Notes under the pieces: generated by a model
What the model saw: the letters and a program-made list of their open reading frames with translations, nothing else
Database searches by the model: none
What the model was told of the DNA's origin: nothing
Made by a program: the position numbers and the translations under genes
In this document: piece by piece, positions 1-63,166 of the stretch
Numbering within the stretch: the first letter of the stretch is position 1
Layout of the letters: every line of letters starts with the position of its first letter
DNA from: an uncultured Thermoplasmatales archaeon
GTDB taxonomy: Archaea > Thermoplasmatota > E2 > DHVEG-1
DNA length: 63,166 nt
Reading direction: 5' to 3'
NCBI GenBank assembly: GCA_964592335.1
Contig: CAZQEU010000001.1
Coordinates: 1-63,166 of the forward strand

Positions 1-2
1 AT

Positions 3-113
3 GCTTATTTTGGAATTGATATAGAAATAGTATGGGATGTTGTTCAAAATAAAATACCAGAATTAAAAGATCAAATGTTGCTAATTAAATCAAAAAGTAA
101 TAAAGAAAAATAG
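3..113 (+). CDS. 3' end of an ORF truncated by the window edge; C-terminus resembles the HepT/DUF86 family
   Basis: Frame 3 reads AYFGIDIEIVWDVVQNKIPELKDQMLLIKSKSNKEK* and ends at TAG 111-113. The pattern (D.E.VW..V...IP.L) is typical of DUF86 C-termini. Only 36 aa are visible. Confidence 0.35.
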   Translation, partial: AYFGIDIEIVWDVVQNKIPELKDQMLLIKSKSNKEK

Positions 114-164
114 ATTTGAAGATTAAAGAAATAGTTTTTCATTTAACAGTTATAACTCATTAAA

Positions 165-178
165 ATGTGACGTCACAT
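165..178. promoter_or_regulatory. Perfect 14-bp palindrome ATGTGACGTCACAT in an intergenic region
   Basis: Read directly from the sequence. It lies between the DUF86-like ORF end and the 3' end of the radical SAM gene. Function unknown. Confidence 0.3.
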
Positions 179-304
179 ACACGTTTAAATCCCGATGTGG
201 GCATATAACAATCTGCAAATAAAAAAATAATCAATGGATGGAAAAATTGGATTGGGGCTTAAATACAACTATTAAAAAGCAACTCTCAAACAAAGTACCT
301 TGTT

Positions 305-1258
305 TTATCCTATCTTCCTCATATAAAATGTATCTTTTTTATATTCTAATTCAACTAATTTTTTATCAAAGAGTAATCTTTCAATTACATTCCAATTAGA
401 ACCAGCTTTTTTCAAAAATTCTTCTACAGCCTCTTTTTTCATAGGATGAACTGATGCAATACTTAGAATATCATCTTCAATCTCCCCAGTATGCGCAAAA
501 GCATTGCCCTCGTAACCTATAAGATATTCCACATCGATACTTTTTCTTTTAAAAATTTGAAAAGCTCTGTTAATCCTGTCTTCAGAAGAGGGGTTAACCC
601 ATTTTTCTGCAGGAGGACGTATTGGAATGGATAGATAGCTTTTTTCAAGTTTTAAACCTGATATAAAATCAGCGACATCTTCTAAATCAGATTGATTATC
701 ATTTATATCTTTGATAAGCATTGTTTCAGTTACCAGGTCACCATTAAACGAATTGGAAAAGACTTTTATGCCTTCTAGTATCTTATCAAGATCAAGCAAA
801 CCATGTGGCCTATCAATTTTTTTCCATGTATCTTCATTTACAGCATCAATTTTTAAAGAAACCCAATCTGCATGAGATAAATCAGATATGACATCTTCTC
901 TATATATCAAAGATGAATTAGTAATAACACCTGTTTTAACACCAAGTGATTTAACTAACTTTATTTCCATGCCAAGGTTGATATCCAAAGTAGGCTCGCC
1001 ATCGGCAACAAAAGTAAGAAAATCAATATGCTCATTATTATTTCTTGCCTCTTTTACCTTTTTTTTAATTGATTCTAGCAACTTTTCTGGCTCATAAAAT
1101 TTTTTTCTCTCAAGTTTCATATTAAGAGTTCTACCAAGTTGACAATAAACACAAGAATATGTACATATCTTTGGTGGAATATTATTTATACCTAAGCTTT
1201 TACCTAGACGCCTTGAAGGAACTGGGCCATAGGCAATCATTTTTTCTTCATCGGCCAT
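305..1258 (-). CDS. Radical SAM domain protein (COG0731-like Fe-S oxidoreductase)
   Basis: N-terminal GPVPSRRLGKSLGINNIPPKICTYSCVYCQLGRT contains the CxxxCxxC 4Fe-4S/SAM motif. The ORF is 317 aa. Confidence 0.85.
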   Translation of the reverse strand: MADEEKMIAYGPVPSRRLGKSLGINNIPPKICTYSCVYCQLGRTLNMKLERKKFYEPEKLLESIKKKVKEARNNNEHIDFLTFVADGEPTLDINLGMEIKLVKSLGVKTGVITNSSLIYREDVISDLSHADWVSLKIDAVNEDTWKKIDRPHGLLDLDKILEGIKVFSNSFNGDLVTETMLIKDINDNQSDLEDVADFISGLKLEKSYLSIPIRPPAEKWVNPSSEDRINRAFQIFKRKSIDVEYLIGYEGNAFAHTGEIEDDILSIASVHPMKKEAVEEFLKKAGSNWNVIERLLFDKKLVELEYKKDTFYMRKIG

Positions 1259-1443
1259 AATTACTCAGCACTCTCATAAGTATATTTAATTTTACTGATT
1301 TTATTAATACGAAGTAGCCATTAGCATATCCTTGATAGCAAAATTAAGCGATTGCTTTATAATATACTTGTTTAATATCCCTATAAATAATTCAGGTTAG
1401 GATAAAAAATCTAATTTTGGGTTATATTGGGGGTTTAAAAAAA

Positions 1444-2265
1444 ATGGAAATAGCTGGTTTTGGATTAGAAGAAAAATTACCATATATAGGCATAAGTCTC
1501 TGGAACATTATACTAGCATTTTTAGTATTAATTGTTGGAATAATTGTTGTAAGAATTGCAGCAACATTACTTAAAAAATGGATGATTAGAGCAAAACTCT
1601 CAGAGATTCTAGCAGAATTTATAACAAGAGTACTCAGACTTATTCTATACGTGTTTGTAATAGGTACAGCACTAGCTTTTCTAGGTGTAGAAATTGGAGC
1701 AGCGCTTGTTAGCATATCTGTTGTACTAGGTTTTGTCCTTGGTTTTGCCATGGGAGATACCCTAAGCAATATCGCATCAGGATTTATGATTGCTGTTACA
1801 AAACCATTTAAAAAAGGTGATTATGTAACAGCAAATGGTGAAAGTGGAAGTGTAGAAAACGTTGGTATTAGTATTACCGAGCTTAGAACAGTTGATAATA
1901 AACTTGTAATTGTACCAAATAAATCTGTATGGGGAAGCAATATCACAAACTTTACAAAATACGATACACGCAGAGTTGATATGACAATGGGTGTTGGTTA
2001 CAATGATGATCTTGACAAAGTTATAAAGACCACACTTGATGTTTTAAAAGCTGACAAAAGAGTACTAAAAGATCCAGCACCACAGGTCGCGGTATCTGAG
2101 TTTGCAGACTCATCAGTAAACCTTGTTGTAAGACCATGGGTGAAAACAAGTGATTACTGGGGTTTTTTCTTTGATTTCAAAAAAGCAATAAAACAAAGAT
2201 ATGACAAAGAAAAAATCAATATACCATATCCACAGATGGATGTACATCTTGACAAAGGAGATTAA
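1444..2265 (+). CDS. Small-conductance mechanosensitive channel (MscS family)
   Basis: Three N-terminal TM helices are followed by a beta-domain, GDYVTANGESGSVENVGISITELRTVDNKLVIVPNKSVWGSNITNFT, typical of MscS. The ORF track starts at TTG 1417; ATG 1444 (MEIAGFG) is the more likely start. Confidence 0.85.
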   Translation: MEIAGFGLEEKLPYIGISLWNIILAFLVLIVGIIVVRIAATLLKKWMIRAKLSEILAEFITRVLRLILYVFVIGTALAFLGVEIGAALVSISVVLGFVLGFAMGDTLSNIASGFMIAVTKPFKKGDYVTANGESGSVENVGISITELRTVDNKLVIVPNKSVWGSNITNFTKYDTRRVDMTMGVGYNDDLDKVIKTTLDVLKADKRVLKDPAPQVAVSEFADSSVNLVVRPWVKTSDYWGFFFDFKKAIKQRYDKEKINIPYPQMDVHLDKGD

Positions 2266-2451
2266 ACAAAATCCCCCCAATATTCTCTCTTTATCTAAAT
2301 GATAAGATTATCAACTAATAATGTAACATTATATCCTTTTTTTATAGTTTTTACTAAAAAATGTTGCAATAATTGTATTTAATACTAAAATTAATATATG
2401 ACTAACAAATATATGTTTTAATTTGTTTTATAAAGGGGGGAAAACATTGAA

Positions 2452-4464
2452 ATGAAAAAGATAACATCTAAAAGTCTTTTTTTGACAATATTGTTGATGC
2501 TTATATTTATAATAATTATATTTTTATCTATGAATGCTTGTGCTAGTGGAGATACTATTTATGTTGATGATGACGGTGGAGCAGATTACACATGTATCCA
2601 AGAAGCAATAAACAGCGCCAGTAACGGTGATACAGTTTATGTTTATGGTGGTACTTATTATGAAAATGTGTTATTGAACAAAACTATAGATTTAGTCGGT
2701 GAGGATAAAAACACTACTATTATTGATGGTGGTAGTGGAGATGTTGTTTTAATCTTTAATGAGTGGGTAAATGTCTCTGGTTTTACCATCCAGAATGGCG
2801 ATAATGGTGTAAAGATAACTTATAGGTGTGCTCCAGTTGGAGATAATAGTTATGTATATTTTCAGTCTGATAATAACACTGTTTCTAATTGTATTATGAA
2901 CAACAAAAAAAATGAGTTAATTATTGATGGAACATCAAATAATCAGATAATTGGAAATGATATTGGATCAGATGAATTGAGCAGAGGTATAAAGATCCAT
3001 GGTTCGAATTCAAATAATAATTTAATCAAAAATAACCATATACATGGACCTGCAATATTACACGAGGGCATTGTTATTGAGGGCGGCCATAATCATATCT
3101 TGCTAAAAAATGAAATCGATAATGCGAGCATATTTTTAGATTCAAACTACAATCTATTTCAAGATAATATATTAATTAATCCAGGATTTGAACCAGGATT
3201 AAATTCAGGAAATGGCGGAGGAATACATGTAAGTGGAGATCACAACCAGATAATTGAAAACCATTTTCAGGGCCTAGGTTTAGATGAAGCATTTGATAAT
3301 TTAGTCCAGGATAACTATATCCATGATACAGACTCAGGGATATTTATTGAATTTTCAAAAAATAATATTTTTATGAACAATATTATCTCAGATTGTATAC
3401 ATGGGATTAGCGGGTATGGGTTAAATGGAAGCCATTTTGAAAATAACACTATTTCTAACACTGTACTTGTATCTATGAGGTTTTCTGAATATGCTTACAA
3501 TCTTAAACTTATAAATAATGTTATGGATAATGGAATAACTACTAAACAAGGATTTGAGGGCAACATAATCATTGGTAACACTGTAAATGGTGAACCATTG
3601 ATCTACAAAGAAGATGAATCACATATAACAATAGATGATGAACCTGCCGGACAAATAATTCTTGTAAATTGTGACAATATAACGATCAATAATGTAGATT
3701 TATCCGATGTAATTGTAGGTCTTGAAATGATAGATAGCAAAAACTGTAGCATATCAAATGCAACCTTTAGTACATCCATCATGGGAATTCATTTGATAGA
3801 CTCTCATTACAACTTAATAAGAGATAACATTCTATCAGATATGCATAAAAACAACTGGTGGAACGAGCAGCCGATAACGATTTTTTACTCAAATAACAAT
3901 ATTATAGAAAATAATCAACTATATGATAACTGGCGTGGAATAGGCATTAATACACTAAGCTATAATAACCAAATAAGAGGTAATACAATTAGCACAGACG
4001 GAGGAAAAAATGAGGGAGTTGGAATATACTTAGACGATAGACCCGCTAATACATATATATCTTATAACACTATTTCAGACTGCAATACAGGTATTCAAAT
4101 TGGATATGTAAAAGGGGGACATGTTTATAATACTACAATTTATATGAACACTTTTCAAAACTGTCTTTATGATATTGCAGATTACTCCACATCAACCCCT
4201 CCTCAAACTTCATCCCTAAAACAAACAAAAGTTCTTAGTTATAAGGACAAACCAACCCGCATACTTAAAAACAATTTCATGGGTTTAAACATATTTACTA
4301 AGTTCAAAATCCTAGATTCCTCTGCAAGTTTTACAGACTGGAATAACAACTACTGGGGAAGATTCAAGATTTTACCAAAACTGTTATTTGGAATTGACAA
4401 AAATGGAATACCCTCTCAGCTTAAAATAGACTGGGATCCTGCTAAAAGACCCTATGATATATAG
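2452..4464 (+). CDS. Secreted right-handed parallel beta-helix repeat protein (NosD/pectate-lyase-like PbH1 repeats)
   Basis: Signal/TM segment MKKITSKSLFLTILLMLIFIIIIFL. Start motif IYVDDDGGADYTCIQEAINSASNGDTVYVYGGTYYENV. Many N-x-I-x-x-N beta-helix rungs. A strong GGGGGG SD lies upstream. Confidence 0.8.
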   Translation: MKKITSKSLFLTILLMLIFIIIIFLSMNACASGDTIYVDDDGGADYTCIQEAINSASNGDTVYVYGGTYYENVLLNKTIDLVGEDKNTTIIDGGSGDVVLIFNEWVNVSGFTIQNGDNGVKITYRCAPVGDNSYVYFQSDNNTVSNCIMNNKKNELIIDGTSNNQIIGNDIGSDELSRGIKIHGSNSNNNLIKNNHIHGPAILHEGIVIEGGHNHILLKNEIDNASIFLDSNYNLFQDNILINPGFEPGLNSGNGGGIHVSGDHNQIIENHFQGLGLDEAFDNLVQDNYIHDTDSGIFIEFSKNNIFMNNIISDCIHGISGYGLNGSHFENNTISNTVLVSMRFSEYAYNLKLINNVMDNGITTKQGFEGNIIIGNTVNGEPLIYKEDESHITIDDEPAGQIILVNCDNITINNVDLSDVIVGLEMIDSKNCSISNATFSTSIMGIHLIDSHYNLIRDNILSDMHKNNWWNEQPITIFYSNNNIIENNQLYDNWRGIGINTLSYNNQIRGNTISTDGGKNEGVGIYLDDRPANTYISYNTISDCNTGIQIGYVKGGHVYNTTIYMNTFQNCLYDIADYSTSTPPQTSSLKQTKVLSYKDKPTRILKNNFMGLNIFTKFKILDSSASFTDWNNNYWGRFKILPKLLFGIDKNGIPSQLKIDWDPAKRPYDI

Positions 4465-4501
4465 TAAAATAATTTTATAAAAAAATATAGTTATATCAAA
4501 A

Positions 4502-5146
4502 TCATATTTTTTCATTAATTCTCTCTGTTTTTGAAAAGATTAAAGGATAGACTATATCACTTGTACAACATGGCAACCACACAGCTAGAAACAAGAAAAC
4601 AAAAATACCGATTGTTTGAACAATACTAACCGTATTACCTAGTGCCATTATAACATGAAACAATGATGCCCAAGTACTTATTAGAACATGTCCCGAGTGA
4701 GGAAATTTTGTAAAACCTTTCCAATATGCAAAAGCTATTCCAATAAAAGCAGGGGCATTTGTAATAATTGGTTTTTCTATAAAGCCGATATGTGCCTCTG
4801 CATTAGGTAGATCAAGCAGTATTTCTCCAAGATAAGGAATAATTGAGTCACTTATTGTTGCAATTCCAATTGCACCTGTGTAACCAATAAGTATTGCAAG
4901 CCATATGTTTTTTTTAGAGTATTTTAGATAGAGAGCTGTTGTGACAAGTGCGCTTAGAAAAACATGGGTTGGATGTAAAATAAAAAATATGTTTTCAGAA
5001 ACTTTGGATACTTCAGATAATAAGCTTGTGTATAACAAAACAAGCATAATAGCTATGCCTGTTACGGCTCCGAATAGAGTAAAAGGAATATGCTGTTTTA
5101 GCTCTTGGGTAATTTTATTTATTTTTTCACTCATAAAAACAAACAT
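4502..5146 (-). CDS. Polytopic His/Cys-rich membrane protein, candidate metal transporter (family not recognised)
   Basis: About 6 hydrophobic segments. Conserved-looking HPTH, AEAH, PHSGH, FH and CC motifs. Divergent from a NikR-like gene. An alternative start lies at 5134 (MSEKINK). Confidence 0.55.
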   Translation of the reverse strand: MFVFMSEKINKITQELKQHIPFTLFGAVTGIAIMLVLLYTSLLSEVSKVSENIFFILHPTHVFLSALVTTALYLKYSKKNIWLAILIGYTGAIGIATISDSIIPYLGEILLDLPNAEAHIGFIEKPIITNAPAFIGIAFAYWKGFTKFPHSGHVLISTWASLFHVIMALGNTVSIVQTIGIFVFLFLAVWLPCCTSDIVYPLIFSKTERINEKI

Positions 5147-5223
5147 ATTATTAACATTTATATAATTTTTTATTAACTTTTATAGTGAAATATATAAGCA
5201 TGTTATTAATTATTGTTGATGTT

Positions 5224-5607
5224 ATGCCAATAATAAGTGTATCACTAAACAAAAAAATACTAGAAGAAATCGATCAGATGCAAGAAGAATACGGCTACTC
5301 CGCAAGATCGGAGTTGATAAGAGCAGGTTTAAGACTTTTGATATCTGATAAAAAAAATACAGAGAAGCTATCCGGAACAATAAAATCAATTCTAATTTTG
5401 ATACATAAACATGATGCCGAGCAAACTGTATCTCAGATAAAACACAAGTTCAAAGATATTACAAAAACACAGATCCACAGTCATTTTAAAGAGGATAAAT
5501 GCCTAGAGATATTTGTGTTAGAAGGAGATGCAGAAAAAATAAAGGAGATGGTCAGACGTCTTCAAACCAGTAAAAAAATGGATTTAATAAAACTAATAAT
5601 TGCATAA
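5224..5607 (+). CDS. nikR: NikR-like ribbon-helix-helix (CopG family) metal-responsive transcriptional regulator
   Basis: The N-terminus MPIISVSLNKKILEEIDQMQEEYGYSARSELIRAGLRLL is an RHH motif as in NikR. The C-terminal ACT-like domain contains His/Cys (HKHD...HSHFKEDKC). The ORF track starts at GTG 5185; ATG 5224 is preferred. Confidence 0.7.
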   Translation: MPIISVSLNKKILEEIDQMQEEYGYSARSELIRAGLRLLISDKKNTEKLSGTIKSILILIHKHDAEQTVSQIKHKFKDITKTQIHSHFKEDKCLEIFVLEGDAEKIKEMVRRLQTSKKMDLIKLIIA

Positions 5608-5643
5608 AAAAAGAAAAAAAGAGATTAGAAATTTATTATTTCT

Positions 5644-8160
5644 CTAGCTTAAATTGTCGATTATCGGTTGAAGAATATCCTCAAGGAAGGGAAATAGATC
5701 AATTAATTTCTGTAGTATTATGACAATTAAACTATCTGTAGGTTCTCTTATGGTGATGTAATCTGTTTTCTCACTTATTTGATTCATAGGATCCTTTGCT
5801 TTAAATGTAATCTGATATGTGCCCTCTGTATCCCATGTATGGCTTTCAGCATACTTATAACCAGAATTATAAGGCTCAGTCCAACCTGTGATAGATCCAT
5901 CACCCCAATCAATATAGTATGATAAATCCTCGCTTAATGGATCATATGCTGTAAAGTTAAATTCATATTCAATATCACTCCTACCATAACTTGGCCCATC
6001 AATAACTGGTTCATGTGGTGGAGCATTTATGTATATGAACTCTAACATATTATTTGTAGCACCTGCCTTATCTACAGCCATATATTCAAGACCACATGGA
6101 TTACAATAACTTCCTGAAATTTCAAAGGTATCTCCATTATTAACTTCAATCCAATTAGTTTTTCCTTGAATTTTATACTGAATCATATCTAAACCAGAAA
6201 GTTCAGGTTGATCCTGAGCAGTAATAGTTACCGCGACAGGTCCCACATATTCACCATCAACAAGATTTCCATTAAGATCTATATTCAAGTCAGGCGGAGT
6301 CTTGTCAACACCAAACTCATCAGTCACTGGAATTTCCTGATTACCATAATAATCTATAGAATATGCTTCTATAACATGATTTCCTTCAGCACCCACAGGA
6401 ATATACTTTTGTTCTTCAGGAATATATCTTATCCAATCTCCATTGTCTACTCGATAATATGTATCAATTACAGATGTCCAATCAGTAGCAGTAAAAGAGA
6501 TACGCTGAGTATCCTTATACCACTCTGCTCCATTATTTCCAAAACCATGATGAATAGTAGTAACAGGCGGTACAGTTTGATCTATTTTAACTGGAACAGT
6601 TGTTGAACCAGTTGCACCATCGTTATCTGTAACAGTGAGCGTTACATCATATATCATATCAGGTTGAGAAAATTCATGCTCTGGATTTACAATATCTGCT
6701 GTACCTCCATCACCAAAATCCCATTCATATCCAACTATACTACCATCCGGATCATAAGAGTCTCGCCCGTCAAATCGAACTTCTAATTCGTTATCAGCAT
6801 AATCATCAGGGTTTATTCCTGCTACAGGATTCCATATTTCATAAACACCAACAGTTCTGGTCATATAACTCTCCAAGCCACATTGACTCCAAACTGTCAA
6901 AGTAACCTCATAATCTCCTTCAATATTATATTGCCATGTTGGGTCATTATCAGTAGAATCAACTACTCCATCGCCATTAAAATCCCATTCACGAGTAGAA
7001 ACTTTAGCACCTGTTGACATATCATCAAATTCTATTACATCTCCAACATGTGGATATTTTGAACCATAATCAGTTTCATAATCAAAATCTGCATAAACAC
7101 GGCACTCAACATCAGGAATGCCCTCATCAGGACCTTGCGGCCATGCAGGAGTAGTAACATATGTTACATCCCTATCGCCAAGGCTGATACATCCATAGGC
7201 AACATTTGTAAAACCACCGTATCCAAAACCTGTACCCCAACTATTTTTTATAATCCAATATCCTCCATTTTTGATATCTGGATTATCTACCCATCCGCAC
7301 AAAACTTGTGCATGGTTTGTCATACCAGAGTCAGACCCAGAAGGTTCATACACATCAGTTGAACCATGATGACTCCAGCCAAAGTTACTCCAGCCAGATG
7401 ATGCATATATATCAACTGATAGTGGACCATATGTATAAACCCAGCTTTTAAGCAAATCCCAATCACTCTGACTAGATGGAGTTATTGATGTTACACCCCA
7501 AGTCTCTATTTCCCAGAGTTTATTATCAGGCTGAGGAGGGTCAGTCAAATAATCCCAATCATCACATTTGTCACTACAAGGAATATAATCTACTGCTTCA
7601 TAAGGAAAACACGATTCAATCGTACATCCATTAACACCATTTCCCGTAGAACCCATATTTTCACTTTCAATGTACTCTATTGTCTCACTCATCCAGCCTC
7701 CACTGCAGGAACCTGCTGCGCCAAGACATGAAAGAATATATTGCTCAGAAAGATCAATGTTTGTAGAAGGATTACCTGATGAGATGTCTATTGCAGCTTC
7801 CATTGCACCAAGAGCACCAAATGCCCAGCAACTACCGCAATTACCTTGGTCTTTTGCAACTGTTGTCCAATCTCCACCAAAAGATCTCCAATTGAACTGA
7901 GAAGGAAGACCACCGGATGAAACTGTCATCTGTGGGTTTTTAATCATTTTATCTAGTTGCTCCTGTGTTTTTGGAGGAAAACTAGTCGTAACATATCCAT
8001 AATTGTCATATTTAATTTCAGAGTCCTCTGAGCTTTTTTTCTCAAAAATTACATTCTTATCATTGTTTTTTTCAACAGGAAAAATATTTCCTGTGTTAAC
8101 TACTGCAAATGCACTTGCTAAAAATAGTCCTACAACTAAAATAGAAAAAATTTTTTTCAT
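5644..8160 (-). CDS. Secreted papain-family (C1) cysteine peptidase fused to PKD and Ig-like domains, with a novel C-terminal tail
   Basis: Signal peptide MKKIFSILVVGLFLASAFAVV. Catalytic motifs QGNCGSCWAF (Cys), TNHAQVLCGW (His) and IIKNSWG (Asn). PKD signatures WDFNGDGVVDS, YEWDFGDGGTA and YIDWGDGS. Tail: LIVIILQKLIDLFPFLEDILQPIIDNLS. Confidence 0.85.
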   Translation of the reverse strand: MKKIFSILVVGLFLASAFAVVNTGNIFPVEKNNDKNVIFEKKSSEDSEIKYDNYGYVTTSFPPKTQEQLDKMIKNPQMTVSSGGLPSQFNWRSFGGDWTTVAKDQGNCGSCWAFGALGAMEAAIDISSGNPSTNIDLSEQYILSCLGAAGSCSGGWMSETIEYIESENMGSTGNGVNGCTIESCFPYEAVDYIPCSDKCDDWDYLTDPPQPDNKLWEIETWGVTSITPSSQSDWDLLKSWVYTYGPLSVDIYASSGWSNFGWSHHGSTDVYEPSGSDSGMTNHAQVLCGWVDNPDIKNGGYWIIKNSWGTGFGYGGFTNVAYGCISLGDRDVTYVTTPAWPQGPDEGIPDVECRVYADFDYETDYGSKYPHVGDVIEFDDMSTGAKVSTREWDFNGDGVVDSTDNDPTWQYNIEGDYEVTLTVWSQCGLESYMTRTVGVYEIWNPVAGINPDDYADNELEVRFDGRDSYDPDGSIVGYEWDFGDGGTADIVNPEHEFSQPDMIYDVTLTVTDNDGATGSTTVPVKIDQTVPPVTTIHHGFGNNGAEWYKDTQRISFTATDWTSVIDTYYRVDNGDWIRYIPEEQKYIPVGAEGNHVIEAYSIDYYGNQEIPVTDEFGVDKTPPDLNIDLNGNLVDGEYVGPVAVTITAQDQPELSGLDMIQYKIQGKTNWIEVNNGDTFEISGSYCNPCGLEYMAVDKAGATNNMLEFIYINAPPHEPVIDGPSYGRSDIEYEFNFTAYDPLSEDLSYYIDWGDGSITGWTEPYNSGYKYAESHTWDTEGTYQITFKAKDPMNQISEKTDYITIREPTDSLIVIILQKLIDLFPFLEDILQPIIDNLS

Positions 8161-8271
8161 ATTTTTTTACACCTCCACCTAATTAACTATGGTTAATTTT
8201 AAAATGCAATATTGTGACTTAAAGCTTTTGGTTGTAACTATCAACACCATATTTTTTTGATTTGTAACTAA

Positions 8272-11172
8272 TCATCCAGATAACAAAGCAATCAAGGGTT
8301 GGAGAATAGGCTCAAGAACCGGGAATAAGTCAATTAGTTTTTGAAGTAACAATATAAGTAAAGTTGGCGTTTCATCGTCATCATCCTCCCAATTAGTTAT
8401 TACAACCCATGTATCCATCCTCCAGCTCTGTCCTGATTCATCATATGCTGTTGCTTGAATCATCTTGGATACAGTACTATCTTTTAGAATATCTCCTTTC
8501 GTATACAACCCAGCAATTTCTTGTTGAACATCACAAAACCATTCATATGGCGGGGTATCATCTATATAAGGCAGCCCATCTATTTCGCCAAATGGCTCTA
8601 TGTCAAACTCTACTCTTACAACACCTACATTATCTGATGCAGTGGCATATACCCAAAAAGGAGCCTCGACCTGTGCTTCATCTGCCGGGGATGTAATTTC
8701 TAAATAGGGTTTATCTGCATCGATTTTAATCTCGATGGTATTGCTATTTTCTGTTTTATCTTCAACGTTTCCCTTATTGTCAACTGACCAAAAATTTATG
8801 CTCCATTGACCTTGCCAATCATCATATTGTGTAACCTCAAGAATAATTCCAGATACATCGTTATATACTTGGTTTGATCCTCCATTTATTGTATAATATG
8901 TTTTATCTATGCCGCTACCTGTCAAAGGAGGGTTATCCTCAGCGTTGAGTTTAACTGTTACAGATTCAGAGGTATACCATTCATAAAGACCCTCAGTTCC
9001 AATAATATCTCCAATAGAAGTTGATGGGGGATCATCATCGGTTCCAATAAATCTTACTTTCCAATAATCAAGAACAGGTGTTGTTGAAGGATTATCTCGG
9101 TTAAAAGTGGCCTTCAACCTTATTTGTTTAGTTGTTATATCCTGAATAGGGGCATCAGAGGAGATATCTGATTTTAAAATAGTATTTGGGTTATTTGCAT
9201 CTAAAATATCAAATCGGATGCTACCGGTGGTCACTACAGCTGAGAAATCAACCCAGTTCTCCCAGTTCTCAGGATCAATTGGATCTGAAGTAATATATGC
9301 ATTTAAAACAAGACTTTTTTCTTCTCCATAAATAATGTTTACATTACTAGAGCCAGGTGTTTTAAAGGACCATTGATTAGCATAAATATCAGGGAAATCT
9401 AGATCATCATATGGATTCATGTATTCAATTCTTAAGTCTTCCCATGCAACAAATAATTTTTCCCCATCAGATCCTAATGTACACCAATCCGCTGGACTTG
9501 ATTCAGTATCGGAGAGTTGCTTTTCATAAACAAGAATCTCTCCCTCTGAAGATACAAGACTGCCCCATATCTCACCGCTACCATCATAAGATATAAAAAA
9601 AGAGGATGAAAGATAAGGAACCACTTTTGCTCTTTTAAAATTACCTTCAGCTACTTTAAAAGCAGATACAGCAGTACCGCCATTTTGATCTATAATGGTT
9701 GCCCAAATATTACCATATGTAGAACCACTACTGATATCATCATTTTGCCATACAACAATGAATTTCTCAGCTGTTGCCGAAAACGTAGTACTTGGATAGT
9801 TATAATCAGTATTTGTCGTACCCTGATCAGATATAAGACGGGGCGATCCTAGCGGGTTTCCATTTGTATCAAAAAGCTGACCCCAAATATCAAAAGGCCC
9901 GTTTGCTGCATTTAAGCCTTCCTCCCATACAACATAGAAATGGTTATTGACATCATCAAAAGCAATCCATGGCTGACATTGACTATGCGGCCGACTTGAA
10001 ATAACTTTTTCACTTCCAACAGGCGTTCCATCGATATCATATAACTGACCATATATGTTGTAATTACCTGTTCCTTCACGACCATCTTCCCAGACAACAA
10101 AAAAACGTTTGTTCTTTGAATCAAAAGCAACCCTAGGATCAGATTGAATACCTGATGCATCGCAAATCGTAAAACGTGTTATATCGCCAATTCCTGTTGT
10201 GGATCTTGGAACTATGGCACCATGGATTTGTGTTGTTAATCTATCATTTGGTGTTTCAAAGTATTCATACGCAACAAAGAAATTATAATTATTTCCATCT
10301 CTACCATAAGCAACAGATGGATCTTCACATCTAAAGGTCTCAAAATTATTTGAATCCCAAGGTGTTATATCAAACCTATTACCAATACGCTGACCTTCTT
10401 CATCATAAAAACAACCTCTGATTTGTATTTGATAAATCAGACCCAATGGCACATATCTTGGTGTTCCCTCCATCCAGCTGACAAGATAACGATCTTCACC
10501 AAAATCAACATCTGGAGTCCATGCGCCTTCTTTTGCCATATGAAGAGTTACTTTATGATCATGGGCATATTCTTTCTGCCAACTGTTTTCATTGAATACA
10601 GACCAGTAACTACTTTGATCCCCTGCAGAAGGATTTCCATAAAATAGATATATCTCATTTTCACCACTCGGAAACAATGGAATTTTAAGCCATACTATTG
10701 CATAGAGATTATTAGGATCAGGATTTTTTTCTTCTATCCAATAACTAAGCCAATAATCTTCGTCATTAAACTTAAAACGAAGATCACCGTAATCAGAGCG
10801 CATATCTGTATCATAGTCAATAGTTAGTTTGATTATGCAATCATTAATTGTTTCCTGACTTGTTACTTCAATTATCTTCATCCTTGTCCAATCAGGATCC
10901 TTCCACTGAGGGTAAGTATCTACAATCTCAACAGTTCCTTGGTTAGGATCTAAATAATATTTATCTGACAAGCTATTATCTATTTTCTGAGCGTTGAAAA
11001 AATCATCTTCCCATTTATAGTATTCGCTATTTGAGGTCATAAGCAAAGTTTCATTTTTTTCATCAAGATCAATACTTGTTTTTATAACAGCTTCAGCTAC
11101 TGATGATATTAAAAACAAAAAAACAACTAAAGCAGCGGCTATTCTAAACAAATTTTTATTTTTTTTATGCAT
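8272..11172 (-). CDS. Secreted DUF2341-domain protein with a putative ~6-bladed beta-propeller and Ig-like domains, same C-terminal tail
   Basis: Signal peptide. DUF2341-like segment DYGDLRFKFNDEDYWLSYWIEEKNP...IYLFYGNP. About six ~50-aa repeats of the type FFVVWEDGREG..NIYGQLYDIDGTPVG. Ig-like TYYTINGG domains. Tail: LLILLLQKLIDLFPVLEPILQPLIALLSG. Confidence 0.75.
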   Translation of the reverse strand: MHKKNKNLFRIAAALVVFLFLISSVAEAVIKTSIDLDEKNETLLMTSNSEYYKWEDDFFNAQKIDNSLSDKYYLDPNQGTVEIVDTYPQWKDPDWTRMKIIEVTSQETINDCIIKLTIDYDTDMRSDYGDLRFKFNDEDYWLSYWIEEKNPDPNNLYAIVWLKIPLFPSGENEIYLFYGNPSAGDQSSYWSVFNENSWQKEYAHDHKVTLHMAKEGAWTPDVDFGEDRYLVSWMEGTPRYVPLGLIYQIQIRGCFYDEEGQRIGNRFDITPWDSNNFETFRCEDPSVAYGRDGNNYNFFVAYEYFETPNDRLTTQIHGAIVPRSTTGIGDITRFTICDASGIQSDPRVAFDSKNKRFFVVWEDGREGTGNYNIYGQLYDIDGTPVGSEKVISSRPHSQCQPWIAFDDVNNHFYVVWEEGLNAANGPFDIWGQLFDTNGNPLGSPRLISDQGTTNTDYNYPSTTFSATAEKFIVVWQNDDISSGSTYGNIWATIIDQNGGTAVSAFKVAEGNFKRAKVVPYLSSSFFISYDGSGEIWGSLVSSEGEILVYEKQLSDTESSPADWCTLGSDGEKLFVAWEDLRIEYMNPYDDLDFPDIYANQWSFKTPGSSNVNIIYGEEKSLVLNAYITSDPIDPENWENWVDFSAVVTTGSIRFDILDANNPNTILKSDISSDAPIQDITTKQIRLKATFNRDNPSTTPVLDYWKVRFIGTDDDPPSTSIGDIIGTEGLYEWYTSESVTVKLNAEDNPPLTGSGIDKTYYTINGGSNQVYNDVSGIILEVTQYDDWQGQWSINFWSVDNKGNVEDKTENSNTIEIKIDADKPYLEITSPADEAQVEAPFWVYATASDNVGVVRVEFDIEPFGEIDGLPYIDDTPPYEWFCDVQQEIAGLYTKGDILKDSTVSKMIQATAYDESGQSWRMDTWVVITNWEDDDDETPTLLILLLQKLIDLFPVLEPILQPLIALLSG

Positions 11173-11190
11173 TATATATTCCCTCCAAAT

Positions 11191-13770
11191 TTATCTTTCA
11201 ATTTCATGCCATTCTGTATTTCCTTGTAAATCAGTCCAAAGAAGATAACCTTCAAAATCATCCATGTTAAACTCATAGTCAAGCCAGTAATACAAAAACG
11301 GGAATGTATTTATCAACCACCATTCTAGGTTCAAATAAAACCCAAAATTTTCAAGATAGATATCCACACCGTATTTATCATCATATGTAAAATAGAGATC
11401 AAATTCTTCTAAGTTTTCCTCATCTGTGTCATGGTTAATCCTAAAGAATCCAGGATTACCTGCTTCTCCTCTATCAAAATCCCAGTCCATATCAAAAGTT
11501 AGATAATCTGAAAGTGTGATATGTCCATCTAAATCAAATACTTCATTGTCTTGAGCAAATTGTGAAAAATCCAATGTTAAAGCGTTACCTTGAGCAACAC
11601 CTATCTCAAAATTACCACTTTGCCCTAGCTGCCAGTTCAAATCCAGTGAACCTGATTTACCTTGATAGTTCAAATCAAGATGTAGGTTTTTAAGTGTATC
11701 AATGAGGCCTTTGAATCCTAGATTGTTGACTTTTAACTGACTTGTGGAGGTATCAAGATTCCAATCTGCTCTAAAACCTTCTGCAGATACCTCCTCAATA
11801 TCAAGGTCTATCGAGTCCCCAGTCTCAGTATTTTCAACATACAATGTGTTACCAAACATCTTACTTGTTGTATCAAGTGCCAGATAACCATTATTGTCTA
11901 AATCAAAACTAGTATCAATTGTTCCATCACGAATCTCAAGAGTATCATCTAAAACAAAACTACCATAATCAGGATGATCAAATTCCAAATGAACATGTAC
12001 AGGGTCAACATTATGTCCCGTTGAAGACCTTGTAGCTCTTGCAAATCCTGATAGTCTATTCCAATATAGTTTTCCTTCAGCAGATGCATATGACGGAATA
12101 TCTGTCATCTCAACAAGCGGTGTTTCAACTGAAGGGAGAAAAACCTCGATTTCATCTATATTTCTACTACAACTATGCCCTAGCTTTCCATATACATAGT
12201 TGCTATCAGACATAATATTATCTAAATCAACATTTGTCTGGATTTCTGCGTTAACATAAGTACTTCGCGGTATCCCCTCAGGAATATTTAAAAGAACAAG
12301 TTCTTCATCTCCTGCATAGGTTTTTGGATAAAAAACTGTAATCTTTTCGATACTTGAGCTCATGTCAAGATCAATTCCACCACTAACATCTAAATCAACT
12401 CTTTTGTTTTCCAGAGATATACTACCATCGATATCCCAAGAAAGATCAGCGCTTGTTGGAAGGCTATCAACCTTTATTTTTTGATTAAAAGATGGAGAGT
12501 TAACTAAAAGATCGACATCAAACTTGTCACTTGCTTTATAATGAAAATTACCCCCCAAGGGTTCATTATCACCGATTAAATCTAGATCAAAAGACATCCA
12601 TGAATCAGATTTTGCTAGATTATCATCTATTTTATCAAAAACTAATGTCAAATCAATATCTTCTCCCAAGCCATCTAAAAGATTTGATGAATAAGAAATT
12701 GCCACTTCATCATTTTTTTGACTGCCAGTATCATAATGATAATATACATATCCTCCAAGCGGTATGAATTTTGTTTTTAGATAAACAGCTGGGTCAAAAC
12801 CAATTGAAAAATCAATATCATAAGATGGATTTGCCTGACCTTCTAAAAAGGCTCTAAAACCATAAATCATTTCAATAGGGTCCTGATTTGAAGAGTCAGG
12901 ATTAGTTATTTGTTGAAACATAGTCGGACTGAAAATATTTTGTCGGGCAAAAGCAAATCTCTTATCTGTATAAAGAGGTATCTTAGCTCCTTGAGGTGAT
13001 CGGTATCCATTTCCAACTGATATACAATCATTATCAGCAGCAGTTGGCTCTACAGGTTCGTCACTTGATCCAACAATATTATTTATTAAATTTTGTAAAA
13101 TATTGATTAAAGGACTATTTGGCAAAATATTTGATATATGTGAGATAAGATTATTTAACAGATTTACAATAAGACTTTGAGAATTGCTTTGTCCACTGCT
13201 ACCTGCTTTTTTTATTAAACCAAAATTTACATGTATTGTTGATCTTACCTCAAGTTCTCCATTTGAATCCTCAATATAACTTCCATTTTGTAGTTGCCTG
13301 GCTTGAACACGTGTTTCAAGGGATTTTACTTCATTTCCATCTGGATTCATTATGGTTGCCCAGTAAAAACCAGCTGTAACTTCTAAGTCATCTTCTGGGT
13401 CGCTATCAATATCAAAATATATTTTTTCTCCATACTCCGGATGCTTTAAGAATCTATCCTTAAAATCTGTGGTATCAACTGGAACTTGTTTTTGGAAGAG
13501 TACTCCGTTGTATTCGACTTCAATTACCCACTCTAAAAAATTTCCTGATACCTGAGCAAAATTAGGAGAGTAAGTAAAATAAGAATTTTCATCATTTGAA
13601 TTTGACAAAACTTGGTTTTTATTTAACTCTAAATTTTTTGGGTTAACATCAGCAGCAGCTGCAAAAGAAAAGCCGGCAATATTTATCATGCTAAATAACA
13701 AGCTTATACTAACTAAAAATACTATTTTTTGCTTTACCCCCACATTTATCACCTCTTTTAAATGTTCCAA
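11191..13770 (-). CDS. Secreted orphan protein (859 aa) with an internal copy of the Leu/Ile-rich tail module
   Basis: N-terminal signal/TM (KIVFLVSISLLFSMINIAGFSFAAAAD). No family recognised. Acidic, beta-rich D/L/N repeats. The internal module SLIVNLLNNLISHISNILPNSPLINILQNLINNIV is at nt 13063-13176. Confidence 0.7.
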   Translation of the reverse strand: MEHLKEVINVGVKQKIVFLVSISLLFSMINIAGFSFAAAADVNPKNLELNKNQVLSNSNDENSYFTYSPNFAQVSGNFLEWVIEVEYNGVLFQKQVPVDTTDFKDRFLKHPEYGEKIYFDIDSDPEDDLEVTAGFYWATIMNPDGNEVKSLETRVQARQLQNGSYIEDSNGELEVRSTIHVNFGLIKKAGSSGQSNSQSLIVNLLNNLISHISNILPNSPLINILQNLINNIVGSSDEPVEPTAADNDCISVGNGYRSPQGAKIPLYTDKRFAFARQNIFSPTMFQQITNPDSSNQDPIEMIYGFRAFLEGQANPSYDIDFSIGFDPAVYLKTKFIPLGGYVYYHYDTGSQKNDEVAISYSSNLLDGLGEDIDLTLVFDKIDDNLAKSDSWMSFDLDLIGDNEPLGGNFHYKASDKFDVDLLVNSPSFNQKIKVDSLPTSADLSWDIDGSISLENKRVDLDVSGGIDLDMSSSIEKITVFYPKTYAGDEELVLLNIPEGIPRSTYVNAEIQTNVDLDNIMSDSNYVYGKLGHSCSRNIDEIEVFLPSVETPLVEMTDIPSYASAEGKLYWNRLSGFARATRSSTGHNVDPVHVHLEFDHPDYGSFVLDDTLEIRDGTIDTSFDLDNNGYLALDTTSKMFGNTLYVENTETGDSIDLDIEEVSAEGFRADWNLDTSTSQLKVNNLGFKGLIDTLKNLHLDLNYQGKSGSLDLNWQLGQSGNFEIGVAQGNALTLDFSQFAQDNEVFDLDGHITLSDYLTFDMDWDFDRGEAGNPGFFRINHDTDEENLEEFDLYFTYDDKYGVDIYLENFGFYLNLEWWLINTFPFLYYWLDYEFNMDDFEGYLLWTDLQGNTEWHEIER

Positions 13771-13893
13771 TATTATTTGTTGTTTCTACTATTTAAACTA
13801 TAGCTTGGATTTCTCGGCAAATGACGAATATAAAAAAATAAATTACGGCTTTCAACTGGTTTTTAGGTTTAAGTTGGATAATTGTAAATTAAG

Positions 13894-16863
13894 TTAGAGA
13901 GGAACAAAAATTACCTTTTTCAGACTAACACTTGATATCATAGTATCTCCTTTGTATGCTTTAACAGTAATTTTATATTTTCCAAAAGCTAAATCTAAGT
14001 CGGTTTTAAAACCATTAAATGATGTGTTATCCCAATTTTCAATTTTATCCCCCGTTCTATGTTTAGTTGCAATGAATTTTACTTTTTCAATATCTTCTGA
14101 TACTTCTGTGCTTATATGAAGAGAAGAATTAAAGACAATAACTCTGTCTAAAAACGATAAAATTTTTGAATTATATACAAAGCCTTTATACTGAAAAGTT
14201 CCAATGTCAGGATAGCTGATTGATAAAATATCAGAATCAGATTTTGTCCAGAACTCCCATACCGGCCCCTCAGTGGTTCCGTCATCATCTTTGGCAATTA
14301 CTTTCCAATAATAATGAGTGTTAGACTTCAAAGACTCAATATTATAGTAGTCATTTGTTATCCCTGAAGCAATTTTTTGTGTTGGACTTGCATCGTTTGC
14401 TTCTAATATCAGGTCATAATAAGTCATATCTAAATTATTAGATTCCCAAGAAAACACAAAAGACAAATCCAAGTTTTTTGAACCGGTTTGAGGATATGGG
14501 TTAATCGGTATCTCAGGTGGTTCATCATCTCCATAAACATTTATTAAAACGCTTTCTGCATCTGATACAAAAACATCATGAATGCTTATCTCAACAGGTC
14601 CTCCTCTCTGTGACTGGATTCTTTCGATTTCTTCATCATCGAGATTACTTGTTACTCGATCTATCATCCCTTGAGCCTTAAAAATATTTTTAACATTTCC
14701 AGGGCTTAGCGCTTTTGCTTCATAGCGAATTATGATCTTTTCACCAGGGAATATTGGCTCTCTAAAATAATAAAAAAATATCGTGTCTACTAAATCTATT
14801 TCATAGTTGACATTTGAAGCTATTGAAAAACTACCATCAACATATTCTAAGTTATTTGGTAAAATATCTCCAGCTCTTATGTAGAATATCCTACTTGCTG
14901 AATTTGGATTAGCTATCTCACATCTAAACTTTAGAACTTGGCCACAATATGCATCAATATTATCCACCCATTTATTTGTATTTGAGTCGAATATTTTTTT
15001 GTCTACCTGTATAGCTACTTCACTTTCTTCACCAACAATATTTACATAGACATTGTAGACAATATCTTGAAAAGACGATGAAGAAATATAGATTGATGCA
15101 GAATGTGGACCGGGACTTAATGTATTTGTATCGATTGTTACGCTTATCTCAGTTGATTGACCTGATTCGATTTTACCGATTGCAGGGGCTATTGATGTTA
15201 TCCAATTTGAGTTTTCACTTAATTCATATTCAAGATTTCCTCCACCAGTATTTTGTATTTCAAAAGTTTTTGTCATGGTTTCACCGGTTTGCATATTTCC
15301 AAAAACAAGTGATTCAGGAGTGATCTCAAGTTGTGGTTGGTTTGGGTCAAATATATCAAATTCTAAGGTGAAATAATCCGTCCGGTCATTTGAGTCAATC
15401 TCAACATCACAAGAATGATGAGTACCAGCAATTAGATCGGTTGTATCAACACCTATATTTATTGTCTCATATTGTTCAGGCCCTAATAATCCTATATCAG
15501 GATCAACATAAGTAATCCATGGACAATCCCAGTTTAAAGAAAAGCTTAGTTGCTCAGTACCATAGTTATGTATCTGAAAAGAGGTTTCATAAATCATTCC
15601 TTCATCTAAATCTCCAAAATCATAGTTTTCTGGGTTAAAATACAAAATAGGTTGATCACCTACTATCTCTAAATTTATTGAAAACACTGCATCTCCCGCA
15701 TTTGAACTTATTAAAATATCACAATAATACACATTACCAGTATTCAACAAAGAAGTATCAACCGTAACACCAATTGTATCAATCTCCCCACTCGAACTAC
15801 CACCAACCGAATCCAACGTAACCCAATCACAAGACTCAAACAAACTATAAGTCAAAACACCCGAGCCAGCATTCCAAATATCAAAAGACGTTGTCCGAAA
15901 ACTGCCTTTTACCACTTCACCAAAATCATAAGATGTTGGATCAAACATAAGTATTGGCCCCTCTAAACCATCAGACACATAAACATGAACAGTAAAAACT
16001 GCATTACCCACATCTGTTATAATTTCAATATCACAATAATGATCCTGATCATCTGTCAACAAAGAAGTATCAACCGTAACACCAATTGTATCAATCTCCC
16101 CACTCGAACTACCACCAACCGAATCCAACGTAACCCAATCACAAGACTCAAACAAACTATAAGTCAAAACACCCGAGCCAGCATTCCAAATATCAAAAGA
16201 CGTTGTTTTTGATTCACCTTTTACCACATTTCCAAAATCCCAAGATTGAGGATTATAAGAAAGAACAGGTTCATCTTCATCCTCTGAACTTACAAAGATA
16301 AATTGCTCTTCAATATAATCACTTGCTGGAGGCAATACTCTTCCAGCACCTGCGGCTGCTGAAACAGAGCCTGATGCAGATCTTACTATTTCTGCTCTAA
16401 AGGTCATTGTCTCCGACCAAGAAGAATACAGACCCGCCCATATCCAATTGACAAGTGTATTATCTGCTTCAAAATATACTAGTTTAATATCATCATTTGT
16501 TTTTGGTGATTGGCTACCTTCAATAAAATCAAACATCGGATCTTCATCAGGAGATGGTAAACCAAAGCCTGCTGTAAGATAACCATTACTCTTGAATTCA
16601 ATTTCAATTTTAAATTCAATAATCGATCCAACTTCTGCATAAAGAGGTGTATCTTGCCAAGATCCATCAGGGTAATCTCTTATCTTAAAATCAAATGACT
16701 CTATAATTTCATGATCATCATTTATCTGCAGTAGATTATTATTTTCAAAAAGACTACCTGCTTCTGCATTATGTCCTGTATTGATACTAAAAGATATTGG
16801 AAAAAAGAGAAAAAAAACAATTGAACTAACCAAAAATTTTTTCAGATTATTTCTATAATCCAT
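13894..16863 (-). CDS. Secreted protein with four HYDIN/choice-of-anchor-D-like Ig repeats, DUF11-like segments and an FN3-like domain
   Basis: Signal peptide. Four repeats of the type Y(D/N)FG.V..G......F.I.N.G.G.L.Y.L. FN3-like segment PYPQTGSKNLDLSFVFSWES...HYYWKVIAKDDDG. Confidence 0.75.
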   Translation of the reverse strand: MDYRNNLKKFLVSSIVFFLFFPISFSINTGHNAEAGSLFENNNLLQINDDHEIIESFDFKIRDYPDGSWQDTPLYAEVGSIIEFKIEIEFKSNGYLTAGFGLPSPDEDPMFDFIEGSQSPKTNDDIKLVYFEADNTLVNWIWAGLYSSWSETMTFRAEIVRSASGSVSAAAGAGRVLPPASDYIEEQFIFVSSEDEDEPVLSYNPQSWDFGNVVKGESKTTSFDIWNAGSGVLTYSLFESCDWVTLDSVGGSSSGEIDTIGVTVDTSLLTDDQDHYCDIEIITDVGNAVFTVHVYVSDGLEGPILMFDPTSYDFGEVVKGSFRTTSFDIWNAGSGVLTYSLFESCDWVTLDSVGGSSSGEIDTIGVTVDTSLLNTGNVYYCDILISSNAGDAVFSINLEIVGDQPILYFNPENYDFGDLDEGMIYETSFQIHNYGTEQLSFSLNWDCPWITYVDPDIGLLGPEQYETINIGVDTTDLIAGTHHSCDVEIDSNDRTDYFTLEFDIFDPNQPQLEITPESLVFGNMQTGETMTKTFEIQNTGGGNLEYELSENSNWITSIAPAIGKIESGQSTEISVTIDTNTLSPGPHSASIYISSSSFQDIVYNVYVNIVGEESEVAIQVDKKIFDSNTNKWVDNIDAYCGQVLKFRCEIANPNSASRIFYIRAGDILPNNLEYVDGSFSIASNVNYEIDLVDTIFFYYFREPIFPGEKIIIRYEAKALSPGNVKNIFKAQGMIDRVTSNLDDEEIERIQSQRGGPVEISIHDVFVSDAESVLINVYGDDEPPEIPINPYPQTGSKNLDLSFVFSWESNNLDMTYYDLILEANDASPTQKIASGITNDYYNIESLKSNTHYYWKVIAKDDDGTTEGPVWEFWTKSDSDILSISYPDIGTFQYKGFVYNSKILSFLDRVIVFNSSLHISTEVSEDIEKVKFIATKHRTGDKIENWDNTSFNGFKTDLDLAFGKYKITVKAYKGDTMISSVSLKKVIFVPL
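15744..15894. repeat. Copy 1 of a perfect 151-bp direct repeat inside the 989-aa gene
   Basis: Compared base by base with 16056-16206 and found identical. The offset is 312 bp (104 codons, in frame). Confidence 0.95.
16056..16206. repeat. Copy 2 of the perfect 151-bp direct repeat
   Basis: Identical to 15744-15894. Both copies encode TTSFDIWNAGSGVLTYSLFESCDWVTLDSVGGSSSGEIDTIGVTVDTSLL. Confidence 0.95.
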
Positions 16864-17040
16864 CTTATTTCACCCCCAAAAATTACTCCATTTTATATTG
16901 AGACCACTACTATATAAACATTCCTATTAAAATTTGTTGCGCCTAAAAATAACAAAAAGATAAATTTAGAATAATATATTTATAAGATTCGAAAATTAGA
17001 TTAATATTATAGCATATCACATTTCTCAGGATGCAAAATT

Positions 17041-19821
17041 ATGCCTGAAAAAAATGATTTTTACAAAAAAAGTGTAAAAGAAAACTTAAAATCACTTGAA
17101 ACCTCGGAGAAAGGACTAACAAAAAACGAGGCTCAAAAAAGACTTAAAAAATATGGGGAAAACACACTTAAAGCAGAGATAAAAATGCCTTTGTGGCTAA
17201 TCTTTCTTTCACAATTCAAAGAACTACTCGTAATAATACTAATAATCGGTGCACTTATAGCCTATTCAATTGATGATTTTAGAGATGGGACAATAATTCT
17301 TATAATCGTTATTGTAAACGCAATTATAGGTTTTATACAAGAGTATAGAGCCGGAAAAATTGTAGATAAATTAAAGAGTTTGATGAACTCACCTGCTAAA
17401 GTTATAAGAGATGGAGATTTAATTGAAATTAATCAGATAAAATTAGTCCCAGGGGACATTATAAAAGTAGAAGAAGGAGACAAGCTTCCTGCTGATGCAA
17501 GAATAATTGAATCTCAAAGTTTTAAAACAAATGATTTTGCACTCACAGGAGAGTCAGTTCCTCAGGAAAAAACAATCTCTGCAATAAATGAAGATGTAGG
17601 TATTGCAGATAGAACAAACATTGCATACGCTGGAACTACTGTTGCATCTGGTAATGCAACTTGCGTTGTAATTGCAACTGGCATGAACAGTGAAACAGGC
17701 AAAATTGCTAAGATGACTGAAGAAACAGAGATTCTTGAAACACCTCTTCAAAAAGAAATGCGACTACTTGCACGCCAACTTACAATTGCTGTAGTAATTA
17801 TAGGTGCTGCATTGTTTTTCATAGGCCTCGCTCAGGATTTTTCAATAGAGCTTAGCCTCATTTATGCACTTGGAATTTCAATGGCAATTGTTCCACAAGC
17901 ACTACCCGCACAGGTAACAGTTGCTCTATCAACAGGTAGTGCAAGACTTGCAAAAAGAAAGGCAATAGTAAAAAACCTACCATCAGTAGAGACTCTTGGA
18001 TCAACTACTGTTATCTGTACTGATAAAACAGGCACTCTTACAAAAAATGAAATGACTGTAAAATCAGTATGGTTTGATTTTAAAGAATTCAAAGTAACAG
18101 GTTTAGGATACGAGCCTAAAGGAGAAATCACAGATGAAAATGGAAAAAGCTTAAATCAAAAAGAAATCGATGAAATAGAGGTTTTAATGGACTCTGCCAC
18201 AATGGCCTCAAATGCAGAGATACACAGTCCAGACGAAGAGCACAATACATGGTATCCAATAGGTGATCCCACTGAAGCAGCATTAATTACTATGTCTACA
18301 AAGATTGGTACTAGATCACCTACTGAAGACGAGGAAAATCCAGAACTACAAGAATTTCCATTTGACTCTAAAAGAAAGAGAATGAGCTCAGTCAGGCAAT
18401 TTGGAGAAGATATAGCACTTACAGTTAAAGGTTCAACCTTAGGAGTTCTTTCTATCACGAAATATATCTATAAAAACGGTAAAAAAGTTGCAATTACCGA
18501 AGAGGATATTAAAAAAATTAAGAAAAGAAATGAAGATTATTCAAAAAATGGTTTGAGAGTCCTTGCTGTTGCAAGAAGAGACCTACCTAAAAAGAAAGAC
18601 TATACTCAAGATGAAGTAGAAAAAGATGTAACCTTTTTGGGTCTTATTGCAATGATTGACCCTGCAAAAGAAGGTGTTAAAGAATCAGTTGCAGAAGCAA
18701 TAAAGGCAGGAATTAGAATCGTTATGATAACTGGAGACCATGCAATAACTGCAAGGGCAATCGGAAAAGATATTGGCCTTTCGGTGGACTGGGAAAAAGA
18801 TATCTTTACAGGAAAAGAACTAAAAGAAATGGATGATGAAAAACTCAAAAGTGTTTTAAAAGGCGAACATAACCTTATTTTCTCAAGGGTTGATCCTGCT
18901 GATAAACTTAGAATTGTAAAAGCGCTCGAAGAACAAGGAGAAATAGTGGCAGTTACAGGAGACGGAGTAAATGATGCGCCTGCTCTTAGAAAAGCACATA
19001 TCGGCGTTGCAATGGGGCAGAGAGGAACTGATGTTGCAAAAGAAGCATCAAGACTCGTGCTTCTTGATGATAGTTTTCCAACACTTGTAAATGCAATAGA
19101 AGAAGGAAGAACTATTTTTGCAAATCTAAAGAAAACAATTTATTCTTCTCTTACTACAAATATCGCTGAATTAGTTCTTGTTTTACTCGGACTTGTTGGT
19201 GTTGCTTTATGGGATTATCCAATACCAATTCTTGCAGTACAAGTCCTGGCAGTTGATTTAATTGGAGAAATTATGCCTCTTACATTTCTTACATTTGACC
19301 CACCGTCAAAAGAGATAATGAACATACCACCGCGTAATCCAAAGAAACATATTGTAAACAGACACGTCTCAATGGAATTTATCTCTTTAGGAGTATTAAT
19401 CGCTGTTCTTGCGTTTTCAAACTTTTATTTCTTTATACAAAGAGAAGGTGCAGAAGCAGTTTTATCTTCAAAGATTACTGAAAACATTAACAGTTTACCT
19501 GTGGAATATTTGCAGGTAAGTGCTCTTGCTTATGCCACAATTGTTTTCTGCCAATATGTCAATATATTACAATGGAGACACAACAAAACCACGTTATTTA
19601 ACAAAAACATATTTTCAAATAAGATTCTAATAGGCTCAATATTAGGATCTATGGCATTAGTATTTGTTGCTATATATGCACCTTTCATCAGTGATTTCTT
19701 TGTATTCGGAGGATTACAAATTACAGATTGGTTATATGTGTTCTTAGCAGCTACAATATACCTTTTTACATTTGAGGCGCTAAAGATAATTAGGAAGAAA
19801 AAACCATTGGATTTAGATTGA
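17041..19821 (+). CDS. P-type cation-transporting ATPase (P2-like, Ca2+/Na+/K+ class)
   Basis: Cation_ATPase_N-like start (GLTKNEAQKRLKKYGENTLK). Phosphorylation motif ICTDKTGTLT. Also MITGDH and TGDGVNDAPALRKAHIGVAMG. About 10 TM helices. Confidence 0.9.
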   Translation: MPEKNDFYKKSVKENLKSLETSEKGLTKNEAQKRLKKYGENTLKAEIKMPLWLIFLSQFKELLVIILIIGALIAYSIDDFRDGTIILIIVIVNAIIGFIQEYRAGKIVDKLKSLMNSPAKVIRDGDLIEINQIKLVPGDIIKVEEGDKLPADARIIESQSFKTNDFALTGESVPQEKTISAINEDVGIADRTNIAYAGTTVASGNATCVVIATGMNSETGKIAKMTEETEILETPLQKEMRLLARQLTIAVVIIGAALFFIGLAQDFSIELSLIYALGISMAIVPQALPAQVTVALSTGSARLAKRKAIVKNLPSVETLGSTTVICTDKTGTLTKNEMTVKSVWFDFKEFKVTGLGYEPKGEITDENGKSLNQKEIDEIEVLMDSATMASNAEIHSPDEEHNTWYPIGDPTEAALITMSTKIGTRSPTEDEENPELQEFPFDSKRKRMSSVRQFGEDIALTVKGSTLGVLSITKYIYKNGKKVAITEEDIKKIKKRNEDYSKNGLRVLAVARRDLPKKKDYTQDEVEKDVTFLGLIAMIDPAKEGVKESVAEAIKAGIRIVMITGDHAITARAIGKDIGLSVDWEKDIFTGKELKEMDDEKLKSVLKGEHNLIFSRVDPADKLRIVKALEEQGEIVAVTGDGVNDAPALRKAHIGVAMGQRGTDVAKEASRLVLLDDSFPTLVNAIEEGRTIFANLKKTIYSSLTTNIAELVLVLLGLVGVALWDYPIPILAVQVLAVDLIGEIMPLTFLTFDPPSKEIMNIPPRNPKKHIVNRHVSMEFISLGVLIAVLAFSNFYFFIQREGAEAVLSSKITENINSLPVEYLQVSALAYATIVFCQYVNILQWRHNKTTLFNKNIFSNKILIGSILGSMALVFVAIYAPFISDFFVFGGLQITDWLYVFLAATIYLFTFEALKIIRKKKPLDLD

Positions 19822-19938
19822 TTCAAAAACAGTGAAAAAATAGTAATGTATCACATAACAATATGTTACTCTTTTAAACCAATTAAACATTATCATTTTG
19901 TATAAGTTTAACATTATTGAGTTTGGAGGGACAAGGGT

Positions 19939-22128
19939 TTGAAGGAGAAAACATTAAAGATATATGTTTCAATTATACTTTTTTTCCTTGTTATATGGGC
20001 CTCCAGCAGTTTAGTAAGTAACATGAAAATAATTGATAGAGATGAAGATGGGTTAAAAGACGAATTAGAATATTCTTTAGGAAGTAATCCTTTAAATATC
20101 GATACAGATAATGATGGTTTAGAAGATTATAAAGAGTACAACTACTGGATAAATAGATCAAAAGATGCTTTTGATGAAGAGTTCTATGATTATTGGAAAC
20201 AATATTGGAACGAGACATTTAATTTGAAAATCTCTGAAAATGATTTAAAGAAGATGCTTAAGCCAGATGGGGATATTGATGGTGATAACAAATCAAATAT
20301 TTGTGATGATGACTCAGATAATGACAAACTTTTAGATGGTTTTGAACTCAAAAATGATACCGATCCTGCTCTTCCGGATTTAAATCCACCCTCCAGTAAT
20401 GATGGAGGCGGTGGGGAAAATAGCAACAGCGATGATTCAGAAGGAGGCGGAGGAGGAGATAGAAACGATACAATAACTGAAATAACAAAGATTTCATCAA
20501 GTCAGATATATAAAACAGGTTTTTTTTATGTTCAAGGATATGTTACAGATAATTTAAATAAACCAGTAGAAAATATGACTATCGAAGTTTTTGTAAATAA
20601 AACAAAGGATACGCCAGGTAGCTTTGCAGGGACAGGATCTATTGATTCGAACGGTTTTTTTAATATATCCTGCGAGGTTCCAAAAGATGTAGATGTTGGA
20701 TCAAATCAAGTTGTTGCACATACATTATCAAATGACGAATACGGAGATTCCTGGTCTGATCCAACTATTAATATTTATTCTAATACAACATTGACCCTTG
20801 ACACAGCATCATCAGCAGGTAAAGATTTTGTCTTTCCTATCAAAGGGAGTCTATTAGATGTTGATGATCAACCCTTAGAAAATAAAACAGTTAGGATAAA
20901 GTGGGACAATGAATTTTTAACACTTGATAAAACAAACAATGAAGGAAATTTTATATTTAATACTTCAAATAAAACTCTTGGAAATCATAGGATTGATGTA
21001 GAGTTTGATGGTAGTGAATTCCTAGGATCTTCAAACGATTCACAAAAAATAATAATTAAAGATATGGACACCTATCTATTTGCTATTACTCCAACTGATA
21101 ATTTTAGGAGGGGAGAAGAAGTAACAGTACAAGGACAATTATTTACAGGACTTGAAGAACCTCTCCCAAATAGTGAAATAAAGATATTCTTTGAAAATAA
21201 TTTAGTATCATCGCTTCAAACATCTAGTCAAGGATCATTTACTTCAAATATTAAAATTCCTGATAACTCAAAAGTTGGTGAAATACCTATAAAAATAAAA
21301 TTTCCGGGTACAGATTATTATGCAGAAGCAGAAATAGAAGATACAATAGGAGTTGAATCAGATACAAATATAAATTTTATTTCCCCTATTGAAAAGAATT
21401 TCATACAAAATGATTCTTTAGTGATTATAGGAAATATAACAGATGATAAAAAAAATCCTGTTGAAAACGTATCAATTGAAATCTCTTTTATAAATCTAAG
21501 TGAAAAGATAGATTCAGATAACAATGGTTCTTTTCAAACAATAATTAAAATTCCTTCTAATATTTCTAATGCCTCATATAATATAAAAGCAGATTTCTAT
21601 GCAACAAACTATTATTTATCATCAAAAAATAGCATCTCAATAATAGTTGGAGTTGTCGAAACAAATCCAGATACATCTGATAATAATCTTTTAATAATCT
21701 TAAGTATTGTAATTCTTGGGTTGATAAGTGGTGGTATTGTATTCAAAGTTTTCAAAAACAAAAAGGGAGAAACAACAGTTATAGATCCTCGATCTATAGA
21801 AGATATTGCTTCAAGTACGATAAATAAATTAAAAAATGAACCCGATTGCAGAAAAACCGTCTTGGAGTGTTACTTAAATCTATGTAAATGGCTTGATGCA
21901 ACAGGTCTGAAAAAAAACAAACATGATACTCCCAGAGAATTTGCAGTTGATCTCAAAAAATCTCTAGATGTATCAGATGATTGCTTGTCATCTCTTACAA
22001 CTGTATTTGAGAAAGCATGCTACAGTGACCATGAAATAATTGATGATGATAAAAAAACTGCAATAAATTGTCTAACTGAAGTAATTAACACAATTGCCCA
22101 TGATAACCCAAAAAATGTGAAAGGATAA
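19939..22128 (+). CDS. Membrane protein with TSP3-like Ca-binding repeats, an array of Ig/CarboxypepD_reg-like domains, a TM helix and a C-terminal DUF4129 domain
   Basis: TTG start after a GGAGGG SD. Repeats DRDEDGLKDELE..NPLNIDTDNDGLEDYKEY. Gly-rich linker. TM helix LLIILSIVILGLISGGIVFKVF. DUF4129-like TPREFAVDLKK...FEKACYSDHEI. Confidence 0.75.
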   Translation: MKEKTLKIYVSIILFFLVIWASSSLVSNMKIIDRDEDGLKDELEYSLGSNPLNIDTDNDGLEDYKEYNYWINRSKDAFDEEFYDYWKQYWNETFNLKISENDLKKMLKPDGDIDGDNKSNICDDDSDNDKLLDGFELKNDTDPALPDLNPPSSNDGGGGENSNSDDSEGGGGGDRNDTITEITKISSSQIYKTGFFYVQGYVTDNLNKPVENMTIEVFVNKTKDTPGSFAGTGSIDSNGFFNISCEVPKDVDVGSNQVVAHTLSNDEYGDSWSDPTINIYSNTTLTLDTASSAGKDFVFPIKGSLLDVDDQPLENKTVRIKWDNEFLTLDKTNNEGNFIFNTSNKTLGNHRIDVEFDGSEFLGSSNDSQKIIIKDMDTYLFAITPTDNFRRGEEVTVQGQLFTGLEEPLPNSEIKIFFENNLVSSLQTSSQGSFTSNIKIPDNSKVGEIPIKIKFPGTDYYAEAEIEDTIGVESDTNINFISPIEKNFIQNDSLVIIGNITDDKKNPVENVSIEISFINLSEKIDSDNNGSFQTIIKIPSNISNASYNIKADFYATNYYLSSKNSISIIVGVVETNPDTSDNNLLIILSIVILGLISGGIVFKVFKNKKGETTVIDPRSIEDIASSTINKLKNEPDCRKTVLECYLNLCKWLDATGLKKNKHDTPREFAVDLKKSLDVSDDCLSSLTTVFEKACYSDHEIIDDDKKTAINCLTEVINTIAHDNPKNVKG

Positions 22129-22144
22129 AAAAAGAAGGAATTTG

Positions 22145-22642
22145 ATGATATCAGAACATATAATGATAAGTATAAACCCTGCTTTAAAATGGTCTATTTT
22201 CGTAATTATTTTTATAATTGCAGGATTTGCACTTTTTCATCTGATTTTTAAAAACTCTAAAAATCCTAAGGATTGGAAACATAGAAACATATACTCAAAA
22301 AATCATGAGAAAGCTAATTTAAAAAAATTTGCAGATTCCATACGTTTTCAGACTCTTGAATATGACTATAATACTTCTTTAGAAGAAGTAATACAAATGA
22401 TTTTTTTTAAAAAAATAGAGTATAACAAAGGATTATCTGTAGAAGAGCTTTATGAAATTAAAAACAAAAATCCAGAAGCTCTCAGAAACATAATAGCAGA
22501 TGATGATATATACAATTGGATTTTAAACTCAGAAAAAGAGAAGGATAAAAATAGTTTTTTTTGGAAGAAAAAAACAAAAGAAGAAGGAGAATATTTAAAA
22601 AAAATAAATATGGTTATTGATAAAATGGAGGCCTGGGTATAG
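22145..22642 (+). CDS. Single-pass membrane protein of unknown function (MoxR operon member)
   Basis: One TM helix (WSIFVIIFIIAGFALFHLIF) is followed by a charged helical domain. Its stop abuts the MoxR start. TTG 22142 or ATG 22145 could be the start. Confidence 0.5.
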   Translation: MISEHIMISINPALKWSIFVIIFIIAGFALFHLIFKNSKNPKDWKHRNIYSKNHEKANLKKFADSIRFQTLEYDYNTSLEEVIQMIFFKKIEYNKGLSVEELYEIKNKNPEALRNIIADDDIYNWILNSEKEKDKNSFFWKKKTKEEGEYLKKINMVIDKMEAWV

Positions 22643-23599
22643 ATGAATGTGACTGTAACAGAAATATCTTCTGTTTGTAAAAAATTAATTGATGAAGTAG
22701 GAAAAGTAGTAGTTGGTAAAGAAAATATGCTAAAGTATGTAATACTTGGTATACTCACAGATGGACATATCCTCTTTGAGGATTATCCTGGTCTTGCAAA
22801 GACTTTGACTGCAAAAACATTTTCACAGGCTATGGGCTGTAAGTTTTCTCGTGTTCAATTTACACCGGATCTTCTACCCGCAGATATCACAGGGACGTAT
22901 ATATACAATCAAAAGGAAAGTGAATTTAAACTTATTAAAGGACCAATTTTTACAAATATACTTCTTGCAGATGAGATAAATAGGGCTCCGCCAAAAACAC
23001 AGGCAGCACTTCTTGAAGCAATGCAAGAGAAACAAACAACTATGGAAGGACAAACATATCATCTGGAAAAACCTTTCTTGGTTCTTGCAACTCAGAACCC
23101 TATAGAATATGAAGGGACATATCCTCTACCAGAGGCACAAATCGATCGTTTCTTATTGAAACTAAGCGTAGGTTATCCTGAGCCACATGAAGAAAAAGAA
23201 ATACTTACACGTATGAAAAAAATTGATTTACATGATGCAAAGGTTGACAAAGTTGTTTATCCAAGTGATATTCTAAAAATGCAGGAGGTTGTAAAAAGTG
23301 TTTTTATCGATGAGAAAATCGAAGAATATATTGTAAACATTGTTCATAACACTAGATATGATGCCCGCGTAGAAGTAGGTGTAAGCCCACGTGGTTCCAT
23401 AGCACTTTTTAAACTCTCAAAAGCCCATGCTGCTTTTCATGGGCGAGACTATGTGATTCCTGATGATATAAAACAAGTCTCAGTTCAAGCTATTGCTCAT
23501 CGTCTTGTTTTAAAACCAGAGACAAGATTCAAGGGAATAAAACCCGGACAGATAATAAATGAAATCATGAGTGAAATCCCAGTACCTACGGTAAGATAG
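22643..23599 (+). CDS. MoxR-family AAA+ ATPase
   Basis: HILFEDYPGLAKTLTAKTFSQAMGCKFSRVQFTPDLLPADITG, LLADEINRAPPKTQAALLEAMQE and VLATQNPIEYEGTYPLPEAQIDRF are classic MoxR motifs. Confidence 0.9.
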   Translation: MNVTVTEISSVCKKLIDEVGKVVVGKENMLKYVILGILTDGHILFEDYPGLAKTLTAKTFSQAMGCKFSRVQFTPDLLPADITGTYIYNQKESEFKLIKGPIFTNILLADEINRAPPKTQAALLEAMQEKQTTMEGQTYHLEKPFLVLATQNPIEYEGTYPLPEAQIDRFLLKLSVGYPEPHEEKEILTRMKKIDLHDAKVDKVVYPSDILKMQEVVKSVFIDEKIEEYIVNIVHNTRYDARVEVGVSPRGSIALFKLSKAHAAFHGRDYVIPDDIKQVSVQAIAHRLVLKPETRFKGIKPGQIINEIMSEIPVPTVR

Positions 23600-23601
23600 A
23601 T

Positions 23602-24894
23602 ATGCAAACTTTAAAAGCAGCAGGTTTCATCAGTGCAATTATCGGTTTGATACTACTTGCTCTGATACTTATTCAATGGTTCTTTTTTTTACTTGTGATA
23701 CCGCTGTTTTTATACATGTTTATAAGTACTGTTTTTTTTAACAATGAAGATTTAAAGATAGATGTTAAAAGAACCATTTCAAAAGAAAAAGTTTTTGAAA
23801 AAGATAAAGTAGAAATAACCCTTGAGCTGGAAAACAAGGGAGAAAACATTAATTTTTTAGAAGTGTTTGACAAGTTATCAGAAAAAATAAGTATATCAAA
23901 AGGTAGCAACTATTTTGTATTAAGCCTGAAAAAAAATGAGAAAATAACTGTTAAATACGAAGTTAGCTGCGATGTTAGAGGTCATTATGAGATTGGATTG
24001 CTTCATCTTAGATCACGTGATTTTTTTGGTTTTTTTTATCGTGAAAAGATAATAGAAGACATATCACATCTTGTTGTAATACCACACATTGAAGATATAA
24101 GAAGTATTTACATAAAAGAAAAAGCAAAGCTTTACCCCGGTGTTGTTCTTGGTAGTCAAGCAGGTCTTGGAACAGAATTTTATGGAATTAGGAAATATGT
24201 GCCAGGAGATACTTTTAAACAGATTAACTGGAAATGTTTTGCCAGGTTTAATGATTTAGTTGTAAATGAGTACACACTTGAGAGTACAACCGATGTTGTA
24301 ATAATCATTGACTCAAGGGATACAGAAAGCATGGGATCTGTAGTTTTAAATCCTTTAGAATACAGTGTAAAAGCAGCAGTTTCAATTGCATCTTTTTATC
24401 TTAAAAGACGTGATAGAGTAGGCCTGCTCTCCTATGGATCTGCAGATGGAGAACTTATCTGGGTTTATCCTGATTCTGGAAAAAAACAGCTTTTTAAAAT
24501 AACAGAGAAAATAGTTGAACTACAAGCAAATGGTGATTCTAATTTTACCAATGCCGTAAACCAGGCAGTTATTCATATGATTCCAAAAAGCTCACTAGTG
24601 ATATTTATAAGCTCATTGGAAAACGATGAAACAATTGGTGGAGGAATAGGAAAACTATCAAAACTAGGTTTTAAAACATTGGTTATATCACCTTCTCTTA
24701 TAGATATTGAACATTTAATCCAAAAAGATGATTCAGATGAATACGATGAAATAGCATATAAAATTCTTTCTCTGGAACGTAAAAATGTTATATCTGAGCT
24801 GAGAGGAGCAGGCGCCCTACTTATTGATTGGAATCCAAAAAAACCACTTTCAGTTTCACTTGAGGAGGTGCAAAAATATCAGGTAAGACGCTGA
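23602..24894 (+). CDS. DUF58 domain protein (vWA-like MoxR partner) with N-terminal TM helices
   Basis: FYGIRKYVPGDTFKQINWKCFARFNDLVVNEY is the DUF58 signature. The gene starts 3 nt after the MoxR stop. Confidence 0.85.
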   Translation: MQTLKAAGFISAIIGLILLALILIQWFFFLLVIPLFLYMFISTVFFNNEDLKIDVKRTISKEKVFEKDKVEITLELENKGENINFLEVFDKLSEKISISKGSNYFVLSLKKNEKITVKYEVSCDVRGHYEIGLLHLRSRDFFGFFYREKIIEDISHLVVIPHIEDIRSIYIKEKAKLYPGVVLGSQAGLGTEFYGIRKYVPGDTFKQINWKCFARFNDLVVNEYTLESTTDVVIIIDSRDTESMGSVVLNPLEYSVKAAVSIASFYLKRRDRVGLLSYGSADGELIWVYPDSGKKQLFKITEKIVELQANGDSNFTNAVNQAVIHMIPKSSLVIFISSLENDETIGGGIGKLSKLGFKTLVISPSLIDIEHLIQKDDSDEYDEIAYKILSLERKNVISELRGAGALLIDWNPKKPLSVSLEEVQKYQVRR

Positions 24895-24902
24895 ATAATC
24901 TA

Positions 24903-25775
24903 ATGTTAAAAACAAATATTTTACAGTATTTAACAATTGTTTTATTTGTAATTCTTTATTCAATTGCGATAAAACCATATATCACTATTTTCAATGATTT
25001 TATATCAATTAATTTTTCATCGTTTATTATCGCTTTTATTATTACAATTATAGGTAGTTGTATAGGATATTTTTTTACAAAAAAAACATTTAGAAAAATA
25101 AAAATGGATTATAACTTGAAAAATAATATTATAACTGCAATAACTTCAATTATACCTATTGTGTTATTAGTGATATATTTTGTTTTTGGATCTGAAGCTT
25201 TACAAAAAACAGTCTTATATCTTACAAAATCAGTGATAATAATTTTTCTAACAATAATCCCTGTGTTTTGTATATATTCCATAGTTAAGAAGAAAAAAAA
25301 TATTTTTGTTACAAATAGCATCACAGTATTTATTTTTCTTTTTTATCTGTTTTTTTTAGAAAATATATTTGAAAATATTGACACTGGTTTTTATTTCGAT
25401 AATCAAAACACCTTTTTATTAGTATATTTTGTTTTGTTTATATGTTACTTAGAAATTGGTTTAAAAAGTATAGTTTTTAGTTCAATGATGAAAAAGATAA
25501 GCCCAGATAAAGATAATGAAAACAGTTTTTTATTAGAAAAATTCAACAATGTCTTTAATAAATCTTTTTTGTATTTAATAACTTTTTTTGTTACCTCCAT
25601 TATTTTATCTCTTTTGGTTTTAAACAACAATTTTGATGCCATAGCTTTAAAAGGTCTAGGATCTGTTGATATTATAATCATTTTAACGATTCTAGTTATA
25701 ATACTATCACTTTTATTCTGGTTTTTTGCTGCATATGATAAATCAAATAAAATAAGTAGTTTTAAGAAAAAATAA
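24903..25775 (+). CDS. Polytopic integral membrane protein, unknown function (last gene of the MoxR operon)
   Basis: Roughly 8 hydrophobic segments. An 8-nt gap follows DUF58. No family recognised. Confidence 0.55.
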   Translation: MLKTNILQYLTIVLFVILYSIAIKPYITIFNDFISINFSSFIIAFIITIIGSCIGYFFTKKTFRKIKMDYNLKNNIITAITSIIPIVLLVIYFVFGSEALQKTVLYLTKSVIIIFLTIIPVFCIYSIVKKKKNIFVTNSITVFIFLFYLFFLENIFENIDTGFYFDNQNTFLLVYFVLFICYLEIGLKSIVFSSMMKKISPDKDNENSFLLEKFNNVFNKSFLYLITFFVTSIILSLLVLNNNFDAIALKGLGSVDIIIILTILVIILSLLFWFFAAYDKSNKISSFKKK

Positions 25776-26068
25776 GAATATCAAGTGTCAAATAAATTAC
25801 AATCTATTCTTTTTTTATCATTGATCTGTAGCATGGATAAAAATCTTCGATTGATTCAAGTTTCCATAGAATCATACCAATATTATTATCCAATAAAGAA
25901 TTTATATTATCTTTAGTTTTTTGCATTTTTCCCCCTTTATTTATTACAATATATTATTTTTGTTTCTTAGTATAAATATTTTTTCACATATTTTAAAATA
26001 AAAAAAATTATATATAACATATTGTTAAAATAATTCCTAATTTTGTAAAGATAGTTATATAAAAACTA

Positions 26069-27103
26069 TTATTTTTTCTTCTTTGGTAAAATAGAAAATA
26101 AAAACAAAAACAAAAAAGCAATAACAATAAAAATGGTTAATTCAACACTTGGAAGTTTTATACTAGGTGGCCTTGAATACGATTTTATAATGTCTTGATT
26201 GCTTTCAAAAAAGTTATATTCCGTAAGATTTTCTTCTTCAGAGTTTTTATTATAGATTGCAAGAGAATTGTTTTCAAAAGTATTGTTTTCTATAGTGTTG
26301 TTATGTGTATAACTAAGTGATAAAGCAGCACTGCAATTTACAAACCTGTTGCCAAGAATAGAATTATAGTGAGAGTGATCTGCTGACAAACCATTACTAT
26401 CATATTGCTCTGATAAAAAGAGATTATCTAATATCTTATTATAATCAGACCAACGACCTAAATAAATCCCATCTGTATTTTTCCAAAAAGTATTATTCTC
26501 AATCCTGTTGTTTGTAGATAAATCCCACATCCTAATTCCAACGTTTGTATTGTTGAAAATATTATTTTTAAAAACATGGTTATTTGATGAATTATAAAAA
26601 ATTATAGCTTCAAGGCTCTTTGTTATATTATTTTTAATTAAACTATTATTCTCTGAGAAATCATCAAAATATATCCCATTTCTGTTATCTATAAAAAAAT
26701 TATTTTTTATTATATTATCTGATCCTGCTATATACACACCAATCGTTGAATTTGTAATTGTAAAACCAGAAAGGCTAATATTTGAAGATTTTAACAAAAC
26801 TGAATATATACCACCTGAAGAATCAATTATTGTAGAGCCACTGCTATTACTAATGATAGAAACAGATTTATTAACAAAAATACTTTCATTATAGATCCCG
26901 GGGTTAACATAAATTATATCACCATTATTAGCATCCAACAAAGCACTAGATATATTCATATAATAAGTTGAAGAATTATTAGCATCAACAACCAAAGACC
27001 TTGATTGATTTATATAATCTGATTTAACAACAGAGCCAAATAACAGAATAGATGATAAAAGAAGTATAAAAAATAAAACAGCAAAATATCCTTTTTTAGG
27101 CAT
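26069..27103 (-). CDS. Secreted beta-helix repeat (NosD-like) protein with a C-terminal TM anchor
   Basis: Signal peptide. ALLDANNGDIIYVNPGIYNESIFVNKSVSI followed by repeated N-N-x-I/F rungs. C-terminal LTIFIVIAFLFLFLFSILPKKKK. Confidence 0.8.
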   Translation of the reverse strand: MPKKGYFAVLFFILLLSSILLFGSVVKSDYINQSRSLVVDANNSSTYYMNISSALLDANNGDIIYVNPGIYNESIFVNKSVSIISNSSGSTIIDSSGGIYSVLLKSSNISLSGFTITNSTIGVYIAGSDNIIKNNFFIDNRNGIYFDDFSENNSLIKNNITKSLEAIIFYNSSNNHVFKNNIFNNTNVGIRMWDLSTNNRIENNTFWKNTDGIYLGRWSDYNKILDNLFLSEQYDSNGLSADHSHYNSILGNRFVNCSAALSLSYTHNNTIENNTFENNSLAIYNKNSEEENLTEYNFFESNQDIIKSYSRPPSIKLPSVELTIFIVIAFLFLFLFSILPKKKK

Positions 27104-27212
27104 AATAATTTCAAACCTTTTTATTTGTGAAACAAATTTTGTTTTATAAAATATACTCTTTTAAAAACCAGTAAGTTAAACATATCAACTAACATACTAT
27201 TCATAGGAAAAA

Positions 27213-27587
27213 ATGGATTACAAAGAAATAGCATTTAAAACAGATACAAAACAAATCAGGATTAAATGCGAAGTTGCAGAAACATTTAATGAAAAAACAA
27301 ATGGATTAATGCATAGAGAAAAACTTGAAAAAAACACAGGGATGCTTTTTTCTTTTATGTTTCCATGGTATCGTTTTTTCTGGATGAAAAACGTAAAAAT
27401 ACCCTTAGATATAATATTTGTAAACAGTAAAAATAAGATAATTAAGATACATGAGGCAAAAGTTGAAAAAGGTTTTTTTTACAAATTTTATTCAAGCCAT
27501 GGCCTATGCAAATATGTAATCGAAACAAATATGGGTTTTTGTAAAAAAAACAATATTAGAGAAAACCAGGAAATAGATATAATATAA
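27213..27587 (+). CDS. DUF192 domain protein
   Basis: GLMHREKLEKNTGMLFSF...FWMKNVKIPLDIIFVNSKNKIIKIHE matches the DUF192 pattern. Confidence 0.8.
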   Translation: MDYKEIAFKTDTKQIRIKCEVAETFNEKTNGLMHREKLEKNTGMLFSFMFPWYRFFWMKNVKIPLDIIFVNSKNKIIKIHEAKVEKGFFYKFYSSHGLCKYVIETNMGFCKKNNIRENQEIDII

Positions 27588-27899
27588 ATTTTTATCATTT
27601 TGAAAAAATAACAGATAGAGTTTATAAACAAGTATTTTTAAAAGTATATACTGAGGAAGAGAAAAACATGTTAAATAAAAAAAATGAAAAACCTAAAAAC
27701 AAACTATCCAAAAAGAAAATATCAATAAAAAGAAACTACTCTTTTGGATTTATAACTGGAGATTACAACTAAATTTTTTTAACGGTTTTTTATAGTTTTA
27801 ATTACCTCATATTAAGTGTTTTAAATAAATAATTTTATAATTATGTTCCCTATTACGTTTTATGGGTGGAAATACTCTATTATTTAGGAGGATATTGTT

Positions 27900-29846
27900 T
27901 TGACAAAAATCACAGCAAATGACCTTGCAAAAAAACAGAAAAAAATCTCTGTTGCAGAATTTTTTGAGAAAAATAAACATATTCTAGGTTTTGGAAATCC
28001 AACAAGAGCTCTTGTCACAAGTGTAAAAGAAGCAGTTGATAACTGTTTAGATGCATGTGAAGAAGCAGATATACTACCTGAGATTTATGTTGAAATTAAA
28101 AACGGTGGAGATGAAGGAGAAACTACTTTAATTATAGAAGACAACGGGCCAGGTATTGTAAAAAAACAGATAAAACATATTTTCGGTCGACTCCTGTATG
28201 GCTCTCGTTTCCATGAGATCAGGCAAAGCCGCGGTCAACAAGGAATCGGTATATCAGCTGTAGTTTTATACAGTCAACTTAGCACTGGTAGACACTCTAT
28301 TATAAAATCAAAAACAAGTGAGGATCTACCTGCAAATATTGTAGAGCTTGCAATTAATACAAATAAAAACCGTGCAGAAGTAATAAAATATGATACCATT
28401 CACTGGGAAAAAACCCATGGAACCCGTTTTGAATCAAGGATAATTTCAGATTATAAACGTGGAAGGCGTTTTGTATATGATTATTTACAGAGCACATCAA
28501 TAGTTAATCCTCATGCAAAAATCATTTTTAAAGAACCAGATGGTAGCGAACATATATTTGAGCGTACAGCAGAAGAAATACCTCCAAAATCAGAATCAAT
28601 TAAGCCGCATCCTCATGGTGTAGAACTAGGAACACTAATAAAAATGGCTAAATACACAAAGGCACGTAAACTCTCTAGTTTTTTAAAAACCGAGTTTAGC
28701 AGTATGGGGCAGCGTGCTACAGAAGATGCCATTAGAAAAGCAGGTCTTGAAAAAGACTTTAAACCAGATAAAATGTCCAGAGAACAATTCCTTAGCCTTC
28801 ACAAAGCTTTCAAAAAAACCAAGGTTATGGCCCCTTCAACTGATTGCCTATCGCCAATAGGCGACATGCTGATTAAAAGGAGTCTGCGTAGAGAAACCGC
28901 TGAGATTTCACCAGAGTTTATTTTCACCTCATCCAGACCTGCATCGGTTTATTCAGGAAATCCATTCAAAGTGGAAGTAGGGCTAGTTTATGGAGGAAGC
29001 CTTGCAAAAGATGAAACAGTTAGAATAATGCGTTTTGCAAACCGTGTCCCTCTCCTGTATCAACAAGGAGGATGTATTACAACCAAAGCTATATCCTCTA
29101 TCGACTGGCGTAGATATGGACTTGATCAAAAAGGAGGTAGAGGTATTCCCTCAGGACCTGCGATATTACTTGTACATGTTGCATCAACTCAGATTCCTTT
29201 TACATCTGAAAGCAAAGAAGCAATTGCAGATGTTGATGAAATAAAAAAAGAAGTACAATTAGCCTTCAGAGAATGTGCACGTAGAGTAAAAAAACACATT
29301 AATAAAAAAGCAAAACGGCAAAAAACACGTGAGAAATTTGATTTAATTACTAAAATATTACCAGAAATTGCTAAAAAATCCTCTGAAATGTTGAATAAAC
29401 CAGTTCCAAAACTAGATCCTATAATAACAAAGATAATGGATGTAGTATGGATTGAAGATTTGATAGAGTATGAAAAAGTAAAAAGAGAAGGAGTAATACA
29501 AACTAAATTAACTGATAATTCTGAGGAGGAAGATGATCCAAGATTTGGAGTTATCACCAAAAGTAAAATCATGGTTGTAAACTATAAAGGAAAACCTCAA
29601 AAATTTAGTTTATACACGCTTATACCAAAAGAAGCAGTAGTAGGAAATGTAGAACCTAAACCAGATAAAATAGCTGAAAATTACATAAAATGGAAACTAC
29701 CAGCTATTGACCCTGCAAATAAAATAGATATCTCTTTTGAGTTGGCAGGGCTTAAAGAAGGGGATTTTGATGAAAATGATCTTTACACAGAGCAAATCAA
29801 TCCAACATATGTGATTGGTGCTGACAAATGGGAAGGAGGCAACTAG
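27900..29846 (+). CDS. top6B: DNA topoisomerase VI subunit B
   Basis: TTG start after a [42 protein letters not shown] (GHKL Bergerat fold N-box), EDNGPGI and GQQGIGISA. Transducer domain plus a C-terminal extension. Confidence 0.9.
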
Positions 29847-29848
29847 AG

Positions 29849-30946
29849 ATGAAAAAAGATTACTCAGATGTAATCAAAAAAATTGATGCTATCGCATATA
29901 AAGTCTATGATGATTTTGATAAACATCATATCCCAAACATTGCAATCCCAACTAGGACTAAATCAAACATTGATTTTGATGAAAAATTAAATGTCTGGAA
30001 ATATGGAAAAAACAGATCCGAGCGTTCTGCTAAATCATTGAAAGGAGCATATATGCTTCTTAGAACAATGTATATGACAGAGTTTATTAAAAACATGATA
30101 AAAGCTGAGAAATCCTCTACCTTAAGAGAAATGTATTACATCTCTGAAGGATGGGATATGGCAAAGTTTCATTCACAAGGAGAATCCAATCTTCTTGCAG
30201 AGGATTTAGAGGTAATTACCAGCTGTATGCGCGAAGATTTCAAGTTAAGACCCGAGGAAGACGGTGCAAGGGTGATGGGAAATATTACTGTCGAGGAGAT
30301 TACCAGAAATAAAAAGAAAAGACAGATTCACTGTCAAGAAGACGTTGGAGATGCAGGATATAGCATTCCTTATAATGTTGAGCCTGAGAAAATCAAGTTT
30401 AAAAAAGCTGATGCTGATTTTATTTTAGCAATAGAGACCGGTGGTATGTTTGACAGGTTAGTTGAAAATGGTTTTGATCAAGAAAGCAGAGCAATACTTG
30501 TGCATCTTAAGGGTCAACCTGCACGTTCGACACGGCGTTTTATACAGAGGCTTAATAGTGAAAAGAAACTACCTGTTCTTGTTTTTACTGACTGTGACCC
30601 ATGGAGTTATCGGATATTTGGTAGTGTTGCATATGGTGCTATAAAAACCGCTCATATATCAGAGTATCTTGCAACACCATCTGCTCAATATTTAGGTGTT
30701 ACACCTTCAGATATCAAAAACTATGATTTACCAACAGATGATCTTACAAAAGAAGATGTAAATGCATTGAAAAGTGAGCTTACAGATCCTCGTTTTCAAG
30801 ATAGTTTCTGGAAAGGTGAGATAAAACTTCAGCTTAAAATAGGTAAAAAATCAGAGCAGCAGGCTCTTGCAAAATATGGTCTTGATTACGTTACTGATAC
30901 GTATCTACCTGAAAAATTAACAGAGATGGGGCTGATCAAAAAATAA
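29849..30946 (+). CDS. top6A: DNA topoisomerase VI subunit A (Spo11 family)
   Basis: Motifs STLREMYY (catalytic Tyr region), [13 protein letters not shown] and [12 protein letters not shown] (Toprim). ATG 29849 follows a GGAGG SD and the top6B stop. An in-frame ATG also exists at 29828. Confidence 0.9.
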
Positions 30947-30948
30947 GA

Positions 30949-31419
30949 CTAAACATCCGTGTTTTTTTGTTCTTCATTGTCTTTCCACAACTCACCTGGA
31001 TGAACCATAAGTGCTCTGAGACGAAGGATGCTCTGTTCATCAAGTTCTACATATGTTTTACTAAATATTCCTCCTTGCATCCCTTTAGGATAAGTAAAGA
31101 TATGTACTTTTTTACCATTTATAAACTCAGGTTTAGTTTTTTTAGTCACAACAGTTTTTTCTTTAATACGAGTATATTTAAAATACAGAGCAAGTTCAAT
31201 TATTATTAAAAACGATATTATTATACTATCAATTAGAAGCCAAATATCAAGACTTATCAAAGCCCAATCATAAGCATAGTTCCAGAAAAGTATACCTAAA
31301 AAAAGAATTCCAGTCCATAAAACAACAATCATTCCTATTAAAAAGATTATTTTTGTTAAAAGAGAATATTTATTTTTTTCTGTTTCAATAAAATCTTTTT
31401 GTTTTTTTGATGTTTCCAT
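30949..31419 (-). CDS. Membrane protein, unknown function
   Basis: Three hydrophobic helices are followed by a soluble C-terminal domain. No family recognised. Confidence 0.5.
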   Translation of the reverse strand: METSKKQKDFIETEKNKYSLLTKIIFLIGMIVVLWTGILFLGILFWNYAYDWALISLDIWLLIDSIIISFLIIIELALYFKYTRIKEKTVVTKKTKPEFINGKKVHIFTYPKGMQGGIFSKTYVELDEQSILRLRALMVHPGELWKDNEEQKNTDV

Positions 31420-31471
31420 AGGTTACAACCTTGTAATATGTATCATAATTCTATACTTTTAATTTTTCTAT

Positions 31472-32035
31472 TTATAAATTTTTAAAAAAATCAAGCAATT
31501 TATCTAATGCTTTTCCTCTATGAGAAAAAATGTTTTTTTCTTCAACAGACATTTCAGCAAATGTTTTTTCTTTGTTTTTTGGTATAAAAATAGGGTCATA
31601 ACCAAAACCATTACTTCCTTTTTCTTCAAAAGATATTTTTCCTAAAGAATTTCCTATAAAAAAATTTGGTTTTTTATCTGGCTTTGCATATGCATAAACT
31701 GATCTAAAAACTGCACTGCGTTTTTTTGAACTTGTTTTTTTCATAAGATTTAATATTCCTCTACATCCGATAGTATGAAAAACATATGCAGAATAAACCC
31801 CTGGAAAACCATTAAGTGTATCAATGAAAAGACCTGCATCCTCTAAAATAAAGGGTTTATCAAAGTTCTTTAAAACATGCTGAACTCCATAAGATGCAAC
31901 ATCTCCTAGTTTTTCTGCTTGAATTTCAGGGTAACCAAGGTTTTTTTGGACAATATTGATTCCTATTTCTGAAAACTTTTTTTTGGCTTCTAAAACCTTT
32001 CCTTTATTACCTGTAATAAAATAGATCTCTTTCAT
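31472..32035 (-). CDS. Non-canonical purine NTP pyrophosphatase (HAM1/RdgB/ITPase family)
   Basis: FITGNKGKVLEAKK...EDAGLFIDTLNGFPGVYSA...GFGYDPIF...SHRGKAL are family motifs. Confidence 0.85.
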   Translation of the reverse strand: MKEIYFITGNKGKVLEAKKKFSEIGINIVQKNLGYPEIQAEKLGDVASYGVQHVLKNFDKPFILEDAGLFIDTLNGFPGVYSAYVFHTIGCRGILNLMKKTSSKKRSAVFRSVYAYAKPDKKPNFFIGNSLGKISFEEKGSNGFGYDPIFIPKNKEKTFAEMSVEEKNIFSHRGKALDKLLDFFKNL

Positions 32036-32655
32036 CTGTATCTTCCTCTTTTTACTATTTCATCTATTTTCTTTTTAACAAAATTTGCTTTATCTTTCAT
32101 TATTTCCTTGTATCCCTCAAATACGTAATCAAAACAATTTGAATATTTAGAATGAGTTGATTCAAGTGCCTCCATGAGCACATGTAAATCTACTCCTTTT
32201 GCTTCAACCTCTGTATTTATTTCTCCAAGTCCAAAGTCTATGAAATAAACATGGTCATCTAAAAGTATCATATTTGATGTTGTAATATCTCCATGGATTA
32301 TATCATTTTTATGAAGAAGAGCAATATTTTTACCAATTTTTTTACATAGTTTTTTTCTCTGCTCTTCATTAATTTTGTCTAAAATATCTTTTACTCGTCT
32401 ACCTTCTAGATTCTGCATCCTTATAATTCCTTGATCTAAATCAATGTCATATATAATTGGGACAGAAACACCACTTTTACGTGCTTGTATGATTAGTTTT
32501 GCTTCTTCTTTTGTACGAGATGATATAAGTCTATCATCGATTTCTTTTATTCTATATTTTTTTTTAACTCTTCTTTTTTCAATTACATCAGAACCCAAAT
32601 ATTTTGATGAAATTATTTCTGCTTCAGCGCCTCTATAGATTATCTTGTTAGTCAC
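32032..32655 (-). CDS. bud32: KEOPS complex Bud32 kinase/ATPase
   Basis: RGAEAEI start and the small RIO-like kinase core IIHGDITTSNMIL...YFIDFGLG. Overlaps kae1 by 8 nt and the HAM1 gene by 4 nt. Confidence 0.85.
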   Translation of the reverse strand: MTNKIIYRGAEAEIISSKYLGSDVIEKRRVKKKYRIKEIDDRLISSRTKEEAKLIIQARKSGVSVPIIYDIDLDQGIIRMQNLEGRRVKDILDKINEEQRKKLCKKIGKNIALLHKNDIIHGDITTSNMILLDDHVYFIDFGLGEINTEVEAKGVDLHVLMEALESTHSKYSNCFDYVFEGYKEIMKDKANFVKKKIDEIVKRGRYR

Positions 32656-33664
32656 GCCATGTCACATCCACCATATCTGTTCTAAATCTTTGGTCTATAA
32701 AACTATTCTCAACATTCATTCTAACTCCACTATTATACATTAGAATTCCAAGCCATGCAATCATAGCACCATTATCAACACAAAGATCTCTACTTGGAAC
32801 AAAAAAAGAGACACCTCTCTCATTTGCCATAGTTTTTACCATGTCCCTCAGTCTTTTGTTACTTGCTACACCGCCACCTAGTAAAACCTCTTTTTTTTCT
32901 ATATGAGCCATAGCTCTCTCTGTTACCTCGGTAAGTGCTGCAAATGTTGTTTCCTGAATAGAATAACAGATATCTTCTAGTTTTTGACCTGATTTAAAGT
33001 ATTGTAAAGCAGATGTTAAAAGACCTGAAAACGCTATATCCATACCTTTTATTGTATAAGGTAAATCCAGATATTTTCTACCTTTTAAAGCAAGTTTTTC
33101 AATCTTAGGTCCACATGGAAAATCAAGGCCTACTTCTCTTCCAAATTTATCCAGACAGTTTCCAATACCAATATCAAGTGTTTCACCAAAAACACGGTAT
33201 TTTCCTTCTGCAAAACCAATTACTTGTGTATTTGCACCAGATGTATACAAAAGAACAGGATCAAAACAATTATCAATTGTTCCACGGCCTACTTCAATAT
33301 GTGCGACACAATGATTTACACCCATAAGTGGTTTTTTAAGTGAAAGTGAAAGCGCACGAGCAGCTGTAGCAGCGGTACGCAGACAAGGCCCTAGACCCGG
33401 GCCCTGTGAAAAAGAAACAAGATCGATATCATCAAAAGAAACACCAGATTCTTCCATTGATTCTTTAATTAAATCAGCGACATGTGTTGCATGATGATTT
33501 GCAGCTTCTCTAGGATGAATTCCACCATGCTCAGGTCTGTAAATTTTGATAAGATTAGAAAGAACTTTGCATTTTTGTTTTTCTTTTTTAACAACTCCTA
33601 ATCCTATCGAATGAGCTGTTCCTTCTATTCCAATGCTTATCATTGTAAACATCTTGGAAAACAT
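32648..33664 (-). CDS. kae1: tRNA N6-adenosine threonylcarbamoyltransferase Kae1
   Basis: GIEGTAHSIGLGVV, HPREAANHH, GVNHCVAHIEVG and LGGGVASNKRLR motifs. The start is ambiguous among the first Met codons. Confidence 0.9.
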   Translation of the reverse strand: MFSKMFTMISIGIEGTAHSIGLGVVKKEKQKCKVLSNLIKIYRPEHGGIHPREAANHHATHVADLIKESMEESGVSFDDIDLVSFSQGPGLGPCLRTAATAARALSLSLKKPLMGVNHCVAHIEVGRGTIDNCFDPVLLYTSGANTQVIGFAEGKYRVFGETLDIGIGNCLDKFGREVGLDFPCGPKIEKLALKGRKYLDLPYTIKGMDIAFSGLLTSALQYFKSGQKLEDICYSIQETTFAALTEVTERAMAHIEKKEVLLGGGVASNKRLRDMVKTMANERGVSFFVPSRDLCVDNGAMIAWLGILMYNSGVRMNVENSFIDQRFRTDMVDVTWRD

Positions 33665-33705
33665 ACTGGTGTATAAAATAAATTTGGTTGGAAAAAAAAG
33701 ATTAT

Positions 33706-36700
33706 TTAGTAATGATAATAATTTTCATCATCTTGATTAACGTCAGTATCTTGATCTTTTTTCTCCAAGCTAAGAACTCCTGTCTTAAATAGAATAAATA
33801 TTGCAGATATAATTGCTATAATTACGATGGTTATTATGATTATCATTAGCCAAGGTAAATCATCTGATGGTTCTTCTTTTGAATATGTATGAACACTATT
33901 GCTAGCAGGATCATATACATGATCCCATTTTTCATCGCCTCCCATATCCAAAAGATAGCTTCCATCATCTAATATTTTAGTATCAGTTACAACTCCTTTA
34001 TTTTGATAATAAAGCTTTTCAAAAATACCATCTAAGTCTGCATCTATCAAGTAATAGCTGCTATTAATCTTTTTAACATCGTTTTTATTTATTTTGTTAG
34101 ATCCAATTGCATCTTCTATAGTATCAGTTAACCCGTCCCCATCATCGTCACCATCATAATCATCTGGGATTCTGTTTCCATCGGTATCTATCGGATAAAT
34201 ACTAGAATTAGTATAATTATAGCCATATTTCTTCTCTTCTTCATCTGACCAGCCATCTGCATCTGTATCTAGTTTAATTGTTGCAATAGTTGAATCTGTG
34301 ATACTATACTTTTCATCATCTGTAACTATCAATTTTATTGTAAATTTTCCATGTGTATTATAGATATGAGATGTTTTTTTATTATAATCTTTAGTTCCAT
34401 CTCCAAAATCCCATGTGTAATTTACAATTGTTCCGTTATCATAACTTTTTGATCCGTCAAAAATTATTTTTTTATAGGTCAAACCACTATATGGTCCACC
34501 AGCATCAGCAACAGGAGGATTTAGACTTTCTGGAACTTTAATTGTGGCATTTGTGGTATCGCTATTTGAAGATGAACCATCACTTACTGTAAGAGTTACA
34601 GTATATGTACCTGCAGATGCATATGAATATGTTGTTGTTTCACCAGTATCTGTATTTCCATCTCCAAAATTCCAACTATATGTGAGAGTATCTTCATCTG
34701 GATCAGAACTACTTGAACCATCAAAAGTTATTTCAGAATTTATCATACCACTATATGGCCCACCTGAATTTGCTGTAGGGGGATTATTAGTAGGAGCCGC
34801 AGGGGGAGGACTTGACCCGGAAGGAGAAGAGGACTGTTGATTGTTAACAGTGATAGAAGTTGTATTTGATGTATATCCAGTTTTTGAAGCGGTAATTATT
34901 TTAGAGGTATCAGATGATACTGATGGTGCTTTTAAAGTCGCCTGGCCATTAGAGTTCGTTGTATCATTATCTCCTTGTATGCTTACCAATGCATTTTCAA
35001 CATAGGTATTTCCTAATGTTTTCACTGTAACAGTAAAATCACGTCCTTCAGTAATAGATGACGGTGCATCATTTATTATAAGAATAATATAATCCTCAAA
35101 CTGTGAAACTAGTGGATAAGTATCATTATTAACGCCGCCAGTTATATTATATGGTGTATCGTAGATACCATTTGAGTAGCTGGCATTAGGATAATGTGTA
35201 GTGTAATCTCCCCAGTAGTTTCCCTCTAAAAGTGTTGTGTTGTACCAGGTATTATTATCACCAGTATCATTTGCATTTATTCCATTATTTATCATATTGT
35301 TATGATATATACTATTATTATTTGATTTTATTTTAATTCCAAATTCTAAATTATTCAATATATTATTTTTTGTAAGTATATTATTATTGGGATTCCCCGA
35401 TTCAAATAAATATATTCCTTCGTTATTATGAGAAATATTATTGTTATTTAATAAATTATAATTGCTACCCGTGCCTAATGATATTGCATTTCTGCTGTTA
35501 TTTAAATAATTATTTGAAATTGTATTATTACAAGAAAAACCAAGACATATTGATGTATTAAGAGATCCCTTGCATAAGGAAACACTATTGTTTAAAATTA
35601 AATTACTATTAGAATATGTTAAACTTATACTTTCATTATTGTATGTGAGAATATTATTTGATATCTCGTTATTATCACAATAACAAAGATCTACGCCTTT
35701 ATAATTATTAGAAATAAAATTTGATAATATAGTATTATTATCACAGTAACATCTCTGCAGATTTATTCCATAGGTATTATTTATAATACGATTATCTTGT
35801 ATAGTGATAGAACTCAAACCTTGATAAATATCTATACCAGAATCCCAACCTGGCCCCCATATTGAATTACCTGAATTTTTTATTGTACAACTTTTTATCG
35901 TTATAGAACTTGCATTAATAGTTATTACATCATTCTGACCACTTCCATCGATAACCGTGCCTGTTCTATTCTCGCCAATTAATTTCATTGATTTATTTAT
36001 AAAAATGTTCTCTGCATATGTTCCATTGTAAATATGTATAAAGCCACCTAGACTGATATTATCAATTGCATCTTGTATACTATCAAAATGATCGAAATGC
36101 CATCCTGGGGTTGTACTATTGTAATCATCGTTAACCAGGAACTGAGGTATAGTAGGTTCATAGCATAAAGGATATAAGTCCTGGTTACTACCTCCATTTA
36201 TTGAATAAGCAGTATCACCAATCCCATCATTGTTTGCATCTAATCCATTGTAATCATCGTAATAATTTCCTAAAGAATATTGTTGATTATACCAGTTATT
36301 TGTACCAAGATCTCTAGCATTATCACTGTTAGATTTTATCGTATTATAATAAAAGCTATTATTTTCACAGGAGCTATCAATATCTATACCTTTTGATGTT
36401 GTGTTACTTATCGTATTCTTGTAGAAAGTATTATTATTCGATGAATATGAAATTGCTAAACCTGAAAGATTACTGTTGTTTATGATATTGTTCTGCATTG
36501 TATTGTTATTTGAATACCCAGAAATCAATCCATAATCACAATTATGAATGTTATTATTATTGATTGTACTTGTATTCATAAAATATGGATATACACCTCC
36601 ATAACAGTCATTAAATAAATTGTTTTGTAAACTGTTATTCTTTCCCCATATCATTGATCCCATTACTAATTTAATGTCAATTCCAAAGAAATCAAGTGTT

Positions 36701-38883
36701 GTACCATTTACAGTGTTATTTTCAATGGTTATAAAATCTCCAACTGTAATAATTCCTGCTATAGAGCAGTTTGTCATTACATTATTACGAATACTCGTGT
36801 TTCCCCTAGAACTTCCACTTAAGCTTATCGGAGAGATACTGTAACCAGAGATGTTAGACAAAAGATATATACAATAATATGTTCCATTAAATCTGTTATT
36901 TTCAATAACACTTCCATTATTTGATGTGTAAACAACCCCTATTTGGTTTCTATTAAAATAAAAATTACTTATATTACATCTATTTGAATCAACCCAAAAA
37001 GCATAATCTGTTGTATAATTAGTCTGAATTATTGTATTTAGATTTGATTCAGCAGATATATCAATATCGCTTGTTATCATTATAGACTCATTATAAGTGC
37101 CATTATATACATATACTGAATCTCCATTGCCCGCATCATTAACAGCATTTTGAATATTAGAGTAATTACTTGGACCCGACCCACCAACATAAATGGTAGT
37201 AATATTATTGTTTATCTTTACATACTCAACATCTATACTATTTAAAACACCAGTTGAGTTTACAACTAATTTTAATGAATAATAACCATCTGAAACATTT
37301 GAAGTGTTCCATTGTCCAAGTAAACTATCATTTACTTTATTAGCGGAACTAGTAACTTCAGTCCAGGATGAAGGATATAAACCATAGCCGTACAACAAAG
37401 AATAGTTTGTAAAACTGCTACCATTTGCAGTCCCATAAATTGTAATATTATTTGTAAATTCATTATCAAAATTAGATGAATTTATTATTGCCGTTGGAAT
37501 TTCGTCATATAAAAGAGATCTATATGCATTTATCCTTCCAGCTCCAATAAAATAATCAGAGTTTATACTCTCCGAAGAAGTTTTTAATATATTTAGAAGT
37601 TTTTGAGGGGTTAAACTAGAATTATATGAAAGAAGTAACGCAGCTAAACCTGCAACATGCGGACATGCCATAGAAGTTCCAGATGCTTCGTAGTACGTAT
37701 CCCCTTCAAAGGTACTGTATATGTCTACTCCCGGAGCTGCAATATCAACCCATGACCCCCAATTTGAAAAACTGGCTTTAGAATCTGTTTGGTTTGTAGC
37801 AGCAACCGCAATAACTGAATCATATCCTGCAGGATATGATTTTCTATCAAGATTACTATTTCCTGCAGCTGCAACTAATACAACACTATTATTATGAGCA
37901 TAATTTATCGCATCAGTTATCAAAGAAGATTCAGTATAACCTCCCCAACTCATACTTATAATATTTGCACCATTGTCAACAGCATAATAAATAGCATTTG
38001 CAAGATCATCTGAATAACCACCCCCACTACTACTAAGAGCCTTTATAGGCATTATCGAACAATTCCAACATATACCTGCAATCCCAATACTATTATTTCC
38101 AACTGCACCAATCACACCTGAACAGTGAGATCCATGGCCATGATCATCAGCAGGATTACTATCATTACTGTAGAAATCCCAACCTCTAATATCATCAATA
38201 TAACCATTACCATCAGTATCAGAACCATCAACAGACTCGTGTGTATTATTCCAGATATTATCAGCAAGATCTGGATGATCCCAATCAACACCTGTATCAA
38301 TAACCGCTACAACAATACTCCCATTTCCTGTTGTAATGTTCCATGCATCAGGTGTATCAATATCATGATCATTTGATTGATTTAAAGCCCATTGTTGATC
38401 AAAATAAGTATCATTAGGAAGAACAAAAGTTTGATAAAGATAATTTGGCTCAGCATACTCTACCTGTGGGTTATTATTAAATTCTTTCAGAATTTTATCG
38501 ATATCTGAATCTTTTGAAAATGAAACTTTATAAACATTTGACATCGGAGAAATACTATTTTCTTCTGATAATTGTTTATATGATGTAATATCATACTTAT
38601 CATTAAAAGTCATTATATCCATTGTCTTCTCTTGCTTATATTTTACAATTATTTCGCCTTGGGCAAAATCTGTCCTTAGAGTATTAGAAATTTTTTCAGG
38701 AAAAAACATATCTAAGTTTTCAAATTGATTTGAATAAACTTCCTCACCATCTTGTTGGTCTTCGTCTATAGAAAAATCAGCTATAATATGTGAATTAGCC
38801 ACACTAAAACTGCTTTCAAAAAAGAAAAATCCGTTACAAAATATTAAATAAATTGCAACTATTAATGATACAAGTTGTTTCAT
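33706..38883 (-). CDS. Giant (1725 aa) membrane-anchored subtilisin-like (S8) serine peptidase with an I9 propeptide, two NosD-like beta-helix blocks, two PKD domains and TSP3-like repeats
   Basis: Signal peptide. Triad motifs VAVIDTGVDWDHPDL, HGHGSHCSGVIGA and GTSMACPHVAGLAALL. PKD domains YSWNFGDGNT and YTWDFGDGTK. DTDADGWSDEEE and DGDDDGDGLTD repeats. C-terminal TM helix WLMIIIITIVIIAIISAIFILF. Confidence 0.9.
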   Translation of the reverse strand: MKQLVSLIVAIYLIFCNGFFFFESSFSVANSHIIADFSIDEDQQDGEEVYSNQFENLDMFFPEKISNTLRTDFAQGEIIVKYKQEKTMDIMTFNDKYDITSYKQLSEENSISPMSNVYKVSFSKDSDIDKILKEFNNNPQVEYAEPNYLYQTFVLPNDTYFDQQWALNQSNDHDIDTPDAWNITTGNGSIVVAVIDTGVDWDHPDLADNIWNNTHESVDGSDTDGNGYIDDIRGWDFYSNDSNPADDHGHGSHCSGVIGAVGNNSIGIAGICWNCSIMPIKALSSSGGGYSDDLANAIYYAVDNGANIISMSWGGYTESSLITDAINYAHNNSVVLVAAAGNSNLDRKSYPAGYDSVIAVAATNQTDSKASFSNWGSWVDIAAPGVDIYSTFEGDTYYEASGTSMACPHVAGLAALLLSYNSSLTPQKLLNILKTSSESINSDYFIGAGRINAYRSLLYDEIPTAIINSSNFDNEFTNNITIYGTANGSSFTNYSLLYGYGLYPSSWTEVTSSANKVNDSLLGQWNTSNVSDGYYSLKLVVNSTGVLNSIDVEYVKINNNITTIYVGGSGPSNYSNIQNAVNDAGNGDSVYVYNGTYNESIMITSDIDISAESNLNTIIQTNYTTDYAFWVDSNRCNISNFYFNRNQIGVVYTSNNGSVIENNRFNGTYYCIYLLSNISGYSISPISLSGSSRGNTSIRNNVMTNCSIAGIITVGDFITIENNTVNGTTLDFFGIDIKLVMGSMIWGKNNSLQNNLFNDCYGGVYPYFMNTSTINNNNIHNCDYGLISGYSNNNTMQNNIINNSNLSGLAISYSSNNNTFYKNTISNTTSKGIDIDSSCENNSFYYNTIKSNSDNARDLGTNNWYNQQYSLGNYYDDYNGLDANNDGIGDTAYSINGGSNQDLYPLCYEPTIPQFLVNDDYNSTTPGWHFDHFDSIQDAIDNISLGGFIHIYNGTYAENIFINKSMKLIGENRTGTVIDGSGQNDVITINASSITIKSCTIKNSGNSIWGPGWDSGIDIYQGLSSITIQDNRIINNTYGINLQRCYCDNNTILSNFISNNYKGVDLCYCDNNEISNNILTYNNESISLTYSNSNLILNNSVSLCKGSLNTSICLGFSCNNTISNNYLNNSRNAISLGTGSNYNLLNNNNISHNNEGIYLFESGNPNNNILTKNNILNNLEFGIKIKSNNNSIYHNNMINNGINANDTGDNNTWYNTTLLEGNYWGDYTTHYPNASYSNGIYDTPYNITGGVNNDTYPLVSQFEDYIILIINDAPSSITEGRDFTVTVKTLGNTYVENALVSIQGDNDTTNSNGQATLKAPSVSSDTSKIITASKTGYTSNTTSITVNNQQSSSPSGSSPPPAAPTNNPPTANSGGPYSGMINSEITFDGSSSSDPDEDTLTYSWNFGDGNTDTGETTTYSYASAGTYTVTLTVSDGSSSNSDTTNATIKVPESLNPPVADAGGPYSGLTYKKIIFDGSKSYDNGTIVNYTWDFGDGTKDYNKKTSHIYNTHGKFTIKLIVTDDEKYSITDSTIATIKLDTDADGWSDEEEKKYGYNYTNSSIYPIDTDGNRIPDDYDGDDDGDGLTDTIEDAIGSNKINKNDVKKINSSYYLIDADLDGIFEKLYYQNKGVVTDTKILDDGSYLLDMGGDEKWDHVYDPASNSVHTYSKEEPSDDLPWLMIIIITIVIIAIISAIFILFKTGVLSLEKKDQDTDVNQDDENYYHY

Positions 38884-38955
38884 TATATCCCATCCACTCT
38901 ATTATTTGTTATAAAATTTGTACTAATTAACTTTTATATTAAAAACGGTGTGTCT

Positions 38956-41900
38956 TTAAGTTGAAATACCAATCTTTACATCAATATTATCTATTTTCCA
39001 TTTTTTTACTAGTTTTCCAGAGGGTTTATCAACAAATGAAATTTTTTCAGATCTTGTCTCTCCTTTGATGTAATCTATCCAGTTCTGCAATGACTTTTGT
39101 TTTTCGGTTTTTATCTCAGTTGTGATTTTTTCTTCAACATCAAGATCTAGTTCTTTTCTCATTGATTGTATTCTTCTAACTATTTCTCTTGCAAACCCTT
39201 CTGCTTCAAGTTCAGGTGTTAGTTCTGTATCTAAAATAAGTGTCACATCATCTGTTTGAGTTTCTGCGATATGTTCTTTTACCGTATTTACTATCTCTAA
39301 ATCTTCTTCTAAAAGCTTTATTTTTTCACCTTGTATATCAAGTGTGATTTGTTTCTGTTTTTCAAACTTGTTGTATAGCTCTTCAGGTTTTTCCTCAATT
39401 TTTTGTGAAATAATCTTTGATTTTTCTTTGTATTTGGGACCAATTTTAGCATGATTTGGTTTAAGGGATTTTTTCATAAATTTTTCTGTGTTTCTTTCAA
39501 AACTGATTTTTTTAACGTTTATCTCTTCGTTTAAAAGATCAAGTAAGTTTTTAACAAGGTTCTCTGTTTTTTTATCACAGACAAGTGTTGCGCTACTTAA
39601 TGGATATTTTACCTTAATTCCAACCTTAGAACGCAGTGCTCTTCCAACTTCTACAAGAGCTCGTATCTTCTCCATTCCCTGCTCAAGTTTTTCATCAACT
39701 TGTTTCCCATTTATTTTGTAGTAATCACATAGATGAATGCTTTCGGCCATATCCTTTGTTTTTATGTTCTGATAAACTTCCTCTGTGATAAATGGTACAA
39801 ATGGAGCGATTATTTTTGATAGATTCAAAAAGATTTCATACATTGTAGAATATCCTGCAAGTTTATCCTCTGTTTTTTCTTCAACCCAGAGTCTTTTCCT
39901 TGAGCGCCTCAGATACCAGTTGCTAAAATCTTCTATTACAAAGTTTTCAACTGTTCTTGCTGCTTTGTGGATATCAAAGCTTTCAAAGTTTTTTTCAACC
40001 TCAATTGCTGTTTTGTTGAACCGGCTTATTATCCATTTATCCAAAAGCTGTCTTTTATCAAATGTTACTGTATCTTTTTTAGGATTGAACTTGTCAAGAG
40101 AAGCATATGTTGCAAAGAAATTATATGAGTTCCAAAATGTAAGTATAAATTTACCAAGTGTTTCTTTTACAGCTTCTTCAAAGAATCTTTTTGAGTTCCA
40201 CGGGGCACTAGCTGATATTAGATACCATCTAAGGGCATCTGCGCCTTCGTTGTCAAGTACTATATCTGGGTCTACATAGTTTCTCTTGCTTTTACTCATT
40301 TTTTGATTGTTTTCATCCAAAATCAACCCTAGTGTTAAAACGTTTTTATAGGATCTATCATCAAATAAGAATGTTGATATTGCAAGAAGTGAGTAGAACC
40401 ATCCACGGGTTTGATCTAGTGCTTCACTTATAAAATCCACTGGGAAGTTTTGTTTGAATTTTTCTTTGTTTTCAAATGGGTAATGCCATTGTGCAAAAAA
40501 CGCTGAGCCTGAATCATACCAACAGTCTATTACTTCTTCCTCTCTTTTCATTGGTTTTTTGCATTTAGGACATTTAATCTTTAATTTGTCCACTAGTGGT
40601 TTGTGAAGATCATAATCTTCTGGGAAATTCTCACTTAAGTCTCTTAGTTCTTCAACACTACCAACACAGATTTGATGATTGCAGTTTTCATCTGTACATG
40701 TCCAAATTGGTAGTGGTGTTCCCCAGTATCTCTTTCGTGATAGTGCCCAGTCTTTTACATCACGTATGAAATCACCGAATCTACCTTGTTGAAGATGCTT
40801 TGGATACCAGTTAATGTTATTGTTGTTTTTAACTAATGAATCCTGAACCTTGGTCATACCAATAAACCAGGATTCCATTGCATAATAAATCAGAGGGGAG
40901 TCACATCGCCAGCAGAATGGATAGTCATGAGTATATTCATGGACTCCTTCCAACAGACCTCTTTCTTCCAGATGTTTTGTAATCTCAGGATCTGCATCTT
41001 TTACAAATTTTCCTTCCCATAGAGGTACTTCTGCTGGAAATGTTCCATCGAGTTTTACAAGCTGAATTACTGGTAGATCATATTTTCTTCCAATATTATA
41101 ATCATCCTCTCCAAATGCAGGTGCGATATGTACGATCCCTGTACCATCATCCATTGTTACAAAATCAGCAGTTATTATGTACCATGCTTTTTTCTTTGGT
41201 TTTGCATAATCAAAAAGTGGTTCATAATCTATGCCTTCAAGTTCTTTTCCTTTGAAACCATCTATTATATCATATTGTTGATCTTTGAGAAGAACAGATG
41301 CTCGTTCTTCTGCAAGAATTAAAACCTGGTTATTATATCGAACTTTGATATACAACTCATCAGGATGAACAGCTAGAGCCACGTTTGATATAAGTGTCCA
41401 TGGTGTTGTAGTCCATGCTAAAAAATATGCATCCTCTTCTTTTAATTTGAATTTTACAAAAATCGAGGGTTCTTTTACGTTTTTATAGCCCTGTGAGATT
41501 TCATGGGCAGAAAGAGCTGTTCCACATCTTGGACAGTATGGTACAACCTTATGACCTCTGTATAATAATTTTTTTTCCCATGCTTGTTTAAGTGACCACC
41601 AGACAGATTCAATATAATCGTTTTCAAGAGTGACATATGGGTTTTTCATGTCAAGCCAAAAGCCGATTCTCTTGGTCATATCTACCCATACGTTTTCATA
41701 TTTGAAAACACATTTTTTACATTCTTTGTTAAAACTTTCTATTCCATAATTTTCTACTTCTTGTTTATCTGAAAGACCTAGTTCTTTTTCTACTTCTATT
41801 TCAACTGGAAGCCCGTGTGTATCCCACCCAGCTTTTCTAAGTATGTAATGTCCTTTCATTGTTTGGTATCTAAGAACAAGATCTTTTACAACTCTAGTGA

Positions 41901-42078
41901 GAATATGTCCTGGATGGGGCATACCATTTGCTGTTGGAGGACCCTCTAAGAATACATATGGCTTACAACCTTTGCGCTGATCTATTGATTTTTGAAATAT
42001 GTTTTTTTCATCCCAGAATTTAAGAATTTTTTTTTCAACTGATGTAGGTTTGTATTTCTGTGGTGGTTGCTTGATCAT
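38956..42078 (-). CDS. ileS: Isoleucine--tRNA ligase
   Basis: PPTANGMPHPGHILTR (HIGH-class motif), KMSKSKRN (KMSKS), CP1 editing insert and Zn-like CPKC. The ORF is 1040 aa. Confidence 0.95.
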   Translation of the reverse strand: MIKQPPQKYKPTSVEKKILKFWDEKNIFQKSIDQRKGCKPYVFLEGPPTANGMPHPGHILTRVVKDLVLRYQTMKGHYILRKAGWDTHGLPVEIEVEKELGLSDKQEVENYGIESFNKECKKCVFKYENVWVDMTKRIGFWLDMKNPYVTLENDYIESVWWSLKQAWEKKLLYRGHKVVPYCPRCGTALSAHEISQGYKNVKEPSIFVKFKLKEEDAYFLAWTTTPWTLISNVALAVHPDELYIKVRYNNQVLILAEERASVLLKDQQYDIIDGFKGKELEGIDYEPLFDYAKPKKKAWYIITADFVTMDDGTGIVHIAPAFGEDDYNIGRKYDLPVIQLVKLDGTFPAEVPLWEGKFVKDADPEITKHLEERGLLEGVHEYTHDYPFCWRCDSPLIYYAMESWFIGMTKVQDSLVKNNNNINWYPKHLQQGRFGDFIRDVKDWALSRKRYWGTPLPIWTCTDENCNHQICVGSVEELRDLSENFPEDYDLHKPLVDKLKIKCPKCKKPMKREEEVIDCWYDSGSAFFAQWHYPFENKEKFKQNFPVDFISEALDQTRGWFYSLLAISTFLFDDRSYKNVLTLGLILDENNQKMSKSKRNYVDPDIVLDNEGADALRWYLISASAPWNSKRFFEEAVKETLGKFILTFWNSYNFFATYASLDKFNPKKDTVTFDKRQLLDKWIISRFNKTAIEVEKNFESFDIHKAARTVENFVIEDFSNWYLRRSRKRLWVEEKTEDKLAGYSTMYEIFLNLSKIIAPFVPFITEEVYQNIKTKDMAESIHLCDYYKINGKQVDEKLEQGMEKIRALVEVGRALRSKVGIKVKYPLSSATLVCDKKTENLVKNLLDLLNEEINVKKISFERNTEKFMKKSLKPNHAKIGPKYKEKSKIISQKIEEKPEELYNKFEKQKQITLDIQGEKIKLLEEDLEIVNTVKEHIAETQTDDVTLILDTELTPELEAEGFAREIVRRIQSMRKELDLDVEEKITTEIKTEKQKSLQNWIDYIKGETRSEKISFVDKPSGKLVKKWKIDNIDVKIGIST

Positions 42079-42139
42079 GTTATATTACTTCCTTTTAAAC
42101 AGCACCCTTAATAACAGAAGAGTATTAAAACCGTTTCCA

Positions 42140-43444
42140 TTAATAGTTTCTGATATCCTCTGTTTTCATAAACTCACGCAGAAATGATGTTGCATAACAT
42201 CCTTTTAAAAGCTCGAATTTAAGTGTCAAAGCTTTTCCTGTTTCTTTGTCTTCAAATAATTTGTAATCAAAGTTTTTTACAAAACCAAGTATTGATCTTC
42301 GAGATCCTGAAGATGAAATAAATGGTATTTCCGGGATTATAAAATCCCTGTGATCGATTTTTTCAGATTCGATTATTTTATGTTCTATCTCACCCATTTC
42401 TCCTCCGCAGAAAACAGAATCGCTTCCAAAGAGCACTGCGCTTATAACTGCTTTTTGTTTTGAAAGTTGAATATTTACTTTTTCAATGTTTTTATCTGAT
42501 ACAGGTATCGATCTATCATCAATTATTCCTTTTTTTAATGGTAAAACGATATCTCCTTCTATTGCTTTATTTAGAGGTATCTTCCTTTTTATTCTCTCAC
42601 TTATTATTTTGTTAAAAAGATATGATTGATATGCATAAACAAACATAGTCAGCAGATTATTTGGAAGTTCTTTTAATGCTGATACAAAATCATCAGGGTT
42701 TTTTACAAGTTTGTTTAATATTGCTTTTTCAAAATTTAGTTTATCCGGGTAATTTTTTAGTGCTTCTGAGTAATCATGGGTTTCTTGAAGTTTTTTTCTA
42801 AGCTTGTATGTTTCATCATCCTCAGCCTTTATTGGATTTGCAATATAGCTCATTACTGCTTTTTCAAAATCACCTTTTACAATATGTTTTCCAACTATAT
42901 GGGTGATCGGTCTTATTATTCCAAATCTTTGAATACCAAAAAAATTTGGAAAACCACCATTTTTATCTATCAAGGACCAAATATTTTTGATATCAACATT
43001 TTTTGTATTTTTTCCAATATTACGAATAGTTATCTCAAACTCATTTCCAATTAACGTTCCGATTTTAACTGGTCTGTCAGATCTGTAAACATTTTTTATT
43101 TCAACGTCTTTGAGTTTTATATCTGATACATTATCTGTTTTTACTTTGTAAAAAGACATTAGTTGTTTGGTTTCTGCTCTTTTGTCTTTTGTACCTGCAA
43201 AACCAACCCTCTGACGAGAGATATGAAGCCTATTTGAAAGTTCTCTGATTAAACGATTTGTTTCCCATGAGAGAGATGTTATCTCTGCTATTGTAAATTT
43301 GCCATCGTTTTTGTTGGGTGGATAAATAGATTTTTCTGATACTTTAAAATCTTCAGGGTAAAACCTTAGTTTTCCACCAACTCCCTTAAATGGGTTTAAA
43401 AAAGTAGTAACTCCGATTTTTTTTTCTGATTCAAGAGTTTTCAT
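42140..43444 (-). CDS. truD: tRNA pseudouridine(13) synthase TruD/Pus7 family
   Basis: GFAGTKDKRAETKQ catalytic Asp motif, FPNFFGIQRFG and RRSILGFV. Confidence 0.9.
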   Translation of the reverse strand: MKTLESEKKIGVTTFLNPFKGVGGKLRFYPEDFKVSEKSIYPPNKNDGKFTIAEITSLSWETNRLIRELSNRLHISRQRVGFAGTKDKRAETKQLMSFYKVKTDNVSDIKLKDVEIKNVYRSDRPVKIGTLIGNEFEITIRNIGKNTKNVDIKNIWSLIDKNGGFPNFFGIQRFGIIRPITHIVGKHIVKGDFEKAVMSYIANPIKAEDDETYKLRKKLQETHDYSEALKNYPDKLNFEKAILNKLVKNPDDFVSALKELPNNLLTMFVYAYQSYLFNKIISERIKRKIPLNKAIEGDIVLPLKKGIIDDRSIPVSDKNIEKVNIQLSKQKAVISAVLFGSDSVFCGGEMGEIEHKIIESEKIDHRDFIIPEIPFISSSGSRRSILGFVKNFDYKLFEDKETGKALTLKFELLKGCYATSFLREFMKTEDIRNY

Positions 43445-43726
43445 CTATTTTTTACTCTTTTTGGTTTCAAAGTTTTTACTAAAATCTTTTACTTCTTTTG
43501 TTAGTTGTTTTACTGCTTTCATAAGAATTTCTTCAGGTTTTCCTTTGGTGACTCTTAGGTAGAGTCTTCTTTTTTTGGAGTTAGGATGGTCTGCCATATA
43601 TGTAGCATAATCCACATCTTCATATTGAAGCAGTACCTCCGCTATTGGGTTTAGAATTGTTTCGTTTTCATCTGTTATCTCAATTTCTAGTTCTTTTGAG
43701 GTTTTTTTAATTTTTTTAAGTTCCAT
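43445..43726 (-). CDS. rpoL: DNA-directed RNA polymerase subunit L (Rpo11)
   Basis: ELEIEITDENETILNPIAEVLLQYEDVDYATYMADHPNSKKRRLYLRV is the RpoL/Rpb11 dimerisation fold pattern. Its stop abuts the truD start. Confidence 0.85.
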   Translation of the reverse strand: MELKKIKKTSKELEIEITDENETILNPIAEVLLQYEDVDYATYMADHPNSKKRRLYLRVTKGKPEEILMKAVKQLTKEVKDFSKNFETKKSKK

Positions 43727-43750
43727 TAATTCTCACTTCCTACGTTTTTT

Positions 43751-44323
43751 TTATAATTTGTTAGGATCATATGTTCCATAATCTTGTGAAATGTTTCTTC
43801 GTTCTTTGTTTCTACAGTTTTCACATTCTAGTATGCTTCCTTTTTTATGAAGAGTATGTCTGCATTTTGAACAAAGCGATTTTATTGAGCCGTATTCTCT
43901 TCCTTTTGTATGTAGTTGTATACTAGGTTTTACTTGTGTTACTTTTGCTCTTATTATGTCACCGGGGGCGAATTCTGTTGCTGGGTCTTTTACATATGAT
44001 TGAGATATCTCAGCAACTCTAAGTGTTCCATTTGTATCTCCAGATATTTGTCTTTTTTTACCTATTACATGTATTACATCTGCAATTATCATATTGGATC
44101 TAACCATTCCTACTCTTGCAAGAACTGTGTCTCCTTTTTTGACTTTAATAGGGATGCTTGTTAGTGGTTTTACAGTTGCAGTTCTGTTTTTTTGATCTAC
44201 ATAGTACTTTCCAAACCGAGAAGCTTTTATTATTCCATTTTCTTCAAATGTTCCATCTCCCGGCCCTAATTCTTCAGATGTTGATACTTGGTCCCCGGGT
44301 AAAACTATTTTTTCTTTTGTCAT
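43751..44323 (-). CDS. csl4: Exosome complex RNA-binding subunit Csl4
   Basis: N-terminal LPGDQV...GPGDGTFEENG, an S1 domain (GDTVLARV...VIHV), and a C-terminal Zn-ribbon CSKCRHTLHKKGSILECENCRNKE. Confidence 0.85.
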   Translation of the reverse strand: MTKEKIVLPGDQVSTSEELGPGDGTFEENGIIKASRFGKYYVDQKNRTATVKPLTSIPIKVKKGDTVLARVGMVRSNMIIADVIHVIGKKRQISGDTNGTLRVAEISQSYVKDPATEFAPGDIIRAKVTQVKPSIQLHTKGREYGSIKSLCSKCRHTLHKKGSILECENCRNKERRNISQDYGTYDPNKL

Positions 44324-44473
44324 TAGTTCACCTAATTTTTGTAAGTTTTTATCAGATATGGCAATTATACTAATGTTTTAAATCTTGTGGTTAGGAAAAA
44401 TTAAATTTTTTTGGATTAAATCTTTAATATGATAAAGTATACAGGTGTAACTGATGTGAGGTTGTAAAGATAG

Positions 44474-45574
44474 ATGATGAAATATTCTTCTGAAGATTTT
44501 GTTGAAGATATCTGTAAAGAAAAATACTCAGGTTTTTATCTAGGGGCAGATGTAGGGGGAACCTTTACAAGATTAGCAGTTGCTGGTGTTAAAGAAGATA
44601 AAGCAGATTTGATATTTTCATTAAATTTTCAAACATCTTCATTAAAATCAATAATACCTGCACTCAAAGAAACGCTGGATTATGCAGATAAAAAATATGA
44701 TATAAGTATTAAAGCAGGATGTATTGGCTGTGCTGGAAGAATATCAAAATCAGGTGAATTTGTTAAACTTACAAATGCAGAGTGGAGTATAAACAAAAAA
44801 GAAATTATAGAAAACATTCATCTAAATGATGTTTTTTTAATAAATGATTTTGAAGCTTTAGGTTTTGGAATTAATCTTTTGGATGAAAATAACAATAGAG
44901 ATATTTTTAAGATAAGAGAAAACAAAGAAAATATTCCTAATCAGGGTACAAAAGCAGTAATTGGTGCTGGTACAGGTCTAGGAAAATGTATTCTAACATA
45001 TGATAAGGAAAAATGTTGTTATGTACCAATTGCAAGTGAAGGAGGAAACAGTGATTTTCCCTGTTATAACGAATTTGAAGTAGAACTTGTTGATTATATA
45101 AAAAAAATTCGTAGTATATCAAAACCTTTAGTATATGAAGAACTTTTATCAGGTAGAGGTATAAAAGGGATCTATAGTTTTCTTAAAAAAAAGAATGATT
45201 TTGGAAAAACAAAAGTTGATTATGAAATAGAAGAATCAGAGGATGGTGCAGAATTAATATCAAAATATAGAAAAAAAGATGAGAATTGTAAAAAGACTTT
45301 TGATTTGTTTAAAAAGTTTTATGGTAGATGCGCAAAAAATTTTGCTCTTGATACACTTTCAAAAGCTGGGATGTATATATCAGGAGGTATTGCTGCTAAA
45401 AACAGCGATATGTTTCAATCCAAAGATTTTTTAGATGAATTTAACAATGGAAATCGTAGAGAAGATTTTTTGAGAAATGTTCCAATATATATTATACTAA
45501 ACAAAAATACAGGACTGCTAGGTGCATGTTATGCTGCTGAAATAAAAAGTAGAGAGCTGGATAGTTATGACTAA
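44474..45574 (+). CDS. glk: Glucokinase (bacterial Glk family, PF02685-like)
   Basis: GADVGGTFTRLAV phosphate-1 motif, INDFEALGFGI, AVIGAGTGLG and YISGGIAAKN. Confidence 0.75.
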   Translation: MMKYSSEDFVEDICKEKYSGFYLGADVGGTFTRLAVAGVKEDKADLIFSLNFQTSSLKSIIPALKETLDYADKKYDISIKAGCIGCAGRISKSGEFVKLTNAEWSINKKEIIENIHLNDVFLINDFEALGFGINLLDENNNRDIFKIRENKENIPNQGTKAVIGAGTGLGKCILTYDKEKCCYVPIASEGGNSDFPCYNEFEVELVDYIKKIRSISKPLVYEELLSGRGIKGIYSFLKKKNDFGKTKVDYEIEESEDGAELISKYRKKDENCKKTFDLFKKFYGRCAKNFALDTLSKAGMYISGGIAAKNSDMFQSKDFLDEFNNGNRREDFLRNVPIYIILNKNTGLLGACYAAEIKSRELDSYD

Positions 45575-46241
45575 AAACGCTGTTGTTGATGAAGTATATG
45601 AAAAACATTTTCGTGTTGCAATCTTTGGATCTGCAAGGATAAAAGTCAATGAACCAGCATATGATAATGTCTACAAACTAGCACATATGCTTGGTGCAGA
45701 AAACATAGATATTGTAACTGGTGGAGGACCCGGCATCATGCAGGCTGCCTGTAAAGGTCATCATGAAGGAAGGAAAAGTGATGCATCTCACTCTATAGGT
45801 CTTAATATTGATATACCTGCTGAGCAGAAAACAAATAGATATCTAGATATAAAAAAAGATTTTCATAGGTTTTCAAAACGCCTTGATACATTTATGGTTT
45901 TATCAAATGCTGTAGTAGTAGCTCCTGGAGGAGTTGGGACACTTCTGGAGCTTGCATATGCATGGCAGCTTGTACAAGTAAAACACATATGCAATATTCC
46001 AATTATTCTATTGGGTGAGATGTGGGCGGAGTTTTTGAAATGGGTAGAAAAACATCCATTAGAAAAAGATTTTTTATCTCAAAAAGACCTGCAGCATTTG
46101 TTTGTTGCAAAAGATAGTTTTGAAGCATTTAGAATAATTAAAAGATTTCATGAAGGATATCTTAAAGGAGAGGATATCTGCTATAACTTTAAAAAATACA
46201 AATGTGAAACAGATAGTTTACTTGATGGTGAAAAAATATGA
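45567..46241 (+). CDS. LOG family (TIGR00730) Rossmann-fold nucleotide-binding protein
   Basis: IFGSARIK...IVTGGGPGIMQAACKG...VVAPGGVGTLLEL (PGGxGTxxE motif). Overlaps glk by 8 nt. Confidence 0.85.
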   Translation: MTKNAVVDEVYEKHFRVAIFGSARIKVNEPAYDNVYKLAHMLGAENIDIVTGGGPGIMQAACKGHHEGRKSDASHSIGLNIDIPAEQKTNRYLDIKKDFHRFSKRLDTFMVLSNAVVVAPGGVGTLLELAYAWQLVQVKHICNIPIILLGEMWAEFLKWVEKHPLEKDFLSQKDLQHLFVAKDSFEAFRIIKRFHEGYLKGEDICYNFKKYKCETDSLLDGEKI

Positions 46242-46870
46242 AAAAAGAGATAATACCTGCAATTATTGCAAAAAATCAGGAAGAATTTAAACAAAAAATT
46301 TTGAAAGTAAAAGACTATGTAAAAATTATTCAACTAGATTTTATGGATGGAAAGTTTGTACCAAACAACTCAATTGATTTTGAATTCAAGTTACCTGAGA
46401 CAAAATGCAAGTTTGAAGCACATCTCATGATTAAAGATCCGCTTGATTGGATTAAAAAAAAGTATCCTAAGTTAGATACAATTCTTGTTCATTTTGAATC
46501 ATGTGATAATCATAAAGAAATAATTGATTTCGTAAAAAGTAAAAATAAACGCATTGGTTTTGTATTAAACCCTGAAACATCTATTTCAGTTATAGAAAAA
46601 TATCTAGATGAAATTGATCAAGTATTAATTATGACAGTAAAACCTGGTTTTTATGGAAGTCCTTTTTTACCAGATATGATTGAAAAAGTAAAAAAACTAA
46701 GGCAAATAAAACCTATGTTAGATATAGAAGTTGATGGTGGAATTACGGATAAAACAATAGAGCTTGCAGACAAAGCAGGAACAAACCTATTTGTCTCAGG
46801 TTCATTTATTGTAAAATCAGAGGATGTAGAAAAATCAGTAAATATCCTCAAAAACAAAGTTAATAACTAA
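46238..46870 (+). CDS. rpe: Ribulose-phosphate 3-epimerase family protein (divergent)
   Basis: LDFMDGKFVPN, HLMI, VKPGFYGSPF, EVDGGI and VSGSFI correspond to Rpe barrel motifs. Overlaps the LOG gene by 4 nt. Confidence 0.75.
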   Translation: MKKEIIPAIIAKNQEEFKQKILKVKDYVKIIQLDFMDGKFVPNNSIDFEFKLPETKCKFEAHLMIKDPLDWIKKKYPKLDTILVHFESCDNHKEIIDFVKSKNKRIGFVLNPETSISVIEKYLDEIDQVLIMTVKPGFYGSPFLPDMIEKVKKLRQIKPMLDIEVDGGITDKTIELADKAGTNLFVSGSFIVKSEDVEKSVNILKNKVNN

Positions 46871-47062
46871 TTATTATGTGATAAAAAAACAAATTGGACA
46901 AAAAGTGATTTGATTAACAGATAGTAAAGACGTCATACTTATTATAAAGCCCAACAATTTATAACACACACTATTTCTTTTTTTTTAGTTTAAAAAACTT
47001 TTCCTCATGTTTTAAAAACATTGAGTTGATATATAATTTGGACATAGGCCGGGATTAAAACA

Positions 47063-47236
47063 ATGAATGATGAAGATGTAAATAATTTTCTTGAAGACTT
47101 TAAAAAAGGAGACATTCAGCAAAAAATGGATATGTGGTTTTTTGCTCTTGAACAGGATGCTATATGGGATGAAATCATGGATGAAATGTCAAAGATAGCA
47201 AGAATTCAGATAATGAAGAGAGGTTCAAAGAAATAA
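47063..47236 (+). CDS. Small acidic protein (57 aa), paralogue of the next ORF; below the ORF-track cutoff
   Basis: My translation: MNDEDVNNFLEDFKKGDIQQKMDMWFFALEQDAIWDEIMDEMSKIARIQIMKRGSKK*. It aligns with the 47251 ORF (FKK...DMW......WE.I..EM.KIA). A TATA-like ATATATAA lies about 30 nt upstream. Confidence 0.5.
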   Translation: MNDEDVNNFLEDFKKGDIQQKMDMWFFALEQDAIWDEIMDEMSKIARIQIMKRGSKK

Positions 47237-47250
47237 AAAAAGGTGTAACT

Positions 47251-47472
47251 ATGGATGAAGAAGGTAAAAAAGAACTAATGGAAGAATTCAAAAAATCAGA
47301 GGGAACAAAACGTCTTGATATGTGGGATTATGCATGTAGTCAACAGGTTTTATGGGAAAAAATAATTGCTGAAATGCAGAAAATAGCACATGAACAAGGC
47401 ATCGATAAAAAACTTGATAAGCTTATGCAGGATGAAATGAAAAAAGCTGAAGAGGAAGCTGCAACTATCTAA
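47251..47472 (+). CDS. Small acidic helical protein (73 aa), unknown family
   Basis: ORF in the track. An AGGTG SD lies upstream. Paralogous to 47063-47236. Confidence 0.6.
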   Translation: MDEEGKKELMEEFKKSEGTKRLDMWDYACSQQVLWEKIIAEMQKIAHEQGIDKKLDKLMQDEMKKAEEEAATI

Positions 47473-47479
47473 TTTTTTT
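47473..47479 (+). terminator. Oligo-T tract (T7) immediately after a stop codon; candidate archaeal terminator
   Basis: TAATTTTTTTA read directly. Archaeal RNAP terminates at oligo-T tracts. Confidence 0.3.
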
Positions 47480-47581
47480 ATTAACTTAGTTTGTTTTTTT
47501 ATATTTGTAAAAATGTCTTTTTGGTAATACTTGACGAAAATAATATAAACTAGTTAATCCCAAACAAATATATTGTCATAG

Positions 47582-47605
47582 TTTGACATGATATAATATG
47601 TCAAA
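47582..47605. promoter_or_regulatory. Inverted repeat TTTGACAT-N8-ATGTCAAA
   Basis: Perfect 8-bp arms with the spacer GATATAAT (TATA-like). It lies 20 nt upstream of a 43-codon ORF. Confidence 0.3.
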
Positions 47606-47624
47606 TATGGGGTTGTGATATAAA

Positions 47625-47756
47625 ATGAATAATGCGACAAAAAAATTACAAAAATTGGTAACAAGCAGAAAAACCAAGAAAGTAGTTTCTAAATCAAAAG
47701 ATTTCAACCCATATAAACGTACAACAGCAAGTTCTACAACAGATTATTATAACTAA
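47625..47756 (+). CDS. Possible Lys-rich micro-protein (43 aa)
   Basis: MNNATKKLQKLVTSRKTKKVVSKSKDFNPYKRTTASSTTDYYN*. The evidence is only an open frame plus the upstream palindrome. It shares a C-terminal DY(Y)N with the micro-ORF at 27668-27772. Confidence 0.2.
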   Translation: MNNATKKLQKLVTSRKTKKVVSKSKDFNPYKRTTASSTTDYYN

Positions 47757-47877
47757 ATAAAATCAAATATAAAAAAAATATTTTTTCTTATTTTATTGTT
47801 TGGTATTTCCCAAACATTTTAAAGGTTTTTAAATACTAAAAAATACAATACCTTATTTTAAAGGTGGAAAAAGCAAC

Positions 47878-49161
47878 ATGAATAAAAAACAAATCATGTC
47901 AATAGCCGTAATAGCTCTTATCGTTGGAGCTGTTTTTATAAGCATATTTTACAAACCTAAAGATTCAGATGTAGAAAGTGAGGACGTACCTGTAGCCATT
48001 GATACACACGCAACAGCAGAAAGTGTCAGATCACTGGTTGATTCAATAAATGATTTCTCGTTTGATTTTTATAACGAGATAATAAAGGATGAAGAGTCAA
48101 ATGTTTTCTACTCACCTTACAGCATATTTACAGCACTTTCCATGGCATATGAAGGAGCAAAGGGAGATACTGCAGCCGAGATGAAAGATATTTTAAATAT
48201 CTTACAAAATGATTCAGTTACAGAATCTTCATTTGGAAGATTATACAACTTACTTAACCACAACATAGAAGGATACAAAATAAACACTGCAAATGCTTTT
48301 TGGGCAAACGATGATTACAAATTCCTTGATGATTACACAAATCTGCTAAAAAATTATTATATAGCAGAGGCAAATGAGCTTGATTTCTCAAAAAATGTAC
48401 AAGCAGCAGAAATAATCAACTCATGGATAGAAGAACAAACCAATGACAAAATAAAGGATATGATCAAGCCAGACATGTTATCAGACTTGACAAAAATGGT
48501 ACTTGCAAATGCAATATATTTTAAGGGACTTTGGGAAAAACAATTTGATTCAGAAGATACATATGAAGAAGATTTTGAAACAAACAATTTTGAAACAGTA
48601 AAAATTGATATGATGGAATACACAGATGAAAATAACAAATTCAACTATACTGAAACCAATTATTTGAAAATACTAGAGATGAACTATCAGGGAAACGAAA
48701 CATCAATGATTATAATTCTTCCAAAAGAAAACAATATCAGTCTTGCTGAAAAACAACTTTCCAAAGAAAATCTTACACATTGGAAAAATAATTTTGTAAC
48801 TAGAGAGATAGATACATTAAAAATACCAAAATTCAAATTGGAAACAGAATACACTCTAAACGATATATTATCAGATATGGGAATAGATGATGCTTTTACC
48901 CCTGGTGTTGCTGATTTCTCAGGAATGGATGGAACTAAAAATCTTTTCATAAGCAAAGTTCTTCATAAAGCATTTGTAGAAGTAAACGAGGAAGGAACTG
49001 AAGCAGCCGCTGCAACTGCAATAATAATGGAATTGACAGCAATACCTGGTGAAGAAGATCTAACCACATTTATTGCTGATCATCCATTTATATTCTTGAT
49101 TCAGCAAAAAGAAACAGGTGCAATATTATTTATGGGAAGAGTAGATGATCCTTCCCAATAA
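47878..49161 (+). CDS. Serpin (serine protease inhibitor) with an N-terminal signal-anchor
   Basis: FYSPYSIFTALSMAYEGAKGDTAAEM, NAIYFKGLWEKQF, inhibitory-type hinge EEGTEAAAATA, and DHPFIFLIQQKETGAILFMGRV. N-terminal TM IMSIAVIALIVGAVFISIF. Confidence 0.9.
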   Translation: MNKKQIMSIAVIALIVGAVFISIFYKPKDSDVESEDVPVAIDTHATAESVRSLVDSINDFSFDFYNEIIKDEESNVFYSPYSIFTALSMAYEGAKGDTAAEMKDILNILQNDSVTESSFGRLYNLLNHNIEGYKINTANAFWANDDYKFLDDYTNLLKNYYIAEANELDFSKNVQAAEIINSWIEEQTNDKIKDMIKPDMLSDLTKMVLANAIYFKGLWEKQFDSEDTYEEDFETNNFETVKIDMMEYTDENNKFNYTETNYLKILEMNYQGNETSMIIILPKENNISLAEKQLSKENLTHWKNNFVTREIDTLKIPKFKLETEYTLNDILSDMGIDDAFTPGVADFSGMDGTKNLFISKVLHKAFVEVNEEGTEAAAATAIIMELTAIPGEEDLTTFIADHPFIFLIQQKETGAILFMGRVDDPSQ

Positions 49162-49171
49162 AAATATTTTT

Positions 49172-49606
49172 TTAACCTTCAATATTAAGTACTTTTATTT
49201 TAAAAATCAGTGTTTTTCCAGCAAGTGGAGAGTTAAGATCAATTGTTACCTTATCTTCTTCTACCTGTGTTATCCTTACAGGTATCTGACGGCCATCAGG
49301 CAGGTTCATAAGAAACATCATACCTGGTTGGATTTCTTGATCAGATTGAAATGATTCCTTAGGCATTTGTCTTACAAGCTCAGGATTATGATTGCCATAA
49401 GCTTCTTCTGGAAGTAGTTTTATTTCTTTTTCCTCACCTTCATTCATTCCAACTACTGCTTCTTCAAAGCCTTTAATAAGTTGTCCTTCACCTACAGTAA
49501 ACTCTAGAGGTGCTTCATGTTTTTCTGAACTGTCAAATACTGTTCCATCTTCTAGCTTTCCTTCGTATTCCACTTTTATTTTATCGCCTTTTTTTACTCC
49601 AGACAT
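49172..49606 (-). CDS. FKBP-type peptidyl-prolyl cis-trans isomerase (SlyD-like, with IF insert)
   Basis: KGDKIKVEYEGKLEDGTVFDSS...FTVGEGQLIKGFEEAVVGMNEGEEKE...LAGKTLIFKIKV. Confidence 0.9.
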   Translation of the reverse strand: MSGVKKGDKIKVEYEGKLEDGTVFDSSEKHEAPLEFTVGEGQLIKGFEEAVVGMNEGEEKEIKLLPEEAYGNHNPELVRQMPKESFQSDQEIQPGMMFLMNLPDGRQIPVRITQVEEDKVTIDLNSPLAGKTLIFKIKVLNIEG

Positions 49607-49748
49607 AAATTATCAACTCTTATACATACAAGAACAAAAATCAGTAAATTATGATATTCATCCTCATCCTTTGAATCATCAAAACAGACTCTTTCTATAA
49701 ATATGTTTTGTGCATTTAATCTTTAAAAAATAAGTATAGAGATTTGTA

Positions 49749-50777
49749 TTATAAAATCTCTAAATCAGAATATACAAAGATGTAATTTAGAAATACAAAT
49801 CCTTTGGCATTTTTTGTAACTATTTTTGCATTATTTGCATAAATATTTGCTTGTATATCAACAGGTCCTAAGCCAAAAACAGGTGTGTAAACTTTTTGTT
49901 GCTCTCCAGATGTTATAGGGTTTATAAATAAACCATCTGTTTTTTCATCTATTAAACCAAGGATACCGCCTGTAACTGTTACTTCAAAAAATACTGCTGT
50001 TGCATTTACAGATCCTGTATTATTGAAAGTTGTTGTAAGGTTTTTACCAAACATTTGGAAATCTATTTGAAACGTTGTAGAATCTCGCCCATATGTTTTA
50101 AAGCACATATCTGATCGGTTGTTTCCATCGCTTAGTGCCTTGATGTGTGGCCTAGGCTTTGCTTTTGAATGATTAGTCCAAGAATTTCCTTCATCATAGC
50201 TTATATATGCCTCTCCATTTTGATATGATTCTGAGTCATTATTTTGTGCCCAGAGATACCAGTTATCAGTTACGTTTTCTGTGTAGCTTACAATGTAATA
50301 TGTCTCACCCACATCTAAAAAGATTCGTTCCAAATTAAATGAAACCCATGAAAAGTTTAGATTTGGATCAGATACATTAATAGAGTTTATATTTTCAGGT
50401 TGTACTGATGTTGTTGCTAGGTTTTCACCGGTTAATTCTTCTCGAATATAAACTGTAAAAGGATGATTTGCACTATTGTTTTTACAGATATATAACTCTA
50501 CTTTTGTAAGAACGTCTTTTGTTGGAACAAATGATTGGGCCATGTAACTGCTCATATTTGAGGTCTCTGAAGGTATTTGTCCAACAAATAGAGGTACTCC
50601 TATTGAGTCGTTTTGATACTGATCTAATGTTTCAGGGTTATCAATAGTCAAAGTTGAAATATTCTGTTCTTTTTCAGAAGACATAGTGTTTCCAAAAACA
50701 CTTGTGCCCACTGTTGAAAGCATTAAAAAAGCTCCTATTATACAACCTATTATTAGTTTTCTTTTCATTTTTACCAC
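49749..50777 (-). CDS. Secreted protein, unknown function
   Basis: Signal peptide KLIIGCIIGAFLMLSTVGTSVFG. No confident family. AQSFVP...VELYI resembles DUF4082-like lectin folds only loosely. Confidence 0.55.
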   Translation of the reverse strand: MVKMKRKLIIGCIIGAFLMLSTVGTSVFGNTMSSEKEQNISTLTIDNPETLDQYQNDSIGVPLFVGQIPSETSNMSSYMAQSFVPTKDVLTKVELYICKNNSANHPFTVYIREELTGENLATTSVQPENINSINVSDPNLNFSWVSFNLERIFLDVGETYYIVSYTENVTDNWYLWAQNNDSESYQNGEAYISYDEGNSWTNHSKAKPRPHIKALSDGNNRSDMCFKTYGRDSTTFQIDFQMFGKNLTTTFNNTGSVNATAVFFEVTVTGGILGLIDEKTDGLFINPITSGEQQKVYTPVFGLGPVDIQANIYANNAKIVTKNAKGFVFLNYIFVYSDLEIL

Positions 50778-50824
50778 ATATAACTTTTTAAAATATTTAT
50801 AAATTAGTTTATTTATAAATTTTT

Positions 50825-51772
50825 CTATAAAAAACTTATATCTCCTGAAACAATCTTTTCAAAACCCTTTTTTGTCTTTAGTATCAGACAACCACTTTCA
50901 TCAACATCAGAAACGATACCTAAAACAATATCTTTTTCCCGGGCAACTCTAACTTTTTTACCAATGATATCAGCATAAGAAAACCACAAATCCCTTATTT
51001 TATCATAATTAAAGGATTTGACATAAGCATAATTTTTATCAAAAAAAATTATTATATTTTTCAAAAGATTAACTCTTGAAACATATTGATCTGTCTCTTT
51101 TTGTAACGAACTAGCAATATCACGTAAATCACTACTCAGATAACTATTAACATTAATACCAATACCTACAATAGCATAGTTTATTTTATCCATCTCAGCA
51201 TCAAGCTCAGTTAAAATACCACAAACTTTCTTACCATTTATCAAAATATCATTAGGCCATTTAATCACAGGTTTTAAACCAGTTATTTTTTCAATAGCCT
51301 CCACAACCGAGACAGATGCAGCCATAGTAATGGCCATAGCATACTGAGGAGGAACACAAGGATAAAGTATAAACGAAAAGTAAATACCGCCCTCCGGTGA
51401 AGACCAAACTCTATCCTTACGACCTTTCCCCCTCTCCTGAATATCTGCAACAACAACAGTACCTTCCTCAACATTTTTTTTAACAAGATCTTTACAATAT
51501 AAATTAGTCGAATCAATTTTTTTAAAATAAATAATTTTTTTACCAACAATATTTGTTTTAAGATCTGATTTGATCTCCTCAGGTATCGGAATATCAGGTC
51601 TTGATACAAGCCTGTATCCTTTGTTTTTAACTGACTCAATTTTGTAACCAATTTCTTTCAAAGATTTTATTTGTTTCCAGACAGCAGTCCTTGAAACACC
51701 AATTTTTTCTGCTAATTTTTCACCAGAAACAAAATGTTCTTTTCCGAGCATTTCAAGTATTTCTTTTTTCAT
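50825..51772 (-). CDS. birA: Bifunctional biotin--[acetyl-CoA-carboxylase] ligase / biotin-operon repressor
   Basis: N-terminal wHTH LAEKIGVSRTAVWKQIKSLKEIGYKIES. GRGRKDRVWSSPEGG biotin-binding loop. KWPNDILINGKKVCGIL. Confidence 0.9.
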   Translation of the reverse strand: MKKEILEMLGKEHFVSGEKLAEKIGVSRTAVWKQIKSLKEIGYKIESVKNKGYRLVSRPDIPIPEEIKSDLKTNIVGKKIIYFKKIDSTNLYCKDLVKKNVEEGTVVVADIQERGKGRKDRVWSSPEGGIYFSFILYPCVPPQYAMAITMAASVSVVEAIEKITGLKPVIKWPNDILINGKKVCGILTELDAEMDKINYAIVGIGINVNSYLSSDLRDIASSLQKETDQYVSRVNLLKNIIIFFDKNYAYVKSFNYDKIRDLWFSYADIIGKKVRVAREKDIVLGIVSDVDESGCLILKTKKGFEKIVSGDISFL

Positions 51773-53115
51773 TTTTTTACTTTCTCCCTAAAAATCAATA
51801 AAGGCAAAATTGAAAATATCATACCAACAATTACGGCATCAACCCCATATGGATTATTTAAAAAAAACCAAATAAGAGATATAGAACCACCAAGGATTAA
51901 GCTATATAACGCACCCTGCGAAGAAACACAGGTTTTTGTTTTATAAAAACCAAAAAGAATAGGTATTGTAAGTCCTGCTGTAAAAACAGTATAAGCAAGC
52001 TGCAGAGTTTTTAAAACATCATCAAGATACAAAGCAAGAGCCAGTGCTGTAAAACCAACTAAAAATATGCCTATCCTTGAAATATTTATTTTTTTGTTTT
52101 TCAAAATATCAATACTTATAATCGTTCCTGCTGAGAGAAGACAGGAATCTGCAGATGAAAGCATAACTGATACGAAAGCCGCAATTATAATTGCACCTAT
52201 CACCGGTGAAAGATTTAGTACAGCAGATGGAATTGCAACATATGCATTTGTAAGATCTGGATATAAAACAATAGCTGAAATTGCGATAACTGCTATTGCA
52301 AATGCAAAAACTAGTTTGAACAATCCTGCAAAAATTGTCCCTGTTTTAGCTGTTTTTTCATCGTTTGCAGAAAGAATTTTTGAATAAATATCAGGTCCTA
52401 CGATATGAGGCATAAACATCATAAAAAAAATCGATGCAGCACCCATAAAACCAATATTTTGATTTACTGGAAAAGAAAGAGACCCTGCAGCTAAATTACC
52501 AATTCCAGGTAGGGCATCTATAAAAAGCAATGGTGCTGCGATACAGCATATACCGATAAACATTACAAAAAACTGTATTATATCTGTATAAACAACAGCG
52601 TATTGCCCACCTATTATAGTGTACAGGATAAAACCAATAGTAATTATTACAAGCAAAACTGTATAATCAACAGTAATTGCAACAGATAGTACTAGGCTGC
52701 ATGCCTGAATAAGAAGTGATACCCATGCAATCTCAGTTATAACAATTAATACAGCTGATGAAAAACGAACTTTTTTATCAAACATTTTACCTGTTATATC
52801 TGGTAGTGTAAAAAGTCCTGTTTTTCGAACTTTTTTTGCGATAAATAAACCAAGTACTATTAAACCAAGGCCACCAGCAAGATCATACCAAAGTGCCGGA
52901 AGGCCCTCTGCATAAATCCTTCCTCCAGCTACAATTGTTGCTGATCCCCCTATAGTGGTCGCAGTAATAGTTGCTATTAATGCAAATTTTTTGAGGCTTC
53001 TATCTGCTAGGAAAAAACTATCTGAGTTCTTTATTTTTCTAGAACTTAATAGACCTATACTTATTAGCATTATTAGATATGAAAGTATTATTCCAATAGT
53101 AAGAAATGATTCCAT
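51769..53115 (-). CDS. Sodium:solute symporter family (SSF) transporter; substrate unknown (biotin or another vitamin suggested by context)
   Basis: About 12-13 TM helices with SSF-like N-terminal FFLADRSL and GGSATIVAGG motifs. Its stop overlaps the birA start by 4 nt. Confidence 0.8.
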   Translation of the reverse strand: MESFLTIGIILSYLIMLISIGLLSSRKIKNSDSFFLADRSLKKFALIATITATTIGGSATIVAGGRIYAEGLPALWYDLAGGLGLIVLGLFIAKKVRKTGLFTLPDITGKMFDKKVRFSSAVLIVITEIAWVSLLIQACSLVLSVAITVDYTVLLVIITIGFILYTIIGGQYAVVYTDIIQFFVMFIGICCIAAPLLFIDALPGIGNLAAGSLSFPVNQNIGFMGAASIFFMMFMPHIVGPDIYSKILSANDEKTAKTGTIFAGLFKLVFAFAIAVIAISAIVLYPDLTNAYVAIPSAVLNLSPVIGAIIIAAFVSVMLSSADSCLLSAGTIISIDILKNKKINISRIGIFLVGFTALALALYLDDVLKTLQLAYTVFTAGLTIPILFGFYKTKTCVSSQGALYSLILGGSISLIWFFLNNPYGVDAVIVGMIFSILPLLIFREKVKK

Positions 53116-53206
53116 TGTTAACCTTCTTGGATTGCATAGTTAACTATTTTAAATATTTTTTGTCAACATTTAAATTCAAAAAAACGCTTCAGAATCAGAG
53201 ATAAAT

Positions 53207-53989
53207 ATGAAATATGAAACACTCACAACAGAGGTAAAAGAAAACATAGCATATATTACCCTAAAAAGACCCGAAAGACTAAACTCATTTGATATGAAAC
53301 TTGGAGAGGAATTATATAGTGTTTTAAAAAGATTTACTCCAGATAAAAACATAAAAGCAGTGATTATAAAAGGCAGTGGAAAAGGATTCTGTGGCGGTGG
53401 AGATGTCAAAGAAATGCATAATGCAAAAAACAAATCCAAATTTTTAAGAGAATTAACACTTGTGATCCATAGATGTGTTCTTGAGATGAGGAAAATGGAA
53501 AAACCAGTAATAGCCGCAGTAAATGGACATGCATTTGGTGCAGGTCTTTCTCTTGCACTTGCATGTGATATCTTAATTGCTTCAAAAAACGCAAAGCTTG
53601 GAACAGCGTTTATTGGAATTGGTCTTGCCCCGGGTTGTGGTACACAGTTTTTTACAGAAATCGTGGGTTATAAGAGAGCATGTGAATATATTTTAACATC
53701 CAAAGTTTTTACTGCCAAAAAAGCAGAAGAACTAGGTTTAGTAAACATATTAGTAGATGATAAAGAATTTGAAAAAACTGTTGAAGAATTTGTAAATAAA
53801 TTTAGAAAGCTTCCACCAATCGCAGTTGGAAAAGCAAAGATGCTAATAAACAAGAGCATGGAAAACAATATAGAAGATCATCTTGAACTTGAGAGCATTA
53901 CCGCATCCAAAGTAGCCGGTACAAAAGATTTTAAAGAAGGCGTTGCTGCTTTTGTTGAAAAAAGAAAAGCAGTATTTAAAGGAGAATAA
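53207..53989 (+). CDS. Enoyl-CoA hydratase/isomerase (crotonase) family protein
   Basis: ITLKRPERLNSF..., GKGFCGGGDVKEM, AAVNGHAFGAGLSLALACDI and FKEGVAAFVEKR. Confidence 0.85.
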   Translation: MKYETLTTEVKENIAYITLKRPERLNSFDMKLGEELYSVLKRFTPDKNIKAVIIKGSGKGFCGGGDVKEMHNAKNKSKFLRELTLVIHRCVLEMRKMEKPVIAAVNGHAFGAGLSLALACDILIASKNAKLGTAFIGIGLAPGCGTQFFTEIVGYKRACEYILTSKVFTAKKAEELGLVNILVDDKEFEKTVEEFVNKFRKLPPIAVGKAKMLINKSMENNIEDHLELESITASKVAGTKDFKEGVAAFVEKRKAVFKGE

Positions 53990-54082
53990 CTATTACGTCA
54001 ATTGCTATAAAAACTTTAGAAAGCTTTATGTATTTTAGCTAATATCGCCAGGATGTCTTCTGGTAAAAGGGAGGAAAAACAG

Positions 54083-54865
54083 ATGAGATATGACACCATT
54101 GAGGTATCAAAAGAAAAAGATGTTGCCACTATTTTTCTAAATCGTCCTAAAGTGCATAATGCCATGGATGAAAAACTTATGAAAGAGCTTACAGATTGCT
54201 TTAAAGAACTGGAAGAGGATAAAAAAACAAGGATAATAATTATTACTGGAAACGGTAAGTCTTTCTGTGCGGGAGCTGATCTTAATTGGATGAAAAGCAT
54301 GGTTGATTACTCCAAAGAAGAAAACATCAAAGACAGCAATTTATTACTTGATTTATACGAGTCAATATACAATTGTTACAAACCAGTTATTGCAAAAGTA
54401 AATGGACATGCATTTGGAGGAGGAATAGGGCTTTTTGCAGCATGTGATATAGCAATTGCAAAACCTGGTTGTAAATTTGCTTTTTCTGAAGTAAAACTTG
54501 GTATAATACCCGCTGTAATCTCACTATATATCTCGAGGCGTTTAAAAATCTCAGATATGAGAAGGCTTTTTGTTACAGGAGAAAGATTTGATTCAAACTA
54601 TGCCGAAAAAATTGGTTTAATCGATTTTGTCTCTGAAGAAAAAGAGATTGAAGGCACAGTAAAAAAATACGTTAAAATTCTTCATAGTTCAGGTCCAAAA
54701 GCAATAAAAGAAGCAAAAAAACTAGTCGATGCTTGTGAGAGAATAGATATTGATAAATACAAAAAATTTAGCGTAGAAAAAATCTCAGAGTTAAGAATAT
54801 CTGATGAAGGTCAAGAAGGAATCAATGCATTTCTTGAGAAAAGAAAAAGTAAATGGAGTGGATAA
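54083..54865 (+). CDS. Enoyl-CoA hydratase family; candidate methylglutaconyl-CoA hydratase by context
   Basis: FLNRPKVHNAM, GKSFCAGADLNWM, AKVNGHAFGGGIGLFAACDI and EGINAFLEKR. ATG 54083 follows a GGGAGG SD; the ORF track starts at 54053. Confidence 0.8.
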   Translation: MRYDTIEVSKEKDVATIFLNRPKVHNAMDEKLMKELTDCFKELEEDKKTRIIIITGNGKSFCAGADLNWMKSMVDYSKEENIKDSNLLLDLYESIYNCYKPVIAKVNGHAFGGGIGLFAACDIAIAKPGCKFAFSEVKLGIIPAVISLYISRRLKISDMRRLFVTGERFDSNYAEKIGLIDFVSEEKEIEGTVKKYVKILHSSGPKAIKEAKKLVDACERIDIDKYKKFSVEKISELRISDEGQEGINAFLEKRKSKWSG

Positions 54866-54871
54866 TACAAT

Positions 54872-56380
54872 ATGTTTAAAAAAATTCTAATTTCAAATCG
54901 TGGGGAAATTGCTGTAAGAATAATAAAAGCCTGCCAAGAAATGGGGATTAAAACCGTTGCAATTTATTCAGATGTAGATAAAAAAGCACCACATGTTCAA
55001 CTTGCAGATGAAACTGTTTGTCTTGGTGATCCAACCCCAATAGAAAGTTACCTTAATATCCCAAAAATAATACAAATAGCAAAGGATGCGGGTGCTGAAG
55101 CGATACATCCTGGTTATGGTTTTCTTGCTGAAAACCCTGATTTTGCGAATTCATGTAATGATGTTAAAATCAAATTTATTGGTCCTTCCCCAAAAGTAAT
55201 AAGTTTAATGGGTGACAAGATTGCTGCTAAAAAAACAATGGAGAAAGCAGGTGTTCCTGTAATCCCTGGTTATCATGGCACCAAACAAGACAATAAATCT
55301 TTAATTGCTGAAGGTAAAAAAATTGGTTTTCCTCTGCTTGTAAAAGCAGCTGCTGGAGGTGGAGGAAAAGGAATGCGTATAGTTCACTCTGAGAATACAC
55401 TGGCTGAATCAATTGAAAGTGCAAAACGTGAATCTAAATCTGCATTTGGTGATGACACTGTTTTTCTTGAAAGATACATTGATAAACCACGTCATATAGA
55501 GTTTCAAATTCTTGCAGATGAACAGGGTAATGTGATTCATCTATTTGAGCGTGAATGCAGTGTACAGCGTCGTCATCAAAAAATAATTGAGGAAACACCA
55601 TCACCTTTGATGACTGAAAAACTGCGAAAAAAAATGGGAGAGTCGGCAGTTACTGCTGCAAAAACTGTTGGATACACAAACGCTGGGACAGTTGAGTTCA
55701 TGGTTGATGGTAAGCAAAATTTTTATTTTATGGAGATGAACACAAGGTTACAGGTCGAACATCCCATAACTGAGATGGTTACAGGTGTTGACCTTGCAAA
55801 ATGGCAAATCAAAATAGCAGGTGGAGAAAAACTTACTATAAATCAAAAAGATTTAACCCAGAGAGGCCATGCGATAGAATGCCGTATCTATGCAGAGGAT
55901 CCTGCAAATGGTTTTTTACCAAGTATTGGAAAACTTGAGAGGGTAGAGGCACCAGCTGGGCCAAACATAAGAGACGACAGCGGGATTTATACCGGTATGA
56001 AAGTAACATCATATTATGATCCTATGCTCTCAAAAATAATTACTTATGATGAAAACAGAGATGAAAACATTAAAAAAATGATATGGGCACTATCCAGATA
56101 TGTAGTTTTAGGTGTAACCACCAATATTCCTTTCTTAAAAAAGGTTTTAGAACATTCGGAATTTAAAAAAGGAAACATTACAACACATTTTATTGATAAT
56201 TATTTCAAAGATTGGACTATTGCAAAAGATGGACTTCCAATTGATGCCATAATTGCTCTTGCTATTTTTGATTCTATGCATAAAAAATCACAGGACACTG
56301 TTCGGTATAAAGAAGTTGATCCACATAACCCATGGAAACATGTGGGACGATGGCGTTTAGGCAAAGAAGGGGGTAACTAA
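54872..56380 (+). CDS. Biotin carboxylase subunit of an acyl-CoA carboxylase (no BCCP domain)
   Basis: KILISNRGEIAVRIIKA, ATP-grasp LVKAAAGGGGKGMRIV, EMNTRLQVEHPITE. The ORF is 502 aa and ends before any AMKM motif. Confidence 0.9.
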   Translation: MFKKILISNRGEIAVRIIKACQEMGIKTVAIYSDVDKKAPHVQLADETVCLGDPTPIESYLNIPKIIQIAKDAGAEAIHPGYGFLAENPDFANSCNDVKIKFIGPSPKVISLMGDKIAAKKTMEKAGVPVIPGYHGTKQDNKSLIAEGKKIGFPLLVKAAAGGGGKGMRIVHSENTLAESIESAKRESKSAFGDDTVFLERYIDKPRHIEFQILADEQGNVIHLFERECSVQRRHQKIIEETPSPLMTEKLRKKMGESAVTAAKTVGYTNAGTVEFMVDGKQNFYFMEMNTRLQVEHPITEMVTGVDLAKWQIKIAGGEKLTINQKDLTQRGHAIECRIYAEDPANGFLPSIGKLERVEAPAGPNIRDDSGIYTGMKVTSYYDPMLSKIITYDENRDENIKKMIWALSRYVVLGVTTNIPFLKKVLEHSEFKKGNITTHFIDNYFKDWTIAKDGLPIDAIIALAIFDSMHKKSQDTVRYKEVDPHNPWKHVGRWRLGKEGGN

Positions 56381-56381
56381 T

Positions 56382-56867
56382 ATGTTTATCAACTATGAAC
56401 ATGAAAACCATGTGTATAATGTTACAACTGAAAAAAGAGATAATCATTTTTTCATAACATATGATAACACAGAATACAAGGCAGAAGCAGAAGAAATAAA
56501 ACCTGGTCAGTTGAAAATAAAAATAGGAGATAGAATAATAAAAGCAGTAATAACACAAGGTGAAAAAGAAAAATACGTGTTTGTAGAGGGAAATGTTTAC
56601 AAAGTAAATCATGTGGAGCTTACTGCTAAGAAAAAAACTCGTAAAAAAGAAGAGGGTAACCTAAACTCTCCTATATCAGGCAAGATTGTAAATGTAAAAG
56701 TCAAAAAAGGAGACAAGGTAAAAAAAGGAGAAGTTTTAATGGTAATTGAAGCCATGAAAATGGAATATCTAATTCGTGCTCCTTTTAAAGGAACAGTTAA
56801 AAGAGTTAATTTTAAAGAAAATGATCAGATAGAAATTGGAGAAGAAACTGTAGAAATTAAAAAATAA
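56382..56867 (+). CDS. Biotin carboxyl carrier protein (BT-like N-terminal part plus biotinyl domain)
   Basis: [19 protein letters not shown] contains the AMKM biotinylation motif. The gene starts 1 nt after the BC stop and has its own GGGGG SD. Confidence 0.85.
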
Positions 56868-56884
56868 TTGGAGGAATAGAATTT

Positions 56885-58492
56885 ATGGATGTAATTGAGA
56901 GCAATATTGATACTTCAGGTAAAGAATATAAAGAAAATTTCAAGCATTACGAGTTACTCGTAAAAGATTTAAAAAATAAGATTTCAAAGGCACAAGAAGG
57001 AGGTGGAGCAGAAAAAATAAAGCTTCATAAATCACGTAAAAAAATGCTTGCCCGTGAGCGTATCGATGCGTTAATTGATCCTGATACTCCTTTTATGGAA
57101 TTTAATACTCTTGCAGGTCATGGAATGTACAAGGATAGAGCACCATGTGCCGGGATTGTAACAGGTATTGGTGTTGTTCATGGTAGAGAAGTTGTAATAG
57201 TTGCAAATGATGCAACTGTCACAGGTGGTACATATTATCCAATGACCGTGAAAAAACACTTGCGTGCCCAGGAGATTGCTATGGAAAACAATCTCCCCTG
57301 TATTTATTTAGTTGACAGTGGTGGTGCGTTTTTACCAATGCAGGATGAGGTTTTTCCGGATAGAGAACATTTCGGCAGGATTTTTTATAACCAAGCAAAA
57401 ATGAGTTCAATGGGCATACCCCAAATTGCATCAGTCATGGGTAGTTGTACAGCAGGTGGAGCATATGTTCCTGCGATGAGTGATGAAACAGTTATTGTAA
57501 AAGGAACAGGCACCATTTTTCTGGGTGGACCACCATTAGTAAAAGCTGCTACTGGTGAAGAAGTAAGTGCTGAGGATCTCGGTGGTGCAGATGTTCATTG
57601 CCGTAAGAGTGGTGTATCTGATCATTATGCTCATGAGGATTCTGAGGCGATTCATATGACGAGAAGTATTGTTGAAAACTTAAATCGTCCTGAAAAAACC
57701 AATTTAGATGTCTGCAAACCCGAGGAACCTGCTTATGATATAAAAGAACTGTATGGTATTATTCCAAAGGACTCCAGAAAACCATTTGATGTACATGAAA
57801 TAATAGCACGTGTTGTTGATGGCTCTAAATTCCATGAATTCAAGGCATTATATGGAACTACTATTGTTTGTGGTTTTGCAAGAATTATGGGTTATCCTGT
57901 GGGAATACTTGCAAATAATGGCGTATTGTTCTCTGAATCTGCGCTGAAAGGTACGCATTTTATAGAGATGTGTTGCCAGCGTAAGATACCTCTTGTGTTT
58001 CTGCAGAATATTACTGGTTTTATGGTAGGTAGCAAATATGAATCAGGAGGAATTGCAAAAGATGGAGCAAAAATGGTTTCTGCTGTTGCTACTGCAAATG
58101 TTCCTAAGTTTACAGTGATTATCGCAGGTAGTTTTGGAGCGGGAAACTATGGTATGTGCGGTCGAGCATATGAGCCTCGTCAGCTTTGGATGTGGCCTAA
58201 TGCCCGTATTAGTGTTATGGGTGGAGAACAAGCAGCAAATGTTCTTCTGACTGTTAAAAAGGATCAGATGTGGCGTAAGGGAAAAGAACTTACTAAAGAA
58301 GAGGAAAAATCAATTACTGAGCCTATTCTCAAAAAATATGAAGATGAAGGTAGTCCCTATTACAGTACTGCCCGTATTTGGGATGATGGAGTAATAGATC
58401 CTGCAGATACACGACTTGTTTTAGGTCTAGGTATTAGTGCATCTTTGAATGCTCCGATTCCTGATTGGAAACCTGGCGTTTTTAGAATGTAA
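56885..58492 (+). CDS. Acyl-CoA carboxylase carboxyltransferase subunit, methylcrotonyl-CoA carboxylase beta-like
   Basis: [61 protein letters not shown] and SWGAGNYGM-type [13 protein letters not shown]. The ORF is 535 aa. Confidence 0.88.
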
Positions 58493-58499
58493 AAAAAAT

Positions 58500-59150
58500 C
58501 TATTCGATCAGTCTTTGCAGTGCTTTGTAACCTGAGACAGCATTGTCTTCACTTACAACAAAGATCATTTCTAAATCTATGGATAGTATCTCTTTTATGT
58601 TTATGCTTTCCCATGCAAAGTTTCTAACTATCTGAAATAGGACTCCCGGTGTTTTTACTAGTTTTTTGTCTATTGAAAAAAAGAGTGCTACTAAATTTTC
58701 TTGTATTTCTACTATTTTTTCGAATTGTAAGAATCTGCATATCTGATTTTTGTATCTTTCGTTTGTAACAATACTTACAGTATTTCTACCATATATTATG
58801 TGTAGTATATCTCCTTGTCCAAAATTTATCACATCATATATTTTTTTGAGTTTATCAAAAAGACAGGGTGTTTTTTGAACTGTTATATCTATTATATTTG
58901 TTTTTAGGTTTACTTCTGATTTACCTGAATCAAATGTTATATCCTTAAATTTTTTATTTAGTTTTTCTGCATATCTTCTAAGAGCAGCTACTATTGCATA
59001 ATGTGCTACATCTTTTTTTAATTCTTTTTCTATTTCAGGTTTTATTCTTTTTGCTATACTTCCATAAGACGCGATTCCTTTACCTATAGCTTCTTGCAGA
59101 TAGATTTTTTCATCCACCAGCTTATGAACCAAATGGCTAATCGTTACCAT
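58500..59150 (-). CDS. Hypothetical protein (possible ACT-like regulatory fold; family not recognised)
   Basis: 216-aa ORF convergent with the carboxylase operon. No diagnostic motif. Confidence 0.45.
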   Translation of the reverse strand: MVTISHLVHKLVDEKIYLQEAIGKGIASYGSIAKRIKPEIEKELKKDVAHYAIVAALRRYAEKLNKKFKDITFDSGKSEVNLKTNIIDITVQKTPCLFDKLKKIYDVINFGQGDILHIIYGRNTVSIVTNERYKNQICRFLQFEKIVEIQENLVALFFSIDKKLVKTPGVLFQIVRNFAWESINIKEILSIDLEMIFVVSEDNAVSGYKALQRLIE

Positions 59151-59318
59151 TTTATATCATCAACATATTATTTTATTTCTCAAATTATATAAAACTTATT
59201 GTCTAAATTCTAACCAAAAGGCTTCAAAAATGTTACATTTTATAACAAAACGGTTTTTTTGGTATTATTTAGATAAATATTTGTAAAAAAAGAAAAAAAT
59301 AATAAAAAAATGATATTT

Positions 59319-60944
59319 TTATTTTTTTCTAAGCTCTCTTCGTATTATTTTCCCAGATATTGTCTTTGGAAGCTCCTCGGTATATTCAACTATCCTTGGA
59401 TATTTATATGGAGCTGTTGTCTTTTTAACATGTTCTTGGAGCTCTTTTGTAAGTGTATCAGATGGTTTGTATCCTTTAGCAAGAACAATAAAGGCTTTTA
59501 CTACAACACCTCTGACTCCTTTAGGATCTTCTGCACCAACAACAGCACATTCTGCTACTGCATCATGTTCCATAAGTGAGCTTTCTACTTCAAAAGGCCC
59601 GATTCTGTATCCTGAGCTTTTTATAACATCATCATCTCTTCCTACAAACCAGAAATAACCCTCCTCATCTTTGTATCCTCTATCTCCAGTGTAGTAGTAA
59701 TCATTTCTAAATGACCTCTTCATTATATCTTCGTCTTTCCAATATTCTTTGAAAAGACCAGGTGGTCGCTCATCTCCAATATATATTGCTATGTTTCCTT
59801 CCTCTCCAGCAGGCATTTCTTTTCCGTTGTCATCTACGATTCTGACATCATGGCCTGGTGTTGGTTTTCCAACTGATCCATATTTAATTGGCATAAATGG
59901 ATAGTTAGAAAGCACACATACTGTCTCGGTTTGCCCAAAGAAATCATAAATTTCAAGACCAAAAGTATCCTTCCAAACACGAATTACTTCAGGGTTAAGT
60001 GGTTCTCCGGCACTCATTGAATGACGAAGTTTTAGATTGTATTTCTTCAAATCCATCTGTATAAGAAGTCTATAAACTGTAGGTGGGGCACAAAAAGATG
60101 TAACTCCATATCTCTCCATTGCACTTAGCAATCCATCTGCATCAAAGCGTCCAGGTGTTTCCCATTGAATAACAGCAGCTCCTACTATCATCTGACCAAA
60201 TAGTTTTCCCCATGCAGCTTTTGCCCAACCTGTTTCAGATACTGTCCAGTGAAGATCCTTACCAGTAAGAGCTTGAGCAAACCTTGCGGTTACTTCATGG
60301 CCAAGTGGATAACTATGGGTATGAAGCACCATTTTTGGATGACCTGTAGTACCTGATGTAAAATAAATAAGCATTGGATCAGTTGATTTAGTCTTTCCAA
60401 CTTCTTTTTGAGACAGATCTCTTGGTGCCTCACTCATCTCTTCATCATAATTGAACCATCCTGCTCTTTTACCATCAACTAGCATCATGTGTTTGAGGGT
60501 AGAACATTTTGCTTTGACTGATTCAACAATATCTGCATGATCCATATCTGTTATGACCATATTTGCTTCTGCTCTGTTAATCCGGTATTCAACATCTTTT
60601 GCTGTTAGAAGAACAGTACCCGGCATTGGTATAACACCTATCTTAAACATACCAATTAGTGCTATATACCATTCAGGAATACTCTGAAGTATCACTAGAA
60701 CTCTGTCTCCTTTTTTGACACCAATTTTTCTAAGTGCATTTGCAAATTTATTAGATGCCATGCTTAAATCATGAAATGTATGATATCTATCATGTTTACC
60801 CGTCCTATCTATTGAAATTAAAGCAAGTTTTGTTCTATCTTCAGCCCATTTGTCTACTACGTCAAAACCAAAGTTGTAATGCTTTGGTATTTCCCATTCA
60901 AATTCTTTGTATAATTTTTCATATGTATCTGTATTTTTTGGCAT
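59319..60944 (-). CDS. AMP-forming acyl-CoA synthetase (medium-chain/ACSM-like)
   Basis: IYFTSGTTGHPKMVLHTH (AMP-binding motif), YYYTGDRGYKDEEGYFWFVGRDDDVIKSSGYRIGPFEVE and PKTISGKIIRRELR. Confidence 0.9.
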   Translation of the reverse strand: MPKNTDTYEKLYKEFEWEIPKHYNFGFDVVDKWAEDRTKLALISIDRTGKHDRYHTFHDLSMASNKFANALRKIGVKKGDRVLVILQSIPEWYIALIGMFKIGVIPMPGTVLLTAKDVEYRINRAEANMVITDMDHADIVESVKAKCSTLKHMMLVDGKRAGWFNYDEEMSEAPRDLSQKEVGKTKSTDPMLIYFTSGTTGHPKMVLHTHSYPLGHEVTARFAQALTGKDLHWTVSETGWAKAAWGKLFGQMIVGAAVIQWETPGRFDADGLLSAMERYGVTSFCAPPTVYRLLIQMDLKKYNLKLRHSMSAGEPLNPEVIRVWKDTFGLEIYDFFGQTETVCVLSNYPFMPIKYGSVGKPTPGHDVRIVDDNGKEMPAGEEGNIAIYIGDERPPGLFKEYWKDEDIMKRSFRNDYYYTGDRGYKDEEGYFWFVGRDDDVIKSSGYRIGPFEVESSLMEHDAVAECAVVGAEDPKGVRGVVVKAFIVLAKGYKPSDTLTKELQEHVKKTTAPYKYPRIVEYTEELPKTISGKIIRRELRKK

Positions 60945-60971
60945 AAATTTTTTTTCCTCCCAAAATTTTTT

Positions 60972-62111
60972 TTATAAACCTAGTTGTCTGGCAATAACCA
61001 TCCTTTGAACTTCAGATGTACCTTCACCAATCTCACATAGTTTAATATCTCTGTAATATCTTTCTAAAGGATAGTCTTTTGTATAACCATATCCACCAAG
61101 AACTTGCATTCCTTTGACAGTTGCTCTCATTGCCATTTCAGATGCGAAAAGTTTTGCCATCGAGGCTTCTTTTGTAAAACGTATTTTTTTATCTTCCATA
61201 TCTGCGGCACGAAATACTAGTAGTCTTGCAGCATCAATCTCTGTTGCCATATCAGCAAGCATCCACTGTATGGCCTGAAACTTACCTATTGGCCTTCCAA
61301 ATTGTTGACGTTGTTTTGCATAATCAAGTGCGTCTTCAAATGAACCACGAGCTATACCAACACTCATAGCGCCAATTGCAGTTCTGCCACGGTCAAGGAT
61401 ATCCATAGCTCCAATAAAACCAAAATCCTTTTTACCAAGTAAATTCTCTTTTGGAACTCGGCAGTCCTCAAAAATAAGCTCAGCAGTATGACTTCCCCGT
61501 AGGCCTAGTTTATCTTCTAGTTGTCCTACTTTAAAACCAGGTGTGTCTTTTTCAACTACAATTGCACTTATTCCTTTAGCTCCTTTTGATTTATCAGTCA
61601 TAGCCATAACTGTTGTAATATCTGCGATATCACCTGTTGTTATGAATTGTTTTGTACCATTTATTACCCATTCATCTTTTTCTAAAACTGCTGTGGTTTG
61701 ACCCGATGCTGCATCTGATCCAGCATTTGGCTCTGTAAGAGCCCATGCAGCATATGAATTTCCACTGCATAGTTTTGGTAGGTATTTTTTACGTTGTTCA
61801 TCTGTTCCATGTTCATATATATGTCCTATTCCTAAGCTATTGTGTGCTTCAACTGTAATTCCAGTGGAACCGCAATAACGGCTTATCTCTTCAAGTGCTA
61901 TCATATAACTTACTCTATCGATTCCTGCACCACCATATTTTTGAGGTACAGTCATCCCCATAAGACCCATTTTTCCCATTTTTTTGTAAAGTTCTTTTGG
62001 AAAATATTCTTCTTTATCAAGTTTTTCTGAAATTGGTTTTATTTCTCTTTCACAAAACTCTCTTATTGTTTTTTTGAATAATTTTTGTTCTTCTGAAAGA
62101 CTGAAATCCAA
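60972..62111 (-). CDS. Acyl-CoA dehydrogenase (short/branched-chain type)
   Basis: ALTEPNAGSDA, GGYGYTKDYPLERYYRD and EIGEGTSEVQRMVIARQL. A Glu is present at the SCAD/MCAD catalytic-base position, so this does not show the classic IVD pattern (IGAGTSE). Confidence 0.9.
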   Translation of the reverse strand: MDFSLSEEQKLFKKTIREFCEREIKPISEKLDKEEYFPKELYKKMGKMGLMGMTVPQKYGGAGIDRVSYMIALEEISRYCGSTGITVEAHNSLGIGHIYEHGTDEQRKKYLPKLCSGNSYAAWALTEPNAGSDAASGQTTAVLEKDEWVINGTKQFITTGDIADITTVMAMTDKSKGAKGISAIVVEKDTPGFKVGQLEDKLGLRGSHTAELIFEDCRVPKENLLGKKDFGFIGAMDILDRGRTAIGAMSVGIARGSFEDALDYAKQRQQFGRPIGKFQAIQWMLADMATEIDAARLLVFRAADMEDKKIRFTKEASMAKLFASEMAMRATVKGMQVLGGYGYTKDYPLERYYRDIKLCEIGEGTSEVQRMVIARQLGL

Positions 62112-62196
62112 ATCAAATCACCACACCGGTGATATTGTAATCCTCTAAAAACCTTTGGTAATATTTTTCGCAGAATGTCGAAAAAAAAGTTGTGTT

Positions 62197-62820
62197 TTAC
62201 TTCAATATTTTACCAGTTTCCATGTACCATAAGTATAGGTCTAGCTCTGCAAGTGTAAGATTTATTTTTTCTGCTATTTTTTTAAGGATACTTTCTATTT
62301 CTAAGTATTTGTTTTTTGTCAGTGTTTTTGGTTTTTTTATTATATTGTATTTTACTAATAAATCTATTATATGAAAATCTATTATGGCATAGTCATCAAA
62401 ACCTATGTTTCTTAAAAAATGACTGGTTTCTTTGTAACCAAGACCTTTTACGTTATTTACTATCCATTCTCTTAGTGCCTTTTTGTCATGAAAACTTACG
62501 ATGTCATTTAGTTTGTCTTTACATGTTCTTGCTTTTTGTATATACTCTGCTCTTTTATTTGGAAATCTGTGACCATATTTTTTAAGTTGTTCTTGTATTT
62601 TTCTTTGATTGTTTGATAAAAAGCATTCCCCTGCTTCTTTTTGAATTTTTATAGATTTTTCTGCATTGAAATTTGCAGTTAGCAGGCAGAAACATAATTC
62701 GCTGAATAGTTCTTCATTTGATTCTTTGTTTATTTGTTTGAATTCTTTTATTCTTTGGTTTATCCTATCTTTTATATCTGTATTTTTTAATTCATCTATT
62801 TTGTTTATTAGTTCTTGCAT
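62197..62820 (-). CDS. ogg: N-glycosylase/DNA lyase (archaeal Ogg2-type 8-oxoguanine glycosylase)
   Basis: ELCFCLLTANFNAEKSIKIQ, HhH-GPD region VKGLGYKETSHFLRNIGFDDYAIIDFHI and LDLYLWYMETGKILK. Its 207-aa length equals that of Methanocaldococcus Ogg. Confidence 0.85.
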   Translation of the reverse strand: MQELINKIDELKNTDIKDRINQRIKEFKQINKESNEELFSELCFCLLTANFNAEKSIKIQKEAGECFLSNNQRKIQEQLKKYGHRFPNKRAEYIQKARTCKDKLNDIVSFHDKKALREWIVNNVKGLGYKETSHFLRNIGFDDYAIIDFHIIDLLVKYNIIKKPKTLTKNKYLEIESILKKIAEKINLTLAELDLYLWYMETGKILK

Positions 62821-62872
62821 TTTTGGTCATCTTTTTTTTATAAATGTCTCTTTAGTTATTTAAAAAGAGAGG

Positions 62873-62987
62873 TTAGGGGTGATTTTTTTGAGTGGAGTAA
62901 TATAAAAAAAGGTATTTGAGGAGAGGAGGAAAGGATGGGATTTTTTACTATATATGATGGATTCTCCACTAGTTTTTGCACCCCTAA
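62873..62987. other. Nested inverted repeats enclosing a polypurine tract (candidate structured RNA or regulatory element)
   Basis: TTAGGGGTG (62873-62881) pairs with CACCCCTAA (62979-62987). AGTGGAG (62891-62897) pairs with CTCCACT (62964-62970). The core is GAGGAGAGGAGGAAAGGATGGGA. Confidence 0.25.
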
Positions 62988-63166
62988 TACAGATTAATCG
63001 AAAATTTTTATTTTCACCTCTTTGTTACAAGTTTTTATATTACTTTTGTAACATAACACCCATTATTAACAATCGTTAATAAGTAACCTATATTTAAACT
63101 TTTTGGCAAATACAGTAGTTCCGAAAGTGCTCTAAAACAGGAGTAAAACCTCTATTGTCTGATACA

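Follow-up and report, generated by a model that had tools for sequence, protein, structure and literature searches.

A conserved amphipathic C-terminal tail on otherwise unrelated exported proteins of Thermoplasmatota

Results

Exported proteins at the locus

The window, by which we mean the whole 63,166-nucleotide stretch of DNA that was analysed, contains a cluster of genes for exported proteins on the minus strand, and the gene cluster holding the tailed proteins is kept across nine related loci. We assigned the genes from the list of open reading frames together with Pfam and NCBIfam. P1 (5644..8160) is an exported papain-family (C1) cysteine peptidase of 838 aa in which Pfam and NCBIfam recognised Peptidase_C1, PKD and an OmpL47-type barrel. 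Its N-terminus, MKKIFSILVVGLFLASAFA, was judged by eye to be a Sec signal peptide. P2 (8272..11172) is an exported DUF2341/Big_7 protein of 966 aa with the signal peptide MHKKNKNLFRIAAALVVFLFLISSVAEA, and it has at least 120 orthologues in Thermoplasmatota MAGs. The upstream neighbour of P2 is P3 (11191..13770), an exported all-beta protein of 859 aa that was defined from the open reading frames, synteny and an AF2 model (mean pLDDT 78) and that keeps its position in related loci. The Pfam scan found no model for the P3 family, and a Foldseek search of the P3 model against the PDB gave no fold match, just generic large beta-sheets with TM-scores of at most 0.13. The next gene (13894..16863) encodes an exported choice-of-anchor-D/DUF11 protein of 989 aa that has no tail. 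Its orthologue at the related locus L002 likewise precedes the P3 orthologue.

P1 and P2 end in the same tail

The C-terminus of P1 reads ...TDSLIVIILQKLIDLFPFLEDILQPIIDNLS*. Its last 29 aa, SLIVIILQKLIDLFPFLEDILQPIIDNLS (5647..5733, minus strand), follow the short polar linker REPTD and run up to the stop codon (profile match of 53.8 bits, 0 residues from the end). The C-terminus of P2 reads ...TPTLLILLLQKLIDLFPVLEPILQPLIALLSG*, and here alignment, profile match and AF2 delimit a tail of 30 aa, TLLILLLQKLIDLFPVLEPILQPLIALLSG (8275..8364, minus strand), that is preceded by the acidic linker DDDDETP. The two tails are near-identical and have the pattern ...LLQKLIDLFPxLExILQPxI... in common. Outside the tail, P1 and P2 share just a weak OmpL47/Ig-type stretch (BLASTP E=0.02).

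An initial annotation of this DNA had claimed that the two proteins share a C-terminal module, and the Smith-Waterman comparison confirmed it: the tails score 99, where shuffled sequences average 23.9 (z=15.5) and 0 of 20,000 shuffles reach that score. This lies far above what composition alone would give, which the same annotation had named as a possible source of the likeness. At the DNA level 58 of 93 nucleotides are identical. The tail is therefore conserved at the protein level, since, of the 20 identical residues, just 8 have the same codon in both genes and the other 12 use different ones, and the annotation was also right that this is not a recent copy. Recent gene conversion was considered as the source of the similarity and judged unlikely given the synonymous differences, both here and between the two tails of a related genome described below.

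When the six-frame translation of the 63-kb window was searched with a profile of six strict tails, exactly two matches were found, both ending at a stop codon. Across these six tails, 12 of 29 positions are invariant in the profile alignment, including polar K and Q and both prolines. Judged from these alignments, specific residues are held in the tail beyond composition alone, and it is under clear purifying selection.

P3 carries an insert of similar design

The initial annotation had further described an internal third copy of the module in P3. The segment itself is there (aa 199-236, nt 13063-13176), within an insert at aa 189-244 (13039..13206, minus strand) that we delimited from the AF2 model and the orthologue alignment. 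In the model the insert consists of a low-complexity linker, an amphipathic helix (197-215), an LPNS turn, a second helix (220-232) and an acidic/Pro linker. It is present in 94 of the 95 P3 orthologues retrieved, being absent from one 599-aa fragment, and its sequence is hypervariable. The similarity to the tails proved marginal: the score against the P1 tail is reached by 75 of 20,000 shuffles (p about 0.004), the score against the P2 tail by 1,528 of 20,000 (p about 0.08), and the strict tail profile found no match in the segment. A broad profile had its best match inside the insert in 57 of 73 P3 orthologues, of which only 2 exceeded reversed-sequence decoys. Inside the insert, the motif P-hh-xx-hh has 28 times the density that it has elsewhere. 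By these comparisons, the insert seems to resemble the tails in design only, and its homology to them, and with it the claim of a same module, is unproven.

A partial echo of the module had also been suggested near the C-terminus of P3. This stretch, EWWLINTFPFLYYWLDY (11275..11325, minus strand), was rejected as a copy. It is predicted by AF2 to be a beta-hairpin of the folded body (strands E800-819 and E826-835), and it holds W817 and W829, which the family alignment shows to be invariant across the P3 family.

The tail recurs in related genomes

The tail was next looked for at the ends of exported proteins elsewhere, as the initial annotation had advised, and it does recur in related genomes. 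In a second genome, four different exported proteins (DUF2341, C1, C25 and CLIPPER) terminate in this same tail, and looser tails (...ERFPLLQPLL...) end PKD, S8 and DUF2341 proteins in other Thermoplasmatota. The bearers of the strict tails and of the L008 variant described below have N-terminal signal peptides, as read from the sequence, and extracellular domain types (C1, C25, PKD, CLIPPER/DUF11 and DUF2341). An HMM search of 1.84 billion representative proteins gave one true match, P0003. This count is a lower bound, because only matches at E<=0.001 were listed and such a search does not see tails on cluster members other than the representatives. Two other matches among the representatives, a TPR repeat protein and a VQPVVDN repeat protein, were discarded as false. 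Of the 18 matches from a degenerate DNA scan across 185,579 species genomes, one was real. This is L008, a Thermoplasmatales MAG with an exported protein of 274 aa ending ...ILNFLEVFPKLEKLLQPLLNFYM*. The six strict tails and the L008 variant all end 0-1 residues before the stop codon. The 11 matches from a scan of JGI metagenome contigs were all chance matches. With the 43-44-aa tail alignment as query, a word-indexed protein search, a kind of index that is ill-suited to short tails, returned nothing.

Orthologues without the tail, which the initial annotation had regarded as counter-evidence, were found to some extent: many or most P2 orthologues have other C-terminal appendages in its place. 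The tail is thus dispensable for the P2 family. The alternative C-terminal beta-domains of these orthologues had no Pfam match.

The tail is an amphipathic helix and not a transmembrane segment

The hydrophobic moment over whole tails peaks at 100-104 degrees (102 degrees for the full-length P1 tail), a peak that 4-32 of 2,000 shuffles reach, and the polar stripe holds one alpha-helical phase across both prolines. In the AF2 prediction for the 209-aa C-terminal fragment of P2, a disordered linker (173-177) is followed by helices at 181-192 and 194-208 with a pLDDT of about 80-89. Each tail has 3-6 charged residues that are spread along its length. Strict tails carry a net acidic charge (-1 to -4), with no flanking Lys/Arg and no basic cluster; they hold one Lys and, in most, no Trp or Tyr, and they end in DNLS, LLSG, DQFM, DMLG, DSYS and DQL. 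Some of the looser tails are basic.

We considered whether the tail could be an ordinary single transmembrane anchor or a re-entrant hairpin, with a similarity that comes from composition. The 19-residue Kyte-Doolittle maxima of the tails are 1.3-2.03, and the best windows of three of them (1.67-2.03) do pass the classical threshold of 1.6; the octanol-scale sums are also slightly negative (-1 to -8). However, genuine anchors in the same genomes reach 2.7-3.4 and -7 to -18 on the two scales and end in KKKK/RKRKK. The tails lie far below them in hydropathy, and their spread charges, acidic end and strong amphipathicity, together with a similarity well beyond composition, make this explanation very improbable. 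The hairpin put forward in the initial annotation is not supported, given the 3-6 charges, the low hydropathy and the single helical phase that crosses both prolines.

A cleaved sorting signal is improbable as well. In that case a dedicated membrane enzyme, a protease or transpeptidase resembling archaeosortase, rhombosortase or CPBP, would recognise and remove the tail and attach the protein covalently. The tail is strictly C-terminal, occurs on several proteins per genome, contains a conserved Pro-containing motif and has lineage-specific variants, all of which are attributes listed for C-terminal sorting signals (10.1101/2023.06.07.544157). Against this, neither a transmembrane segment nor a basic cluster follows the motif, no NCBIfam sorting-domain model matches, and the co-occurring processing enzyme that the initial annotation had proposed to look for had no candidate in the scanned ORFs of the window or at any of the nine related loci. 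Pfam and NCBIfam gave no match on the tails alone even at E<=10 and none on the tail regions of the whole proteins. The module is therefore uncharacterised and, as had been noted from the start, lacks the motif, transmembrane helix and basic-cluster architecture of known archaeal sorting signals. The tail is neither a transmembrane anchor nor a classical sorting signal.

The type of tail follows the genome

The C1 and P2 orthologues of genomes W and A (the latter SRR33089659) have the tail pattern LLQKLI[DE]LFPxLxxILQP in common, and for genome B (L038; GCA_964578185.1) the pattern common to the two is FLxR[FY]PLLRxI..N. Within B the tails are alike (z=6.4), and they are just 21-24% identical to the W and A tails, whereas the protein bodies are 46-60% identical in all pairs among the three genomes. 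Recent gene conversion is unlikely for the B tails because they, too, differ from each other at synonymous sites. Between W and A orthologues, the tails are 62-69% identical and the bodies 51-52%. As far as the sequences tell, tail type tracks the genome and not the protein in W, A and B, with bodies about equally diverged, a within-genome co-variation that comes from these three genomes only. In L003, L036 and L037, the tail of the P2 orthologue and that of the PKD protein are dissimilar (z about 0).

Discussion

The tail most likely keeps or assembles P1 and P2 at the cell surface. The main rival to the docking explanation given below is an in-plane (monotopic) membrane anchor, in which the C-terminal amphipathic helix would tether the exported enzyme by lying in the outer interface of the cytoplasmic membrane. 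The concept has precedents in E. coli PBP5 (PMC1564421) and in pestivirus Erns (PMC3937272). The alpha-helical moment peak spans the full tail, the linker ahead of it is short, and amphipathicity is kept through a rapid sequence turnover between lineages. With folding included, Wimley-White estimates of interfacial partitioning are -9 to -20 kcal/mol. A protein partner is thus unnecessary to explain burial of the hydrophobic face, since the tails can partition into the membrane interface. Comparable exported proteins of the same clusters end in a C-terminal transmembrane segment and KKKK, so the tail would fill an 'anchor slot'. Yet the strict tails are net acidic and have no flanking basic residues, and plain lipid binding would not lead us to expect invariant polar residues and prolines, tails more conserved than bodies, or a concerted switching of tail type within a genome. 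We regard this kind of anchor as possible but on the unlikely side.

The explanation that we favour, and would still put at somewhat short of an even chance, is a docking or address role: the tail would be a lineage-specific helix at the C-terminus that a putative shared, co-evolving partner recognises. Sec would export the protein and the signal peptide would be removed, as the N-termini suggest. The last ~28-30 residues would then fold as an amphipathic alpha-helix, either a single long one with proline kinks or two that are in phase, and the broad Leu/Ile/Phe face would be buried non-covalently in a putative shared protein acceptor at the cell surface. Candidate acceptors are a receptor or the other tails, which would come together as a helical bundle. 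In this way, several exported hydrolases and binding proteins that are otherwise unrelated would be retained or assembled together. The binding itself, the identity of the acceptor and the non-cleavage of the tail are what we infer. Support comes from what the sequences show, namely the C-terminal position, the helical amphipathicity, the purifying selection, the recurrence on unrelated exported proteins and the within-genome co-variation of tail type. The net acidic charge without flanking Lys/Arg is unusual for a lipid-binding helix and counts for docking; the presence of just two tail copies in 63 kb counts against it, as do the absence of the tail from most P2 orthologues and the dissimilar tails in L003, L036 and L037. 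The suggestion in the initial annotation of a docking peg that assembles the locus products is viable and gains some support from the co-variation. Tail-less partners in the conserved cluster could serve as a scaffold: P3, and also the 989-aa protein found in the window and at L002.

Benthic Thermoplasmatota are uncultured and possibly wall-less. They have been proposed to degrade detrital protein by means of extracellular cysteine peptidases (PMC6461988, PMC6752024). An unannotated, genome-variable tail on C1, C25, S8, PKD and DUF2341 proteins is a concrete, testable candidate for surface retention or assembly, and it could give annotators a marker to tell cell-associated from released enzymes. 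Should there be a protein acceptor, archaea would have a new minimal docking system.

Among known systems, PBP5 and PBP6 of E. coli come close: they are enzymes exported by Sec that are soluble apart from a short amphipathic helix at the end, and they have neither a transmembrane segment nor a covalent link. In PBP5 this helix measures about 18 residues and is cationic/aromatic. The tail is unrelated to it in sequence. It is 28-30 residues long, punctuated by prolines (FP...P...QP) and of net acidic charge, and it is conserved at individual residues between unrelated proteins. What it does share is the setting, an exported protein that is soluble but for a terminal amphipathic helix with a strong moment close to 100 degrees; the interfacial basic/aromatic residues of the PBP5 type are missing from the strict tails. 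The C-terminal amphipathic helix anchor of Erns (PMC3937272, PMC8002126) is likewise a long extracytoplasmic helix with conserved charged residues on a secreted-type enzyme; unlike the tail, it is viral and longer, has charges that are proposed to form a 'charge zipper' hairpin, and is unrelated in sequence and context.

The tripartite sorting signals (PGF-CTERM/ArtA, PEF-CTERM, PEP-CTERM, LPXTG and CGP-CTERM; 10.1101/2023.06.07.544157) resemble the tail in being short, extreme C-terminal motifs found on several unrelated surface proteins per genome in lineage-specific flavours. The tail shares their extreme C-terminal site on proteins with N-terminal signal peptides, but it has no transmembrane helix, Arg/Lys cluster or model match, and a cognate enzyme was not found in the window ORFs scanned or the nine loci.

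Dockerins are duplicated Ca-binding folds of about 70 aa whose cohesin receptors have been identified. Like them, the tail is a common C-terminal module on different hydrolases. Its type may also be organism-specific, a pattern seen in W, A and B and absent in L003, L036 and L037. Unlike dockerins, it is a single amphipathic helix of about 30 aa whose receptor is putative, and no Pfam dockerin or cohesin match was found. An unlikely but far-reaching version of docking is that the tails act as a genome-specific 'zip code' that assembles exported peptidases (C1, C25 and S8) and binding proteins of sediment Thermoplasmatota into one surface complex, with the helix-turn-helix insert of P3 or a bundle of tails as the putative acceptor. 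If true, such a complex would be the protein-degrading counterpart of the cellulosome, and its docking principle would be a single amphipathic helix instead of a folded dockerin.

In Staphylothermus marinus, the STABLE protease is bound to the coiled-coil stalk of tetrabrachion. Its binding determinant differs from the tail, and a coiled-coil stalk protein was not evidenced here; what it has in common with the role proposed for the tail is that an extracellular protease of an archaeon is bound, without a covalent link, to a helical structure at the surface.

Two exported proteins share a C-terminal tail

The minus strand carries four large genes in tandem within 5644-16863. According to the ORF list and the Pfam and NCBIfam searches they encode a 989-aa choice-of-anchor-D/DUF11 protein (13894-16863), an 859-aa protein without a Pfam family (P3, 11191-13770; Pfam only), a 966-aa DUF2341 and Big_7 protein (P2, 8272-11172) and an 838-aa protein with Peptidase_C1, PKD and OmpL47-type barrels (P1, 5644-8160). 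Read directly from the sequence, all four N-termini resemble signal peptides, with a hydrophobic segment after a short basic stretch. The P3 start in the ORF list is a TTG, while the public annotation (P0124) begins 9 codons downstream and gives 850 aa (difference at 13744-13770); the initial annotation numbered the 859-aa version. In the 989-aa protein, FDIWNAGSGVLTYSLFESCDWVTLDSVGGSSSGEIDTIGVTVDTSLL occurs twice within two near-identical internal repeats, which suggests a recent intragenic domain duplication.

The archaeon has a low GC content of about 31%, and the window encodes Top6A/B- and Kae1/Bud32-like ORFs. Orthologues of the proteins discussed here are listed under names like "Thermoplasmatota / Thermoplasmata archaeon", and the stretch is matched by a Logan contig from run SRR15425350. 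The P3-P2 gene pair is kept in 9/9 related loci (L002, L003, L036-L042), in a gene cluster conserved in Thermoplasmatota. Behind the pair come, in order, a C1 peptidase or PKD protein, C25 and/or S8 peptidases, a NosD+PKD protein with a transmembrane (TM) helix and basic tail on the opposite strand, and a protein of ~230 aa whose N-terminus has a TM segment. Both the window and L002 have the 989-aa protein ahead of P3. Type IV pilus-like genes (Pilin_N with Laminin_G, T2SSF, T2SSE), missing from the window, border the cluster in L039-L041.

The P1 and P2 C-termini given in the initial annotation were confirmed; each is a tail of about 30 residues. The two tails align without gaps with 20/31 identical residues. 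Their Smith-Waterman score is 99, compared with 23.9 +/- 4.8 for shuffled tails (z=15.5; 0/20,000 shuffles). At the DNA level 58/93 bases match, and 12 of the 20 shared residues are encoded by different codons. Composition therefore does not explain the similarity, which is real and maintained by selection on the protein. Outside the tails, P1 and P2 resemble each other only faintly, in an OmpL47/Ig-type stretch (E=0.02). When all six reading frames of the 63-kb window were searched with a profile built from six strict tails (those of the P1/P2 type), exactly two matches appeared, each directly before a stop codon.

The strict tail is rare and belongs to a loose family

Neither Pfam nor NCBIfam, which includes curated CTERM sorting domains, matched the tail, either in searches with whole proteins or, at E<=10, with isolated tails, and targeted literature searches found no description of the module. 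A profile search of 1.84 billion representative proteins found one true relative at E<=0.001, P0003, a 665-aa CLIPPER/PKD-type protein ending in PIIVILLQKLIELFPILGPILQPIIDQFM. Three more strict tails are present on a contig syntenic with the window (L002, genome A, SRR33089659), in the P2 orthologue (SILWVLLNKLIELFPILAPILQPLIDMLG), the C1 peptidase orthologue (NLIVRLLQKLIDLFPILEPLLQPVIDSYS) and a C25 gingipain-like peptidase (NILVRLLQKLIDLFPILEPILQPIIDQL). P0003 belongs to that sample as well, but its contig is unrelated and the neighbouring genes are housekeeping genes; therefore, the tail is not restricted to one locus. All six strict tails agree at 12 of 29 positions (L7, K9, L10, I11, L13, F14, P15, L17, L21, Q22, P23, I25).

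In further Thermoplasmatota contigs, looser tails end a 274-aa exported protein of a Thermoplasmatales MAG (L008, ILNFLEVFPKLEKLLQPLLNFYM), the P2 orthologue P0025 (LFINRMIERFPLLQPLLNLYG) and those of L036 (LFLNRMIEKFPILQSLLNFYI) and L038 (LLNNFLSRYPLLRAIILNTL), the PKD proteins of L036 (IDLIQKIFSNFDYLEGLFDLIFS), L003 (NNDLLQKLFDFINMLEEILENTRIYKILS) and L037 (DFPIIQKLLSILFSKGS), and the C1 peptidase of L038 (LLDFFLRDFPLLRQILYNLYYMM). In the S8 subtilase of L039 the tail (LFTKLLERFPFLQNLFLFF) is followed by 13 aa, and more residues also follow it in the second DUF2341 protein of L041 (IIWRFLQRFHLDNGILQNLLNLIINL). The tails are thus a single family, loosely related and evolving fast, as many pairs between groups score z=5-8 above shuffles. 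Tails of the strict type are rare: a degenerate DNA pattern of 38 bits had L008 as its sole real match in 185,579 species genomes (the other 17 were chance), and a 42-bit pattern found nothing real in JGI metagenome contigs.

The P3 insert shares the design of the tail

The initial annotation had placed a third, internal copy in P3. An insert of roughly 45-80 residues lies between the conserved HVNYGL[IV]K and D.DY.S.G.GYRSP motifs in 94/95 retrieved orthologues, the sole exception being a 599-aa fragment without an alignable insert. It is hypervariable in sequence and is built from two helices, the first of them amphipathic, joined by a turn; a low-complexity linker precedes them and an acidic/Pro linker follows. 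The AlphaFold2 model of P3 (86 sequences, pLDDT 78, pTM 0.65) has an all-beta body with long strands, and helices at 197-215 and 220-232 in the insert (pLDDT about 73), flanked by disorder at 189-197 and 234-244. Foldseek found no meaningful analogue in the PDB; the best matches were generic large beta-sheet or lipid-binding proteins (ApoB100, LptD, LPD-3; TM-scores <=0.13, best 0.13).

By shuffling, the window's insert resembles the tails marginally (p about 0.004 and 0.08), and the strict profile does not match it. The top match of a broad [FY]P-anchored tail profile fell within the insert, which makes up 7.9% of the length, in 57/73 P3 orthologues; only two matches, e.g. KFIQQILEKNDFPVLRNLFNKL, exceeded reversed-sequence decoys. 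The P-hh-xx-hh motif is 28 times denser in the insert than elsewhere. The insert thus has the same design as the tail, and is very tail-like in some orthologues, but the p values and decoys do not establish homology; it may simply be the sole amphipathic helical element of a beta protein. The "echo" reported near the P3 C-terminus, EWWLINTFPFLYYWLDY, was rejected as a tail module, as it is a beta-hairpin of the folded body in the model, with the family-invariant W817 and W829.

The tail is amphipathic and does not resemble a transmembrane anchor

A classical C-terminal TM helix and basic tail end two exported proteins of the window: an S8 subtilase of 1725 aa that also has NosD and PKD domains (33706-38883), and a 344-aa NosD protein (26069-27103). 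Therefore, the exported proteins of this organism carry at least two kinds of C-terminal ending. Compared with these genuine anchors and those of related loci, the tails had lower best 19-residue Kyte-Doolittle windows (1.3-2.0 vs 2.7-3.4) and octanol-scale sums of -1 to -8 vs -7 to -18. They contain three to six charged residues spread along the length, have a net charge of -1 to -4 and lack a terminal basic cluster. The tails are hydrophobic, yet they are not TM segments.

The hydrophobic moment of the whole tail peaks at 100-104 degrees in 6/6 strict tails, a value reached by 4-32 of 2,000 shuffles, and real TM anchors show no such peak. A polar stripe (Q/K, D/E, P, E/D-or-P, Q/P, D/N) runs through both prolines without a change of phase, consistent with a single long, kinked amphipathic helix or with two in-phase helices. 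For the C-terminal 209 residues of P2, aligned with 11 orthologues that carry the tail, AlphaFold2 predicted helices at 181-192 and 194-208 (pLDDT about 80-89) after a disordered acidic linker. An ordinary TM anchor or re-entrant hairpin conflicts with both the charges and the amphipathic phase, and we consider it highly unlikely. A cleaved sortase-type sorting signal is also improbable, since that architecture is defined by a TM helix and basic cluster (10.1101/2023.06.07.544157), and the tail has neither of these; no enzyme candidate was found among the window ORFs scanned or in the nine related loci.

Two tails changed type together in one genome

P2 orthologues (P0004-P0123) share a body up to W.YI.NWE and diverge afterwards. 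They end in helical tails of 30-47 aa, in unrelated beta-rich domains of 76-117 aa (at least three kinds, without a Pfam match), or in a Gln/Ser-rich linker and YTMLRQLLGLR (LRQLLGL[KR]). The tail is therefore one among interchangeable C-terminal appendages, and the P2 C-terminus looks like a "choice of anchor" slot. That many orthologues are tail-less counts in part against the module as initially annotated.

Where kept, the tail exceeds the body in conservation, and in the three genomes compared its type goes with the genome. Between the window's genome and genome A, identity is 51% for the C1 body, 52% for the P2 body and 62-69% for the tail; against genome B (L038) the values are 60%, 53% and 21%, and between A and B 46%, 55% and 21-24%. 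The two genome-B tails are alike (z=6.4), with synonymous-site differences, and unlike the others; thus, among only three genomes compared, two unrelated proteins switched tail type together in one. Such a pattern is expected of tails that have to match a shared partner, or one another, and is not expected under plain lipid binding. Two observations temper this: by P3 body the window is nearer A (62%) than B (49%), and in L003, L036 and L037 the P2 and PKD tails are unalike (z about 0).

The strictly C-terminal position on signal-peptide proteins with extracellular domains, the flexible linker and a broad hydrophobic face that cannot remain exposed to water make the tail most likely a surface-retention or assembly device. 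It could act as an in-plane membrane anchor like that of PBP5 (PMC1564421). This main rival is physically plausible and agrees with the fast turnover of tail sequence and with the TM + KKKK anchors that sister proteins have instead; we regard it as possible but doubtful. Tentatively, we prefer a docking or address helix that would be recognised by a shared, co-evolving protein acceptor, because of the invariant polar residues and prolines, conservation exceeding that of the body, purifying selection seen at synonymous sites, the net acidic charge and the concerted switching. Candidate acceptors would be the tails themselves, as a helical bundle, or the conserved neighbours that have no tail, above all P3 and its tethered helix-turn-helix. 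Devices of this general kind are known, both as C-terminal retention tags and as amphipathic anchors; the tail described here is a new variant, restricted to one lineage, whose residues are unusually well conserved and whose types appear to be genome-specific. Proof of a protein acceptor and of a surface complex of several peptidases would make it highly interesting.

Other genes in the window

Immediately downstream of the C1 peptidase gene, at 4502-5607, a NikR-type regulator and a multi-TM protein of 214 aa are encoded as a divergent pair; the latter has no Pfam family (weak DmeF-like match) and is probably a nickel/cobalt transporter. At 19939-25775, genes for a MoxR AAA ATPase, DUF58 and multi-TM proteins adjoin a 729-aa exported DUF4129/CarboxypepD_reg protein, and the cluster resembles a Bat-like aerotolerance or surface operon. 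A full-length serpin with an N-terminal hydrophobic segment (47878-49161, Pfam E=2e-121) is encoded 9 kb from the large subtilase gene.
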